Positions 1-36,103 of a stretch of DNA of 36,103 bases are shown piece by piece. The notes below the pieces were generated by a model. It was not told the DNA's origin. It did no database searches and worked only from the letters and a program-made list of their open reading frames with translations. The stretch covers positions 1 through 36,103 of the forward strand of contig CAYHXB010000004.1 of NCBI GenBank assembly GCA_964360535.1, given 5' to 3'. The stretch comes from an uncultured Candidatus Saccharibacteria bacterium. GTDB lineage: Bacteria > Patescibacteriota > Minisyncoccia > UBA6257 > 2-01-FULL-56-20. Positions within the stretch are counted from its first letter, which is position 1; each line of letters starts with the position of its first letter. A program made the position numbers and the translations under genes.

Positions 1-590
1 AGCGAAAAATTCCGATTGCCTACGCGCGCCGCGTCAGAGGAATGAAAATGTACGGAGGAGTCCAAAGCTATCTTCCGCTCAAGGTCAACCAGGCCGGAAT
101 GATTCCGCTGATATTCGCCATCTCCGTGCTTCTTTTTCCGCAGTTCCTCGCGCAGGTAACTTCAATTTTCTCCGTCAGTTTCGCGCTGAAGATGAATCAG
201 ATAGTGACCGAATTCCTGAACAACCAGCTTTTTTACGGAATAATTTATTTTCTGCTCGTCGTTCTCTTCACTTATTTCTACACAGCCATAACTTTCAACC
301 CCGAGGAAGTTTCCAAGAACCTGCAGAGAAGCGGAGGTTTCGTTCCTGGTATCAGGCCCGGAGAAGCCACGGCCGAATTTTTTTCCAAGCTCACGGGAAG
401 GGTTACTTTCCTCGGTGCCATGGCTTTGGGTTCAGTAGCCATTTTGCCTCTGGTTGTCCAGGCATTCACCAAAATAGCGGTTTTGACCGTCAGCGGCACG
501 GCTTTGCTTATAGTCGTCGCCGTTGTTTTGGATATGATGAGACAGATTAATTCCCAGCTCATATCTAGGGAGTACGAAGGCATAGAGTGA
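1..590 (+). CDS. secY: Preprotein translocase subunit SecY, C-terminal part (5' end lies outside the window; reading frame starts at base 3)
   Basis: The frame is open from base 3 (RKIPIAYARRVRGMKMYGG...) and continues into the listed ORF 42..590. The motifs YGGxxSYLPLKVNQAGMIP(L/V)IFA and the hydrophobic C-terminal helices are typical of SecY. Confidence 0.9.
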   Translation, partial: RKIPIAYARRVRGMKMYGGVQSYLPLKVNQAGMIPLIFAISVLLFPQFLAQVTSIFSVSFALKMNQIVTEFLNNQLFYGIIYFLLVVLFTYFYTAITFNPEEVSKNLQRSGGFVPGIRPGEATAEFFSKLTGRVTFLGAMALGSVAILPLVVQAFTKIAVLTVSGTALLIVVAVVLDMMRQINSQLISREYEGIE

Positions 591-594
591 AGTC

Positions 595-672
595 GCTGCT
601 GTTTCAAGTAGCCTGGTCCTCGTACGTACTGCGGGGCTACTTGAAACAGCAGCTGCCTTTTAGTTTGTTTGA
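595..672 (+). terminator. Intrinsic terminator-like hairpin after secY
   Basis: A perfect 19-bp stem (595-613 GCTGCTGTTTCAAGTAGCC pairs with 635-653) with a 21-nt loop, followed by a T-rich tract (TGCCTTTTAGTTTGTTTG). Confidence 0.6.
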
Positions 673-724
673 TTGCGAGGTTGTCCAAAATGTCGCTTTC
701 GCTTTTTTGGTTTAAAATTGAAGC

Positions 725-1927
725 ATGAAAAGAAAATATAAAGTATTCGTCGGAATGTCGGGAGGCGTGGATAGTTCGGTGACCGCCCTTTTGCTTTCCG
801 CCCAAGGCGGATCCGCCCCGGGCGGAAAAAAGTACGATGTCGTCGGCATTTTCATGCGTTCTTACAATATAGACGGATGCGCCGAAACTGATGCCGAGGA
901 CGCCCGCAGGGTTGCCGGAAAACTAAGCATTCCTTTTTACGTCTGGGATTTTGAAGAAGAATACAAAAAGAAAGTTGTTGATTATATGGTTGAAGGATAC
1001 AGAAAAGGGCTTACTCCCAATCCGGACGTGATGTGCAACAAGGAAATAAAATTCGGATTGTTTTTGGAAAAAGCGCTGAAGTTCGGAGCGGATTATGTCG
1101 CAACCGGGCATTACGTGCGACTGGGCTTATCAACGAATAGCGAATCCATTGCGAATTTGCGAATAAAAAATTCTAAATTCGTAAATTCGAAAATTATTCG
1201 TTATTCGCTGATGGTCGCCAAAGACAAAAACAAAGACCAGAGTTATTTTTTATGGATTTTGAACCAAAAACAGCTCAAACATTGTTTATTTCCGATAGGC
1301 AATTATCAGAAATCGGAAGTCCGCGCCATCGCTAAAAAGGCAGGTTTATCCACGGCAGAAAAGAAGGACTCGCAGGGAATTTGTTTCCTCGGCAAAGTGA
1401 CGCTCGCCGATTTTTTGGGCTCTTATCTGCCGGCAAAAAGGGGAGCAGTTCTTAATATTGCCGGAAAAGTAATAGGAAAACATTCGGGAGCCCATTTTTT
1501 CACAATAGGCCAGCGGCACGGGCTCGCTTCAGGCGACTGGAAAAGAACCCCTGGCACAAGCAAGCCGTTTTACGTTTCTGAAAAAAATGTCAGAAAAAAT
1601 ACCATAGTTGTCGCCGAAGGCGAAAACGACGAATCACTTTTTAAGAAAGAAGTGAAACTAACGGATATTAATAAAATTACGAATTTTAAATTACCAATCT
1701 CGGTAATGGCGCGCGTGCGTTACAGGCAGCCGGTTTTTAAGGCGTCGCTTGAACAAGGTAAAGGCAAAGGGCTGAAACTTGTTTTCGGCAAACCGCAGAA
1801 ATTTGTGGCCGCAGGCCAGTCCGCGGTATTCTATATAAATATAAATGAAGATCCCTCGTCGCCTTCGGCTCGCTCTGGACGAAGTTCTGGCGAACTTCGG
1901 ATGCTTGGCGGCGGAGTAATAAAATGA
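725..1927 (+). CDS. mnmA: tRNA-specific 2-thiouridylase MnmA (tRNA 5-methylaminomethyl-2-thiouridine synthesis), carrying three apparent in-frame insertions
   Basis: N-terminal PP-loop VGMSGGVDSSV, then NPDVMCNKEIKF, ATGHY, KDQSYFL, DSQGICF and the C-terminal LGGGVI motifs. Confidence 0.9.
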   Translation: MKRKYKVFVGMSGGVDSSVTALLLSAQGGSAPGGKKYDVVGIFMRSYNIDGCAETDAEDARRVAGKLSIPFYVWDFEEEYKKKVVDYMVEGYRKGLTPNPDVMCNKEIKFGLFLEKALKFGADYVATGHYVRLGLSTNSESIANLRIKNSKFVNSKIIRYSLMVAKDKNKDQSYFLWILNQKQLKHCLFPIGNYQKSEVRAIAKKAGLSTAEKKDSQGICFLGKVTLADFLGSYLPAKRGAVLNIAGKVIGKHSGAHFFTIGQRHGLASGDWKRTPGTSKPFYVSEKNVRKNTIVVAEGENDESLFKKEVKLTDINKITNFKLPISVMARVRYRQPVFKASLEQGKGKGLKLVFGKPQKFVAAGQSAVFYININEDPSSPSARSGRSSGELRMLGGGVIK

Positions 1928-2451
1928 TTATAATATTTACGGGTAATGGTAAGGGTAAGACAACGTCATCTCTCGGCCAGATGGTCCGTGTTGCAGGCAG
2001 AGGCAAAAGCGCCCTGATGATTCAGTTTATCAAGGGACCGTGGGAAAGCGGCGAAGATCTCTTCGCCGCCAAATTCGAAATCCCAAATTCGAAATTCGAA
2101 ATAAAGAAAATGGGATTGGGTTTCGTCGGAATTCTTGGCGACAAATTGCCCATTGAAGAGCATATGAAAGCCGCCGAAAAAGCGCTGGAATTTTTTAAAA
2201 AAGAATCGGCTTCCGGCAAGTGGCACTTGATAGTTCTGGACGAAATAAATGTCGCCGTTTCGCTCGGTCTCTTGAAACCGGAGCAGGTGATTGAAGCAGT
2301 CAAGGATTACCCCAAAGAAAAATTGCTTATTTTAAGCGGACGGAAAGCTCCCCAGGAATTCATTGATATCGCTAATCTGGTGACCGAAATGAAGGAAATA
2401 AAGCATCCTTTTAACGATGGCGAACTGGCAAAATTGGGAATAGAGTTTTAA
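1924..2451 (+). CDS. CobA/CobO/BtuR-family P-loop protein (cob(I)yrinic acid a,c-diamide adenosyltransferase-like)
   Basis: Walker A GNGKGKTTSSLG, IQFIKG, LIVLDEI and the protein length are typical of the family. ATGA start/stop overlap with mnmA. Confidence 0.65.
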   Translation: MIIIFTGNGKGKTTSSLGQMVRVAGRGKSALMIQFIKGPWESGEDLFAAKFEIPNSKFEIKKMGLGFVGILGDKLPIEEHMKAAEKALEFFKKESASGKWHLIVLDEINVAVSLGLLKPEQVIEAVKDYPKEKLLILSGRKAPQEFIDIANLVTEMKEIKHPFNDGELAKLGIEF

Positions 2452-2586
2452 CGGAAATCATTTGCAAAAAAAGCCATTATCTCATACAATGTAATACCAA
2501 TATACGAATGTATGCGAATGATACAAATAATACAAATTCGTATCAATTAGTATCATTAGTACAATTTGTATATTAGTATCATAGTT

Positions 2587-3345
2587 ATGGAAGAAACAAA
2601 ACAGGACAATTTAACCGACCTTTTCCCGGAAGGAGCATTTAAGGAGCTTACTGACGCCGGCGTTTTTCTCGGCCGCAAAAAGAACAAGACCCATCCGAGG
2701 ATGAGGCCTTATATTTTGACCACCAGAAACGAAGTTGAGATAATCAACCTCCAAAAGACAATTGACGGCATAGAAAAATCATCCGCTTTCATAAAAGAAA
2801 AAATGAGAAACGGAGGAACTTTGATGATTGTCGGAACTCAGCCGCAGGCAGCCGATTCCGTTACAAAATTCGCCAAAGAACTTGATTTGCCGTATGTCGC
2901 TGTGCGTTGGCTCGGCGGGCTAATAACAAATTTTAGAGTTCTTTCCAAGAGGATAGAATATTACAAGAAACTTAAATCGGAACTTAGCAGTGGCGCTTTG
3001 GTGGACAAATACACCAAAAAAGAACGGCTTGGTTTTGAAAAAGAAATGCGCCGCCTTGAAGAACTTTTTGGCGGACTCGCAAATTACGCGGCGGTGCCTA
3101 GCATCCTTATTGTCATTGACCCGAATCCGCATATGACCGCGGTCAAAGAAGCCAAGATTGCCGGCATCCCGGTTGTGGCCTATGTGAACACCGACCTCGA
3201 CCCTGAAATCGTCAATTATCCGGTTGTAGGCAACACCAAAGCGAAAATGAGCATTGATTGGTTTCTGGACAAAATGAAAGAGGCAATCAAGGAAGGCAAA
3301 GTTGCTCTTCCTATTCAGCCGAAAGAAGAAGTTGAGGTAAAATAA
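2587..3345 (+). CDS. rpsB: 30S ribosomal protein S2
   Basis: Motifs AGVFLGRKKNKTHPRM, GGTLMIVGTQ, RWLGGLITNF and PSILIVIDP. ATG at 2587 is preferred over the TTG at 2566 used by the ORF track. Confidence 0.9.
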   Translation: MEETKQDNLTDLFPEGAFKELTDAGVFLGRKKNKTHPRMRPYILTTRNEVEIINLQKTIDGIEKSSAFIKEKMRNGGTLMIVGTQPQAADSVTKFAKELDLPYVAVRWLGGLITNFRVLSKRIEYYKKLKSELSSGALVDKYTKKERLGFEKEMRRLEELFGGLANYAAVPSILIVIDPNPHMTAVKEAKIAGIPVVAYVNTDLDPEIVNYPVVGNTKAKMSIDWFLDKMKEAIKEGKVALPIQPKEEVEVK

Positions 3346-3361
3346 AAAAAGCAAAAATATT

Positions 3362-3808
3362 ATGGCAGCCGTAGACGATATAAAGAAACTTCGCGATGTT
3401 ACGGGAGCAGGCGTTATGGAGTGCAAGCAGGCAATTGCCGACAGCAAGGGAGATTTTGACGCAGCCATCAAGCTTATCCACGAACGCGGACTCGCAAAAG
3501 TGGAAAAAAGAGCCGGAAGGGAAGCCGGAGCCGGTTTGATACAATCATACGTGCATAATGAAAGAATAGGCGTAATTCTTGATGTCCGCGCCGAAACCGA
3601 TTTCGTGGTGCGCTCGGAGCCCTTCAAAAAGCTCGCCAAGGACCTCGCTATGCAGATAGCGGCCGCAGGCCCGGCCAATGTTGAAGAACTTTTGAAACAG
3701 CCGTATATTAAAGACGAGTCCAGAACCGTGGACGAAATAATAAAGTTGACCATTGCCCAGGTAGGCGAAAATATACAAGTAAAGACATTTTCTCGTTTGG
3801 AATTGTAA
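3362..3808 (+). CDS. tsf: Elongation factor Ts, unusually short form (148 aa)
   Basis: N-terminal UBA-like motif IKKLRDVTGAGVMECKQAI, then AGREAGAGLIQSYVH, AETDFV and MQIAA. Lies downstream of rpsB as in the conserved rpsB-tsf operon. Confidence 0.85.
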   Translation: MAAVDDIKKLRDVTGAGVMECKQAIADSKGDFDAAIKLIHERGLAKVEKRAGREAGAGLIQSYVHNERIGVILDVRAETDFVVRSEPFKKLAKDLAMQIAAAGPANVEELLKQPYIKDESRTVDEIIKLTIAQVGENIQVKTFSRLEL

Positions 3809-3812
3809 ATCA

Positions 3813-4172
3813 ATGCTTCAATTCATTTTGACAACGATTTTGATGGCATCGCTTGGAACGATGCTTTATCTCGTGGCCCGTTCTTTGCCGCGCGTCGGCG
3901 AAGAAACTTCCGGCAAGCAAAATCTTTTGGACCGCCTGTCTTCTTCCGAGATTCCGGAAAAAATAGACGCGGCTTTCAATGCTTTTCTTCTTAAGTCGTT
4001 AAGGAAAACGAAAGTCGTTTTGATGAAAGTGGACAATTTCATCAACGACAAACTCAAAAGAGTTTCGCCTAACGGCAACGGCAAGCCGAAGATAGATTTC
4101 AAGGACTTAGCTGAAACAAGCGAGGAAAAAACGGAAGAAACATCATCCAATAAGGAAGTTGATTCAGTTTAG
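3813..4172 (+). CDS. Hypothetical small membrane-anchored protein
   Basis: One N-terminal hydrophobic helix followed by a charged, low-complexity C-terminus. No recognisable family. Confidence 0.45.
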   Translation: MLQFILTTILMASLGTMLYLVARSLPRVGEETSGKQNLLDRLSSSEIPEKIDAAFNAFLLKSLRKTKVVLMKVDNFINDKLKRVSPNGNGKPKIDFKDLAETSEEKTEETSSNKEVDSV

Positions 4173-4198
4173 AGACCCCTATTTCTGCTTTTATTTTG

Positions 4199-4282
4199 TG
4201 CGTCGGGTAGGATTCGAACCTACGAAGCCCATAGGGCGATAGATTTACAGTCTATTGCGATTGACCACTCCGCCACCGACGC
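4199..4282 (-). tRNA. tRNA-Tyr (anticodon GTA), long variable arm, CCA not encoded
   Basis: Manual cloverleaf on the minus strand: acceptor GCGTCGG/CCGACGC; D arm GCGG-AGTGGTCAA-TCGC; anticodon arm ATAGA-CTGTAAA-TCTAT; 15-nt variable arm; T arm GTAGG-TTCGAAT-CCTAC; discriminator A. Confidence 0.9.
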
Positions 4283-4286
4283 ATTT

Positions 4287-4391
4287 TAAAATTATCTTTC
4301 TCTTACCGTTGGACATACCTGCGTAGCCCATTGGCCACCCACCGCCGTAGGCGGGGCCCCGCTTTAGCGGTGGTCCGCCACCGACGCATTT
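4287..4391 (-). repeat. Duplicated tRNA-Tyr 5' fragment plus a GC-rich double-hairpin element
   Basis: The 18-nt TCCGCCACCGACGCATTT occurs at 4269-4286 (the real tRNA 5' end plus 4 nt of leader) and again at 4374-4391. The spacer between the copies contains element 4331-4373, which is nearly identical in reverse complement to 12788-12829. Confidence 0.7.
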
Positions 4392-4474
4392 AACTATCGG
4401 GCTTAATTATTGTCCGAATCTGGAGTTTTTTCAATACCACCACTAGCAGGGCTACTTTATGATATAATTTCAAT

Positions 4475-5341
4475 ATGACAATGAGCACCATAGAAAAAAC
4501 AAATCTCTTTACGCGTAAAACCAAAACCAAAGCAGACGTGATTTTGGGAGATTGTTTAGAGGTGCTTAAAACTATGCCCGACGGTAGCATTGATCTTATA
4601 GTGACTTCGCCACCATATGCCGATCAGCGTAAAAAGACATATGGCGGTATCAATCCAGACAAATATGCTGAATGGTTTTTGCCGATTACCAAAGAATTGC
4701 TTCGCGTTATGCGGCCGACCGGCACGTTCATACTCAATATCAAAGAAAAAGTGGTTGATTGCGAGCGCCATACCTACGTAATGGAGCTAATTATTAACAT
4801 GAGAAAGCAGGGCTGGTTCTGGACGGAAGAGTTTATTTGGCACAAGAAAAACTGCTACCCTGGCAAGTGGCCGAACCGTTTCCGTGATTCATGGGAGCGT
4901 ATACTTCAATTCAACAAACAAAAAAATTTCACTATGTATCAAGAAGAAGTAATGGTGCCGATGGGGAACTGGGCGAAAACGCGACTCAAGAATTTAAGCA
5001 ATACAGACAAGACAAGAGACAACTCAAAAGTCGGTAGTGGTTTCGGTAAAAACGTTTCAAGGTGGGTTGGACGAGATATGGCGTATCCTACGAATGTGCT
5101 TGTCATGGCAACAGAGACATCTAATAAACAACACAGCGCGGTATTTCCCAAGGAACTTCCAGCATGGTTTATCAAACTCTTCACGAAACCCGGTGATGTC
5201 GTCCTTGATCCGTTTCTCGGAGCGGGAACTACTTCCATTACCGCATTTGAACTTGATCGTAGTTCAATTGGTATTGAAATAAAAGAAGAATATTATAATC
5301 TGGCTATTAAAAATATCCGAGAACAAACGACGCAATTATGA
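4475..5341 (+). CDS. Beta-class amino DNA methyltransferase (N4-cytosine or N6-adenine), type II R-M
   Basis: Catalytic motif IV TSPPY is N-terminal and the AdoMet motif I DPFLGAGTT is C-terminal. This is the permuted order typical of the ParB-less N4/N6 MTase family (N6_N4_Mtase). Confidence 0.85.
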   Translation: MTMSTIEKTNLFTRKTKTKADVILGDCLEVLKTMPDGSIDLIVTSPPYADQRKKTYGGINPDKYAEWFLPITKELLRVMRPTGTFILNIKEKVVDCERHTYVMELIINMRKQGWFWTEEFIWHKKNCYPGKWPNRFRDSWERILQFNKQKNFTMYQEEVMVPMGNWAKTRLKNLSNTDKTRDNSKVGSGFGKNVSRWVGRDMAYPTNVLVMATETSNKQHSAVFPKELPAWFIKLFTKPGDVVLDPFLGAGTTSITAFELDRSSIGIEIKEEYYNLAIKNIREQTTQL

Positions 5342-6102
5342 AAAAACTAAATTATAAAAAATTAAACACCTTTATCGTTTCCGATGTCATTCGGCCATTT
5401 TATGAAATACGATTTGAAGCTTTAAAAGTTATAAAATTAAAAAACGTAGCAAAACGAAAGAACCCCTATCTTTTCAAAGCAAAAAACGTAGAAACCGCTG
5501 GCGACCTTGCAAAGAATATTCTTGATGCGTTTTTGTCGTCGCAAGAAGAAACGATATTTGGCGATCTTATGGAAAACCTTGCTATCAATGTGTGCAAACA
5601 AGTTTTTAAGGGTAAGAAAGCAGAGCAAGCTAAATATCGTAGCATAGACCTAATCTTCGAACGCGATGGGAAAATATACATTGTTGGTATCAAATCTGGA
5701 CCAAATTGGGGCAATAGCGACCAAGTCAACGCAATGAAACGTAATTTCGCGATTGCAAAAAAAATTATTCGCGCAGCACGCGGTAAAAAAACCGAGATTA
5801 TTGCCGTTAATGGATGTATTTATGGCCGCGATAATCAAGCATACAAGATTGATAAGAAAAATAAAGACCAAAATTATTACAAGCTATGTGGACAATCCTT
5901 TTGGGAACTTGTTTCTGGCGACAGTCAACTTTATAAAACAATTATCCAGCCACTTGATGCTGAAGCGAAAAAACGCGACCAGACATTCAAAGACCTCTAT
6001 GCGGAAAAAATAAATGAAATGACAAAAGATATTATAGAACTTTTTTACACCAAAAGTCGCCTTGATTGGGACAAGATTGTAGAATACGTTTCTAAGAAAT
6101 AG
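5338..6102 (+). CDS. Putative type II restriction endonuclease partner of the methyltransferase
   Basis: ATGA-coupled to the methyltransferase and similarly AT-rich. A PD-(D/E)xK-like stretch is possible (IDLIFERDGKIYIVGIKSG). The family assignment was not verified. Confidence 0.5.
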   Translation: MKKLNYKKLNTFIVSDVIRPFYEIRFEALKVIKLKNVAKRKNPYLFKAKNVETAGDLAKNILDAFLSSQEETIFGDLMENLAINVCKQVFKGKKAEQAKYRSIDLIFERDGKIYIVGIKSGPNWGNSDQVNAMKRNFAIAKKIIRAARGKKTEIIAVNGCIYGRDNQAYKIDKKNKDQNYYKLCGQSFWELVSGDSQLYKTIIQPLDAEAKKRDQTFKDLYAEKINEMTKDIIELFYTKSRLDWDKIVEYVSKK

Positions 6103-7228
6103 TATCTGCAACCGCCTTCTTAATCTCCTCTTCCTCGTCTGTTTTCAATACAAATATTCTGACTGGACTTTTTGTGTCCGAAATATCGTTCATTGGCTGG
6201 GCTTTTTCGTTTAAGCCGGCATCAATAACAATTCCGAGATGAGATAAACCTTGTATAACGCGGCTGCGCACCGGAGCCGAGCGGACGCCCATTGTTCCCG
6301 AAAAAACAATCGCATCCAGTCCGCCAAGCGCTGCCACGTAAGCGCCGATTAAAAGTTTTATCCGGTAAGCAAAGGTATCAATAGCCAAACGGGAATTTTC
6401 ATCGCCGTTCTTTTCGGCTTCAAGAAGAACGCGCATATCGCCCGATTTTCCGCTCAAAGCGAGAAGTCCGCTTTGCGAATAAAGCATATTGCGTACGCTT
6501 TTTGTATCACTTCCTTCGGCAAGACGCAACACAGCTTCCGGGTCAATGTCGCCGGAACGGGTGCTCATAGGAACGCCGCTCACTGGCGAGTAGCCCATAG
6601 ACGTTTCAATACTTTTTCCGTTCAAAAGCGCGGTTATACTGACGCCGCTTCCCATATGACAGACAATCACACGTTCCGGAGTTTTACCGAGTAATTTTTC
6701 CAGTTGCGAAACAGCTGAGGCAACGGAAAGTCCGTGAAAACCTGCGCGTTCAATTCTGTTCTGCGATGGAATAGCGTAGCGGCTGGCAATAGCAGGCATC
6801 GTTGAATGAAAGGCGCTGTCCGAGGCCGCCACAACAGGAATTCCGGGCAAAAGGCGGTTTAATTCTGCGAGTTCGTCAACAACAAACGGTATGTGTGCCG
6901 GGTCGCGTTCGGCTTCTTTGGAAAGGGTTTCAAGATACTTTGCGTCTATAACGGCGTGCTTCCCGAATTCTTTTCCTATGGCGACTACGCGTATTCCAAC
7001 TGCGTTTATTTCTGCATTATGCTTTTCCTTGGCGTAAGTAATGACTTGCGAAAGAGCGTTATTGTAAAACACTTCGTCAATTGCCGCAGGTTCGTTGCCG
7101 TCATATGTCACGGCAAAGCCGGACTCCGTTTTTTCAAAATGAGCCATAAAAAGCCGCGCGTCTCCGCCAAAGAGCGCGTATTTTTTGGACGAACTGCCGA
7201 GATTTATTGTTAAAATATTTTTATCCAT
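6092..7228 (-). CDS. ackA: Acetate kinase
   Basis: Motifs ILTINLGSSSKKYALF, GFHGLS, IVCHMGSGVSI, GDMR and IVFSGTMG. Confidence 0.9.
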   Translation of the reverse strand: MDKNILTINLGSSSKKYALFGGDARLFMAHFEKTESGFAVTYDGNEPAAIDEVFYNNALSQVITYAKEKHNAEINAVGIRVVAIGKEFGKHAVIDAKYLETLSKEAERDPAHIPFVVDELAELNRLLPGIPVVAASDSAFHSTMPAIASRYAIPSQNRIERAGFHGLSVASAVSQLEKLLGKTPERVIVCHMGSGVSITALLNGKSIETSMGYSPVSGVPMSTRSGDIDPEAVLRLAEGSDTKSVRNMLYSQSGLLALSGKSGDMRVLLEAEKNGDENSRLAIDTFAYRIKLLIGAYVAALGGLDAIVFSGTMGVRSAPVRSRVIQGLSHLGIVIDAGLNEKAQPMNDISDTKSPVRIFVLKTDEEEEIKKAVADTIS

Positions 7229-7234
7229 GTTTCA

Positions 7235-7292
7235 ACTTTATAACTTTTCCGCCAGAGGCGGATCCGCCTTCGGCGGAAAACTTTATAACTTT
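7235..7292. repeat. 30-nt double-hairpin palindrome (TCCGCC-N3-GGCGGATCCGCC-N3-GGCGGA) flanked by a 13-bp direct repeat
   Basis: Element at 7248-7277. ACTTTATAACTTT occurs at 7235-7247 and again at 7280-7292. A second copy of the element lies at 797-826 inside mnmA. Confidence 0.7.
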
Positions 7293-7306
7293 CAACTTAG
7301 AATTTT

Positions 7307-9775
7307 TTATCTTTTCCATTGCCAATTTTCTATTTCTTCCGGATCGACTCCGTGTTTTTCTATGTAAGCGCGGTGCGCTTTAAGTTTGTTGTCGTATTTC
7401 TGTTCTATCTTTTCAACCAGGTTCGGCGAAATAACGCCTCTTTTGCCGAGCGTCTGGAAAATTTCTTTCAAGAGATGATACCTGCTCGTTCCGTTCCTGA
7501 CCTGCATATCAAACGGCGTTGTCGTTGAGCCGTTTTCCATATAGCCATGAACAGAAAATCTTTTACCGCTTTGCCATGTAGTATGCTCCGCTCTGCTACT
7601 TAGGTCGCCTCCTGCCTGCGCCGCGTTCGGCGCGGCAGGCAGGTCGTGAATGTGGTCAAAGAGAACCTGCTTGAGCGTTTCGGGGTAACCGTGGAAGTTG
7701 AATATAACCGGTTTGTCTTTGGTGAAATAATCTTCAAAGTCGTGAAGGGGCACGCGGCATTCGGCGTTGCCCAAACCGAGAGACGACAGTTCAATAATAT
7801 TCACGAAGCGGATGCGGACGGACGGATGTTCAACCTTGGCGAGGTCAATAGCGGCAAGCGCTTCTTTGGTCAGATAATCGCCGGTACCGCAAAGCACGAT
7901 ATCCGGATTATCGTCGCTCGCAAAATCCCAGACCATAAGTCCTCGTTCAATGGCGCGTTCGGCGAGCTCCGGCGTCAGCCAGCGCGGTTCAAGCGTCTTT
8001 CCTGCGACAATCAGATTTATTTGATTTCTTGATTCCAGAACTTTTTTCAAAACCGCGAGAGTGGAATTGCCGTCCGGCGGGAAATAAACATTTATGAAAC
8101 ACCCGTGTTTCTGGAGAATATTGTCTATAAATCCCGGGTTCTGGTGAGAGAAGCCGTTGTGCTCCTGGCGCCATCCGGAAGAGGTAAGTATATAGTTCAA
8201 AGAGGGAACCTCGCCGCGCCAGGATATTTCGCGCGCAACTTTCATGAATTTGGCATATTGGTCAACCATGCTTGTGACAACCTGTATGAACGCTTCGTAA
8301 GAGGCGAATATTGCGTGCCTGCCGGTCAAAACATATCCCTGCGTTATTCCCTGAAGCGAATGTTCGGAAAGCATTTCAATAACGCGTCCCTTCTGCTTTA
8401 GGTCCTTATCCCATTTTTTAATGGGCCACATGAAAGCGCGCGCAGTTTCCTTGAAGACCTCGTCCAGTTTGTTGGAATAGGTTTCGTCCGGGGACATCAG
8501 GCGGAAATTGTTTTTATTTCTCGCAATGACTTCCTTGAGATACGCGCCGGCGCGACGCATACTGCTTGAGCCGATGGTGCCAGGCAGACCGTCTTCGGTA
8601 AAGGGCAGTATGTCGGGCAAATCCAGCTTCTTTGTGACTTCCGGGCCTCCGTGCGCGTGCCTACTGTCTCCCATTCTCAATTCTGCGGGCGGGACGAGTT
8701 CTTTTATTTCTTTTATGAATCCCGTGTCTGCAGAAAAAAGTTCGTTGAATTTGTAAGAACGGAGCCACTTCTCAAGCGCTTTTAATTCAACCTTGCTAGT
8801 TTTTGCTTCCGGTGCCACAACCTGATGCGAAAGGCAGTTACCTTCTATTTTTTGTCCGTGAAGTTTTTTTATTCCTGTCCATCCTTTCGGCGTTTTCAAA
8901 ATGAGCATAGGGAAGCGGGGACCTGCCTTGCCGGCAGGCAGGCTTTCTATTTTTTTGCCCTCCTTTTTGGCGGGCAGGCCTGCGCGATATTTTTCCTGTA
9001 TTGAACGAATTTCTTCGTAGCACTTTTCCATTGTGTCGGCCATCTTTCGGTAAATATCTCTGCCCTCAACAATGAACGGCATATAGCCGTATCCGTAAAA
9101 AAGCGACTTCAGTTCTTTGTTGGACATCCGTCCGAAAATTGTCGGGCCGGAAATTTTGTATCCGTTTAAATGGAGTATCGGCAGAACGGCTCCGCTCTCG
9201 GCGGGATTTACGAATTTATTCAAATGCCAAGCCGTTGCCGTCGGGCCGGTTTCTGCTTCGCCGTCGCCGACAACCGTCGCAACGATTAAATCAGGATTAT
9301 CCAAAACAGCGCCGTAAGCGGTTGAAAGGGAATAGCCGAGTTCGCCTCCTTCAAGAATTACGCCGGGCGCCCCGGGATTAGAATGGCTCGGGAATCCGTA
9401 TGGCCAACTGAATTTGCTCGCTATGTAGCCGACACCTTTTTCATCTTCGGTTGCTTCCGGATAATATTTTCCGAGCGTTCCTTCAATAAAAAGATTGGAT
9501 TGTATGGAAGGAAAGCCGTGCCCCGGGCCCATAATGAAAAGCATCTCCGCTTTGTGTTTTGAAATAAGATTCTGTAGATTGGCGTATATGAAATTTGAAC
9601 CGGGGCAGGTTCCCCAATGGCCGAGCAGTCGCGGTTTTATGTGTTCCGGTTTGAGAGGTTCTTTGAGGAGAAAATTATCCCCGAGATAAATTTGCGCCAC
9701 CGAAAGATAATTGGCGGCTCTGACGTATTTTTCTATTCGCTGAAGGTCTTCGCGCATTTGCGTGAATTGTATCAT
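7307..9775 (-). CDS. xfp: Xylulose-5-phosphate / fructose-6-phosphate phosphoketolase
   Basis: Motifs HWGTCPG, GPGHG, EGGELGY, GDGEAETG, NGYKISGPT, FHGYP and TTTPFDM. Sits upstream of ackA on the same strand. Confidence 0.92.
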   Translation of the reverse strand: MIQFTQMREDLQRIEKYVRAANYLSVAQIYLGDNFLLKEPLKPEHIKPRLLGHWGTCPGSNFIYANLQNLISKHKAEMLFIMGPGHGFPSIQSNLFIEGTLGKYYPEATEDEKGVGYIASKFSWPYGFPSHSNPGAPGVILEGGELGYSLSTAYGAVLDNPDLIVATVVGDGEAETGPTATAWHLNKFVNPAESGAVLPILHLNGYKISGPTIFGRMSNKELKSLFYGYGYMPFIVEGRDIYRKMADTMEKCYEEIRSIQEKYRAGLPAKKEGKKIESLPAGKAGPRFPMLILKTPKGWTGIKKLHGQKIEGNCLSHQVVAPEAKTSKVELKALEKWLRSYKFNELFSADTGFIKEIKELVPPAELRMGDSRHAHGGPEVTKKLDLPDILPFTEDGLPGTIGSSSMRRAGAYLKEVIARNKNNFRLMSPDETYSNKLDEVFKETARAFMWPIKKWDKDLKQKGRVIEMLSEHSLQGITQGYVLTGRHAIFASYEAFIQVVTSMVDQYAKFMKVAREISWRGEVPSLNYILTSSGWRQEHNGFSHQNPGFIDNILQKHGCFINVYFPPDGNSTLAVLKKVLESRNQINLIVAGKTLEPRWLTPELAERAIERGLMVWDFASDDNPDIVLCGTGDYLTKEALAAIDLAKVEHPSVRIRFVNIIELSSLGLGNAECRVPLHDFEDYFTKDKPVIFNFHGYPETLKQVLFDHIHDLPAAPNAAQAGGDLSSRAEHTTWQSGKRFSVHGYMENGSTTTPFDMQVRNGTSRYHLLKEIFQTLGKRGVISPNLVEKIEQKYDNKLKAHRAYIEKHGVDPEEIENWQWKR

Positions 9776-9911
9776 AAAACAGCGATATTTTGCGTTTTTT
9801 ATAATTTTGTTTGACTTCTATAATAAAAAGTGATATCATGTTTTCGTTATCAAAGGATATGCCTTGCCGCAGATCTGCGGCTTGGAACACAGCAACTTGA
9901 TAGGTGAAAAA

Positions 9912-10292
9912 ATGGAAAACCCAACAGAAATGAACTATTTCGTGGCAGTTGTCCTATCCGTTTTTCTCTCGGCGACGTTTCTTGTTCGCTGGGGGTTCTA
10001 CGATCCGCTGATGGAGATTCTTCCAAGGCTGCTTTTCGGGATACTTCCGTGGCGCTGTAGGGCTCCGGAATGGGACTGGATTTTGCCACGGGCGTTCTTC
10101 GTGATTGCTGAGTTATTATTTCTGACGTCAGTCGGCGCCGGAGTGGTTTACAGCCAAACTGGAGTACACGTCCTATTTGGCCAGTCAGCTTTATTCGTAG
10201 CTGGGCTGATTTTCAGGAACTTTGTTCGCATAGGTCTTCTGGAGGACGGCTGCGACGAAGTATTCATAAGAAAGGTTTTCAGCCCGTGGTAG
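9912..10292 (+). CDS. Hypothetical small membrane protein
   Basis: ATG at 9912 preceded by AGGTGA. Three to four hydrophobic segments. No recognisable family. Confidence 0.4.
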   Translation: MENPTEMNYFVAVVLSVFLSATFLVRWGFYDPLMEILPRLLFGILPWRCRAPEWDWILPRAFFVIAELLFLTSVGAGVVYSQTGVHVLFGQSALFVAGLIFRNFVRIGLLEDGCDEVFIRKVFSPW

Positions 10293-10323
10293 TGTGTCTG
10301 CTGTCATGCCAGCAAGTTTTAAC

Positions 10324-10365
10324 CCCTCCGCTCATTAGTTTGCAGCGGAGGGTGTTTCATTTTTC
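10324..10365 (+). terminator. Intrinsic terminator-like hairpin
   Basis: CCCTCCGC (10324-10331) pairs with GCGGAGGG (10345-10352), followed by TGTTTCATTTTT. Confidence 0.55.
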
Positions 10366-10373
10366 CAAGTAGT

Positions 10374-10393
10374 CCTGCCTGCCGGCAGGCAGG
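10374..10393. repeat. Perfect 20-nt palindrome CCTGCCTGCCGGCAGGCAGG (member of a dispersed family)
   Basis: The palindrome was read directly. Related copies lie at 7611-7643, 8922-8942, 13566-13586 and 33584-33597. Confidence 0.8.
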
Positions 10394-10415
10394 GAAAATG
10401 CGACCGCCACATTCC

Positions 10416-10445
10416 CTAGGTGCTATGATACATCATAGCACCTAG
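10416..10445. promoter_or_regulatory. 30-bp palindrome (14-bp arms, 2-nt centre), possible operator or hairpin upstream of ftsH
   Basis: CTAGGTGCTATGAT-AC-ATCATAGCACCTAG was checked base by base. It lies about 210 bp upstream of the ftsH start. Confidence 0.35.
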
Positions 10446-10656
10446 ATTCCTTACTTTAATTGAATTGAATGTATTTTTATTGATTGGCTTTGACCTTCAC
10501 GCCAAACGGCGATGGTTAAAGTATTCGTCGCAATGCGCCATTCGCCGTTATGATGTAGGGGTGGACACTATTTTTAAAAAAGTTTAAAATACATTTCACT
10601 TGCGACAATTGCATAAATTCCGTAATTGCCCAATTCGTATTTTTTAATCTAACAAA

Positions 10657-12492
10657 ATGAAAAACTTTTCAAAAAACATCCTCTGGGGGGTTCTGACGTT
10701 GATTCTCGTTTCCATGGTATTCTCGGAATTTTCCGGGACTGCGGCTAAGCCGCAGGAATTGAGTTTGAGCCAGCTGACCGACAAAATAAACGCCGGACAG
10801 GTTACCGAAATCGGCATAAACGGAGAAGAACTCAAAATAAAACTTGCTGACGGCACCCCCGCCATTTCCAAAAAGGAAGCGGAAGCAGGCCTGACTCAAT
10901 CGCTTAAAAATCTCAATGTAAATTCCGAGGCATTACAGAAAGTGAAACTTGCCGTGGAAAGCCAGTCGGGCGCCAACTACTGGGCTGCAATTCTCATTCC
11001 TACACTTTTGCCTATTTTGATTATCGGCGCCATTTTCTGGTTCATGCTCCGGCAGGCTAAAACGGGCGTCAATCAGGCGTTCAGCTTCGGGCGTTCCAAT
11101 ATCCGCCTTTCCGGTTTCGGCAAGGAGAAAGTCACATTCAAGGATGTTGCCGGACTTAAGGAAGCCAAAGAAGAGCTTCTTGAGATAGTCCAGTTCCTGA
11201 AGGACCCGAAAAAGTTTTGGGATTTGGGGGCGAGAATCCCGCGCGGAGTTCTTTTAATGGGACAGCCGGGCACGGGCAAGACATTGATGGCGCGCGCCGT
11301 CGCTGGCGAGAGTAATGTGCCCTTCTTTAATATTTCCGCTTCGGAGTTCGTTGAAATGTTCGTCGGCGTCGGAGCTTCGCGCACGCGTGACGCTTTCGCC
11401 ACCGCAAAAAAAGCGGCCCCCTCAATTCTTTTCATTGATGAAATTGACGCAGTCGGACGCCAGCGCGGAGCCGGACTCGGCGGAGGCAACGACGAACGTG
11501 AGCAGACGCTTAACCAGATTCTTGTGGAATTGGACGGGTTTGAGCGCGACACGAGAGTTATTATTCTCGCCGCCACCAACCGTCCCGATATTCTGGACCC
11601 GGCGCTTTTACGTCCCGGCAGGTTTGACCGCAGAGTTGTTCTTGATTTGCCGGACATAAAAGACCGCGAAGAAATTTTGAAAATCCACAGCAAAGGCAAA
11701 ACGCTCGGCAAGGACGTTGATTTGAGAAAATTGGCCGTCAGGACGCCGGGATTTTCGGGAGCAGACCTCGCGAACCTGATGAATGAAGGCGCCATTCTTG
11801 CCGCGCGCGCCAACAAAAAAGCCGTAGGACAAGAAGAACTCCAGGAAGCGATTGAGAAAGTCATGCTCGGGCCCGAAAGAAAAAACCGCGTCATTACGGA
11901 CAACGAAAAGAAAATAACCGCTTATCACGAAGGCGGACACGCGCTCGTGGCGGCGTCCATCAAGGGCTCGGACCCGGTGCAGAAAATTTCCATCATCAGC
12001 AGGGGAATGGCCGGCGGATACACGATGAAACTTCCGCTTGAAGAAGAAAATCTCCGCACCAAGACGCAGTTCCTGAATGACCTTGCAATGATGATGGGAG
12101 GGTTTGTTTCCGAAAAAATGACTTTCGGCGACGTTTCCACCGGCGCCTCAAACGACCTTGAGCACGCCTCCGAGCTTGCCCGCCACATGGTCACCAGATA
12201 CGGAATGAGCGAAAAACTCGGCCCGATGACTTTCGGCAAAACCCAGGGACTTATCTTTCTGGGCAGAGAGATGACCACGGAGAAAAATTATTCTGAAAAA
12301 ATGGCGGAGAAAATAGACGAAGAAACCAGAGTGTTCATTGACCGCGCTTACGCCGTTGCCCAAAAAGTTTTGCTCTCCAATAAAAAAGCGCTTAAAAAAA
12401 TCGCCGAAACCCTTATGGAAAAAGAAACGCTGGAAGGCGAGGAATTTTACAATTTGCTAAAACCATTTAGAATAAAGCCCGTAGTAGTTTAG
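10657..12492 (+). CDS. ftsH: ATP-dependent zinc metalloprotease FtsH
   Basis: N-terminal TM helices; Walker A GQPGTGKT; Walker B ILFIDEID; [22 protein letters not shown]; zinc site HEGGH. Confidence 0.95.
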
Positions 12493-12566
12493 AGTTTGGA
12501 ACTTGGAATTTAGAGCTTGGTTATTGGTGGCTTTTTGACCAAATACCAAGTTCCAATAACCAATAA

Positions 12567-12853
12567 ATGGGCGTATAGCTCAATGGCACCCTCCAAAGGC
12601 GGGCAGGGAGCTCCCGAGCTTACAGTTTGGAACGAGGCAGGTGTAAAAAAGCCAACCTTTTTTATTTCTGCCGAGTGAACAAATTGATGAAATGCGAAGC
12701 ATTTCATATACCTTGAGGATCGGAATATTGAATTTTGGGGTGGGCCAGGAGTAGTATTTACAAGTAAACAATGGGCCAGTAGCTTATCACCGCTATAGCG
12801 GGACCCCGCCATCGGCGGTGGGTGGCTAAAGCAGAAATTAGAATATTAAACAT
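12567..12853 (+). repeat. tRNA-Ile 5' pseudo-fragment followed by an about 265-nt hairpin-rich spacer containing the shared GC double-hairpin element
   Basis: 12567-12588 (ATGGGCGTATAGCTCAATGGCA) matches 12852-12873 at 21 of 22 positions. The D-stem 3' strand is missing after the first copy, so it is not a functional tRNA. Element 12788-12829 matches the reverse complement of 4331-4373. Several strong hairpins are present, for example ATGAAATGC-GAA-GCATTTCAT. Confidence 0.65.
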
Positions 12854-12925
12854 GGGCGTATAGCTCAACGGCAGAGCACGAAGCTTATACCTTCGCGGTT
12901 CTAGGTTCGAATCCTAGTGCGCCCA
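12854..12925 (+). tRNA. tRNA-Ile with genomically encoded anticodon TAT (UAU)
   Basis: Manual cloverleaf: acceptor GGGCGTA/TGCGCCC; D arm GCTC-AACGGCA-GAGC; anticodon arm CGAAG-CTTATAC-CTTCG, which places TAT at positions 34-36 (12886-12888); T arm CTAGG-TTCGAAT-CCTAG; discriminator A. No CCA is encoded. Confidence 0.85.
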
Positions 12926-12969
12926 CATTAGATTTTGTTAGTGCGGAAGCGCGTTACAAAATCTTATGT

Positions 12970-13006
12970 CCCGCAGAATGCGGGGCAGATCCCGCCATCG
13001 GCGGGG
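12970..13006. repeat. Tandem GC-rich tri-loop hairpins (CCCGCA-GAA-TGCGGG and CCCGCC-ATC-GGCGGG)
   Basis: Read directly. The architecture is the same as the elements at 12788-12829 and 4331-4373. Confidence 0.6.
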
Positions 13007-13020
13007 CTAAAATTTATAAG

Positions 13021-13554
13021 ATGAAAAATTTCAGTTTGAAATTCGTTGATATCTTAATCGGCATAGTGCTCGGCCTTGGTTTCCAATGGTGGCCATCGCT
13101 TCAATATCCATGGCAATACGCGGCTTTTATTTTTGTTTATTTTGACATTGTCGATTACTGGATTGATTATTCTCCCTCGTTAAAGAAATTCCCGCCCAAA
13201 AGGGAAATTGACGTTATGCTTGATGTCGCGATTATGTTCACGCTTTTTCTGTACATATATGCCACTCAACTTACGTCGGTTTATTTTTTGACCGTTTTCG
13301 TCATTTGGAAAATTTTGGATTACTTCTGGCTTTTGAGTTCCAGGCATGAATATCTTCCAACCGGTACGGATAAAATTTATGTTAATACATGGATGCAGTT
13401 TGACCTGATAGAAGCAGTTATTGCGGTGGTATTGATTGGAGGAGCCATTCTATTCAATATAGAATCTTTAATTATCATTATCGCGTTCATTGTTTGCAGG
13501 ATTATCGTGCGGGTATTGGCGAGTATCCGCTATAAAAAAATCCATTTTACTTAA
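13021..13554 (+). CDS. Hypothetical multi-pass membrane protein
   Basis: Five or six hydrophobic segments in an AT-rich gene. No recognisable family. Confidence 0.5.
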   Translation: MKNFSLKFVDILIGIVLGLGFQWWPSLQYPWQYAAFIFVYFDIVDYWIDYSPSLKKFPPKREIDVMLDVAIMFTLFLYIYATQLTSVYFLTVFVIWKILDYFWLLSSRHEYLPTGTDKIYVNTWMQFDLIEAVIAVVLIGGAILFNIESLIIIIAFIVCRIIVRVLASIRYKKIHFT

Positions 13555-13565
13555 AGATTCGAGTC

Positions 13566-13586
13566 CCTGCCTACCCGGCAGGCAGG
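13566..13586. repeat. CCTGCC...GGCAGGCAGG palindrome family member
   Basis: CCTGCCTACCCGGCAGGCAGG, read directly in the intergenic spacer. Confidence 0.7.
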
Positions 13587-13621
13587 CTTCCTGACCCACA
13601 TAAATTTGATACAATAAAAAT

Positions 13622-14191
13622 ATGGACAGTTTATTTTTAATACTTTTCTTTGCATCAATTGTTTGTCTTATTGTCGGGCTAGTTAAGCCATCTGCTTTTT
13701 CTCGTTTTATTAAAGGAGACATAACGAGAAAAAAGATTGGACTAATTTTCGGTAGCAGCGTCGTCATTTTCTTTATTTTATTTGGTATTTCAACGGATAT
13801 TTCAAAGAAACAAGAACAAACAGCTCAAACGTCACCGATTGCAACAAACATAGTTCTCGCTCAACATAAAGTCATTCCCGAGGATATTCATGGCACAACC
13901 AGAATAATTCATGTCATAGTTCAGACAAATATCAAAAAGGATGAGATTATCACAATAAATGATAGTTTGATTAATAGTTATTCTGGTGGATTGACCCATT
14001 TAACCATTGAATATTTTGATGACGAAGTAATTGCAGCTGATTATTTTCAGAAACTTTCTAAAGTATCAGAAGCAGAGGGTGAAAAATTGTTTAAACATTA
14101 TATAGGGACATATACAATGAATAAAACCACTGGGTATAATAAGTTAAACTTTAATGAAGAGAATAACTGGGTAACGATTAAGGAATATTAA
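13622..14191 (+). CDS. Hypothetical membrane-anchored protein
   Basis: Two N-terminal hydrophobic helices followed by a soluble domain. No recognisable family. Confidence 0.5.
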   Translation: MDSLFLILFFASIVCLIVGLVKPSAFSRFIKGDITRKKIGLIFGSSVVIFFILFGISTDISKKQEQTAQTSPIATNIVLAQHKVIPEDIHGTTRIIHVIVQTNIKKDEIITINDSLINSYSGGLTHLTIEYFDDEVIAADYFQKLSKVSEAEGEKLFKHYIGTYTMNKTTGYNKLNFNEENNWVTIKEY

Positions 14192-14304
14192 TAAATCCAG
14201 TTTCTCAATTTCCCTCATACCCTCCCCATGGACTTCAAGCAGGCCTGCCTAGCCCACCTAGTTGAGTTCGAGCTTGCGTAAAGAGCAAAAATAATACTAT
14301 CATA

Positions 14305-14313
14305 TGGTATAAT
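14305..14313 (+). promoter_or_regulatory. Extended -10 promoter element TGGTATAAT
   Basis: Matches TGnTATAAT and lies 30 nt upstream of the ATG at 14343. It sits between the inverted repeats CTTGCGTAA (14271-14279) and TTACGCAAG (14318-14326). Confidence 0.45.
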
Positions 14314-14342
14314 ATGCTTACGCAAGCATAATAAGTAAATAT

Positions 14343-14546
14343 ATGAAAAAGACTATAAATTGGACCAATATATTCAAGAAATATAAGGGTTTGTGGGTTG
14401 CATTGGATGAAGATGAAAAAACAGTAATTTCTTCTTCGGAGAATGCAAAGGAAGCGTATGAAAAAGCCATTAAAAAAGGAATTGAAGTTCCAATTATGCT
14501 TAATGTTCCATTAGAACCTAATTCATTTGTAGGAGGGTCGTTTTGA
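14343..14546 (+). CDS. Small DUF5678-like protein (possible antitoxin-like partner)
   Basis: 67 aa. The pattern YKGLWVAL-D...V.....A.EAYEKA.KKGI..P....VP matches my recollection of DUF5678-type proteins. Its stop lies 1 nt before the next ORF. Confidence 0.5.
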   Translation: MKKTINWTNIFKKYKGLWVALDEDEKTVISSSENAKEAYEKAIKKGIEVPIMLNVPLEPNSFVGGSF

Positions 14547-14547
14547 T

Positions 14548-14991
14548 TTGAAGGGTATGGTGGGTATGAAGTTTCCATATAAACAATTACCAGCGAACCC
14601 CAGCGTCGCCTTTCCTAAGCGGACAAAAATTTATAGACCGATAATTCCCGTAACAATTGAGTATAACGGGAAAAAAGTTGGTTATGAAGCCTTAATAGAT
14701 TCAGGTTCAGATTGGGATATCTTTCCCGAAGCTCTTGGTGGAATTATCGGTATAGATGTTCAAAAAGGAGCAATAGATAAATTCGGGGGAATTGGTGGTG
14801 GTCAATTCACTGCTTACTTTCATGATATAACTCTGTATATAGGAGGGTGGCCCATGAAAGTATGGTGTGGATTTTCACCGGACATACCACCAAAAGTGGC
14901 GCATGGTATTTTAGGTCAAGTCGGCTTTTTCAATAATTTCATAGTTAAGTTTGAAATGAATAAATTGGAAGTTGAAATAAAGAAGATATAA
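14548..14991 (+). CDS. Retropepsin-like (clan AA) aspartic protease domain protein
   Basis: The catalytic signature ALIDSGSD and the downstream GILGQVGFFNNF flap/dimer motif are typical of Asp_protease_2 / gag-asp_proteas families. The start is uncertain (TTG 14548, ATG 14557 or ATG 14566). Confidence 0.65.
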   Translation: MKGMVGMKFPYKQLPANPSVAFPKRTKIYRPIIPVTIEYNGKKVGYEALIDSGSDWDIFPEALGGIIGIDVQKGAIDKFGGIGGGQFTAYFHDITLYIGGWPMKVWCGFSPDIPPKVAHGILGQVGFFNNFIVKFEMNKLEVEIKKI

Positions 14992-15041
14992 TAAAAACAT
15001 GGACCAAGAAACCACAACCGTTAATTTATGTGAGTAGAATA

Positions 15042-15050
15042 TGCTATAAT
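15042..15050 (+). promoter_or_regulatory. Extended -10 promoter element TGCTATAAT
   Basis: Exact TGnTATAAT match, 60 nt upstream of the hicB-like start. Confidence 0.4.
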
Positions 15051-15109
15051 TTAAATCAATAAAACACACCATTGACGCGCATTAAATTAAGTCGTATAAA
15101 GGGTATCTA

Positions 15110-15436
15110 ATGAACTTACTCAAAGTAACAAAAGATAAGGCAATAAAAGCACTACTGGGAAAGGCGACTGTTCCAAGCGGGCTTTATGAGCTTAATAAAT
15201 ATTTCAGGCAGTATGGTCCGATTGAATTTAAGCATCATAAAGATGATGGTCTTATAATTTCTGTTAGTACCAATTTTAAATATGGAAGCATAATTGCCCA
15301 CGGACGCAACTTGGAAGAGCTTGATAAAAACGTGAGAGACGCGATTTTGACTTCATTTGAAGTTCCTTCTTCCTATAAAAAGGAAGCCGCTATAGTTAAG
15401 GAGGGGGAACGGCAGAACGCCTATGCCCTCGCTTAG
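15110..15436 (+). CDS. hicB: HicB-like antitoxin
   Basis: Size, position, and a 14-nt overlap with the hicA-like gene. The pattern G.Y.......G....HG.NLEEL..NVRDAI fits the HicB N-terminal fold. Confidence 0.55.
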   Translation: MNLLKVTKDKAIKALLGKATVPSGLYELNKYFRQYGPIEFKHHKDDGLIISVSTNFKYGSIIAHGRNLEELDKNVRDAILTSFEVPSSYKKEAAIVKEGERQNAYALA

Positions 15437-15668
15437 TGAATTACCCGGAGAAATTAAGCAGAATCGTTTTTGTAAAGCCCTTAAAAGGGTAGGTTTTGAA
15501 ATTAATAAGGTGGGCGGAGATGGTAGCCATTTTAAGGCAATATGGCCAAGAAATCAGAAATCGGTAACTATACCTTACGATCTTCCTAAGCAAACATTAA
15601 AATATATTCTTAAAGAATTAGAAGAAATAAGCGGAGTTGATTGGAATCAAATTAAAAAAGAACTATAA
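15423..15668 (+). CDS. hicA: HicA-like (YcfA family) mRNA interferase toxin
   Basis: [22 protein letters not shown]...[19 protein letters not shown] matches the YcfA/HicA pattern (GSH, vTiP, gTl..IlkqaG). Confidence 0.7.
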
Positions 15669-15675
15669 TCTTCTC

Positions 15676-16705
15676 ATGGACCTCAAACAGGAACTGGCAG
15701 AACTCAAAACCGAACTTGGCCGCCTCGGCGGCCGTCTTTGACGTCGCCGGCAAGGAAAAACTGAAGAACGAAATTGAAGCCGAAATGTCAAAGGCGGATT
15801 TTTGGTCCGACAGAAAAAACGCCGACGAGAAAATAAAGATATTCGGCGAATTGGACAGCATCACGAAGAAATATCACGAAATAGAAAACGGACTCGAAAC
15901 ACTCGAAAAAAATTTCAACGAAGATTATTTTTACGAAATAAAAAGAAAATTCCGCCAGCTGGAACTGGAAGAACTTTTCAAAGGAAAATACGACAAATCG
16001 CCGGCGGTGATCTCGGTTTATCCCGGAGCCGGAGGCGAAGACGCGGGCGACTGGTCGCTGATGCTTTTTGATATGTACAAAAATTACGCTGTAAAGCGCG
16101 GATGGAAAGTCACGGTTCTGGACGACACTCCCAACCGCAGAACTTTGGAAATAAAAGGGGATTACGCTTTCGGATATCTCAAGGGCGAATACGGAGTTCA
16201 TCGCCTAGTCCGCGTTTCGCCGTTCTCGGCAAAACAATTGAGACATACATCTTTCGCGCTCGTTGAAGTCGCTCCCGTGCTTCCCGCAGTGGACGAATCA
16301 AAAATGGAAATTCCGGAAAACGATTTGAAACTGGAATTTTCGCGCGCCGGAGGGCCGGGCGGACAGAATGTGAACAAAGTGGAAACCGCGGTAAGAATCG
16401 TACACATCCCCACGGGGCTTGCGGCAGGTTCGCGCGCCGAACGCTCGCAGGAACAAAACCGGCAAAAGGCCTTGAGCTTGCTTAAAGGCAAACTCGTGCA
16501 ACTGATGGAAAAGCACAAGGTTGAGGAACTGGCCCATCTTCACGTAAATGTGAAGCCGGAATGGGGCAGCCAGATTCGCTCTTATGTTTTGAATCCCTAT
16601 AAGCTCGTCAAAGACCACAGGACGGAGGTTGAAACAACGCAGGTTGAGGATGTTCTGGCGGGAAATCTTGACCAGTTTATAGAAGCCGAAGTGGAAAAGT
16701 TATAA
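15676..16705 (+). CDS. prfB: Peptide chain release factor 2 with programmed +1 frameshift (join 15676..15738, 15740..16705)
   Basis: ORF0 ([21 protein letters not shown]) ends at CTT TGA C (15736-15742). The +1 frame continues DVAGKEKLK... and carries SPF (RVSPFSA) and GGQ ([15 protein letters not shown]). Confidence 0.92.
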
Positions 16706-16718
16706 TTGAAACAATATC

Positions 16719-18149
16719 ATGGGTTTAAATTTTACCTGGCAAAAAGGGACTATTATTTTCCTGGTAATTCTAATTTTTTCGTCTTTTTATTTCCTTTTTA
16801 ATCTCGGAAAACTGCCGCTCATTGATTGGGACGAAGCAATTTACGCCGATGTGGCCAATAACACTTTAACTAACGGCAATTTTTTCACACTGACGAGGTT
16901 CAATGAGCCATGGTTTGAGAAGCCGCCTCTTTATATCTGGTTGGTTATGGGAAGCATAAAATTGTTCGGTGTTTCCGAATTCTCGTTGCGTCTTCCGTCG
17001 GCGCTGCTTGGCATTGTCGCGGTTGTTATTCTTTATTTTTTGACCCTAGAACTTACCGGCAATGAAATATTGTCGTTTTTTACGGCGCTAATTCTTCTTT
17101 TCTCATCACCTTTTTATCTTTTCGGGAGACAATCCAGAATGGACATTCCCGTTACTGCCGCAATTCTTTTTTCTTTACTGTGCCTTATAAAAGCGAGAAA
17201 AAATGAAAAATGGCTTATAGGTTTTGGAGTAGGGATAGGCATCGGAATACTTTTTAAAAACGTTATCGGATTTCTCGCTTTTCTACCGGCGTTCGCCTAC
17301 AGCGCGATTTATCGTGACTGGAAATGGCTTAAGAAAAAGTACACTTGGCTTGGATTTGGAATAACCGCTTTGATTATTTCCCCTTGGCATATTTATGAAA
17401 CGGCAGTTTTTGAAAGCAAGTTTTGGAATCAATATTTTGTAACTCAGGTTTTCGACAGAGGAATTACGGACATGCAGGGAATGACGACGCTCGATTATCT
17501 CGGCGGACTCTGGAATTCTTATCAGCCGTGGGCATTTGCCGTGGCAGCCCTTATTCCATTTGCGATTTTTAGCCACAAAATACTGCCTTCAATAGAAAAA
17601 TACCGGAAAGAAATGTTTTTTGGTCTTTTAAGCATGACGCTTATTTTTGCTTTTTTCGCCGTTGCCAGCACCAAAATGTTGGCTTACCTTGTTCCGATTT
17701 ATCCGTTCGCGGCAATTTTCATTTCTGCAGGCCTTTATTATTTATTTGAAAGCGCAATTTTTTCCCATCACAAAATCCGCGATTTGCTCCCTTTCTTCTT
17801 AACAGTAATTGTACTTTCGGCATTCGCGTATACATCAAGAGACGCGTTTGTAAACTTGCCTCAATATTATTTCCCTTATGTCTATGACCAAAAAACCATC
17901 GGCAATTATTTGAAGAGCCAGATGGACTCCAATCCTGTTTTTCTTTACAAATGGCAGCCAAGAGAAAGCATGGAATTCTACTCAGGCAGAACAATTAAAA
18001 ACGCCGAGTTCCTGCCTTCCGCAGATAAACCGGGATATCTAATTTTAGTCAGTAATTATGTAGATTCATTTTTGAACGAAAACCCGTCTTATAGGCAGGC
18101 CAGTAAAGCTTATGTAGGGGATTATCTAATCCTGTTGAGGTTGCAGTAA
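16719..18149 (+). CDS. Glycosyltransferase family 39 (ArnT / PMT-like) membrane protein
   Basis: About 12 TM segments, an N-terminal DWDEAIYADVA loop motif, and EKPPL. Confidence 0.75.
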   Translation: MGLNFTWQKGTIIFLVILIFSSFYFLFNLGKLPLIDWDEAIYADVANNTLTNGNFFTLTRFNEPWFEKPPLYIWLVMGSIKLFGVSEFSLRLPSALLGIVAVVILYFLTLELTGNEILSFFTALILLFSSPFYLFGRQSRMDIPVTAAILFSLLCLIKARKNEKWLIGFGVGIGIGILFKNVIGFLAFLPAFAYSAIYRDWKWLKKKYTWLGFGITALIISPWHIYETAVFESKFWNQYFVTQVFDRGITDMQGMTTLDYLGGLWNSYQPWAFAVAALIPFAIFSHKILPSIEKYRKEMFFGLLSMTLIFAFFAVASTKMLAYLVPIYPFAAIFISAGLYYLFESAIFSHHKIRDLLPFFLTVIVLSAFAYTSRDAFVNLPQYYFPYVYDQKTIGNYLKSQMDSNPVFLYKWQPRESMEFYSGRTIKNAEFLPSADKPGYLILVSNYVDSFLNENPSYRQASKAYVGDYLILLRLQ

Positions 18150-18176
18150 AAGCGGATGTTGTATAATTTAAGTTAA

Positions 18177-20804
18177 ATGAAAAAACTTGGGTTTTTCGTA
18201 AGTTTTATGTTTGTCGCGAGTATTTTCATGAATTTCAACGTTGAAAATATTTTTGCGGCCGTACCTCCCCAGCAGCTTAATCACGACGATATAATCGGCT
18301 TTAGCGGATCGCAAAAAATCCTGATTTTAGCCACAACCACAATCAGTTCCGTGGCTTTTTACCTTGGGCCGGACAGCGGCAATTACTGCTGTAGCCAGGC
18401 ATATGTGAAGATATACAGAGATAACAATGACGACATAGGAGATTCGGTCGCCACAAGCACAGAGAGAACCTTCGGACAATATGTCGCGCCGGGCGAGTTC
18501 ATTTTCAATTTCGATTCCTTGATTTCTCTTGAGCCGGGCCTTTATTGGCTGGCGATTAATCACGGACCTTCTCAAAATACGAATGGCATAATAATTTACG
18601 GAAGTTTATCAAATACGTATAACGACGGCTATTGGGGCGCAAATACGTCCAGAGACGCTTATTTCAGATTGGGGATTGTGGAAACTCCGAGAGAACCAGT
18701 TGTTATTGTGCCGGGGATTATGGGGTCGAGGTTGAATAGAGTTTCGAATGGCGAAGAGGTATGGCCGAATGTTTCGCAGATGCGATTTCCCGGAGATACA
18801 TATTTAGACGACCTTCAGCTTTCCACCGGTGGCATACAGATTGCTGGAAAAGAAATGAACGCATCGTCGGCTATTGAAGAAGAGAGCAACAGAATCTTCT
18901 ATAAAAATCTTATACATAACCTTATCGGCTATACGGAAAATGTAAACCTTTTTGTGGTTCCTTACGACTGGCGGCTGGACATCCAAAGTCAAATTAACAA
19001 ACTTGATTCGGTTGTATCCCAGGCCATAGCTGCTTCTACCGACGGCAAAATAAATATAATCGCGCACAGTATGGGAGGGCTTTTAACTAGAGATTACCTC
19101 GTCGCCACTTCCAGTTCACAATTTTTGGATAAGCTGATACTTCTCGGGACGCCGAATTTGGGAGCGCCAAAGATAGCTAAAATTATAAATTATGGCGATG
19201 ACTTAGATTTCAAAATAAATCTCGGATTGTTTGATGTTGGTATTCTTAATACTGACGAAGCCAAGAAAATATCACAAAATATGCCGGCTGTCTACGAGCT
19301 CTTGCCGAGCAGGAATTATTTTTCGGCTATCGGCTCCTACATTGATGATTTCAGTTCTGGCACGGACAATTTTTTGAACTATGACGAAACTAAACAGTTT
19401 CTCATAAACCAGGGCAGGAATAGCGAACTTCTCGCCCTTGCCGACGCTTACCATGTCAGGGATTCAACATCTATTAACGCCCCGAAAATCTATAATATAG
19501 TCGGCTGCGAAAATTTCAATACCATCGGCGGCTTCCTTGTTTATCCGGACGGCAGATATGATTTGGGTTATACAGATGGCGATGGCACGGTTCCCTTCGG
19601 AAGCGCGAACAGCATTTCGAGCACAACTCTTACTTATTACGCCCCGTTTGACACCACGGGAGTTGACCATTTGGGATTAGTGAAAGATTCCAATATCCTT
19701 AATATCATAGATAACATCTTAAACGACAATCCTCTTTTTTCTTCTGGTAACGTATCGCGAGATGCGACACCTTGCACGCAAGGGAGTCCGAACGCGATTA
19801 TTTTTGAAACACATTCTCCGGTGAGTTTGAGCGTCTATGATTCTCAAAATCGGCATCTCGGTCCCACGTCAAGCGGCACGATTGAATTCGGTATCCCGGG
19901 AGCTAGTTACGATGTCATAGAGCACAACAGTTTTGTGCGAGTTCCCGAGGGAGATACATATAGAGTGGTTATCAACGGTACGGCTTCCGGCACCGCTGAG
20001 TTTGATATTAAATCCGCAAGCGGCGCAACTATTACCAATAAAGCCGTTTATCAGAATATTCCTATCACTGGCAATCAAACTGTGGCAAACGCCATTTTCA
20101 GCGGTTTCCAAGGCGATTTAACCCTCAATTTGGATAGTAATGGCGACGGTGTTACCGATTCTAATATACAACCAAGTGCAGTGCTTTCGGGAAGCCAAAG
20201 CGCGGACATAACTCCGCCGATGCTAATCATGCCTCTATTGGCATCCACGACAATACTGAATGCCACTGCTACATTGTCTTTTAGCGCTACAGATTCGGAA
20301 TCGGGAGTCGCGTCTGTAATGGCTACATTAAATGGAGTAGGCGTTACTAACGGCCAAACTATTGCTTTTAGCAAGCTTGGTGACAATGTTTTTACACTAA
20401 AAGCCGTGGATAATGCGGGCAATCCAAGGGTACATGAATTGCGTTTTTCGGTTGTATACAATTTTTCCGGCTTCCTCCCGCCAGTTAAAATTGACAATTC
20501 AGGTCTTTATAAACTTGGCAGGACGCTTCCAGTCAAATTCCAACTTACTGATGCCAGTGGCAGTTTTATTTCTTCCGCATCTGCCCAACTTTTCGTCGCA
20601 AAGATACAGGATAATACTGTGGGTACTGATGAAATCGCGCTCTCAACGGGTAATGCTGATAACGGGAATAACTTCCGATATGACTCAACAAGTCATCAAT
20701 ATATATTCAATCTTTATACAGGGACATTGTCCGTTGGTAAGTGGCAACTAAAGGTCGTTCTTGACGACGGCAAAAATTATACCGTCAAAATATTGATAAA
20801 ATGA
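18177..20804 (+). CDS. Large secreted alpha/beta-hydrolase of the LCAT / PDAT-like lipase family with C-terminal Ig-like beta-rich domains
   Basis: Signal peptide; PVVIVPGIMGSRLN; VPYDWRLD; nucleophile elbow IIAHSMGG; DGDGTVP. The long C-terminus is rich in beta-strand repeats. Confidence 0.7.
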   Translation: MKKLGFFVSFMFVASIFMNFNVENIFAAVPPQQLNHDDIIGFSGSQKILILATTTISSVAFYLGPDSGNYCCSQAYVKIYRDNNDDIGDSVATSTERTFGQYVAPGEFIFNFDSLISLEPGLYWLAINHGPSQNTNGIIIYGSLSNTYNDGYWGANTSRDAYFRLGIVETPREPVVIVPGIMGSRLNRVSNGEEVWPNVSQMRFPGDTYLDDLQLSTGGIQIAGKEMNASSAIEEESNRIFYKNLIHNLIGYTENVNLFVVPYDWRLDIQSQINKLDSVVSQAIAASTDGKINIIAHSMGGLLTRDYLVATSSSQFLDKLILLGTPNLGAPKIAKIINYGDDLDFKINLGLFDVGILNTDEAKKISQNMPAVYELLPSRNYFSAIGSYIDDFSSGTDNFLNYDETKQFLINQGRNSELLALADAYHVRDSTSINAPKIYNIVGCENFNTIGGFLVYPDGRYDLGYTDGDGTVPFGSANSISSTTLTYYAPFDTTGVDHLGLVKDSNILNIIDNILNDNPLFSSGNVSRDATPCTQGSPNAIIFETHSPVSLSVYDSQNRHLGPTSSGTIEFGIPGASYDVIEHNSFVRVPEGDTYRVVINGTASGTAEFDIKSASGATITNKAVYQNIPITGNQTVANAIFSGFQGDLTLNLDSNGDGVTDSNIQPSAVLSGSQSADITPPMLIMPLLASTTILNATATLSFSATDSESGVASVMATLNGVGVTNGQTIAFSKLGDNVFTLKAVDNAGNPRVHELRFSVVYNFSGFLPPVKIDNSGLYKLGRTLPVKFQLTDASGSFISSASAQLFVAKIQDNTVGTDEIALSTGNADNGNNFRYDSTSHQYIFNLYTGTLSVGKWQLKVVLDDGKNYTVKILIK

Positions 20805-21166
20805 AAAAGTACATTCTTTGTCTTGTTATTGGATTCTTTATTGGCCTAGTTATTTTTTTCGGGTCGATAGTAACGGGGGAATTGGGCGTTATTGGGGGCG
20901 GATTTGTTATAGATTTCTTTGAACACGTTCTAAATTTTTCTCCAAGTAGCTTATCTGCGATTTATCTTGAGAACGCATCTTACTCATTGATTCTTGGTCT
21001 CATCTCTGCCATCGTTTATAGTATGATTCTCATAATGAAAAAATCGAAGACAACCTTTTCTTTTCTTTTCTTTTCTTTTCTTTTCTTTTCTTTGGGAATC
21101 TATATACCATCTCTTCTTTTCACTTGGGCTTTTTTGGCTGCATTATCGCATGGGCAGATAGGATAA
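20801..21166 (+). CDS. Hypothetical small membrane protein containing a pentanucleotide repeat
   Basis: ATGA overlap with the upstream gene. Four hydrophobic segments. An internal FSFLFFSFLFFS stretch is encoded by (CTTTT)n. Confidence 0.5.
   Translation: MKKYILCLVIGFFIGLVIFFGSIVTGELGVIGGGFVIDFFEHVLNFSPSSLSAIYLENASYSLILGLISAIVYSMILIMKKSKTTFSFLFFSFLFFSLGIYIPSLLFTWAFLAALSHGQIG
21055..21093 (+). repeat. Pentanucleotide microsatellite (CTTTT) x 7.8 inside a CDS
   Basis: Counted directly: seven full CTTTT units from 21055 plus CTTT. Confidence 0.9.
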
Positions 21167-21289
21167 TACACAAGCCCGCATGGAAGCGGAAAAGTTATAA
21201 CCAGGTTGATAAATTTGGTAAAATCAGGTTATAATATGCAGGCAAATTACTTCTAGATTCTATTTTCTAGCTTCTAAATTCTATCCCAT

Positions 21290-21973
21290 ATGATTGCTTT
21301 CCAATCGGTCTCTAAAATTTACAACAACCACGGGGCGGCCCTGGAAGACGTCAATTTCAGGATAAACCCTGGCGAATTCGTTTCGCTGGTGGGGCGTTCC
21401 GGCGCCGGAAAATCCACGGTTATCAAGCTTCTGATAGGCGAAGACAGGCCGACAAAAGGGCGCATATTTTTCGGCCAGTACGAAGTCAGCAAGCTTGGCG
21501 ACCACGAACTCCCGCTTTTCAGGAGGCACATCGGCATCGTTTTCCAGGATTTCCGCCTTTTGTCCAACAAGAACGCTTTTGAGAATGTGGCTTTCGCCAT
21601 GGAAGCCGCCGCGCGGCCGCAAAGCGAAATAAAAGAAATGGTCCCGCAGGTTCTGGAGATGGTGGGGCTTAGCGACAAGTTTAAAAACTTTCCGCACGAA
21701 CTTTCCGGAGGCGAGCAGCAGAGAGTAGCCATAGCCCGCGCCATGGTCAATCGTCCGGAAGTCATCATCGCCGACGAGCCGACCGGAAATCTGGACCCAT
21801 TCCACACTTCGGAAATCATCAATCTTCTCAAGAAAATCAACGAGCTCGGCACAACGCTGATTCTGGCAACTCACGACAAAAACATAATCAACGGCCTGGA
21901 GAAAAGGGTCATAACGCTGGACAGGGGGAAGGTCATCAGGGATGAGGAAAAGGGAAAGTATATATTGGTATAA
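21290..21973 (+). CDS. ftsE: Cell division ATP-binding protein FtsE
   Basis: Walker A GRSGAGKST, ABC signature LSGGEQQRVAIARA, Walker B IIADEPTGNLD. Followed by ftsX. Confidence 0.9.
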   Translation: MIAFQSVSKIYNNHGAALEDVNFRINPGEFVSLVGRSGAGKSTVIKLLIGEDRPTKGRIFFGQYEVSKLGDHELPLFRRHIGIVFQDFRLLSNKNAFENVAFAMEAAARPQSEIKEMVPQVLEMVGLSDKFKNFPHELSGGEQQRVAIARAMVNRPEVIIADEPTGNLDPFHTSEIINLLKKINELGTTLILATHDKNIINGLEKRVITLDRGKVIRDEEKGKYILV

Positions 21974-21981
21974 TAAAAACA

Positions 21982-22890
21982 ATGTTCACCATCATTTCAA
22001 GAATAATACAATTCGGAACGAAGAACTTCTGGAGGAACGGATGGCTGTCCGTCACGACTGTCGCCATCATGGTTTTGGCGCTGCTTGTTTCCATGGGGTT
22101 GATGATTTTTGGATACATTACCGACCAAGCCGTGGCTTCCATTCAGGACAAAATAGACATCAGCGTTTATTTCAAAACCAACGCTCCCGAAGACGAAATA
22201 CTGAACATCAAGACATCTCTTGAGAACATGGCCGAGGTCAAGAACGTTGAATACATTTCAAGCGACAAAGCGCTGGAGATTTTCAAAGCCAAACACAGCG
22301 ACGACCAGACCATCGTCCAGGCAATCAACGAACTCAACAGTAATCCGCTTGAGGCCTCGCTTAACATAAAAGCAAAAGAATCAAGACAATACGCCATTAT
22401 CGCCGAATATTTCAACACGCCGGATTTGAAACAGCTCGTTGACAGCGTAAGCTATGCCAAAAATCAGGTGGCCATAGACAGGTTGGGCGCTATCGTGCAG
22501 AACGTCGCGCGCGGAGGATTCATTCTGACCATAGTCATGGCAATTATCGCGGGACTTGTCGTTTTCAATACCATCCGTTTGGCAATTTATTCCGGCCGCG
22601 ACGAAATCGGCATAATGCGAGCCGTGGGAGCTTCAAACGGCTTGGTGCGCGGCCCGTTCATGGTAGAGGGAGTAATAAGCGGAGTTGCCGCCGCCATTTT
22701 GAGCGTAATAGTTTCCATGCCTATGGCTTATTCCGTTTCGCCGTATATCGCCTCGTTCGTGCCGGGTCTGGACGTTTTCGGCTACTTTATAGCTAATATT
22801 TTAAGGTTAACAACCTACCAGATTCTATTCGCCGTCGTAATAGGAGGGTTTTCAAGCTTCATAGCCGTAAAGCGTTATCTCAAAAACTGA
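21982..22890 (+). CDS. ftsX: Cell division permease-like protein FtsX
   Basis: One N-terminal TM helix, an extracytoplasmic domain, then three C-terminal TM helices including the IGIMRAVGA motif. Confidence 0.85.
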   Translation: MFTIISRIIQFGTKNFWRNGWLSVTTVAIMVLALLVSMGLMIFGYITDQAVASIQDKIDISVYFKTNAPEDEILNIKTSLENMAEVKNVEYISSDKALEIFKAKHSDDQTIVQAINELNSNPLEASLNIKAKESRQYAIIAEYFNTPDLKQLVDSVSYAKNQVAIDRLGAIVQNVARGGFILTIVMAIIAGLVVFNTIRLAIYSGRDEIGIMRAVGASNGLVRGPFMVEGVISGVAAAILSVIVSMPMAYSVSPYIASFVPGLDVFGYFIANILRLTTYQILFAVVIGGFSSFIAVKRYLKN

Positions 22891-22929
22891 TTTTCGCCAG
22901 GTTTATTTGGAACTAAATACAATTTCCAC

Positions 22930-23436
22930 ATGAGATCGCGCCGAGAGATATCAACTTCCCGTTTAAGAAATTTTGTTTTCGGCGTTGAGGACAGCTTGGT
23001 TTCAACCGTGGGACTGCTTTCGGGCATTGCCATTGCGAATACTCCATCACGCATAATTTTTTTGACTGGCGCCGTTCTGATATTCGTCGAGGCTTTTTCG
23101 ATGGCAATAGGAGCCTTTCTTTCCGAAAGCTCGGCTGATGAATATGCAACACGCGTCAATGCTTCTTCCGCGCAAAACGCCCTTGATGGCGCAATAATGT
23201 TTTTGTCGTATTTCATCTCCGGTTTCGTGCCGCTTTTTCCTTATATGATTTTTCCCGTATCTTCCGCTTTATGGATTTCAATAACGCTTTCGCTTTGCGC
23301 ATTGTTTCTGCTCGGCGCCACCGTGGGCAGATTCGCTCATTTAGGCATTTTGCGCGGAGGTTTACGCATGTGCGTTATCGGCGGCCTGGCAATCCTGGCA
23401 GGTTCGGCGATAGGCGGATTTTTGAATAAGTTTTAA
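22930..23436 (+). CDS. VIT1/CCC1-family (iron/manganese) transporter-like membrane protein
   Basis: FGVEDSLVSTVGLLSGIA and FVEAFSMAIGAFLSE are typical VIT-family helices. The form is short (168 aa). Confidence 0.65.
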   Translation: MRSRREISTSRLRNFVFGVEDSLVSTVGLLSGIAIANTPSRIIFLTGAVLIFVEAFSMAIGAFLSESSADEYATRVNASSAQNALDGAIMFLSYFISGFVPLFPYMIFPVSSALWISITLSLCALFLLGATVGRFAHLGILRGGLRMCVIGGLAILAGSAIGGFLNKF

Positions 23437-23516
23437 AAAAATTCCTACATCATTTTTATATGTCAACCCGCCCGGGACCGATTTCCCGATTTTTATCAGG
23501 CAAATTTTCTGCGGTG

Positions 23517-23605
23517 TGTTATAATCAGTAGCGAGGAGTGAAGTGAAAGTTTAGTAATTTCCACTTCAGCCGAACGCCCTGATTAATGAAGCGGAGCTTC
23601 ATATA
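23517..23605 (+). promoter_or_regulatory. Pilus-associated structured repeat, copy 1 (extended -10 TGTTATAAT plus conserved hairpin module) upstream of pilB
   Basis: TATAATCAGTAGCGAGGAGT-[stem-loop]-AGCCGAACGCCCTGATTAATGA-[ATGAAGC-GGA-GCTTCAT]-ATAAT aligns with 28731-28812 and 28813-28901. Confidence 0.7.
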
Positions 23606-23624
23606 ATTAACCAAACATAAAACA

Positions 23625-24857
23625 ATGCGCGACATAAAAGCTCTCAAAACGCTGATTGAAAGCAAGCTCGGCAAAAAAATGGAATCCACTTCAGTTGTGG
23701 AATTCGTGGATCTTTTCATAGAATACGCTTACAGTTCCAAATCTTCGGACATACACATAGAGCCGGCAGCGGAAATAGTGAGAATCCGCTTCCGCGTTGA
23801 CGGCATGCTTCGTGACATTCTTGAAAAAGGAGTTCCGAAAACTTTGCACCAGGAAATAATCACACGCATCAAAGTGCTTGCCGGCCTGCGCACCGACGAG
23901 CATCTTTTGCCCCAGGATGGCCGCTTCAGGACGAAAATAGAAGGATTTGGCGAAGTGGATGTCCGCGTTTCAATAATGCCGACATACCACGGCGAAAACG
24001 CGGTTTTGAGAATTCTTGCCGAAACAAGAGCGTACGACCTCAACAGCTTGGGTTTCTCAAAAAGCGATTTGGAAAAAGTAAAGCGCGCCATAATCAAGCC
24101 CTACGGCATGATTCTCGCCAACGGCCCGACTGGTTCCGGCAAAACAACCACGCTTTACACAATTTTGAAAACTCTTAACAGGCCGGAAGTTTCCGTAATA
24201 ACGATTGAAGACCCGATAGAATATTCGCTGGAAGGAACCAACCAGATTCAGGTGGACAACAAAGCCGGACTGACGTTCGCCAACGGCCTGAGGTCAATTT
24301 TGCGGCAAGACCCGAACATCGTAATGGTCGGAGAAATACGCGATACGGAAACGGCGGACATCGCTGTCAATGCGTCTTTGACCGGCCACCTCGTTTTATC
24401 CACGCTTCACACGAATGACGCCGCCACGACTTTCCCCCGCCTGATTGATATGGGAGTGCCACCGTTCCTTGCGGCCTCTACGGTGAATATCGCCATGGGG
24501 CAGAGATTGGTGAGAACAATCTGCCAGAATTGCAAAAAGGAACGCACCCTCAACGATGAAGAACTGGCAAGCTTGAAAGAATTGATTCCGGACGTAAGCG
24601 ATAAAACAAAAACTTTTTATATCGGCGCCGGATGCGAAAAATGCGGCAATTCCGGCTATGAGGGCAGAATAGGCATCCGCGAAGTTTTGGAAATTACCGA
24701 CAAAATACGCGACCTTATAATGTCGCGCGCAAACGCGACCCAGATAAAAGACGAGGCCGTAAAGAACGGAATGACAACTATGCTTCAGGACGGCTTGGAT
24801 AAAGCCAAGCAAGGAATCACGACCATAGAAGAAGTTTTGAGGATTATTCATGAATAA
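23625..24857 (+). CDS. pilB: Type IV pilus assembly ATPase (PilB/GspE family), short form
   Basis: Walker A GPTGSGKTTT, Asp box, Walker B MVGEIRD, His box LSTLHTND, and a tetracysteine CxxC...CxxC motif. Confidence 0.9.
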   Translation: MRDIKALKTLIESKLGKKMESTSVVEFVDLFIEYAYSSKSSDIHIEPAAEIVRIRFRVDGMLRDILEKGVPKTLHQEIITRIKVLAGLRTDEHLLPQDGRFRTKIEGFGEVDVRVSIMPTYHGENAVLRILAETRAYDLNSLGFSKSDLEKVKRAIIKPYGMILANGPTGSGKTTTLYTILKTLNRPEVSVITIEDPIEYSLEGTNQIQVDNKAGLTFANGLRSILRQDPNIVMVGEIRDTETADIAVNASLTGHLVLSTLHTNDAATTFPRLIDMGVPPFLAASTVNIAMGQRLVRTICQNCKKERTLNDEELASLKELIPDVSDKTKTFYIGAGCEKCGNSGYEGRIGIREVLEITDKIRDLIMSRANATQIKDEAVKNGMTTMLQDGLDKAKQGITTIEEVLRIIHE

Positions 24858-25929
24858 AAAAAATTTTTCGTGGAATCTGACTTTCGGCCGGGTTTCCGAC
24901 CAGGAAAAGATAAATTTCGCGCGCCATCTTGCTTTGACAATCAAAGCCGGCTTGCCGCTCGTTGAAGCACTTAAAATAATCCAGAAGCAGATTCAGAAAG
25001 GGACTCTCGGAATTATAATTGACGACCTGATTGAAAAAGTGGAGGGCGGGCAATTTTTGTCGCAGGGTATGGAAAATCACAAAAACGTTTTCAACGATTT
25101 TTTCATAAGCATCGTCCGCATCGGCGAGCAGAGCGGAACGCTTTCCGAAAATCTTCTTTATCTTTCCGAGGAAATGAAAAAATCCAGGGACCTGAAAAAC
25201 AAAATACGCTCAGCTATGGTTTATCCGGTCATAATTTTTATCGCAACCATAGGCATAACGGGGCTTCTGACATTCGTTATTTTTCCGAAGGTTCTGCCGG
25301 TGTTCGCCAGCATGAAAATAGCCCTACCGATGACTACGAAAATCCTTATAGCCACTTTGAATTTCCTTCTCGTTTATTGGTGGGCTCTTTTGCTGGGACT
25401 GGCGACAGCCATCGTCGCGCTGAAAATCGTGCTGCGCTTTGAGCCGGTTAAGTATTTTTTTGACCGGCTTCTGTTTTACATTCCAGTTGTTTCTTCATTG
25501 ACCGTGGATATCGCCATGTCAAATTTCACGAGAACAATGGGAGTGCTTTTGAAGAGCGGTGTGAGAATAGTGGAAGCAGTCAACATAACCGCCCGCACCA
25601 TGGACAATCTTGTTTACCGCCGGATACTACTAAGCGCCGCCGAAGACATAGGCCGCGGAGAGCAGTTCGTCAACATCCTCAATAAAAACAAGAAATTTTT
25701 CCCGGTGATTCTGGCGAGCCTGATAGAGATAGGGGAGAATACGGGCAATCTAGAGGACAATTTATTTTATCTTTCCGAATATTACTCAGAAGAAGTCGGC
25801 ACTATGGTAGGTAACCTTACCAGCTTGCTGGAACCCCTTCTTCTCCTGGTGATGGGCGTGATAGTCGGCTTTGTGGCGCTTTCCATTATTACGCCGATTT
25901 ACGAAGTGACATCCGGCATACATGGCTGA
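24850..25929 (+). CDS. pilC: Type IV pilus platform protein PilC (GspF family)
   Basis: Two GspF-type repeats, three TM segments, and overlap with pilB. Confidence 0.85.
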   Translation: MNKKNFSWNLTFGRVSDQEKINFARHLALTIKAGLPLVEALKIIQKQIQKGTLGIIIDDLIEKVEGGQFLSQGMENHKNVFNDFFISIVRIGEQSGTLSENLLYLSEEMKKSRDLKNKIRSAMVYPVIIFIATIGITGLLTFVIFPKVLPVFASMKIALPMTTKILIATLNFLLVYWWALLLGLATAIVALKIVLRFEPVKYFFDRLLFYIPVVSSLTVDIAMSNFTRTMGVLLKSGVRIVEAVNITARTMDNLVYRRILLSAAEDIGRGEQFVNILNKNKKFFPVILASLIEIGENTGNLEDNLFYLSEYYSEEVGTMVGNLTSLLEPLLLLVMGVIVGFVALSIITPIYEVTSGIHG

Positions 25930-26362
25930 AAATAACGGCGGGTTTACAATATGGGAAATTCTGCTCGTTCTCGGCCTGATGGCTATTCTGTTTTCCCTAG
26001 GGTTGCTCGTAAGCATGGATTTTTACCGCCAGAAAATATTGGGCGCGGAGCGCGATATTGTCGTCGCCGTTCTCAAAAGAGCGCGGAACGAAGCGCAAAA
26101 TAACATCAACCAGTCAAGTCATGGCGTTTATCTTGGCTCGGCGTCCAACTACGTTATTTTCCAGGGTAATACCTATGCGTCAAGGAACACGAATTTCGAC
26201 GAGATGTTCAGCCGTTCCGGCGGGATTGTCCTGAACGGACCGTCAGAACTGGCTTTTTCTTCCCTTGACGGAAGCTCAAGCGTTTCCGGGACTATTTCGA
26301 TTTCAAACGGTATCCAGACGTCGACGATTTCAGTAAACACGGAAGGAAGAATTGATTGGTGA
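25922..26362 (+). CDS. Prepilin-type minor pilin / pseudopilin
   Basis: N-terminal cleavage/methylation motif GG|FTIWE followed by a hydrophobic helix. Confidence 0.75.
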   Translation: MAENNGGFTIWEILLVLGLMAILFSLGLLVSMDFYRQKILGAERDIVVAVLKRARNEAQNNINQSSHGVYLGSASNYVIFQGNTYASRNTNFDEMFSRSGGIVLNGPSELAFSSLDGSSSVSGTISISNGIQTSTISVNTEGRIDW

Positions 26363-26364
26363 CA

Positions 26365-27774
26365 ATGAAAAAAATTCAAAATTCAAAATTCAAAGTTCTA
26401 AGTTCTAAAATTGGACAGTCCACTCTTGAAATTCTGGTCGCCATAGGAATTTTGGCTATAAGCTTGTCCGCGGTGGTCATTGTTATTTTCGGCAGCCAGT
26501 CGATTTCCGTGGACAGCCAGGAAGCCAACAAAGCCGTAAATCTCGCGCGGGAACTCATTGAGAACGCCACGGCTTCGTCGTCCGAAAATTTCGGCGGCCT
26601 TATTTCCGGTTCAAGCACGCAAGACGAATTTTTGAAAGAAATAATAGTCAAAGACATTGATTCCGACACAAAAGAAATTACCAGCAGAGTCAGCTGGCAA
26701 ACGGAAACGGCGCGCATTCAAAAAATAGAACTGACGACACTTGTCACCAACTGGCAGGCGTATCAGGACACGGGCGGAGACACAGGAGGCGGAGGATTAT
26801 CCGGCGATTGGCAGAACCCGACGACGCTCGGCTCGGTGGACCTCGGTCCGGGAGAATCGGCAACCGGCCTGGATGTCGTTAATAAAATCGTTTATTTGTC
26901 GGCGTCTGCTTCGGACAAATCAAAGCCGGATTTCTTTATCGTCAACGCGACCAACGGACAAAGCCCGTATATTGTTTCCCAAATCAACACCGGCGAAGGA
27001 TTAAACGCCGTTGACGTTGCCGGCAATTATGCTTACGTCGCCAATGACGACGATGATGCCCAGCTTCAGGTAATAGACATTTCAAATCCTGCTTTGCCGT
27101 CTTTAATCAAGTCATTCAAACTGAACGGTGTTTCCGGAAGCGGAGCAATCGGACAAAGCATTTTTTATTCAAACAGCAAAATTTATATCGGCACCAAAGC
27201 CGCGAGCGGGCCGGAATTTCATATCGTTGACGTTTCCAATCCCGCCGTTCCTTTGGATATAGGCAGTTACGAAACGGGCGCGAATGTCAACGATATTTTC
27301 GTATCTGGCAATACCGCTTATATCGCGACTTCGGCCGATAACAGCGAGCTGACCATTTTGGACGTAACCAATTCTTCAAGCATTGTTAAGCTCGGCGATT
27401 TTAATGCGGTTGCCGGCGATGACGGCAAAAGTGTTTATATAACTGGGACAACCGCTTATCTCGGAAGAACCGGCGGCGGCAGTTTATCCATCATTAATGT
27501 TTCCAATCCGGCCTTGCCTGTTCAACTAGGGACAGCGAATTTAGGCGGAGCGGGCGTAAACGGAATCATTGTACGCGACTATCTGGCGTTCCTGGCAACC
27601 ACTGATTCAAACAAAGAATTCCAAATATGGAACGTTTCCAGTTCTTCCGCTCCGGTTCAGTGGAGTTCATACAATTTTTCCCAGGTTGGCACGGGAGTGG
27701 ATTATGAAGACAACTTCGTTTACGTTTCCGTAAGGAGCAACGACGCTTTCCGCATCATAACTTCGGGGCCATGA
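26365..27774 (+). CDS. Pilin-like protein fused to an LVIVD-repeat beta-propeller-like domain
   Basis: G|QSTLE prepilin-like motif and hydrophobic helix. At least five repeats of the type (L/F)x(I/V)xDVSNPxxP follow (QVIDISNPALP, HIVDVSNPAVP, LTILDVTNSS, LSIINVSNPALP, FQIWNVSSSSAP). ATG at 26365 is preferred over TTG at 26356. Confidence 0.7.
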   Translation: MKKIQNSKFKVLSSKIGQSTLEILVAIGILAISLSAVVIVIFGSQSISVDSQEANKAVNLARELIENATASSSENFGGLISGSSTQDEFLKEIIVKDIDSDTKEITSRVSWQTETARIQKIELTTLVTNWQAYQDTGGDTGGGGLSGDWQNPTTLGSVDLGPGESATGLDVVNKIVYLSASASDKSKPDFFIVNATNGQSPYIVSQINTGEGLNAVDVAGNYAYVANDDDDAQLQVIDISNPALPSLIKSFKLNGVSGSGAIGQSIFYSNSKIYIGTKAASGPEFHIVDVSNPAVPLDIGSYETGANVNDIFVSGNTAYIATSADNSELTILDVTNSSSIVKLGDFNAVAGDDGKSVYITGTTAYLGRTGGGSLSIINVSNPALPVQLGTANLGGAGVNGIIVRDYLAFLATTDSNKEFQIWNVSSSSAPVQWSSYNFSQVGTGVDYEDNFVYVSVRSNDAFRIITSGP

Positions 27775-28295
27775 AAATAAAATTGCGCAAAAAGGATTTA
27801 AAAAATTCCGGAGGATTCACGCTGATAGAAGCTTTGCTTTACGCTGCCATTTTTTCAATCACAATGAGCTTTTCTATTTTGATTTTTTACCAGGTACTTT
27901 CTTCTGAATCGCAAAACCGCGCCCGCCGCGAAACGGAGACGGAAGCCGATTTCTTGATGAGAAAGATTGTTCGGGCCATGAATTCGGCGCAGGACATTTT
28001 GCAGCCGGCCGCAGGAGCAACTTCCTCCGTTCTTGTTTTAAACAAATATAATTTTCCACAAAATCCCGTCGGTTTTGACTTGTCTTCGGGAATAGCGCTT
28101 TTCAGCAGCGCCGGCGGGGCGTGGATTCCGCTTACAAGCGGAAATGTCAGCGTCAGCCAAGCCGTGTTTTCGCGCATCCCGTCTTCCGGCTCCAGGCATG
28201 AAGCAGTCCAAATTATTTTTTCTGTCATGGCTTCCGCTCCGGACCAGGCGATAAAGGCCTCAACGACTCTTCAAAACACAATTTATCTCCCATGA
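27771..28295 (+). CDS. Prepilin-type minor pilin / pseudopilin
   Basis: GG|FTLIE motif followed by a hydrophobic helix. Confidence 0.75.
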   Translation: MKIKLRKKDLKNSGGFTLIEALLYAAIFSITMSFSILIFYQVLSSESQNRARRETETEADFLMRKIVRAMNSAQDILQPAAGATSSVLVLNKYNFPQNPVGFDLSSGIALFSSAGGAWIPLTSGNVSVSQAVFSRIPSSGSRHEAVQIIFSVMASAPDQAIKASTTLQNTIYLP

Positions 28296-28693
28296 CATTT
28301 TTTTGTAAAAACAAAGGCGGCTATATCGCCATAACTTCGGCAATTCTTATCAGCGCGATGATTCTTTTGGTCGTTTTTGTGATAAGCACCGGCTCTTTTC
28401 TCGCGCGGCTGGACATCTCCACAAGTTCTTTCAAAGAAAAAAGCTCGTCGCTCGCAAGAGCGTGCGTTCAAAAGGCAATTTTGAAGTTGTCCCAGAACGG
28501 CTCTTACGCCGGCAACGAAACGATTTCAGTCGCCAGCGACACATGCCAGATAGTTTCCGTCGTTGCCAGCGGCACAATCCAGAAAATCATTTCGACGCAG
28601 GGCCAATTCAGGTCGTCCTTTACCAATTTTAAAGTGACAGTCAGTTCTTCAACGCTCTTGGTTGCCGGATGGGAGGAGCTGGCTCATTTTTGA
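28292..28693 (+). CDS. Pilus-associated membrane-anchored protein (PilX/ComGG-like by position)
   Basis: N-terminal KGGYIAITSAILISAMILLVV helix without Glu at +5. Last gene of the pseudopilin run. Confidence 0.5.
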   Translation: MTFFCKNKGGYIAITSAILISAMILLVVFVISTGSFLARLDISTSSFKEKSSSLARACVQKAILKLSQNGSYAGNETISVASDTCQIVSVVASGTIQKIISTQGQFRSSFTNFKVTVSSSTLLVAGWEELAHF

Positions 28694-28727
28694 AAAAGCC
28701 CCTGTGGATAAAACCGCGCCTTATTTC

Positions 28728-28812
28728 TGCTATAATCAGTAGTGAGGAGTGGGATAAAAATTTATTAATTTTTATCCCAGCCGAACGCCCTGATTAATGA
28801 TGCGCAGCTTCA
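28728..28812 (+). promoter_or_regulatory. Pilus-associated structured repeat, copy 2 (extended -10 TGCTATAAT)
   Basis: Same conserved blocks as copy 1. The central stem is GGGATAAAAA / TTTTTATCCC, entirely different in sequence but still base-paired. Confidence 0.7.
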
Positions 28813-28901
28813 TATAATCAGTAGCGAGGAGTAAAGTGAAAATTTAACAAATTTTTACTTCAGCCGAACGCCCTGATTAATGAAACCTGCAAGGTTTCAT
28901 T
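28813..28901 (+). promoter_or_regulatory. Pilus-associated structured repeat, copy 3, in tandem with copy 2 and upstream of pilA
   Basis: Same conserved blocks. The central stem is AAGTGAAAA / TTTTTACTT and the 3' hairpin is TGAAACCT-GC-AAGGTTTCA. Confidence 0.7.
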
Positions 28902-28947
28902 AATTCAGTTTAATGGGAAAGGTCGAAGAATCATTGATTTACACAAC

Positions 28948-29394
28948 ATGAATTCAAAAAGAGGTTTTACCTTAATAGAGCTTTTGGTGGTAATCGGAAT
29001 AATCGCAATTTTGGCGGCTGTCGTTATTGTCGCTCTGAATCCGGCCAGGCAATTCGCCCAGGCAAGAAACACTCAAAGACAATCGAATATTCTTGCGATT
29101 CTTAACGCCATTGGCCAGAACATTGCTGACAACAAAGGAATTTTCACTTGCGCCGCCGGAGCCATTCCATCGTCGACAACCAAGATGGCAACTAGCACTT
29201 ACGATATCGCCGGATGTTTGGTTCCGACCTATCTGCCGAATATGCCATTTGACCCGTCGGCTGCGGGCGCTCATTGGACAAGCGTTTCGGACTACGATTC
29301 TGGCTACGAAGTGTCAGTATCAACAAGCACCAGCAGGGTGACTGTTAACGCGCCAGCTACGGAGCTTAGTCAGGTTATTTCACTTACGCGTTAA
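28948..29394 (+). CDS. pilA: Type IV major pilin (PilA-like)
   Basis: The MNSKRG|FTLIELLVVIGIIAILAAVV cleavage/methylation motif, small size, and Thr/Ser-rich C-terminus. Confidence 0.85.
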   Translation: MNSKRGFTLIELLVVIGIIAILAAVVIVALNPARQFAQARNTQRQSNILAILNAIGQNIADNKGIFTCAAGAIPSSTTKMATSTYDIAGCLVPTYLPNMPFDPSAAGAHWTSVSDYDSGYEVSVSTSTSRVTVNAPATELSQVISLTR

Positions 29395-29420
29395 AACAGA
29401 TTAGAAAGTTCGGAATTCGA

Positions 29421-29454
29421 AAAACGCCTTGATCTAATATCAGGGCGTTTTTTT
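29421..29454 (+). terminator. Intrinsic terminator after pilA
   Basis: AAAACGCCTTGAT-CTAAT-ATCAGGGCGTTTT followed by further T residues. Confidence 0.8.
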
Positions 29455-29486
29455 GGCTTAATCCATCCGGCTGCAGTAGCAGGGGA

Positions 29487-29516
29487 TTGACAATATTAGC
29501 GGACTGGGATTACTAT
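29487..29516 (+). promoter_or_regulatory. Sigma70-like promoter (TTGACA, 18-nt spacer, TACTAT)
   Basis: Read directly. The -10 element ends 7 nt before the ATG at 29524. Confidence 0.4.
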
Positions 29517-29523
29517 AAAACCA

Positions 29524-29598
29524 ATGAAAAAAATCGGCTCAAGCTACTTTAACTTTTTCTTTACGGGCTCCATCGAGAGTTCATTTTTGCTATTGTAA
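29524..29598 (+). CDS. Candidate 24-aa Phe-rich leader peptide (MKKIGSSYFNFFFTGSIESSFLLL)
   Basis: Small ORF lying between a promoter-like element and a strong terminator. Not in the ORF track because of its size. Confidence 0.25.
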   Translation: MKKIGSSYFNFFFTGSIESSFLLL

Positions 29599-29645
29599 TG
29601 GTTCGACATAGCTCACCATAAAAGGAAAAATCAAAACAATATCAA

Positions 29646-29682
29646 AAACGAGCTCTCGATGTAGAGCTCGTTTCGTTTTTTT
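29646..29682 (+). terminator. Intrinsic terminator / possible attenuator
   Basis: AAACGAGCTC-TCGATGTA-GAGCTCGTTT followed by CGTTTTTTT. The upstream CCATCGAGAG (29570-29579) is complementary to CTCTCGATG in the 5' arm and loop. Confidence 0.7.
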
Positions 29683-29721
29683 GTGAAGCATTTTGACAAT
29701 TTCATAACGGAAGGAAGAATC

Positions 29722-30078
29722 ATGAATAACGCAGTAGTTTGGGCAAGGACAATCTTCGAAGCAGCGAATGACGAAACGAAATTTAAGGAAGTGAAAACAA
29801 TTTCGCCATTCGCCGATAAGGTGGTGATTGCCGTCAGCTATGGCGTCAGCACGGAATTATGCGGCGACATTTATGATTTCGCGGATGCGAACGGTGGAAC
29901 CGACGTGGTGTCAAGCATCGTGAAAAATGCAATTCGCTCAAGAAAATGGCGCGTCCACGATTTCGACGACTATGTGCTTGTATTTGACCAACTCTCGGTT
30001 TTCGGGAATAAGAACGGCGCCGGCAACGTAGAAGTTTTCTGGATGGGCTCGAGAAATGGAGCAAAAAACCCGGAATAG
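29722..30078 (+). CDS. Hypothetical protein
   Basis: ATG at 29722 preceded by GGAAGGAAG. No recognisable family. Confidence 0.45.
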   Translation: MNNAVVWARTIFEAANDETKFKEVKTISPFADKVVIAVSYGVSTELCGDIYDFADANGGTDVVSSIVKNAIRSRKWRVHDFDDYVLVFDQLSVFGNKNGAGNVEVFWMGSRNGAKNPE

Positions 30079-30176
30079 GCGTAGCGGAACAGCTGCAAAT
30101 AAAAAGCCGAAAATCCGGACACCCTTAATTAAGAAATCGGGCCTCGCATGCGAAAGCAAAGCGGGGCTCTTTTTAT

Positions 30177-31193
30177 TCAGGAAACACCGGCGCGCTTTGG
30201 CCAGCGGGAACGCGAGTAAGCGTCAACTTCGCTTAATTTAAGGGGAGTGGTGACATTGCCGGTGCGGACATAAAAGTGTTCGTCGCTGTCTATTTTAAGG
30301 TAAATCGGCCTGGCGCTGGAGGCCACTTGGACGAGGCAGACATCGTTGTCGTTTACCGATTGGAATCTCAATTTAACCAAATGGCGGAATTCCGGCCCTA
30401 TCATTTTATTGAAAATCTGCGTGAAATGATTTTCAAAACCGTCGCTGTCCTTGCGGGTAAATGTTTCATAATCGTTTTTCAGCCCTATGATTTCCTGGCC
30501 GTCGTTTATCCCGATAACAAGTATCCCGCCTTTGGAATTCAAAAAAGCAGCCACGGTTTTCATGACCGCCTTTTCTATCTCGCGGCTGATTCCTTTCTGT
30601 CTTTCGTCAAAGCGCAAAGTGGATTTGAATTCAAGATGCTCGTGCTCTTCTTCAAGTATCAGCTTAAAAATATCAGGTTCTTCGTTCAGATATTTGCTTT
30701 GCGGTTCAGCGAATCTTTCTATTGCTCTTCGTTGTTCATGCGGGCGCTGGATATCTCCAAGCGTAAGCGAATTATGAGGGGCGCCGTTATCAATATGAAT
30801 AGAACCGTAATGAAGGCGTTTTCCGAGTGGTCCTGACGACAGCGTCACTGTCATGGATTTTTGGAGAGGGACTATTTTTTCCCTTTTGAAAAAAACTCCC
30901 CACCTGTGCGAAATAGTTCCAGGCAAAACCACGTAGCTTTCGTAATACCAGCGGAGAAAAGCGTAAACAGTTATGCCTAATTGAACGCCGGAAAGTAAAA
31001 GGAATTTTGCCGTCTGATAAGAAAGAATCTGTGAAAGAAACTCAAATTTTGTGTAAAGTTCGTATTTATAATTGCCCAGCTGGGCGGCTACGATGTAAGC
31101 AACGAAAGCCAGCGCTTCAATAAGGATAAGGGTGCGGATAAGGACAATCGGGCTTCGTTTGATAGTTGTTTGATTTGCCATTCGGGTTGCCAT
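30177..31193 (-). CDS. Membrane protein with a bacterial PH (bPH_2/YdbS-like) domain fused to a C-terminal AlbA_2 (Schlafen-type) domain
   Basis: Two N-terminal TM helices, then GTISHRWGVFFKREKIVPLQKSMTVTLSSGPLGKRLHYGSIHI (bPH_2-like). The C-terminal half carries EHLEFKSTL, AFLNSKGGILVIGINDGQEIIGL and FYVRTGNVTTPL, the hallmark blocks of AlbA_2. Confidence 0.65.
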   Translation of the reverse strand: MATRMANQTTIKRSPIVLIRTLILIEALAFVAYIVAAQLGNYKYELYTKFEFLSQILSYQTAKFLLLSGVQLGITVYAFLRWYYESYVVLPGTISHRWGVFFKREKIVPLQKSMTVTLSSGPLGKRLHYGSIHIDNGAPHNSLTLGDIQRPHEQRRAIERFAEPQSKYLNEEPDIFKLILEEEHEHLEFKSTLRFDERQKGISREIEKAVMKTVAAFLNSKGGILVIGINDGQEIIGLKNDYETFTRKDSDGFENHFTQIFNKMIGPEFRHLVKLRFQSVNDNDVCLVQVASSARPIYLKIDSDEHFYVRTGNVTTPLKLSEVDAYSRSRWPKRAGVS

Positions 31194-31237
31194 CAGTTTA
31201 TAGCAAAAACCGCCGGGAGTGAAACTCCACCCATATT

Positions 31238-31696
31238 TTAATTTTGCCCCCAGTCAATAAGTTCGGTGAATCTCAGATAAAAACCGAATGGGTCAACCAT
31301 TCTGAAATCTTTCCATTTATGTCCATGGTCTTCTAACTCTTTAAGTTCTCGAACAACGTGATCCTTAAGATTTGTGTATACCACTTTATATATTTCTTCT
31401 ATATTGCCAGTCGCGATAGTTACCTCTGCTGCGTATCCCCGTTTAGTCTCTCTAGAGAATTGCTTAAAAAATGATTGATTATACACTCTTTCATCGCCGC
31501 CATAAAAATTTAACATTGTGTTTCCCAATGCATCTTTGCGAGTCATAGTTAAATAACCAAGTTCCTTTACATTTACCTTATCGTCCATACTTATCTCAAA
31601 ACCGAGTTTTGAGTAGAAATTTTTTACAATATCCAAGTCAGGAACATGTAATTCAACGATAAGATTGTTTCTAATTGGAACCTTCATGAATTTCAA
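31238..31696 (-). CDS. Glyoxalase / bleomycin-resistance (VOC) superfamily protein
   Basis: VELHVPDLDIVKNFYSKLGFEI at the N-terminus and DPFGFYLRF at the C-terminus are typical VOC beta-alpha-beta modules. Confidence 0.55.
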   Translation of the reverse strand: MKFMKVPIRNNLIVELHVPDLDIVKNFYSKLGFEISMDDKVNVKELGYLTMTRKDALGNTMLNFYGGDERVYNQSFFKQFSRETKRGYAAEVTIATGNIEEIYKVVYTNLKDHVVRELKELEDHGHKWKDFRMVDPFGFYLRFTELIDWGQN

Positions 31697-31759
31697 GTTA
31701 CCACGGTTTATGAGATATAGAAATGCGGTGGATACCGTACCGCTCTGCTGTGCGGTTAT

Positions 31760-32209
31760 TCATTGAACCGTTACCGTACCGCCTTCGCTTGGGTTAAGGT
31801 TGTTGTGATATCCCCAAGTGCCCTGCATGTCGAAATTGAACGACCATGAAACTTTAGGAGGTATGTTGCTGCAGGAATCGAAAGCGCTTCCAACACATCC
31901 GTCTTTGACCGGATAGCCGTCATTGGAGGGATACGGGTTTGAAGCCACGCGCATATTTTTAGGAGAATAATTTCTGAAAATGACTGCGCCGCCTTTGGGT
32001 ATGGAAACCGAAGAAGGGGAGAACTCACTTCCGTTGTAATTGACTATTGTCGCGTAAATCGAGCCTATGAAAAATCCGGAGGATTGCTGGTTCGTTTCCG
32101 GCGCCATTCCGGTTTTATTTGTTTTATAATCGTCTCTGCCATAAAGGTAATATCCCGCGGCGATTACGATTGCCGCTAACAGAACCATGACCCAATCTTT
32201 TTTTGTCAT
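31760..32209 (-). CDS. Membrane-anchored secreted protein, possibly cupredoxin-like fold
   Basis: An N-terminal TM helix. The C-terminal SVSIPKGGAVIFRN...GTWGYHNNLNPSEGGTVTVQ resembles cupredoxin-like strands, but no clear copper ligands are seen. Confidence 0.35.
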   Translation of the reverse strand: MTKKDWVMVLLAAIVIAAGYYLYGRDDYKTNKTGMAPETNQQSSGFFIGSIYATIVNYNGSEFSPSSVSIPKGGAVIFRNYSPKNMRVASNPYPSNDGYPVKDGCVGSAFDSCSNIPPKVSWSFNFDMQGTWGYHNNLNPSEGGTVTVQ

Positions 32210-32449
32210 TGGATTATTTTTTTAATGTTATTTATTTTAATTTTACTCTACATGTTCATTATAGCAAATCGAATTCATAAAAGGTCTTTTATAACCGGCC
32301 TCAAGTCGTTTCTCAGATAACCGTATACGGCGGATTATATTGTATATAACAGCCGTCCGTTAACCTGACTTTTTATAATTTTAGTTATATCATAGATAAG
32401 CATTATATATGAATAATGTAATGCCGGGAATGCAAAATTTTTGTTTGGC

Positions 32450-32548
32450 CAAACAAAAAGGGCGTAGCGTTGAATTGCTACTGCCCTTGGGAGGTAGTAG
32501 AGCTTTTGCTTCACTGCCTCCCTTTGAATCCGTTGTGGCTTGCCCGCG
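32450..32548 (-). repeat. Left inverted repeat of the lipoprotein cassette (terminator-like in minus orientation; carries an extra 34-nt hairpin at 32489-32522)
   Basis: CAAACAAAAAGGGCGTAGCGTTGAATTGCTACTGCCCTT...TGAATCCGTTGTGGCTTGCCCGCG aligns with the reverse complement of 33501-33564. Confidence 0.75.
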
Positions 32549-32679
32549 ATATGGAAAAAATCTCTGCCGCCATGCCGCCAAACAGCGCCGTCTAGCGGCA
32601 AACCGACCTATTAAATCCCTTGAAAAAACCCCTTATAAAACAACGATAAATCAGCTTTATTTATAAATAATTCCTGTGT

Positions 32680-32708
32680 TTGACAAAGGCGAAAAATAAG
32701 TGTATAGT
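32680..32708 (+). promoter_or_regulatory. Sigma70-like promoter (TTGACA, 17-nt spacer, TATAGT) for the lipoprotein gene
   Basis: Read directly. It lies about 100 nt upstream of the ATG at 32812 and inside the inverted-repeat-bounded segment. Confidence 0.5.
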
Positions 32709-32811
32709 TTAACTTAAGAAGTAGAAGTTTGAAAACTGAATATTGGAGATTTTGTTGAAATTCAGTTCCGATTTTAACCCAATTTTCCGGCTCGCCGGCA
32801 AAGGAGAAATC

Positions 32812-33492
32812 ATGAAACGCATTTGTGCAGTAGCAGTGATCCTGTTGGTCGCGCTCCTTTCCGGATGCGCAACGACGGTAAAAGTACTGTCGGATATAAG
32901 CCCGGACAGGCCATATCCGCCCCAACCGTCGGTGACGGTCGAGATTGCGTCCAGGCTTGCGTCGAAAAACCCCAAAGAGTTCCCCGTGTATCTGAGTCCA
33001 GTTGTCAGGTACCGCGACACGAGCAGTTTCGTTAAGGGAGTTGCGGAGGTGTTGAAAGCAGGAAAGGGTGAAGTGGGGATTCAAATCAGTACATTCCCGA
33101 TCACCTTCGATCCGCCGAAAGCTACCGTTGAGAACGCCACCCAATTTATGGGTGACCTCAAAAACAAGCTGGACCAAGCTGGATTCCGGCGCGTCAATGA
33201 GCCATGCGAAGAATGTCTTAACTTGATCGTCGACTACGCAGACGCACCGGTCGGTTCAGCCATGATTTGCCTGTTTAGCTTAAGGGTTTTCTACATCGGC
33301 AACGAGGTGATGATAGCGCGCGGCCGTTTCGTGTCGTGGAGTTCTTCATGGATCCGGGACAAGGCAATTGCGTTTGCAGCCCAGCGAGCCACAGAGGAGC
33401 TTCTCCAGGTGTGGAACTGGAGGGTCGCGGGATGGCGGCAAAAAATGTCGGCAATCGAACCGACACAGCAACTTTCAGCAGTCGGGAAGTAA
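32812..33492 (+). CDS. Lipoprotein of unknown function (higher GC than its surroundings)
   Basis: AGGAG RBS 6 nt upstream of ATG 32812. The signal peptide MKRICAVAVILLVALLSG|C carries a lipobox. The ORF-track start at 32743 is rejected. Confidence 0.75.
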   Translation: MKRICAVAVILLVALLSGCATTVKVLSDISPDRPYPPQPSVTVEIASRLASKNPKEFPVYLSPVVRYRDTSSFVKGVAEVLKAGKGEVGIQISTFPITFDPPKATVENATQFMGDLKNKLDQAGFRRVNEPCEECLNLIVDYADAPVGSAMICLFSLRVFYIGNEVMIARGRFVSWSSSWIRDKAIAFAAQRATEELLQVWNWRVAGWRQKMSAIEPTQQLSAVGK

Positions 33493-33500
33493 AGTTTCGC

Positions 33501-33564
33501 CGCGGGCAAGCCGCGAACGGATTCAAGGGCAGTAGCAGTTTCACGCTACGGCCCTTTTTGTTTG
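33501..33564 (+). repeat. Right inverted repeat of the lipoprotein cassette; acts as an intrinsic terminator on the plus strand
   Basis: CGCGGGCAAGCCGCG hairpin, then AAGGGCAGTAGC-AGTTTCAC-GCTACGGCCCTT followed by TTTGTTTG. Confidence 0.75.
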
Positions 33565-33724
33565 AAAGTTTATGAAATTACCTGTCGGCAGGCAGGCGAG
33601 TTTGTACGAATATATGAATAACATTTTACAATGCCGCTTCCTTTCGCGTTATTCGCGGTTACTCCGAGTTATCCACATCGGGCTTCGCAAACATATGGCT
33701 TGGTTTTGCTATAATGTCGTTATA

Positions 33725-34183
33725 ATGCAAATACAAATACCTCCTCTTAAAAAATCAACGTTTTACATAATAATCGCCGCGGTGGTTTTGGTCGGGATAA
33801 TCATCGGTCTCTTAATATCAAGTTACGCTTTGTTAAAGAACAAAGTCGCTTTCTGCCAGGCGCTTGCCGCGCCGAAAAATGTGAGCTTGGCCCAGGGCCA
33901 GACGATTTCCGGGACAGTCGTTTCAATGTCCGCGGGGAATATTGTTATGAGCGTAAACGCATACGATTCGTTTAACCCTCAAGTTACGACGACCGTAGAA
34001 GTAAATATGCCAATCGGGCCTGATGACAGATTGGCGCGTTTCGCGCGCGTCAAAAATTCTTCCGTCCTTCAGCCAGCTGGTTCCGTCAGCGTCAGTGAAA
34101 TAAAAACGGGCGACTTGCTCACCATGGAAGGGTTAGCCGGGGGCGCAAAAATCATTTATCTGCCGACCATCAACAAACTATGA
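33725..34183 (+). CDS. Hypothetical membrane-anchored protein
   Basis: The ATG at 33725 (MQIQIPPLKK...) follows TGCTATAAT at 33707-33715. One TM helix. ATGA overlap with the following long ORF. The upstream part of the ORF-track call (33572-33724) contains a palindromic repeat and looks non-coding. Confidence 0.5.
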   Translation: MQIQIPPLKKSTFYIIIAAVVLVGIIIGLLISSYALLKNKVAFCQALAAPKNVSLAQGQTISGTVVSMSAGNIVMSVNAYDSFNPQVTTTVEVNMPIGPDDRLARFARVKNSSVLQPAGSVSVSEIKTGDLLTMEGLAGGAKIIYLPTINKL

Positions 34184-36103
34184 TTTTCAAAAAAGAGAAA
34201 GTGGTTGTTTTATCTCTCTTTCTGATAGTTTCTCTGCTCGGCCAGGGTCAGTTTGTTCCGAAGGCGGAAGCTGCCGTTGGTCCACTATGTTCAGGCCCGC
34301 TAGAAAGTTTTCCCATTCCAGAATTTATTAAAAGCACGGTTCGCGTAAAAAGCGTAGATTCGCGAACTTCGAAGGTTGACGTTACTTCATCCGGTTATGT
34401 GCAAAAAGCTAGATGTAAAAGTACGGTAATTGGGGGTTACAAACCAGTTGTCTACGCGGACGGCTATATATATTATGTTGCGTCGGGCCGGAAGTTTGAC
34501 GGCTCATTAGTAGGCGCAAAAAACTATAATTATAATAATGATGCTGATGCTATGCCGCCGAACTCTTCGTCCATAAATATAGCGCGAAACAGCAATATCA
34601 TTCATGTTACGCCGACAAAGTGTGTGAGTAGCGTAGATGAAGGCTTTCGGGATACCACTTCAAAAGTAGAATGCATTACTTACGGCTTGTCGGCGGACGG
34701 ACGTGTCGGAACGGCGCATTATGAGCGTGAAGAGAAGAGTGACGGATGGTGGACTGTTGTTGCGGCGATCGGACTAGCTGCGGTTGGGTTAAGTTTCGGA
34801 GTAGATTTAACGGGTATTTTAGGAGGTGTGATTGGTGAAGGAGGAGTAGCAATAGGCGCTATTGGCTTGCAGGAAATTGCCGTATCTGCAGTAACAACAT
34901 TAGGCAGTTCGGCTCTCACGTCTCTTGGCGGCGCGCCGTCGGTCGCAGGCGTCGGTTCATTGGCAATTATTGGCGCAGGAATCTCTGCTACTATCGCGAC
35001 AGCAATAAACGAAATTTCCCAAACAGCGCCGCTTGACACAGTCGAAGAATCCATAAGCGGCACAGGCGCGGCCGCCAGCGTCGGAACCTGGACCTGGTCT
35101 CCTATACCGGAGGCGCCGCCGACACCCGTATCGCCGCTGCCGAATTGTTCTTTTTTGTCTGACCCGGATTTAATAACCAAAGGCCAATCGTCGCTTCTCG
35201 TATGGGGATGTCAAAATGTTGATTCTTGCTCGATAGATAATGGAATTGGTACGGTCCCTGCAGTAAGCGGTAAAAACTTTAGTGTAAGTCCCGCTCAAAC
35301 AACAACATATAATCTCTCCTGTACCGGTCCTGGGGGAAGCGCTTCGTTTCCCGCAACTGTCAATGTTACTCCAGCTCTTCCGGACCTTACTACAGGAAAT
35401 ACGACCATAGTTCCTTCTCCCGGCGCGACTGGACAAAGCGAATCATTTTCCGCCACAGTTTCAAATATCGGCACCGGCAATGCAAACAATTCCTTCCCGA
35501 GCTTCTTCCAGATAACGAATGAAGCTAAGTCGCAAGTTGTCGCGACCACGAGCGCCACTTCAATATCGTCCCTTGCCGCGGGCGCTTCGATTACCGTCTC
35601 CGGCTCATATATATTCGGTTCTCCTGGCGCCTACAACGTCCGCGCATGTGCGAATTATACAGACATGTGGTCCGGCTCTACCATTACGGAAACCGATATG
35701 AATAACAACTGCGGCGGCGCGGGCGCGTATACAGCCGTGACAATATCTGCACCCGCCACGCCGACTTGTCAGGATACCGCTGCTAATAACTTCAATGGGG
35801 CGTTGCCATGCGTTTATGCGCCAACGCCACCTCCCGTCAACGGCGGCTGGAGCGACTGGAGCGCTCGTGCCACTGATTGCGGAAGAACCGGGACGCAGAC
35901 GCGTGCCTGCACCAATCCCGCTCCTGCGGACGGCGGAGCCGATTGTTCAGGGCCGAGTTCGCAAACTTACAGCACGTCCGCGTGTCCCGTCAACGGCGGC
36001 TGGACTGGCTGGAGCTCCTGCAGCGTGACTGCTTGCGGAAGAACCGGGACGCAGACGCGTACTTGCACCAATCCCGCTCCTGCTAACGGCGGCGCGAGTT
36101 GTT
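34180..36103 (+). CDS. Large surface protein (partial; 3' end outside the window): signal/TM, Gly/Ala-rich hydrophobic region, Ig-like and CARDB-like domains, tandem thrombospondin type-1-like repeats
   Basis: I translated frame 1 from ATG 34180 to base 36102 by hand and found no stop codon (641 codons). The ORF is not in the supplied track because it never terminates in the window. It begins MIFKKEKVVVLSLFLIVSLLGQG and ends ...NGGWSDWSARATDCGRTGTQTRACTNPAPADGGADCSGPSSQTYSTSACPVNGGWTGWSSCSVTACGRTGTQTRTCTNPAPANGGASC. Confidence 0.85.
   Translation, partial: MIFKKEKVVVLSLFLIVSLLGQGQFVPKAEAAVGPLCSGPLESFPIPEFIKSTVRVKSVDSRTSKVDVTSSGYVQKARCKSTVIGGYKPVVYADGYIYYVASGRKFDGSLVGAKNYNYNNDADAMPPNSSSINIARNSNIIHVTPTKCVSSVDEGFRDTTSKVECITYGLSADGRVGTAHYEREEKSDGWWTVVAAIGLAAVGLSFGVDLTGILGGVIGEGGVAIGAIGLQEIAVSAVTTLGSSALTSLGGAPSVAGVGSLAIIGAGISATIATAINEISQTAPLDTVEESISGTGAAASVGTWTWSPIPEAPPTPVSPLPNCSFLSDPDLITKGQSSLLVWGCQNVDSCSIDNGIGTVPAVSGKNFSVSPAQTTTYNLSCTGPGGSASFPATVNVTPALPDLTTGNTTIVPSPGATGQSESFSATVSNIGTGNANNSFPSFFQITNEAKSQVVATTSATSISSLAAGASITVSGSYIFGSPGAYNVRACANYTDMWSGSTITETDMNNNCGGAGAYTAVTISAPATPTCQDTAANNFNGALPCVYAPTPPPVNGGWSDWSARATDCGRTGTQTRACTNPAPADGGADCSGPSSQTYSTSACPVNGGWTGWSSCSVTACGRTGTQTRTCTNPAPANGGASC
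35833..36103 (+). repeat. 153-bp (51-codon) tandem repeat encoding the TSP1-like modules
   Basis: CCCGTCAACGGCGGCTGG starts at 35833 and again at 35986. TGCGGAAGAACCGGGACGCAGACGCGT...TGCACCAATCCCGCTCCTGC is repeated almost exactly. The second unit is cut by the window end. Confidence 0.9.

Follow-up and report, generated by a model that had tools for sequence, protein, structure and literature searches.

Why the 5′ end of a tRNA-Tyr gene should occur twice within a short distance, with a GC-rich double hairpin lying in between, is the question raised by this locus of the window, the 36,103-nt stretch of Candidatus Saccharibacteria DNA that was analysed. The repeat is an 18-mer, TCCGCCACCGACGCATTT, which had been noticed in a sequence-only reading and is borne out as exactly two copies in the window, at 4269-4286 and 4374-4391, with a match in 0 of 100 shuffles. 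The functional tRNA-Tyr(GTA), a class II tRNA, occupies 4198-4282 on the minus strand (ARAGORN; Rfam tRNA model, 63.2 bits; alignment) and is identical in sequence to the tRNA-Tyr of the relative L209. From these positions it follows that the repeat comprises tRNA nucleotides 1-14 plus 4 nt of leader: copy B (4269-4286, minus strand; exact 18-mer) is the start of the working tRNA with its leader AAAT, and copy A (4374-4391, minus strand; exact 18-mer and alignment of relatives) is the same piece of a pseudo-tRNA-Tyr preceded by the native leader end AAAT. L200 and L201, independent replicate assemblies that come from the same groundwater site, share an identical 105-bp arrangement, and an assembly artefact is therefore excluded; no variant with the 105 bp deleted is found in the contigs of the DNA sequencing runs examined. 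A third copy of the 14-nt tRNA piece, as would be expected at the distal boundary of an island, is not seen in the window beyond chance.

The upstream repeat is the best-preserved part of a decaying whole second tRNA-Tyr and thus extends beyond a 5′ end. Read along the minus strand, the pseudo-copy begins with tRNA nucleotides 1-14 (4387-4374), is interrupted by the hairpin element, hereafter E (4373-4339), resumes with nucleotides 15-23 (4338-4330) and a variable-arm/T-stem piece (4329-4317), and is followed by a spacer (4316-4287), the leader AAAT (4286-4283) and the tRNA itself. E is a near-palindromic 35-bp GC double hairpin, here CCACCGC-TAAA-GCGGGG/CCCCGCC-TAC-GGCGGTGG, which lies exactly after tRNA nucleotide 14. 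It matches covariance model R1, built from E copies of other genomes, at 4339-4373 on the minus strand (47.6 bits, E 1.3e-8), and this match thus gives its true limits at the tRNA-Tyr locus. The GC element first placed at 4331-4373 accordingly exists, but is confined to the 35 bp of 4339-4373, and 4331-4338 is a remnant of the tRNA D-loop. The junction reads GGCGGA/E/GTGGCCAAT, as compared with GGCGGAGTGGTCAAT in the intact gene, the D-loop piece GTGGCCAAT (nucleotides 15-23; 4330-4338, minus strand) being supported by sequence, junction analysis and alignment. The anticodon arm of about 30 nt expected 3′ of this piece has been deleted from the pseudo-copy, and what comes next is a 13-nt segment, GGGCTACGCAGGT (4317-4329, minus strand), corresponding to the variable arm and the 5′ strand of the T-stem (blastn-short, alignment and the L216 sequence). 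It lies within a segment that blastn-short aligns at 15/15 positions with tRNA-Tyr of L202, the closest relative, and a colinear 13-nt match of this kind, for a 44-nt spacer against an 85-nt tRNA, is estimated to be expected by chance about 3.5e-5 times. The allele GGGCTACGCAGGT is common to L202, L053 and L216, whereas the window's own tRNA carries GGGCTTCGTAGGT in its place, with 2 nt differing. The pseudo-copy is therefore L202-like and the working tRNA L209-identical, that is, the two are different alleles and not a fresh tandem duplicate.

The 30-nt spacer that separates the pseudo-copy from the working tRNA (4287-4316, minus strand) occupies the position where relatives carry a GIY-YIG ORF. 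A plain tandem duplication, under which the spacer would have been copied from the native promoter and leader, was rejected, as the spacer has no similarity to that upstream region in the window (p 0.64), nor in L205 and L209. A remnant of the 3′ end of a GIY-YIG ORF was likewise considered and set aside, since its placement there by MAFFT is weak and an anchored comparison with the GIY 3′ ends of 19 tRNA-Tyr cassettes is not significant (p 0.135). The best promoter-like site in the scan, TTGAAA-17-AATAAT with 10/12 matches (4406-4434, minus strand), lies together with a conserved block, TTCGGACAATAATTAA, upstream of copy A, within a block conserved in the alignment, and its -10 region GGACAATAATT is kept among the relatives; the same scan detects no such site in the interval from E to the tRNA. 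In the window, the native promoter and leader are directly followed by copy A, and in L202, L207, L215 and L217 they are directly followed by the intact tRNA. The promoter-like site probably gives rise to a single transcript that includes the tRNA as well as the pseudo-copy and E. The minimum-energy fold predicted for leader plus tRNA (z-score -2.0) has the 3′ strand of the tRNA paired with copy A and not with the genuine 5′ end, a predicted pairing which we read as a side effect of the duplication with no function.

A comparable arrangement precedes the functional tRNA-Ile(TAT) (12854-12926, plus strand; ARAGORN; Rfam tRNA model, 68.8 bits). A degenerate tRNA 5′ piece, GGGCCAGTAGCTTA, extends there from the acceptor strand through the D-stem (12773-12786, plus strand; junction analysis) and agrees with the GGGCGTATAGCTCA of tRNA-Ile at 10/14 positions. 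The earlier observation of a duplicated 5′ end at two tRNA genes is hence exact for Tyr and degenerate for Ile. E follows after pseudo-tRNA position 14 as TCACCGC-TATA-GCGGGA/CCCCGCC-ATC-GGCGGTGG (12787-12821, plus strand; covariance model R1, 49 bits, E 6.5e-9), succeeded by a D-loop/D-stem-like remnant of the pseudo-copy, GTGGCTAAAGCA (12822-12833, plus strand; sequence and junction analysis); with E taken out, the junction matches tRNA nucleotides 7-26. The element described as a near-identical twin is therefore present within the limits 12787-12821 and agrees with its Tyr counterpart at about 29 of 35 positions, the C..G at the base of hairpin 1 being exchanged for T..A in a compensatory manner. 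We infer that the tRNA-Ile locus represents an older, more decayed version of the Tyr arrangement; in the relative L210, with a neighbouring gene 84% identical, no E is found at this locus.

The covariance-model search, which had been proposed along with the sequence-only reading, recovers both copies at E values of about 1e-8, and these, 4339-4373 (minus strand) and 12787-12821 (plus strand), are the only full copies of E in the window. Beyond the window, a scan with the exact core GCGGGNCCCCGCCNNNGGCGGTGG in one genome per species locates at least 119 loci, with about 1 estimated by chance, and nearly all of them are in Patescibacteria of many lineages; a handful of core matches in GC-rich Actinobacteria are attributable to chance. 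The element is 35-36 bp long in 84 of the 126 copies listed and occurs in three forms, namely A, CCACCGC..GCGGGG/CCCCGCC..GGCGGTGG, as in the window's tRNA-Tyr copy, A′, TCACCGC..GCGGGA/..., as in its tRNA-Ile copy, and B, TCCCGC(C)..(G)GCGGGA/.... Among the copies listed, hairpin 1 covaries, columns 1/18 being paired as CG in 20 copies and as UA in another 20, and columns 8/12 showing four kinds of pair (AU 14, UA 11, CG 8, GC 1), whereas hairpin 2 is uninformative on covariation because it was fixed by the search pattern. E belongs to no Rfam family, as only the two tRNAs were recovered when the entire window was searched and when 4100-4500 was searched permissively, and it has 0 matches in viral contigs. 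Neither a T-run nor a predicted terminator follows it. Other GC double hairpins in the window resemble terminators.

E is a multi-copy element that inserts precisely, into loops of redundant tRNA copies and at in-frame sites in protein genes. The precision is directly visible in L109, where one Vogelbacteria repeat is found both filled, acctcg/E/caaagac, and empty, acctcgcaaagac, with no target duplication. When E was removed from 115 listed copies and the joined flanks were compared with 221 tRNA genes, a continuous tRNA match ran across the junction in 39 of the 115 (34%), a minimum figure in view of the limited size of this tRNA set. The junction falls after nucleotide 14, in the D-loop, in 14 of the listed copies (split 10 to 4 between the two orientations), with 2 more after nucleotide 12; after nucleotide 36, in the anticodon loop, in 12, with 5 more at nucleotides 34-38; and in the T-loop in 3-4, and the insertions sharing the nucleotide 14 position come from different genomes. 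As for the copies outside tRNA sequences, 31 of the 79 listed are inside long ORFs that read through the element as 36 nt, or 12 codons, with a preference for one frame, and yield the peptide [AT]TA[SF]GG[AV]P[PQ]xAV in either orientation. The insertion flanks resemble TT^C(N)A for form B and A^GTGG for forms A and A′ in tRNAs, and vary in other contexts. Further tRNA-associated copies thus exist in number, as had been anticipated, and the notion of a small element aimed at tRNA 5′ regions holds as far as the tRNA genes are concerned, but the target is their D-, anticodon and T-loops; a restriction to tRNA genes is contradicted by the copies placed in frame in protein genes. A candidate 8-bp inverted repeat at inversion breakpoints is not upheld by the coordinates.

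The order rpsB-tsf-orf119-tRNA-Tyr is syntenic among relatives, and a comparison with those lacking the insertion proved feasible, as the site is empty in L202 (orf119 91% identical), in L207, of which the 5′ side only is available, and in L215 and L217. In L030, L044 and L053, which are syntenic, rpsB-tsf-orf119 is followed by the tRNA fragment with E, an ORF of 80-95 aa encoding a GIY-YIG protein and tRNA-Tyr; L087, of the same type, is truncated by the contig end. The same succession of fragment, E, ORF and tRNA-Tyr is found elsewhere in L009, L054, L080 and L114, of which L009 is without detectable synteny. At the syntenic locus, L209 has an ORF-less fragment with another palindrome, GCGTC[CCAGCCCGAGGTTGG..]GGTGGCGG, followed by 13 nt and the tRNA, and L205 is built as L209 with a second fragment interrupted by CCTGCCTGCCGGCAGGCAGG. 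Given these other palindromes, E can be separated from the duplication, for which GIY-YIG may not be required.

In the relatives, the ORF at the position of the spacer encodes a stand-alone GIY-YIG catalytic domain of 79-95 aa (PF01541, E 1e-18), with the UPF0213 proteins BH0048 (1zg2, E 1e-11) and EF2693 (1ywl), and then SLX1, as the nearest solved structures. The GIY-YIG columns Y, G, R, H and E are invariant, which is compatible with an active nuclease, and no separate DNA-binding domain accompanies the catalytic domain in these proteins. Its association with tRNA genes was assessed in 80 metagenome loci of the subgroup, picked regardless of E or tRNA. At 57 of the 80 loci the ORF is followed by a co-oriented tRNA, whose start lies -12 to +74 nt from the ORF end and in most cases 0-20 nt from it (Ser 23, Tyr 12, Glu 12, Pro 5 and a few others). 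Several ORFs of this kind lack their own stop codon and terminate within the D-loop of the tRNA. Among the 71 loci with enough upstream sequence, the first 12 nt of the tRNA are copied upstream of the ORF in 36 and a CCGCCnnnGGCGG hairpin is present in 40; the density of GC hairpin motifs in the 260 nt preceding the ORF is 7.0 per kb, some 10 times the 0.71 per kb found in the remainder of the same loci. At some loci a single hairpin replaces the doublet, and in a tRNA-Pro variant an intact gene lies upstream and, downstream, there is a full-length copy whose D-arm has been replaced by a GC hairpin. When GIY-YIG proteins were compared with their nearest neighbours, for pairs of <90% identity only (median 64%), the two tRNAs were for the same amino acid in 49 of 77 cases, so that sublineages of the protein follow tRNA type, compared with a shuffled mean of 20 and a maximum of 36 in 2000 trials. 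A miniature GIY-YIG gene is widely associated with GC hairpins and a duplicated tRNA. The 36-kb window itself holds no GIY-YIG, transposase, integrase or recombinase ORF.

The arrangement in the window is probably best regarded as the scar of selfish DNA specialised on Patescibacteria tRNA genes, made up of a GIY-YIG/tRNA cassette and a palindromic element. The association, the decayed copy, the precise insertion of E and its patchy presence are observed, and from them we infer the following mechanism. The cassette would make a second tRNA copy, probably via break repair or gene conversion, for which the conserved tRNA sequence would serve as portable homology. E would settle in a copy once it had become redundant, favouring tRNA-loop sequences such as A^GTGG, and it would persist only in such redundant copies because insertion into a sole copy would presumably be lethal. 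A later deletion of the nuclease ORF would yield the compact 105-bp ORF-less form seen in the window, where the pseudo-copy and E would probably be transcribed as a long leader, cut off by RNase P and with no function of their own. As the window has no GIY-YIG ORF and the comparison of its spacer stands at p 0.135, a past GIY-YIG ORF at this site is suggested by the relatives only. The existence of ORF-less forms with spacers down to 13 nt, as in L209, and the separability of E from the duplication, as in L205 and L209, speak against this reading. Two observations on the cassettes are also hard to square with classical homing, as the working tRNA inside a GIY-YIG cassette keeps an intact target sequence and a bare 80-aa GIY-YIG domain has no obvious means of site recognition.

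It is conceivable, if rather unlikely, that E and the miniature GIY-YIG protein constitute a two-part mobile system of a new type. An SLX1-like structure-specific nuclease would in that case cleave hairpin loops extruded at palindromes and at strongly transcribed tRNA genes, the ensuing repair would introduce the hairpin or the entire cassette by copying, and the duplicated tRNA would act as a homology arm that enables moves between distant Patescibacteria without flanking homology. No enzyme for the mobility of E was identified. An unlikely account dispenses with the nuclease altogether: a break in a tRNA loop, repaired by template switching or break-induced copying, would leave a palindrome together with a partial tRNA copy, and GIY-YIG genes, having had no part in it, would settle at such sites later because the strong tRNA promoter drives them. 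This would suit the commonness of ORF-less forms (the window, L035, L034, L088, L040, L019, L205 and L209), the occurrence of spacers down to 13 nt, the differing palindromes held by the fragments of close relatives, and the lack of a detectable GIY remnant in the window spacer. It is difficult to reconcile with insertions of E elsewhere that occurred without any duplication, with the differing alleles of pseudo-copy and working tRNA, with the GIY-YIG ORF filling exactly that gap in syntenic relatives, and with the tRNA that adjoins 57 of the 80 independently sampled GIY-YIG genes.

The remaining explanations are far less probable. That the tRNA 5′ mimic and the hairpins form a functional structured leader, regulating how the tRNA folds, is processed by RNase P or is expressed, is highly unlikely, even though the sole promoter-like site upstream of copy A makes it probable that the fragment and E are co-transcribed with the tRNA and the predicted fold pairs copy A with the tRNA 3′ strand. 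The structured upstream RNA mimicking a tRNA 5′ end, one of the two possibilities originally offered, is missing from the closest relative and several others (L202, L215 and L217), is replaced by unrelated palindromes in L205 and L209, and corresponds to no Rfam family; moreover, the fold z-score is only -2.0, the pseudo-copies are decaying, by internal deletion in Tyr and down to 10/14 in Ile, and E is also inserted in protein genes. A remnant of an integrase-type integrative element with the tRNA 5′ end as att site, the repeats being a leftover attL and attR, would account for a direct repeat of tRNA sequence flanking foreign DNA and for an adjacent restriction-modification system missing from relatives. 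It is nevertheless very improbable, given that integrase and recombinase domains are lacking from all ORFs of the window, the repeats are a mere 105 bp apart with the restriction-modification genes outside them, the sole cargo in relatives is an 80-95-aa nuclease, and E lies within the repeated tRNA segment and not beside it. Finally, a simple local tandem duplication involving the tRNA 5′ region, in which a GC hairpin of unrelated origin, for example a terminator or stabiliser, happened to end up between the copies, agrees with direct repeats 105 bp apart and with the terminator-like nature of other GC double hairpins in the window. This explanation, under which the first interpretation would have failed, is largely refuted and retains hardly any probability: the upstream flank is not copied in the spacer, the upstream copy is another allele and reaches past the 5′ end, neither a T-run nor a predicted terminator follows E, and at least 14 loci of different genomes, with both orientations represented, have this 35-bp element at one and the same tRNA position.

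The tRNA-specialised selfish DNA that we consider most probable has partial counterparts in several known systems, and no description of E or of Patescibacteria GIY-YIG/tRNA cassettes was found in open-access papers and bioRxiv preprints. The Rickettsia palindromic elements (RPE), which are reportedly about 100-150 bp long, are, like E, selfish palindromic repeats of reduced genomes that encode no transposase within them and insert in frame into protein genes as well as into RNA genes. E differs in its length of 35-36 bp, in having no common sequence with the RPE, in being GC-rich within AT-rich genomes, in its strong preference for tRNA loops and in its spread over many Patescibacteria lineages as opposed to one genus. 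REP/REPIN sequences share with E the form of short GC-rich imperfect palindromes in many copies, often as inverted doublets, and a precise insertion with no target duplication. They are mobilised by RAYT transposases (PMC3733652, PMC3184786) and bear a conserved GTAG or CGTC tag at one end (PMC3733652), whereas E has no such tag, starts with CCACCGC, TCACCGC or TCCCGC and ends with GGCGGTGG, is not confined to extragenic DNA (31 of the 79 non-tRNA copies listed are inside ORFs) and is associated with a GIY-YIG nuclease instead of an HUH Y1 transposase; no ORF in the 36-kb window has a RAYT/TnpA (Y1 transposase) domain. The hairpin elements of IS200/IS605 type (PATE) resemble E, whose filled and empty sites are precise, in making no target-site duplication, in requiring no terminal inverted repeats and in their terminal hairpins. 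They insert beside a fixed 4-5-nt target; the flanks of E look like TT^C(N)A in form B and like A^GTGG in forms A and A′ within tRNAs, and are varied in other contexts. The double-hairpin elements of Allomyces mitochondria are mobile and GC-rich. The GC clusters of yeast mitochondria are likewise mobile GC-rich hairpin elements (PMC4478555). Both kinds of mitochondrial element are similar to E in populating AT-rich genomes, in lying beside mobile endonuclease ORFs and in occurring in structural RNA genes, and differ from it in being organellar and eukaryotic and in belonging to other sequence families. To our knowledge, the combination of a tRNA-loop preference with a duplicated tRNA has not been described for them.

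As regards the nuclease, mobile ORFs of fungal mitochondria carry a replacement gene end, and T4 SegB is a free-standing GIY-YIG homing endonuclease in a tRNA gene cluster (PMC2330249 for SegB). The cassette resembles free-standing GIY-YIG homing endonucleases in its location beside or inside a conserved gene, in its sporadic presence among relatives and in the partial or whole duplication of the target gene, by which function survives. The Patescibacteria GIY-YIG protein is, however, an 80-95-aa catalytic domain without a DNA-binding domain and closest to UPF0213/SLX1, and its ORF is often without its own stop and reads into the tRNA. GIY-YIG-encoding non-intron insertions have been described in the rRNA genes of bacteria of the candidate phyla radiation (CPR, the Patescibacteria) (PMC11270868), and these share with the cassette the host group, the protein family and a location at the tops or bases of structural-RNA stem-loops (PMC11270868). 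That report deals with rRNA genes only, the terms tRNA, hairpin and palindrome being absent from its text, and concludes that GIY-YIG there seems to be outside spread by homing (PMC11270868). Integrase-type elements that integrate at tRNA genes have a recombinase and att repeats of the tRNA 3′ end, whereas no recombinase domain is found here and the repeat is a 5′ end. A tRNA intron, either group I or bulge-helix-bulge, interrupts the functional copy and is removed by splicing, whereas here an intact tRNA adjoins and the interrupted copy has lost its anticodon arm and 3′ half.

As the genomes of Patescibacteria are tiny, a single tRNA gene may be essential, and under the preferred reading it is in these tRNA genes that selfish DNA of two linked kinds would have its hot spots. 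Annotation of tRNA genes can be misled by the resulting pseudo-tRNA fragments and hairpin-bearing look-alikes, as in the case of some hairpin-bearing pseudo-tRNA-Pro copies that ARAGORN called as genes, while conserved proteins gain 12-codon insertions. The small ORFs annotated as "GIY-YIG family" at these loci acquire a genomic context, and the 35-36-bp E provides an easily searched marker for Patescibacteria. If it is true that the nuclease and the hairpin work together, they would represent a new route of DNA mobility.

The tRNA-Tyr module (about 4116-4434), which carries the decayed second tRNA copy and the GC-rich double hairpin E upstream of the working gene, is directed towards the neighboring orf119 both in the window and at the corresponding locus of the relative L202, and is co-directional with orf119 in eight further loci (L030, L044, L053, L205, L207, L209, L215 and L217). 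In X4, a DNA sequencing run kept as contigs, one contig joins 4064-4115 to 4434-4351, the two on opposite strands, and the module therefore has the other orientation in a near relative that likewise bears the fragment and E. Between the tRNA-Tyr promoter and ackA lies an EcoO109I-type restriction-modification pair, N6_N4 methylase and RE_EcoO109I (4475-6102), which from its gene neighborhood looks like an insertion in the window's lineage, because in L202 and L209 the tRNA-Tyr region is directly followed by ackA, with no such pair between them. At L207 (2460-2660), the 3′ end of tRNA-Tyr together with 25 nt of trailer (ATTCCTACCCGACGCACACGAAAACAAAATGCTCT) recurs about 190 nt downstream, and an 87-aa ORF without a Pfam match is called in the same region; this repeat looks like a different, 3′-side duplication at the same tRNA.

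The surroundings of tRNA-Ile (12854-12926), whose UAU anticodon, uncommon in bacteria, is identical in the relative L210, contain another GC double hairpin, CCCGCAGAATGCGGG..CCCGCCATCGGCGGG (12962-13010), immediately downstream of the gene, which matches the covariance model of E weakly, with 12-14 bits. On the upstream side, 33 nt before the tRNA-Ile pseudo-fragment, TGGGCCAGGAGTAG (12739-12752) repeats the first 8 nt of that fragment (TGGGCCAG) and may be an even older tRNA fragment, comparable to the nested fragments in L205.

The window also has GC double hairpins of a sister type. The one at 795-829, TTTCCGCC-CAA-GGCGGATCCGCC-CCG-GGCGGAAAA, is situated in frame within mnmA (725-1927), the tRNA 2-thiouridylase gene, and alignment with solved MnmA structures places an 8-residue insertion at exactly that point (ALLLSAQGGSAPGGKKYDVVG versus ALLLKEQG--------YDVIG). 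The other (7246-7280), which shares 86-91% identity with the one in mnmA, separates ackA from the phosphoketolase gene and has ACTTTATAACTTT on either side; the region as a whole is an imperfect palindrome of 42 nt.

Elsewhere in the window, a sequence of roughly 45-91 nt is present in three copies with 82-88% identity (23517-23607, 28728-28818 and 28813-28884) upstream of type IV pilus genes, pilB-like at 23625 and pilin-like at 28948; each copy contains TATAAT and a small hairpin, and the repeat may be a common promoter or 5′ leader. The ORF at 15423-15668 (81 aa) carries a HicA toxin domain and is adjoined by a 108-aa ORF without a Pfam match (15110-15436); the two are likely a HicAB toxin-antitoxin pair. 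GC-rich tandem repeats of about 153-156 nt each, 88-90% identical, occupy 35832-36103 and reach the window end.

In three further loci (L141, L178 and L194), the small stand-alone GIY-YIG nuclease ORF has an intact tRNA-Pro on its upstream side and, downstream, full-length tRNA-Pro copies in which an 8-bp GC hairpin (GCCCCGCC-nnn-GGCGGGGC) replaces the D-arm. Some of these copies are called tRNA-Pro by ARAGORN, and such hairpin-bearing copies are open to mis-annotation as genes.

Follow-up and report, generated by a model that had tools for sequence, protein, structure and literature searches.

The window, by which we mean the whole stretch of 36,103 nucleotides analysed here, contains a tRNA-Ile(UAU) gene downstream of ftsH (Table 1), and the order ftsH to tRNA-Ile is kept in many relatives, whose loci we designate by L and a number. 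Read from ftsH, the window presents the native 5' half of the tRNA gene (dead), then pieces of a second allele, and finally a complete live copy, preceded by a short leader of its own. Two kinds of repeat interrupt the loops of the dead copies: GC hairpins (one of 18 nt and a double one of 35 nt) and an 84-nt element flanked by TA, which we call E. The sequence ATGGGCGTATAGCTCAAYGGCA occurs exactly twice, at 12567-12588 and 12852-12873, with a single T/C difference (21/22 identical), while shuffled sequences are expected to yield no such repeat; the 22-nt copy of the start of tRNA-Ile with one mismatch, noticed in a preliminary description of this DNA, is therefore real.

Table 1. Positions of the features discussed in the text, in window coordinates
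Feature	Positions	Strand	Evidence or remark
Live tRNA-Tyr(GUA)	4198-4282	-	ARAGORN and Rfam
Tyr leader and spacer; piece GGGCTACGCAGGT; D-loop remainder GTGGCCAAT	4283-4338	-	GGGCTACGCAGGT matches the variable-arm/T-stem region of an L164-type allele
35-nt GC double hairpin between nt 14 and 15 of dead tRNA-Tyr copy	4339-4373	-	Shared 36-nt pattern
Leader AAAT and nt 1-14 of older tRNA-Tyr copy, native upstream flank attached	4374-4391	-	Flank comparison with L164
ftsH	10657-12492	+	Pfam FtsH_ext, AAA, Peptidase_M41; upstream neighbour of tRNA-Ile(UAU), kept in this bacterial group
Native ftsH-to-tRNA spacer and leader	12493-12568	+	Homologous to L156 spacer that leads directly to intact tRNA-Ile
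Dead copy 1, nt 1-20 (acceptor 5' strand, D-stem 5' strand, D loop); the 'pseudo-fragment' of the preliminary description	12569-12588	+	Start equals intact gene start in L156
18-nt GC hairpin CCCTCC-AAA-GGCGGG-CAG at D-loop end of copy 1	12589-12606	+	Missing in homologous L153 copy (..CAACGGCAGAGCTCCGAGCTTACAA)
Copy 1 continued: D-stem 3' strand, anticodon-stem 5' strand CCGAG, first four loop bases CTTA	12607-12622	+	Aligns with L153, L151 and L154 copies and with live-gene loop CTTATAC
E (84 nt, 12623-12706) and duplicated TA (12707-12708) in anticodon loop of copy 1	12623-12708	+	Covariance model, 102.8 bits
Rest of anticodon loop TAC, anticodon-stem 3' strand CTTGA, GGATCG	12709-12722	+	GGGCCAG-type allele; 16/16 identical to live allele of L154, L157
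Leader-like GAATATTGAAT.., 13-nt tRNA 5'-like piece GGGCCAGGAGTAG (12742-12754), spacer	12723-12772	+	Similarity to L154, L163
Dead copy 2, nt 1-14, GGGCCAG allele	12773-12786	+	Identical to live tRNA-Ile start of L154, L157, L160
35-nt GC double hairpin TCACCGC-TATA-GCGG G A CCCCGCC-ATC-GGCGGTGG between nt 14 and 15 of copy 2	12787-12821	+	Common to tRNA-Tyr locus
Copy 2 continued: D-loop remainder and D-stem 3' strand, GTGGCTAAAGCA (nt 15-26)	12822-12833	+	Equals GTGGCTAAAGCA of L154 live allele; GCGGCCTAAAGCA in L109
Leader GAAATTAGAATATTAAACAT accompanying live tRNA-Ile copy	12834-12853	+	Has -10-like hexamers
Live tRNA-Ile(UAU)	12854-12926	+	ARAGORN; Rfam tRNA, 68.8 bits; 97% identity with L156 gene
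Second E copy, 17 nt upstream of pilB-like ATPase gene (Pfam T2SSE), starting within TGTTATAAT box	23518-23608	+	Covariance model, 78.4 bits
Two tandem E copies upstream of pilin gene 28948-29394 (Pfam N_methyl)	28731-28906	+	Covariance model, sequence

Dead and live tRNA copies in the window

The upstream copy had been described as lacking the rest of the cloverleaf, which is wrong: after the 18-nt insertion it continues with the D-stem 3' strand, an anticodon-stem strand, CTTA, E, TAC and the anticodon-stem 3' strand, so that 12569-12722 amounts to a nearly whole dead tRNA-Ile (copy 1), whose D loop contains the GC hairpin and whose anticodon loop contains E, set between two TA. A near-identical hairpin of the 18-nt type occupies the equal tRNA position in another allele, that of L163, and a longer insert is found there in L151. 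The two anticodon-stem strands of copy 1 do not pair because 12709-12722 derives from the other allele (GGGCCAG type), and ARAGORN finds no tRNA in copy 1 after in-silico removal of the inserts. The leader-like and tRNA 5'-like pieces that follow are the source of the TGGGCCAG direct repeat reported previously. Across 171 nt (12616-12786) the window is 89% identical to L154 (4237-4407), and 12685-12786 is 94% identical to L163.

The second dead copy (12773-12833) comprises the first 26 nt of a second tRNA-Ile allele, split between nt 14 and 15 by the 35-nt double hairpin; this allele (GGGCCAG) is the working tRNA-Ile gene in sister genomes, and its nt 1-14 piece lies directly 3' of ftsH in L109. 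The GC element is common to the Ile and Tyr loci, as had been proposed: a 36-nt pattern, with 0 matches expected, is found at 12790-12825 (+) and 4335-4370 (-), and the similarity between the two loci reaches 60 nt at 80%. The mirroring of layouts noted in the preliminary description also holds, with a repeat, a GC element and then the intact gene at either locus; for tRNA-Tyr the repeat is AAATGCGTCGGTGGCGGA, duplicated on the minus strand at about 4374-4391 and at the gene start. The Tyr flank GATTCGGACAATAATT matches the region upstream of a simple tRNA-Tyr in the relative L164. A restriction-modification pair adjoins the tRNA-Tyr locus, outside the repeat pair.

Leader and start of the live tRNA-Ile (12838-12877) are 97.5% identical to L153 (4491-4530), and the leader GAAATTAGAATATTAAACAT is also found before the nested tRNA of L158 described below. 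With its -10-like hexamers, this leader is probably the promoter of the live gene; a promoter and terminator scan of 12400-13100 gave no signal above chance. The minus-strand ORF at 12510-12812 matches no Pfam family.

The several alleles that coexist in the same aquifer samples might raise the suspicion that the tRNA-Ile locus is a chimera of co-occurring strains created in metagenome assembly, all the more as the depth is 200-290x at the tRNA against ~5x at the flanks; this depth arises because many organisms share the sequence. Against such an artefact, the contigs assembled independently from three public runs match the stretch at this locus without differences and give all its junctions (one X1 contig spans 12267-12924, one X4 contig 12306-12809), and loci of equal complexity turn up in identical form in samples of different origin and in different projects (L151 = L152 = L162, L154 = L155, L158 = L159). 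We regard a chimera as barely credible.

Empty, filled and nested tRNA-Ile sites in related genomes

The plain arrangement of ftsH, short spacer and intact tRNA-Ile is found in L156, L161 and L164 (allele GGGCG.A) and in L157 and L160 (allele GGGCCAG). The ftsH-proximal spacer of L156, homologous to that of the window (83% identity between window 12442-12588 and L156 4286-4440), leads straight to an intact tRNA-Ile; since window segments 12442-12588 and 12852-12927 map to overlapping positions in L156, the window contains, relative to L156, a 263-nt insert and a 22-nt duplication. The Ile site can thus be compared in its filled and empty states for the window versus L156, L161 and L164, and for L109, which has the copy-2 module immediately 3' of ftsH, versus L157, whose allele at that position is intact. 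The comparison with orthologous tRNA-Ile loci, which had been suggested as a check, revealed not only empty sites but also different wrecks and nested copies. Turnover at the site is rapid: L152 and L153 share an identical FtsH protein and have different tRNA-Ile wrecks, while L151, L154, L158 and L163 are each a different mosaic, drawn from five or six alleles. A whole tRNA-Ile is nested within E, in the anticodon loop of an older tRNA-Ile, in L059, L158 and L151; the nested tRNA of L158 and L151 (82 nt) lies inside hairpin A of E. The outer tRNA-Ile of L059 is perfect once E and the inner tRNA are removed; apart from it, the outer gene of L151 is the only one in which removal of inserts gives back a foldable tRNA, and there only roughly.

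These comparisons bear on the earlier suggestion of an element that inserts about 20 nt into tRNA genes and carries a replacement 5' end. Insertion with restoration of the gene is upheld by the empty sites, L156 in particular. In its particulars the locus departs from the suggestion: instead of a single element there is a mosaic (18-nt hairpin, E, second-allele pieces, 35-nt double hairpin, leader), the incoming DNA of related loci brings a whole tRNA gene and not a 5' end only, and the break points lie in D, anticodon or T loops and not at a fixed 20 nt.

The E element, the GC element and the GIY-YIG genes

E is made of a stem P1 (CAGTTTG/CAAATTG), a long hairpin A (12638-12676) and a hairpin B (ATGAAATGC-GAA-GCATTTCAT, 12687-12707). 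The fold predicted by RNAalifold has compensatory changes in 17 of 32 pairs versus 2-3 in slid controls, 95% of the cells are paired versus 41-48%, and the observed values are reached by 0 of 500 shuffles. The hairpins listed in the preliminary description therefore exist, A and B as parts of a structure supported by covariation, and the covariation of the stems argues for selection acting on the structure and not on a sequence that a protein binds. A search of the whole window against Rfam at gathering thresholds gave only tRNA and left E without a family match; at E<=10, regions 12400-13100 and 28660-28980 gave only tRNA and chance matches, with no group I intron and nothing credible, so that the spacer was not matched to a known RNA family.

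Whether E is a functional RNA has to be weighed against its distribution. A 5' leader, processing stalk or small intron at tRNA-Ile and pilus genes, regulatory and not a scar, would account for the strong covariation, for the conserved G-U pairs (which would be C-A if read on the opposite strand), for the orientation of every copy, which is that of the downstream gene, and for the arms of E that pair around a live tRNA in L059, L158, L151 and L017 like a leader-trailer stem. However, TA stands on both sides of E in every context, E occurs as tandem copies, in the anticodon loop of a dead tRNA and, in L161, within a 5' fragment of prfB that has been duplicated, the halves of the E-carrying tRNA copies, L059 excepted, do not pair with each other, and neither intron-class features nor an Rfam match were found. 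The junctions are CTTA|E|TATAC at tRNA-Ile, GTTA|E|TATAAT before pilB and CTTA|E|TAAAAC in the prfB fragment; they would fit a TA duplication, and insertion 3' of TTA without duplication would fit equally well. No terminal inverted repeats were found on E, whose ends (CAAT.. and ..TTCA) are not inverted copies and whose left end pairs internally as P1. Contigs of the public runs show no joints skipping E at the pilus sites, only other E copies. Since E is a multi-copy repeat flanked by TA, a mobile origin appears at least as likely as a dedicated RNA gene, and on balance we consider a functional role of E at these genes unlikely. The idea of an unrecognised structured ncRNA, raised earlier for the entire spacer, thus survives for the 84 nt of E, which covary and have no Rfam match, and fails for the remainder.

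The GC elements have the behaviour of mobile palindromes, being short, multi-copy, intergenic and occasionally in frame in a gene, as for one hairpin copy within mnmA; the motif CCCGCCNNNGGCGG has 19 matches in the window versus 0.46 expected. At least 70 metagenome loci carry the GC element, about a quarter of them beside tRNA fragments, a fraction that may be biased because the 70 loci were retrieved by a pattern with fixed stems. The element was not found in viral contigs. It does not behave as a tRNA intron, since its deletion with 0-5 extra bases per side gave a full tRNA in 0 of 72 cases. The first 14 nt of a tRNA are found again upstream 13 times and the last 14 nt downstream 8 times, in each case on the same strand; in six control classes both counts are 0.

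This recurrence is hard to reconcile with a local tandem duplication that happened once, through replication slippage or unequal crossing-over, and then drifted without any mobile element. Short direct repeats can originate in that manner, and the window has no mobility enzyme; but the architecture is present at two tRNA genes of the window and at >20 tRNA genes of several identities on unrelated contigs, with constant polarity, and the inserted DNA includes a different allele of the gene and repeats known from other places. A single local duplication is largely refuted by the recurrence, the fixed polarity and the foreign allele within the insert, and we consider it highly improbable.

The GC element lies within 200 nt of a GIY-YIG ORF in 11 of 72 cases. 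In L086, L099, L101, L115, L126 and L141 the inserts measure 299-322 nt and code for proteins that Pfam recognises as GIY-YIG, with E-values of 1e-12 to 1e-16; a GIY-YIG ORF is also present in the corresponding inserts of L098, L105, L110 and L142. These cassette proteins, 80-93 aa long, consist of the catalytic domain only and are UPF0213-like, the closest solved structure being UPF0213 BH0048; their genes lie beside replacement tRNA genes for tRNA-Ser, Tyr and Lys. More generally, E or GC repeats mark, in related genomes, the junctions of larger inserts that contain a whole replacement tRNA gene, located either inside hairpin A of E or beside the GIY-YIG gene. The window spacers gave no GIY-YIG remnant by tblastn, and six-frame scores with the family HMM were all negative; a Pfam scan of all sizeable ORFs found no nuclease, transposase or integrase in the window. 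The putative link between the window loci and the GIY-YIG cassettes rests only on the shared architecture and the shared GC element.

Origin of the locus and its relation to known systems

Taken together, these observations lead us to believe that 12567-12873 is probably a non-functional and non-autonomous composite scar: small mobile cassettes would have overwritten, time and again, the single tRNA-Ile(UAU) gene after ftsH; the mechanism itself we infer. Small selfish cassettes would break the resident tRNA gene in a loop and would persist by supplying a working tRNA copy, spreading either through repair of nuclease-induced breaks (homing) or through recombination between strains. The old tRNA halves would then decay and gather hairpin repeats, and the copies in the window would be inert relics, any nuclease gene having been lost. 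Some points count against this reading or would also fit another: the order of events at the Ile locus admits no unique reconstruction, with a recent-looking copy 1 upstream of an older copy 2, and the co-orientation of E and its conserved G-U pairs would fit a functional RNA leader as well.

A direct repeat of a tRNA segment around foreign DNA is the textbook signature of a classical attachment site, and the locus might accordingly be read as scars of integrase islands or prophages that entered tRNA genes and were later deleted, leaving the direct repeats behind; the restriction-modification pair near tRNA-Tyr could be counted in favour of this explanation. Integrases, however, reportedly (Williams 2002) target the anticodon loop, T loop or 3' end of a tRNA gene and replace its 3' part. 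Here the duplicated segment is the 5' end (leader plus nt 1-20 for Ile, nt 1-14 for Tyr), no integrase was found in the window (tyrosine and serine recombinases included) or in the related loci examined, the inserts measure 70-320 nt, the restriction-modification pair lies outside the repeat pair, the break points differ among D, anticodon and T loops, and the sister loci hold a GIY-YIG gene or a whole tRNA instead. We therefore judge attachment-site scars improbable, even more so than a functional role of E. Overwriting by small cassettes does share with tRNA-attachment integrative elements the insertion in a tRNA gene, the restoration of the gene from the sequence of the element and the displaced piece that forms a direct repeat; the differences are that in those elements the 3' part is what gets replaced, an integrase is encoded and the length runs to kilobases. 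In the present loci the displaced parts are 5' pieces or both halves, the inserts (70-450 nt) may bring in a whole tRNA, and no integrase was found.

A parallel in the type of enzyme is SegB, a free-standing GIY-YIG homing endonuclease of the phage T4 tRNA cluster whose target includes a conserved tRNA stem-loop motif, and which promotes the inheritance of itself and of neighbouring tRNA genes without an intron (PMC2330249). Both cases present a GIY-YIG nuclease gene among tRNA genes. SegB, however, is multi-domain and site-specific, while the cassette proteins are predicted catalytic domains of the UPF0213 type; moreover, here the resident gene is left as broken halves around a full replacement copy, and the window has no such nuclease gene.

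Insertion sequences in the rRNA genes of CPR bacteria include non-intron inserts encoding GIY-YIG proteins, and many of them are <200 bp and uncharacterised (PMC11270868). They occur in the same bacterial group, at tips or bases of stem-loops in structural RNA genes, and some carry GIY-YIG; but that study concerns rRNA genes only and does not mention tRNA, and inserts are tolerated in rRNA, while the tRNA copies interrupted here are dead and have a fresh one supplied in their place. Archaeal tRNA genes with introns at non-canonical positions (PMC4090602) likewise have small inserts in D, anticodon and T loops. The archaeal tRNAs are functional and are spliced at bulge-helix-bulge motifs by the archaeal endonuclease, in contrast to the present loci, where removing GC elements regains no full tRNA and the halves mostly do not pair. 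Thermoproteales and Nanoarchaeum provide further archaeal cases of non-canonical tRNA introns and split tRNAs.

As for the repeats, small palindromic families comprise REP/BIME, the Rickettsia palindromic elements, the Correia elements of Neisseria and the GC clusters of yeast mitochondria. The GC elements resemble them as short, GC-rich, multi-copy intergenic palindromes in an AT-rich genome, and the in-frame copy within mnmA recalls the presence of Rickettsia palindromic elements in protein genes; their sequence differs, and Pfam scans found no RAYT/HUH transposase in the window. From the literature searched and to our knowledge, recurrent placement of such families in tRNA-fragment loops next to GIY-YIG genes has not been described. 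For E the comparison systems are palindrome-associated elements derived from IS200/IS605 and TA-targeting MITEs, with which it shares its size (~85 nt), the lack of an ORF, strand-specific hairpins, a fixed orientation and TA (TTA) at both junctions. E differs from IS630/mariner MITEs in having no terminal inverted repeats, and from IS200/IS605 in that no TnpA/TnpB is present and the hairpin geometry departs from that of IS608.

A broader proposal, which we hold more tentatively and would place somewhat short of an even chance, is that Patescibacteria harbour selfish cassettes of a hitherto undescribed class, which would 'overwrite' essential tRNA genes and of which the window would contain two decayed members. 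The minimal unit would be a full tRNA gene together with either a catalytic-domain-only GIY-YIG nuclease and the GC double hairpin, or structured E arms. Such a cassette would break, in one of its loops, the resident gene for a tRNA of the same identity; the loop may be recognised as a DNA hairpin. The cassette would then install its own tRNA copy, with the old halves remaining as flanking wreckage, and its loss would entail loss of the tRNA. Literature searches, one of them on tRNA introns or insertions in Patescibacteria, yielded no account of GIY-YIG genes or nested copies at tRNA genes of CPR bacteria.

As regards annotation, the region should be taken as junk with a single good tRNA gene and not as a new RNA gene, while E offers a clean, covariation-supported structure that has no family assignment. 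The hairpin repeats, found in dead tRNA loops, in frame in a coding gene and near promoters, give a handle on how repeats spread in host genomes almost without classical transposons. A candidate role, as nucleases of tRNA-gene cassettes, also emerges for the relatives of UPF0213 that consist of a GIY-YIG catalytic domain only, proteins that are abundant and whose function is obscure. On the proposed reading, single-copy tRNA genes of streamlined bacteria would be recurrent targets of tiny mobile DNAs that bring a replacement copy, a strategy with a gene-drive-like logic hitherto known mainly from integrases (at 3' ends) and phage homing endonucleases, and the dead-copy pattern seen at many tRNA genes of these bacteria may mark an undescribed kind of selfish DNA.

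Empty sites and dead gene copies at the tRNA-Ile locus

The genome of the window is patescibacterial, near Candidatus Liptonbacteria, and its FtsH is 83-91% identical to proteins of groundwater assemblies. ARAGORN and Rfam each call two tRNA genes in the window. The overall observation of the preliminary description is confirmed: ATGGGCGTATAGCTCAAYGGCA, the 22-nt repeat of the tRNA-Ile 5' end, lies at 12567-12588 and 12852-12873 and is absent from shuffles, and the GC element, a 35-nt GC double hairpin, is common to the Ile and Tyr loci (36-nt pattern, two matches; the likeness reaches 60 nt at 80%). Since three public groundwater runs, each assembled on its own, reproduce the Ile stretch exactly, with a single such contig covering 12267-12924, it is not an assembly chimera.

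Close relatives for reading this locus were fetched via their FtsH proteins. On several of these contigs only a short spacer separates ftsH from an intact tRNA-Ile, which is of the window's live allele type in L156, L161 and L164 and of a second type, the GGGCCAG allele, in L157 and L160. By BLAST, window positions 12442-12588 and 12852-12927 fall on L156 positions that overlap, so that the window corresponds to an empty site to which a 263-nt insert and a duplication of 22 nt have been added. Over 171 nt the insert shares 89% identity with the complex L154 locus. In L109 ftsH is directly followed by copy 2, the second of the two dead tRNA-Ile copies, and then by a different live allele. Distinct mosaics of five or six alleles are found in L151/L152/L162, L153, L154/L155, L158/L159 and L163, and L152 and L153 have different tRNA-Ile wrecks next to identical FtsH proteins. 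As read from these sequences, the locus is one that turns over quickly. The earlier proposal of an insertion restoring the gene stands in outline, on the evidence of the empty sites in relatives, and fails in its details.

The upstream fragment had been thought to lack the rest of the cloverleaf; it belongs instead to copy 1, a nearly whole dead gene (12569-12722). The anticodon-stem strands of copy 1 do not pair with each other, because the 3' piece stems from another allele, and ARAGORN finds no tRNA in it after in-silico removal of the inserts. Its 18-nt GC hairpin is missing from the homologous copy of L153 and occupies the same tRNA position in L163, on another allele. Downstream, a stretch resembling a leader and 13 nt of tRNA-like sequence give rise to the TGGGCCAG direct repeat, noted previously and indeed present. 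Copy 2, split after nt 14 by the GC double hairpin, is of the allele that is live in L154, L157 and L160; leader GAAATTAGAATATTAAACAT and the live gene complete the locus. On our reading, the stretch ahead of the live gene is inert wreckage. Downstream of the tRNA-Ile region, a HicA toxin gene and an upstream 108-aa partner ORF (15110-15668) precede prfB (15716-16705); the same pair is present in L157.

Features of the tRNA loci and copies of the E repeat in the window
Feature	Position	Strand	Remark
tRNA-Ile(UAU)	12854-12926	+	ARAGORN, Rfam
tRNA-Tyr(GUA)	4198-4282	-	ARAGORN, Rfam
Copy 1, tRNA-Ile nt 1-20	12569-12588		
Copy 1, 18-nt GC hairpin	12589-12606		CCCTCC-AAA-GGCGGG-CAG
Copy 1, D-stem 3' strand, anticodon-stem strand, CTTA	ends 12622		
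Copy 1, E (84-nt structured insert) and second TA	12623-12708		
Copy 1, TAC, CTTGA, GGATCG	ends 12722		
Copy 2, nt 1-26	12773-12833		allele GGGCCAGTAGCTTAGTGGCTAAAGCA
E copy	23518-23608		17 nt upstream of pilB-like ATPase gene
E copies, two in tandem	28731-28906		upstream of pilin gene

The E repeat and nested tRNA-Ile genes

In an alignment of nine copies of E, compensatory changes affect 17 of 32 pairs, and 95% of the cells are paired, versus 41-48% when partners are shifted by 1-3 columns; in 500 shuffles these values were never reached. The conserved G-U pairs assign the structure to the given strand. E has no Rfam match. The alternative of a structured ncRNA may hold for E, with its covarying helices, and for no other part of the insert; E may also serve as a leader or processing stem. 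Every copy has the orientation of the downstream gene, and the three further window copies each start within a TGnTATAAT box; all three closely precede type IV pilus genes. TA borders both sides of every copy, and E would fit a non-autonomous mobile repeat using TA or TTA sites.

With a covariance model of E, copies split by 82 inserted nt were found in L158 and the distant L059; the inserted sequence is a complete tRNA-Ile at the tip of hairpin A, the long hairpin of E. In L059 E and its inner tRNA sit in turn in the anticodon loop of another tRNA-Ile, between CTTA and TAC; the halves of this outer gene pair perfectly, and in-silico deletion of the unit leaves a clean tRNA-Ile. L151 and L017 have the same nested plan, more decayed. 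Thus an E unit with a full tRNA-Ile entered resident tRNA-Ile genes more than once.

Two further observations concern E. The string TTACAATTTG in the last ftsH codons (12447-12456), present at this place in relatives too, is also the one that borders E on its left within the anticodon loop of tRNA-Ile (CTTACAATTTGG); the match may be chance. In L161 (3539-3660) a duplicated 5' prfB fragment, including the frameshift region, is interrupted by E between two TA, with the real prfB ~1 kb downstream beyond a 159-aa ORF: here the plan of fragment, insert and intact gene seen at the tRNA loci recurs at a protein gene.

GC elements and GIY-YIG genes

A metagenome scan with stems fixed and loops free yielded 70 GC-element loci, and copies are mostly intergenic. 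Including the two of the window, a tRNA follows within 450 nt in the fragment-to-gene direction at 19 of 72 elements, and in 11 the upstream flank is a clear match to the 5' part of this tRNA. The element is also associated with GIY-YIG genes, an ORF of this type lying <200 nt away in 11/72. The tRNA-associated layout consists of leader and tRNA nt 1-14, GC element, nt 15 to ~25, a short spacer in some loci and an insert of 299-322 nt in others, and the intact tRNA. The products of these inserts are GIY-YIG proteins of 80-93 aa (Pfam E-values 1e-12 to 1e-16; closest solved structure, UPF0213 BH0048), whose reading frame stops at or within the tRNA. In L126, L105 and L098 the break point is the anticodon loop, L142 is mirrored (tRNA, ORF, GC element, 3' fragment), and at several loci the full gene is flanked on both sides by old tRNA pieces. 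Recurrence is polar: among 129 tRNAs, 5' 14-mers recur upstream 13 times and 3' 14-mers downstream 8 times, always on the same strand, with zero recurrence in every control class. We considered the GC element as an intron of a working tRNA gene and rejected this, since its removal never restores a tRNA.

The Tyr locus, as previously described, mirrors the Ile layout and is a short form of this arrangement; the flank upstream of its fragment is the native one, as in L164. The window has neither a GIY-YIG gene nor a remnant of one. The tRNA-Tyr segment (4198-4440) is inverted relative to L164 1-370, and beside the fragment the minus strand carries what is left of the C-terminus (..DSDNN*) of the 119-aa gene upstream. 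Next to the tRNA-Tyr wreck is a restriction-modification pair of EcoO109I-like type (N6_N4 methylase and RE_EcoO109I, 4475-6102); the EcoO109I site, RGGNCCY, equals the centre of the GC element (GGGRCCC), which may be coincidence. In L141 (4560-5110, minus strand) a GIY-YIG gene and a full tRNA-Lys lie between two overlapping parts of one older tRNA-like copy (nt 1-56 and nt 17-76), both with the hairpin CCCCGAAAGCTTTCGGGG replacing the anticodon arm, the pattern that a small circle would leave on integrating by a single crossover.

Motifs of the CCCGCC-NNN-GGCGG type are enriched 40-fold in the window. The 30-nt double GC hairpin TCCGCCCAAGGCGGATCCGCCCCGGGCGGA (796-825) lies in frame within the tRNA thiolase gene mnmA (725-1927), adding SAQGGSAPGG to an otherwise canonical N-terminus, and a near-identical copy (7247-7276) is intergenic, between ackA and a phosphoketolase gene. 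The window GC hairpins behave as do small palindromic repeat families of other bacteria. Elsewhere, ~1 kb with ORFs lacking a Pfam match lies between inverted repeats, one pair of 35 nt (32455-32489/33524-33558) and one of 29 nt (32520-32548/33501-33529), and may be invertible or mobile. At the window end (35832-36103), direct repeats of 76 nt (88% identity) and 31 nt, spaced ~155 nt, are probably within a repetitive coding region.

Target restoration as a possible mechanism

The comparisons show insertion relative to empty sites, its recurrence and polarity, the nesting, the covariation, and the GC element's association with GIY-YIG genes. As to mechanism, we infer that cassettes carrying a tRNA gene would break the resident gene within a loop and then take its place, spreading by repair of nuclease-induced breaks or by strain-to-strain recombination; the displaced halves would then decay, gathering hairpin repeats. 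Because break points are always in loops, across tRNAs of many identities, our guess is that structure rather than sequence is recognised. SegB, a GIY-YIG homing endonuclease of phage T4, offers a precedent: its gene lies in a tRNA gene cluster, and the T stem-loop motif is part of its site (PMC2330249). In CPR rRNA genes short inserts occur at stem-loop tips, some encoding GIY-YIG proteins (PMC11270868); our literature search found no report of such inserts for tRNA genes. The family indicated by the window locus looks like target-restoring mobile DNA, in a variant that is seemingly new.

What the first reader, a model, noticed from the sequence alone, without database searches (positions are those of the whole stretch)
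34180..36103. Unlisted long ORF encodes a surface protein ending in tandem thrombospondin type-1-like repeats
The ORF track shows only short, mostly minus-strand ORFs here. However, frame 1 is open from ATG 34180 to the window end (641 codons, checked codon by codon).

The domain order is:
1. Signal/TM segment.
2. A cysteine-containing domain of about 150 aa.
3. A Gly/Ala-rich hydrophobic block of about 100 aa (WWTVVAAIGLAAVGLSFG...IIGAGISATIATAI).
4. An Ig-like module (CSFLSDPDLITKGQSSLLVWGC...YNLSCTGPGGS).
5. A CARDB-like module (TTGNTTIVPSPGATGQSESFSATVSNIGTGNA...YNVRACAN).
6. Two 51-aa repeats, encoded by a 153-bp DNA repeat, which read GGW(S/T)xWSx(C)xxTxCGRTGTQTRxCTNPAPAxGGAxC.

The repeats fit the TSP1/TSR signature WSxWSxCSxTCGxGxxxRxRxCxxPxPxxGGxxC. 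This is a module overwhelmingly associated with metazoan and apicomplexan adhesins. In a host-dependent bacterium it suggests a eukaryote-like or independently recruited adhesion module. More repeats probably follow beyond the window.
Basis: partly seen in the sequence, partly recalled or inferred. Interest (0 to 1): 0.75.

Follow-up and report, generated by a model that had tools for sequence, protein, structure and literature searches.

The report
Thrombospondin-repeat surface protein in groundwater bacterium
A gene cut off by the end of a small groundwater bacterium's contig encodes a modular cell-surface protein carrying genuine thrombospondin type 1 repeats, an "animal" adhesion module that my scan also found in at least 60 other mostly cell-dependent or predatory bacterial and archaeal genomes.

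Summary
Frame 1 is open from ATG 34180 to the contig end (641 codons), and the window is a whole 36,103-bp contig.

Supported parts:
- CARDB: Pfam 40.4 bits (cut-off 22.7).
- TSP_1: Pfam 27.9 bits (cut-off 21.6). The repeat pair hits solved UNC5B and thrombospondin-1 repeats at E 6e-15 and 2e-14. The model of the complete repeat matches only TSR structures.
- Ig-like module: pLDDT about 95, PKD/Ig fold.

The contig is plainly bacterial and CPR-like. A chimeric join is very unlikely.

New findings:
- One peptide pattern finds this TSR subtype in 65 prokaryotic genome loci. About half are Patescibacteria; others are DPANN, Bdellovibrionota, Rickettsiales and Omnitrophota.
- Repeat 1 belongs to a variant, seen here only in prokaryotes, that has lost Cys1 and Cys5 together.
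- The N-terminal half is a rare uncharacterised module (17 clusters in 1.84 billion proteins). Its relatives end in a short Φ-x-E-Φ tail.

Best reading: a membrane-held adhesin presenting TSRs outward for cell-to-cell attachment. Function, ligand, true C-terminus and direction of inter-domain transfer are untested.

The parts
34180..36103 (+). Whole ORF, 641 codons, open to the contig end. The 3' end and the stop codon are missing.
   Evidence: translation without a stop; the window is a whole 36,103-bp contig. The start ATG overlaps the stop of the upstream gene (ATGA).
34180..34272 (+). Sec-type signal peptide, aa 1-31: MIFKKEKVVVLSLFLIVSLLGQGQFVPKAEA|AV.
   Evidence: Hydropathy. All 18 relatives align with the same N-terminal leader ending in A-x-A/Q. 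The cleavage site is inferred.
34273..34554 (+). Variable N-terminal domain, aa 32-125, beta-rich. It is shorter than the roughly 300-aa equivalent in relatives.
   Evidence: Low model confidence. No Pfam, NCBIfam or PDB match.
34555..34746 (+). Conserved beta-sheet module, aa 126-189: ...RNSNII..TPTKC148...C165ITYGLSADGRVGTAHY181...GW190.
   Evidence: This is the only part of the N-terminal half with relatives: 17 clusters among 1.84 billion representatives. Invariant C148, C165, S171, D173, G177, Y181, G189. AF2 pLDDT 82-87.
34747..35016 (+). Hydrophobic Gly/Ala/Val/Ile-rich block, aa 190-279. Predicted membrane-embedded helices (probable anchor).
   Evidence: Kyte-Doolittle above 1.5 over 189-230 and 252-279. 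AF2 helices at 191-205, 210-216 and 228-245. Present in all relatives with variable length, about 30-100 aa. Membrane insertion is inferred.
35026..35103 (+). Conserved post-block segment, aa 283-308: PLDTVEES...VGTW304TW306SP.
   Evidence: Family consensus P..LGTVE.SN.LGVG.WTWS; W304 and W306 are invariant.
35146..35370 (+). Ig-like (PKD-type) beta-sandwich module, aa 323-397.
   Evidence: AF2 pLDDT about 95. Foldseek top hits are the PKD domain of an archaeal S-layer protein (1l0q) and titin/Dscam Ig domains. 56-71% identical to modules in P0001-P0003 and P0007. No Pfam family reaches threshold.
35380..35712 (+). CARDB domain, aa 401-511.
   Evidence: Pfam PF07705, E 3.7e-10, 40.4 bits against a cut-off of 22.7. 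Close relatives in P0008 and in L008, where it also precedes a TSR.
35767..35817 (+). Small two-Cys module CQDTAANNFNGALPCVY, aa 530-546.
Evidence: Repeated four or more times in the L074 protein; also present in the L076 protein and in P0135.
35836..35985 (+). TSR 1, aa 553-602, complete. Four-Cys variant: C1 replaced by Arg/Ala and C5 replaced by Tyr.
   Evidence: PDB sequence hits UNC5B E 6e-15 and TSP-1 E 1.8e-14. AF2 pLDDT about 80. Foldseek finds only TSR structures, probability 0.99. Cys pattern rCCCyC. Lies in an all-CPR clade.
35989..36102 (+). TSR 2, aa 604-641, truncated after the fourth Cys by the contig end. Canonical C1-C4 are present.
   Evidence: Best Pfam TSP_1 stretch is 607-641. 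80-85% identical to TSRs of L048, L038, L012 and P0030. The DNA core is 88% identical to TSR 1.
33572..34183 (+). Upstream gene, 203 aa as listed (a start at Met52 is likely). Small protein with one N-terminal TM helix. Its stop overlaps the ORF's start, so the two are probably co-transcribed.
   Evidence: No family match. The pair (this gene plus the start of the ORF) is found together on three other contigs.
32743..33492 (+). Upstream lipoprotein gene (MKRICAVAVILLVALLSGC lipobox). Belongs to the same-strand group of envelope genes.
   Evidence: No family match. Absent from the strain variant L001, so it is not obligatorily linked.

Best explanation
The ORF is the 5' two thirds or less of a gene for a modular cell-surface protein of an ultra-small groundwater bacterium, very probably Patescibacteria/CPR.

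Shown:
- The gene is bacterial.
- The module order is: signal peptide, N-domain, conserved beta module, hydrophobic block, conserved W-x-W segment, Ig-like, CARDB, small Cys module, then at least two thrombospondin type 1 repeats.
- The TSRs are true homologues of animal TSRs.
- The same TSR subtype is shuffled among many surface proteins of CPR, DPANN and predatory or intracellular bacteria.

Inferred mechanism:
- The protein is exported by Sec and its leader is cut.
- The 90-aa hydrophobic Gly/Ala block inserts into the cell's own membrane with an even number of passes and holds the protein there.
- The Ig-like and CARDB modules form a stalk.
- The disulfide-bonded TSRs are displayed at a distance from the cell. 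There, like animal and apicomplexan TSRs, they bind a surface polymer (probably an anionic glycan) or a protein on the partner cell, helping the bacterium attach.

The gene is probably a mosaic assembled by module shuffling or horizontal transfer.
For: Gene and modules:
- Open frame of 641 codons.
- Pfam CARDB and TSP_1 both above their gathering scores.
- The TSR pair matches solved UNC5B, thrombospondin-1 and properdin repeats at E 6e-15 to 6e-7. Even the inter-repeat linker CPVNGGW is conserved.
- The AF2 model of repeat 1 (pLDDT about 80) retrieves only TSR structures.
- Ig-like module: pLDDT about 95, PKD/Ig fold.

Bacterial context: SecY, S2, FtsH, RF, FtsEX, phosphoketolase, acetate kinase and a type IV pilus cluster. 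The samples are the 0.1-um fraction of Hainich groundwater.

Not a chimera:
- The CARDB-to-TSR cassette recurs in a 2281-aa protein on a 200-kb Saccharibacteria contig.
- TSR plus Ig-like plus the CQD mini-repeat recur in L074, L075 and L076.
- TSRs lie inside a complete 696-kb Paceibacterota chromosome, L067.
- The window's repeats are nearest to prokaryotic units: 0.73 and 0.85, against 0.67 and 0.74 for the best eukaryotic units.

Surface location:
- Other bacterial TSR proteins carry LPKTG or LPTAG sortase signals next to a sortase gene, or C-terminal TM anchors.
- Co-occurring domains are all extracellular: fn3, VWA, dockerin, CARDB, lectins.

Fold constraint: C1 and C5 are lost together in 15 prokaryotic units plus repeat 1. 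These two form one disulfide in the thrombospondin-1 crystal structure (my own knowledge of PDB 1LSL, Tan et al. 2002).

Mosaic composition: GC3 is 0.31 (Ig), 0.56 (CARDB) and 0.65 (TSR), against 0.51 +/- 0.08 for genes of the contig.
Against: - No experiment or expression data exists. Neither binding nor the ligand has been tested.
- The C-terminus is missing, so the real anchor (sortase signal, TM helix, or the Phi-x-E-Phi tail seen in 14 of 18 relatives) is unknown. It could make the internal hydrophobic block something other than the anchor.
- The hydrophobic block is modelled with low confidence beyond aa 205. Its number of membrane passes is not established.
- The organism's taxonomy is inferred, not measured. 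Its genome was not in the representative genome set.
- Repeat 2 is truncated and poorly modelled.
- The census of prokaryotic TSRs used a pattern derived from CPR sequences, so the taxonomic bias towards CPR is partly built in.
Confidence: 0.72

Rival explanations
1. Assembly chimera: the last 300 bases or so are eukaryotic (metazoan or protist) DNA joined by mistake to a bacterial contig, and the long ORF is an accident of that join.
For: - The TSRs sit at the very end of the contig.
- GC rises to 0.66 in the TSR part.
- Several of the best database hits to the pair are eukaryotic: MERC transcripts at 57-64%, Owenia, Branchiostoma, Nematostella.
Against: - The frame runs unbroken from CARDB through a Cys mini-module into the TSRs.
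- The same CARDB-to-TSR junction exists in a 200-kb Saccharibacteria contig. The same mini-module-plus-TSR combination exists in L074 and L076; L075 carries the TSR pair with Ig-like modules.
- Repeat 1 is of the C1/C5-less type, seen only in prokaryotic units. It falls in an all-CPR clade.
- A GC3 of 0.65 is within the range of other genes on the contig, 0.33-0.66.
- Contigs typically break inside tandem repeats.
Confidence: 0.03
2. The protein is not an attachment factor but a structural or enzymatic envelope component. Examples are a cell-wall or S-layer associated scaffold, or a binder of environmental polymers or minerals. In that case the TSRs serve as rigid spacers or bind the cell's own envelope.
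For: - CARDB and PKD/Ig modules are common in S-layer and cell-envelope proteins; the top fold hit is an archaeal S-layer PKD domain.
- The flanking genes encode a lipoprotein and a small membrane protein.
- TSRs in prokaryotes also occur with dockerin, lectin and glycan-related domains.
Against: - No catalytic domain was detected.
- The TSR subtype is concentrated in lineages that live on or in other cells.
- In five loci (L007, L054, L008, L048, L116) a TSR gene lies directly upstream of pilB. Type IV pili are an established host-attachment organelle in Saccharibacteria (title and abstract of PMC12206443, listed).
Confidence: 0.17
3. The internal hydrophobic Gly/Ala block is not the protein's own membrane anchor. 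Instead it is a segment that inserts into the partner cell's membrane (fusion-loop or pore-like), with the TSR/Ig/CARDB part providing targeting. The protein would itself be held on the cell by an unseen C-terminal signal.
For: - The block lies between two strongly conserved segments with invariant Cys and Trp residues, and varies greatly in length.
- 14 of 18 relatives have a separate conserved C-terminal tail that could be the real sorting signal.
- The block is glycine-rich, with GxxxG-type spacing.
Against: - This is purely inferential, with no similarity to any known pore-former or fusion protein.
- Simple hydrophobic helices of this kind are most often plain anchors.
- The family is rare, only 17 clusters.
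Confidence: 0.08

Closest known systems
Thrombospondin type 1 repeat (TSR; Pfam PF00090), as in thrombospondin-1 TSR2-3 (PDB 1LSL, 3R6B), the UNC5 netrin receptors (6OOL, 5FTT) and properdin
   Same: - WxxW motif.
- CG-x-G-x-x-x-R-x-C-T-N-P-x-P-x-x-G-G-x-x-C core.
- Inter-repeat linker CP(V/I)NGGW.
- Length of about 50 aa.
- Elongated three-strand fold in the model.
- Sequence E-values down to 6e-15 and up to 74% identity to amphioxus units.
   Different: - It is encoded in a bacterial gene, fused to CARDB and PKD-like modules.
- It has two Trp rather than up to three.
- Repeat 2 has one extra residue between C1 and C2 (CSVTACG instead of CSVTCG).
- Repeat 1 lacks the C1-C5 disulfide, with Tyr in place of C5.
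- The eukaryotic modifying enzymes (POFUT2, DPY19) are not expected in this organism (my own knowledge).
Apicomplexan TSR adhesins (TRAP/MIC2, circumsporozoite protein)
   Same: A cell-dependent organism displays TSRs on its surface on a membrane-held stalk. The proposed role in attachment to another cell is analogous (PMC3417536).
   Different: - There is no vWA domain here, no cytoplasmic tail linking to a gliding motor, and a prokaryotic export route.
- The circumsporozoite aTSR was only a weak structural match (rank 41, E 1.5).
Other prokaryotic TSR proteins found here (P0030 and P0046 with LPXTG; L074, L075 and L076 with a C-terminal TM anchor; L008 of Saccharibacteria)
   Same: - TSR units 70-85% identical, with the same CPR-type partner modules: Ig-like 'SCSIDNGIG', CARDB/DUF11-like and the CQD mini-repeat.
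- L008 has the same CARDB-to-TSR junction.
   Different: The window protein has a different N-terminal half, namely the rare conserved beta module plus an internal hydrophobic block. None of those proteins has it. The N-module family members found (P0007, P0133-P0149) have no TSR.
Bacterial thrombospondin type 3 repeats (OmpA-family proteins, Omnitrophota giant proteins)
   Same: Both carry a 'thrombospondin' name and an extracellular location. They are reported in predatory bacteria (bioRxiv 10.1101/2023.11.21.568195).
   Different: This is an unrelated module: type 3 repeats are short calcium-binding Asp-rich loops, not the WxxW/Cys-knot-like type 1 repeat. Only 2 of 64 prokaryotic TSR proteins also had TSP_3.

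Membership tests
TSP_1 / thrombospondin type 1 repeat (PF00090) | Profile HMM score above Pfam's gathering threshold | tested here: met
   27.9 bits against 21.6, E 2.8e-6; two stretches at the permissive threshold, best 607-641. TSP1_spondin stays below its cut-off (15.2 against 41).
TSP_1 / thrombospondin type 1 repeat (PF00090) | Significant sequence similarity to TSRs with solved structures | tested here: met
   UNC5B E 6.2e-15, TSP-1 E 1.8e-14 and 6.8e-12, properdin E 6e-7, C8 beta E 4e-6. The alignments span both repeats.
TSP_1 / thrombospondin type 1 repeat (PF00090) | WxxW tryptophan motif on strand A and conserved Arg on strand B (the Trp-Arg ladder) | tested here: met
   WSDWS and WTGWS are present. 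The Arg of G-R-T-G-T-Q-T-R aligns with the R-x-R of UNC5B and TSP-1. W608, W611 and R627 are nearly invariant or invariant across 64 prokaryotic proteins. The stacking geometry itself was not measured.
TSP_1 / thrombospondin type 1 repeat (PF00090) | Six conserved cysteines forming three disulfides | tested here: inconclusive
   Repeat 2 has C1-C4 and is then cut by the contig end. Repeat 1 has only four (C2, C3, C4, C6), with C1 replaced by R/A and C5 by Y. The joint loss fits the C1-C5 pairing of TSP-1, so repeat 1 is a two-disulfide variant rather than a canonical member. The disulfides were not determined.
TSP_1 / thrombospondin type 1 repeat (PF00090) | Elongated three-stranded fold | tested here: met
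   AF2 pLDDT is about 80 for repeat 1. The 41 best Foldseek PDB hits are all TSR-containing structures, at probability up to 0.99, although E is only about 7e-3 because the domain is small.
TSP_1 / thrombospondin type 1 repeat (PF00090) | C-mannosylation of WxxW and O-fucosylation of Cxx(S/T)CG | not testable with these tools
   Sequence only. CSVTACG in repeat 2 departs from the CxxS/TCG spacing by one residue. A PMT-family glycosyltransferase lies next to a TSR gene in one other genome only.
CARDB (PF07705) | Profile HMM score above the gathering threshold over most of the model | tested here: met
   40.4 bits against 22.7; model positions 2-98 of 101; aa 401-511.
Ig-like / PKD-type beta sandwich | Seven-strand beta-sandwich fold; membership of a curated sequence family | tested here: inconclusive
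   The fold criterion is met: pLDDT about 95, with the top Foldseek hit the 1l0q PKD domain followed by titin/Dscam Ig domains. No Pfam or NCBIfam family reaches threshold.
Sortase-anchored LPXTG surface proteins | C-terminal LPXTG motif, hydrophobic helix and basic tail | not testable with these tools
   The C-terminus lies beyond the contig end. Relatives with TSRs do have it: P0030 LPKTG with a sortase gene nearby, and P0046 LPTAG.
Eukaryote-derived ('eukaryotic-like') domain acquired by horizontal transfer | Prokaryotic sequences nested within eukaryotic diversity in a phylogeny | tested here: inconclusive
   A crude NJ tree of 140 units gives no reciprocal monophyly. 18 of 30 eukaryotic units have a prokaryotic nearest neighbour, and mean identity is P-P 0.61, P-E 0.53 and E-E 0.52. 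The domain is too short and the sampling too biased to give a direction.

The most novel reading that the evidence does not exclude
Thrombospondin type 1 repeats are not an essentially animal/apicomplexan invention occasionally borrowed by bacteria. Instead they would be a widespread, actively shuffled attachment module of prokaryotes that live on other cells (CPR/Patescibacteria, DPANN archaea, Bdellovibrionota, Rickettsiales, Omnitrophota). This pool would include a prokaryote-specific two-disulfide variant. The window's protein would be one member that combines the module with a previously undescribed membrane-insertion module and, probably, a new short C-terminal sorting tail (Phi-x-E-Phi). 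On this reading the prokaryotic pool could be the source of the eukaryotic TSR, or a long-standing exchange partner of it.
Probability: 0.3. Interest if true: 0.8.

Novelty: new variant of a known kind. Interest (0 to 1): 0.6.

Why it matters
How ultra-small episymbiotic bacteria recognise and hold on to their host cells is largely unknown. Type IV pili are the only well-supported organelle.

A TSR is a module with well-studied ligand-binding behaviour in animals and malaria parasites. Finding it displayed on CPR surface proteins, and recurring across CPR, DPANN and predatory bacteria, gives a concrete and testable candidate for the attachment step.

It also challenges the textbook view of the TSR as an animal-lineage domain, and so reopens the question of where the domain came from.

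The two by-products are further handles on CPR envelope biology:
- a rare conserved module with an internal hydrophobic block;
- a short conserved C-terminal tail on many CPR surface proteins.

If the finding were only one more bacterial protein with a catalogued Pfam domain, it would be of modest interest. The breadth of the distribution is what raises it.

Tried and rejected
1. Extending the ORF. None of these gave sequence beyond 36103:
   - look-ups of the neighbouring gene, in two start variants, and of the lipoprotein gene;
   - the metagenome scan;
   - the genome scan.
   The window's genome is not in the representative set.
2. Word-indexed search with the N-terminal 322 aa found nothing. 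Only the exhaustive phmmer search found relatives.
3. NCBIfam has no family for the protein, its N-module relatives or the C-terminal tail. The PDB has nothing for aa 1-547 by sequence.
4. A link between TSR genes and PMT-family glycosyltransferases, suggested by L006, was rejected. It occurs in one genome only, since L006 and L041 are the same contig.
5. A general link to type IV pilus genes holds only for a subset: 7 of about 150 loci, including 5 with the TSR gene directly upstream of pilB. In the window itself, minus-strand genes and about 4.8 kb separate the pilin genes from the ORF, so I do not claim a functional link there.
6. Cluster names gave no taxonomy.
7. The literature gave no paper on type 1 repeats in CPR, DPANN or Bdellovibrio. 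The one promising hit concerns type 3 repeats.
8. The full-length AF2 model is uninformative for the CARDB and TSR parts, because the alignment used lacked them.
9. The phylogeny of TSR units is too weak to give a direction of transfer.


Full report
**1. The observation**

Translating window 34180-36103 in frame 1 gives 641 sense codons and no stop. For a sequence of this composition, my own estimate of the chance of this is about (61/64)^641, or roughly 4e-14.

The ORF track lacked it because ORFs that run off the end of the source are not listed. An exact look-up of housekeeping proteins shows that the window is a complete NCBI contig of 36,103 bp. The ORF is therefore cut by the end of an assembly contig, not by the choice of window.

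The ATG at 34180 overlaps the stop of the upstream gene (ATGA). It opens a typical Sec leader (KKEK, hydrophobic core, AEA|AV), which all relatives share.

**2. The modules**

Pfam gives:
- CARDB at aa 401-511: 40.4 bits, cut-off 22.7.
- TSP_1 with two stretches: 27.9 bits, cut-off 21.6.
- TSP1_spondin stays below its cut-off.

NCBIfam gives nothing.

Evidence for the TSRs:
- The 95-aa repeat pair matches solved TSRs by sequence alone: UNC5B (E 6e-15), thrombospondin-1 TSR2-3 (E 1.8e-14 and 7e-12), properdin and C8.
- The alignment covers both repeats and even the linker (CPVNGGW here, CPINGGW in TSP-1, CPVDGAW in UNC5B).
- An AF2 model built on 89 sequences gives pLDDT of about 80 for the complete repeat 1 and below 50 for the truncated repeat 2.
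- Foldseek against the PDB returns only TSR-containing structures in the first 41 ranks (UNC5D, TSP-1, ADAMTS13, BAI1, properdin, complement C6-C9), at probability up to 0.99.

Evidence for the other modules:
- A full-length model is confident for the Ig-like module (aa 320-400, pLDDT about 95). Its best fold matches are the PKD domain of an archaeal S-layer protein and titin/Dscam Ig domains.
- The same model is confident for aa 128-205, a beta-sheet module running into a hydrophobic helix (pLDDT 82-87).
- The hydrophobic Gly/Ala block is real, with Kyte-Doolittle windows above 1.5 over 189-230 and 252-279.

The DNA repeat is real but irregular:
- A 31-nt flank repeats at a spacing of 153 nt (90% identity).
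- A 76-nt core repeats at a spacing of 156 nt (88% identity).
- Tandem Repeats Finder does not report the array.

It is a two-Cys motif, CQDTAANNFNGALPCVY (aa 530-546), which recurs as a tandem mini-repeat in relatives.

**3. The genomic setting**

The contig encodes:
- SecY, MnmA, ribosomal protein S2, FtsH, a release factor and FtsEX;
- phosphoketolase and acetate kinase;
- a restriction-modification pair;
- a PMT_2 glycosyltransferase;
- a type IV pilus cluster: PilB and PilC homologues (Pfam T2SSE, T2SSF), two N_methyl pilins and an LVIVD protein.

The two genes just upstream of the ORF encode a lipoprotein and a small single-pass membrane protein.

Identical copies of the upstream gene, plus the first 222-268 codons of the ORF, occur on three short contigs. 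They come from the 0.1-um filter fraction of Hainich groundwater well H51 and from a Logan assembly.

All of this fits an ultra-small, fermentative Patescibacteria/CPR organism. The taxonomy is not directly established, however.

**4. Is the contig end a chimera? No.**

(a) The frame is continuous from CPR-type modules into the TSRs.

(b) The same CARDB-to-TSR junction occurs in a 2281-aa protein on a 200-kb Saccharibacteria contig (L008).

(c) Proteins of 782-1038 aa on contigs of 77, 31 and 6 kb (L074, L075, L076) combine 2-3 TSRs of the same subtype with Ig-like modules, a CARDB/DUF11-like domain and a C-terminal membrane anchor. L074 and L076 also carry the CQD mini-repeat. L076 comes from the same H51 sample.

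(d) P0030 is a 153-aa protein whose single TSR is 87% identical to repeat 2. It continues into a Pro/Thr stalk, LPKTG and a hydrophobic tail. It sits among pilus genes, ligA and a sortase gene.

(e) One TSR protein lies within a complete 696-kb Paceibacterota chromosome (L067).

(f) GC3 of the TSR part (0.65) is high but within the range for the contig's genes, 0.33-0.66.

Contigs commonly end inside tandem repeats, which would explain the break.

**5. TSRs in prokaryotes**

A scan of one genome per species (185,579 species) with a single peptide pattern, [QK]TR[TAS]CTNPA, gave 65 confirmed loci. By record title they are:

| Group | Loci |
|---|---|
| Patescibacteria (Saccharibacteria, Nomura-, Moran-, Paceibacterota, Yanofsky-, Kaiser-, Levy-, Gracilibacteria) | 33 |
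| 'Gammaproteobacteria'/Pseudomonadota MAGs | 9 |
| Rickettsiales | 5 |
| Bdellovibrionota | 4 |
| DPANN archaea | 3 |
| Omnitrophota | 2 |
| Others (Myxococcales, Planctomycetales, Thermodesulfovibrionia and more) | remainder |

Of 64 ORFs scanned, 54 reach Pfam TSP_1. Partner domains are all extracellular: CARDB, fn3, InlB-B-like, dockerin, VWA, lectins and PKD. Two ORFs have a pilin N_methyl leader. Proteins carry 1-7 units.

Caveats:
- The pattern was derived from CPR sequences, so the share of CPR is inflated.
- Some short MAG contigs could be mis-binned.

Literature. In the papers I could search, none links type 1 repeats to Patescibacteria, DPANN or Bdellovibrio. The Omnitrophota giant-gene preprint concerns type 3 repeats. 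A broad review treats TSP1 as an animal domain passed to apicomplexans (PMC3417536). From memory, not tested here, public domain databases do list some bacterial TSP_1 matches. The precomputed Pfam labels on P0046 and others show that such hits are catalogued automatically.

**6. A prokaryotic TSR variant**

Aligning 141 units to a TSR profile shows six Cys columns. The canonical CCCCCC pattern occurs in 75 prokaryotic and 23 eukaryotic units.

A second pattern has C1 replaced by K/Q/P/R/A and C5 replaced by Tyr, always together. It occurs in 15 prokaryotic units plus the window's repeat 1, and in none of the 30 eukaryotic units.

In the thrombospondin-1 crystal structure the disulfides are C1-C5, C2-C6 and C3-C4 (my own knowledge of PDB 1LSL, Tan et al. 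2002). The joint loss of exactly that pair argues that the prokaryotic repeats share the same disulfide topology. It also argues that repeat 1 is a two-disulfide variant.

In a neighbour-joining tree:
- Repeat 1 sits in a clade of ten units. Where the source is identified these are Patescibacteria (L015, L051) or CPR-type surface proteins (L074, L076); L010 is titled only 'uncultured bacterium'.
- Repeat 2 sits with canonical units of L009, P0030, L022 and L058.

The two repeats therefore belong to different subtypes. Their DNA cores are nevertheless 88% identical, which suggests local homogenisation.

**7. Relation to eukaryotic TSRs**

| Unit | Best prokaryotic identity | Best eukaryotic identity (amphioxus) |
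|---|---|---|
| Repeat 1 | 0.73 | 0.67 |
| Repeat 2 | 0.85 | 0.74 |

Mean identities are P-P 0.61, P-E 0.53 and E-E 0.52. The groups are not reciprocally monophyletic.

This closeness across domains of life points to horizontal transfer rather than ancient vertical descent. The data cannot say in which direction, or how often.

**8. The N-terminal half**

A word-indexed search found nothing. An exhaustive phmmer search of 1.84 billion representatives found only 17 clusters, all matching aa 123-320.

The alignment defines a module with three parts:
- ...RPRNSDI..TQP.C...C.TYGLSADGR.G.A.Y...GW
- then a hydrophobic Gly/Ala block of very variable length, about 30-100 aa
- then P..LGTVE.SN.LGVG.WTWS

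Invariant residues are C148, C165, S171, D173, G177, Y181, G189, W304 and W306.

Relatives have a longer N-domain of about 300 aa and different C-terminal modules, and none has a TSR. The window's gene is thus a new combination of two module sets. The sharp GC3 steps between modules (0.31, 0.56, 0.65) agree with this.

**9. Mechanism**

Shown:
- an export signal;
- extracellular-type, disulfide-rich modules;
- homology of the terminal repeats to adhesive TSRs;
- anchoring signals on other bacterial TSR proteins.

Inferred:
- The hydrophobic block forms an even number of membrane passes that hold the protein in the producer's membrane.
- Ig-like and CARDB modules act as a stalk.
- The TSRs bind a surface polymer or protein on a partner cell.

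Alternatives are an envelope-structural role, or a hydrophobic block that targets the partner's membrane with the real anchor at the missing C-terminus. Neither can be excluded.

In five other loci (L007, L054, L008, L048, L116) a TSR gene lies directly upstream of pilB. In the window, the pilus cluster is separated from the ORF by about 4.8 kb and by minus-strand genes. I treat this as a hint only.

**10. Verdict**

It is not categorically new, because the domain is known and bacterial matches are catalogued. Four things do appear undescribed:
- the deployment of TSRs across episymbiotic and predatory prokaryotes;
- the two-disulfide variant;
- the rare N-terminal module;
- the recurrent C-terminal tail.

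Together these give testable leads on how ultra-small bacteria attach to hosts.

Noticed in passing
Relatives P0001-P0003, P0007, P0008, P0133-P0149; loci L024 (three consecutive genes at 993, 3934, 5709), L035, L036, L039, L042, L043, L046, L063, L069, L011: Many CPR surface proteins end, with no following TM helix, in a short conserved tail of the form Phi-x-[KRQ]-E-Phi plus 0-3 residues (...NWKEVAP, ...IQEVAPQ, ...FQEF, ...YKEF, ...KEIIPR). A related ...KPIFIE[DGN] tail occurs in L008, L048 and L054. 14 of 18 members of the N-module family have the tail, against about 0.8% expected per position. No NCBIfam family covers it. It could be an undescribed C-terminal sorting or anchoring signal, and it predicts how the window's protein may end.
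   Followed up: partly
L007 6001-8213, L054 7443-10117, L008 1938-10615, L048 7371-10125, L116 about 10001-12306; also L004 and L046: In five loci a TSR-bearing gene lies directly upstream of pilB-pilC. In L048 and L054 it encodes a protein of about 300 aa with GWAWSSNIGWISF repeats, one TSR and a KPIFIE tail. This is possibly a pilus-associated TSR protein. In two further loci the pilus genes lie within 8 kb.
   Followed up: partly
L006 6001-8960 (same contig as L041; NCBI CAZBFU010000001.1): A 107-aa TSR protein with an LPTAG signal is followed 8 nt later by a PMT/PMT_4TMC protein O-mannosyltransferase-family gene and a GT87-like GT-C gene. This recalls the glycosylation of eukaryotic TSRs. 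The arrangement was found in this one genome only.
   Followed up: yes
window 35767-35817; L074 9632-11980; L076 2684-5164; P0135: A 17-aa two-Cys mini-module, C-[QRE]-D-x-x-A-x-N-[FY]-x-G-x-L-P-C-x-Y, occurs once in the window's protein and as 2-5 tandem copies in related CPR surface proteins. No family was assigned to it.
   Followed up: no
window 12854-12926: A tRNA-Ile with anticodon TAT (UAU). From my own knowledge, most bacteria instead read AUA with a lysidine-modified CAU tRNA. This may indicate the absence of TilS in this lineage.
   Followed up: no
window 4475-6102: A type II restriction-modification pair: an N6_N4 DNA methylase plus an EcoO109I-family endonuclease. The endonuclease gene has a markedly lower GC (0.35, GC3 0.33) than its neighbours, suggesting recent acquisition.
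   Followed up: no
window 30177-31193 (-): A 338-aa protein combining a bacterial PH domain (bPH_2) with a Schlafen AlbA_2 domain. It lies between the pilus cluster and the surface-protein genes, next to three small minus-strand ORFs with no family match.
   Followed up: no
L001 1-1975 compared with window 32000-33518: A strain variant in a Logan assembly is 100% identical to the window from about 33,518 onward (the 203-aa gene and the start of the ORF). Upstream it carries a SPASM-domain gene and a methyltransferase gene instead of the lipoprotein gene. This marks a recombination breakpoint just upstream of the operon.
   Followed up: partly
window 13000-16000: A low-GC stretch (0.35-0.38, against about 0.46 elsewhere) holding several ORFs (13021-13554, 13622-14191, 14548-14991). 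The first two have no Pfam match; the third was not scanned.
   Followed up: no
window 16719-18149: A PMT_2/PMT-family GT-C glycosyltransferase (476 aa) is followed by an 875-aa protein with an LCAT-like lipase domain. It is 16 kb from the TSR gene, so no link is claimed.
   Followed up: partly
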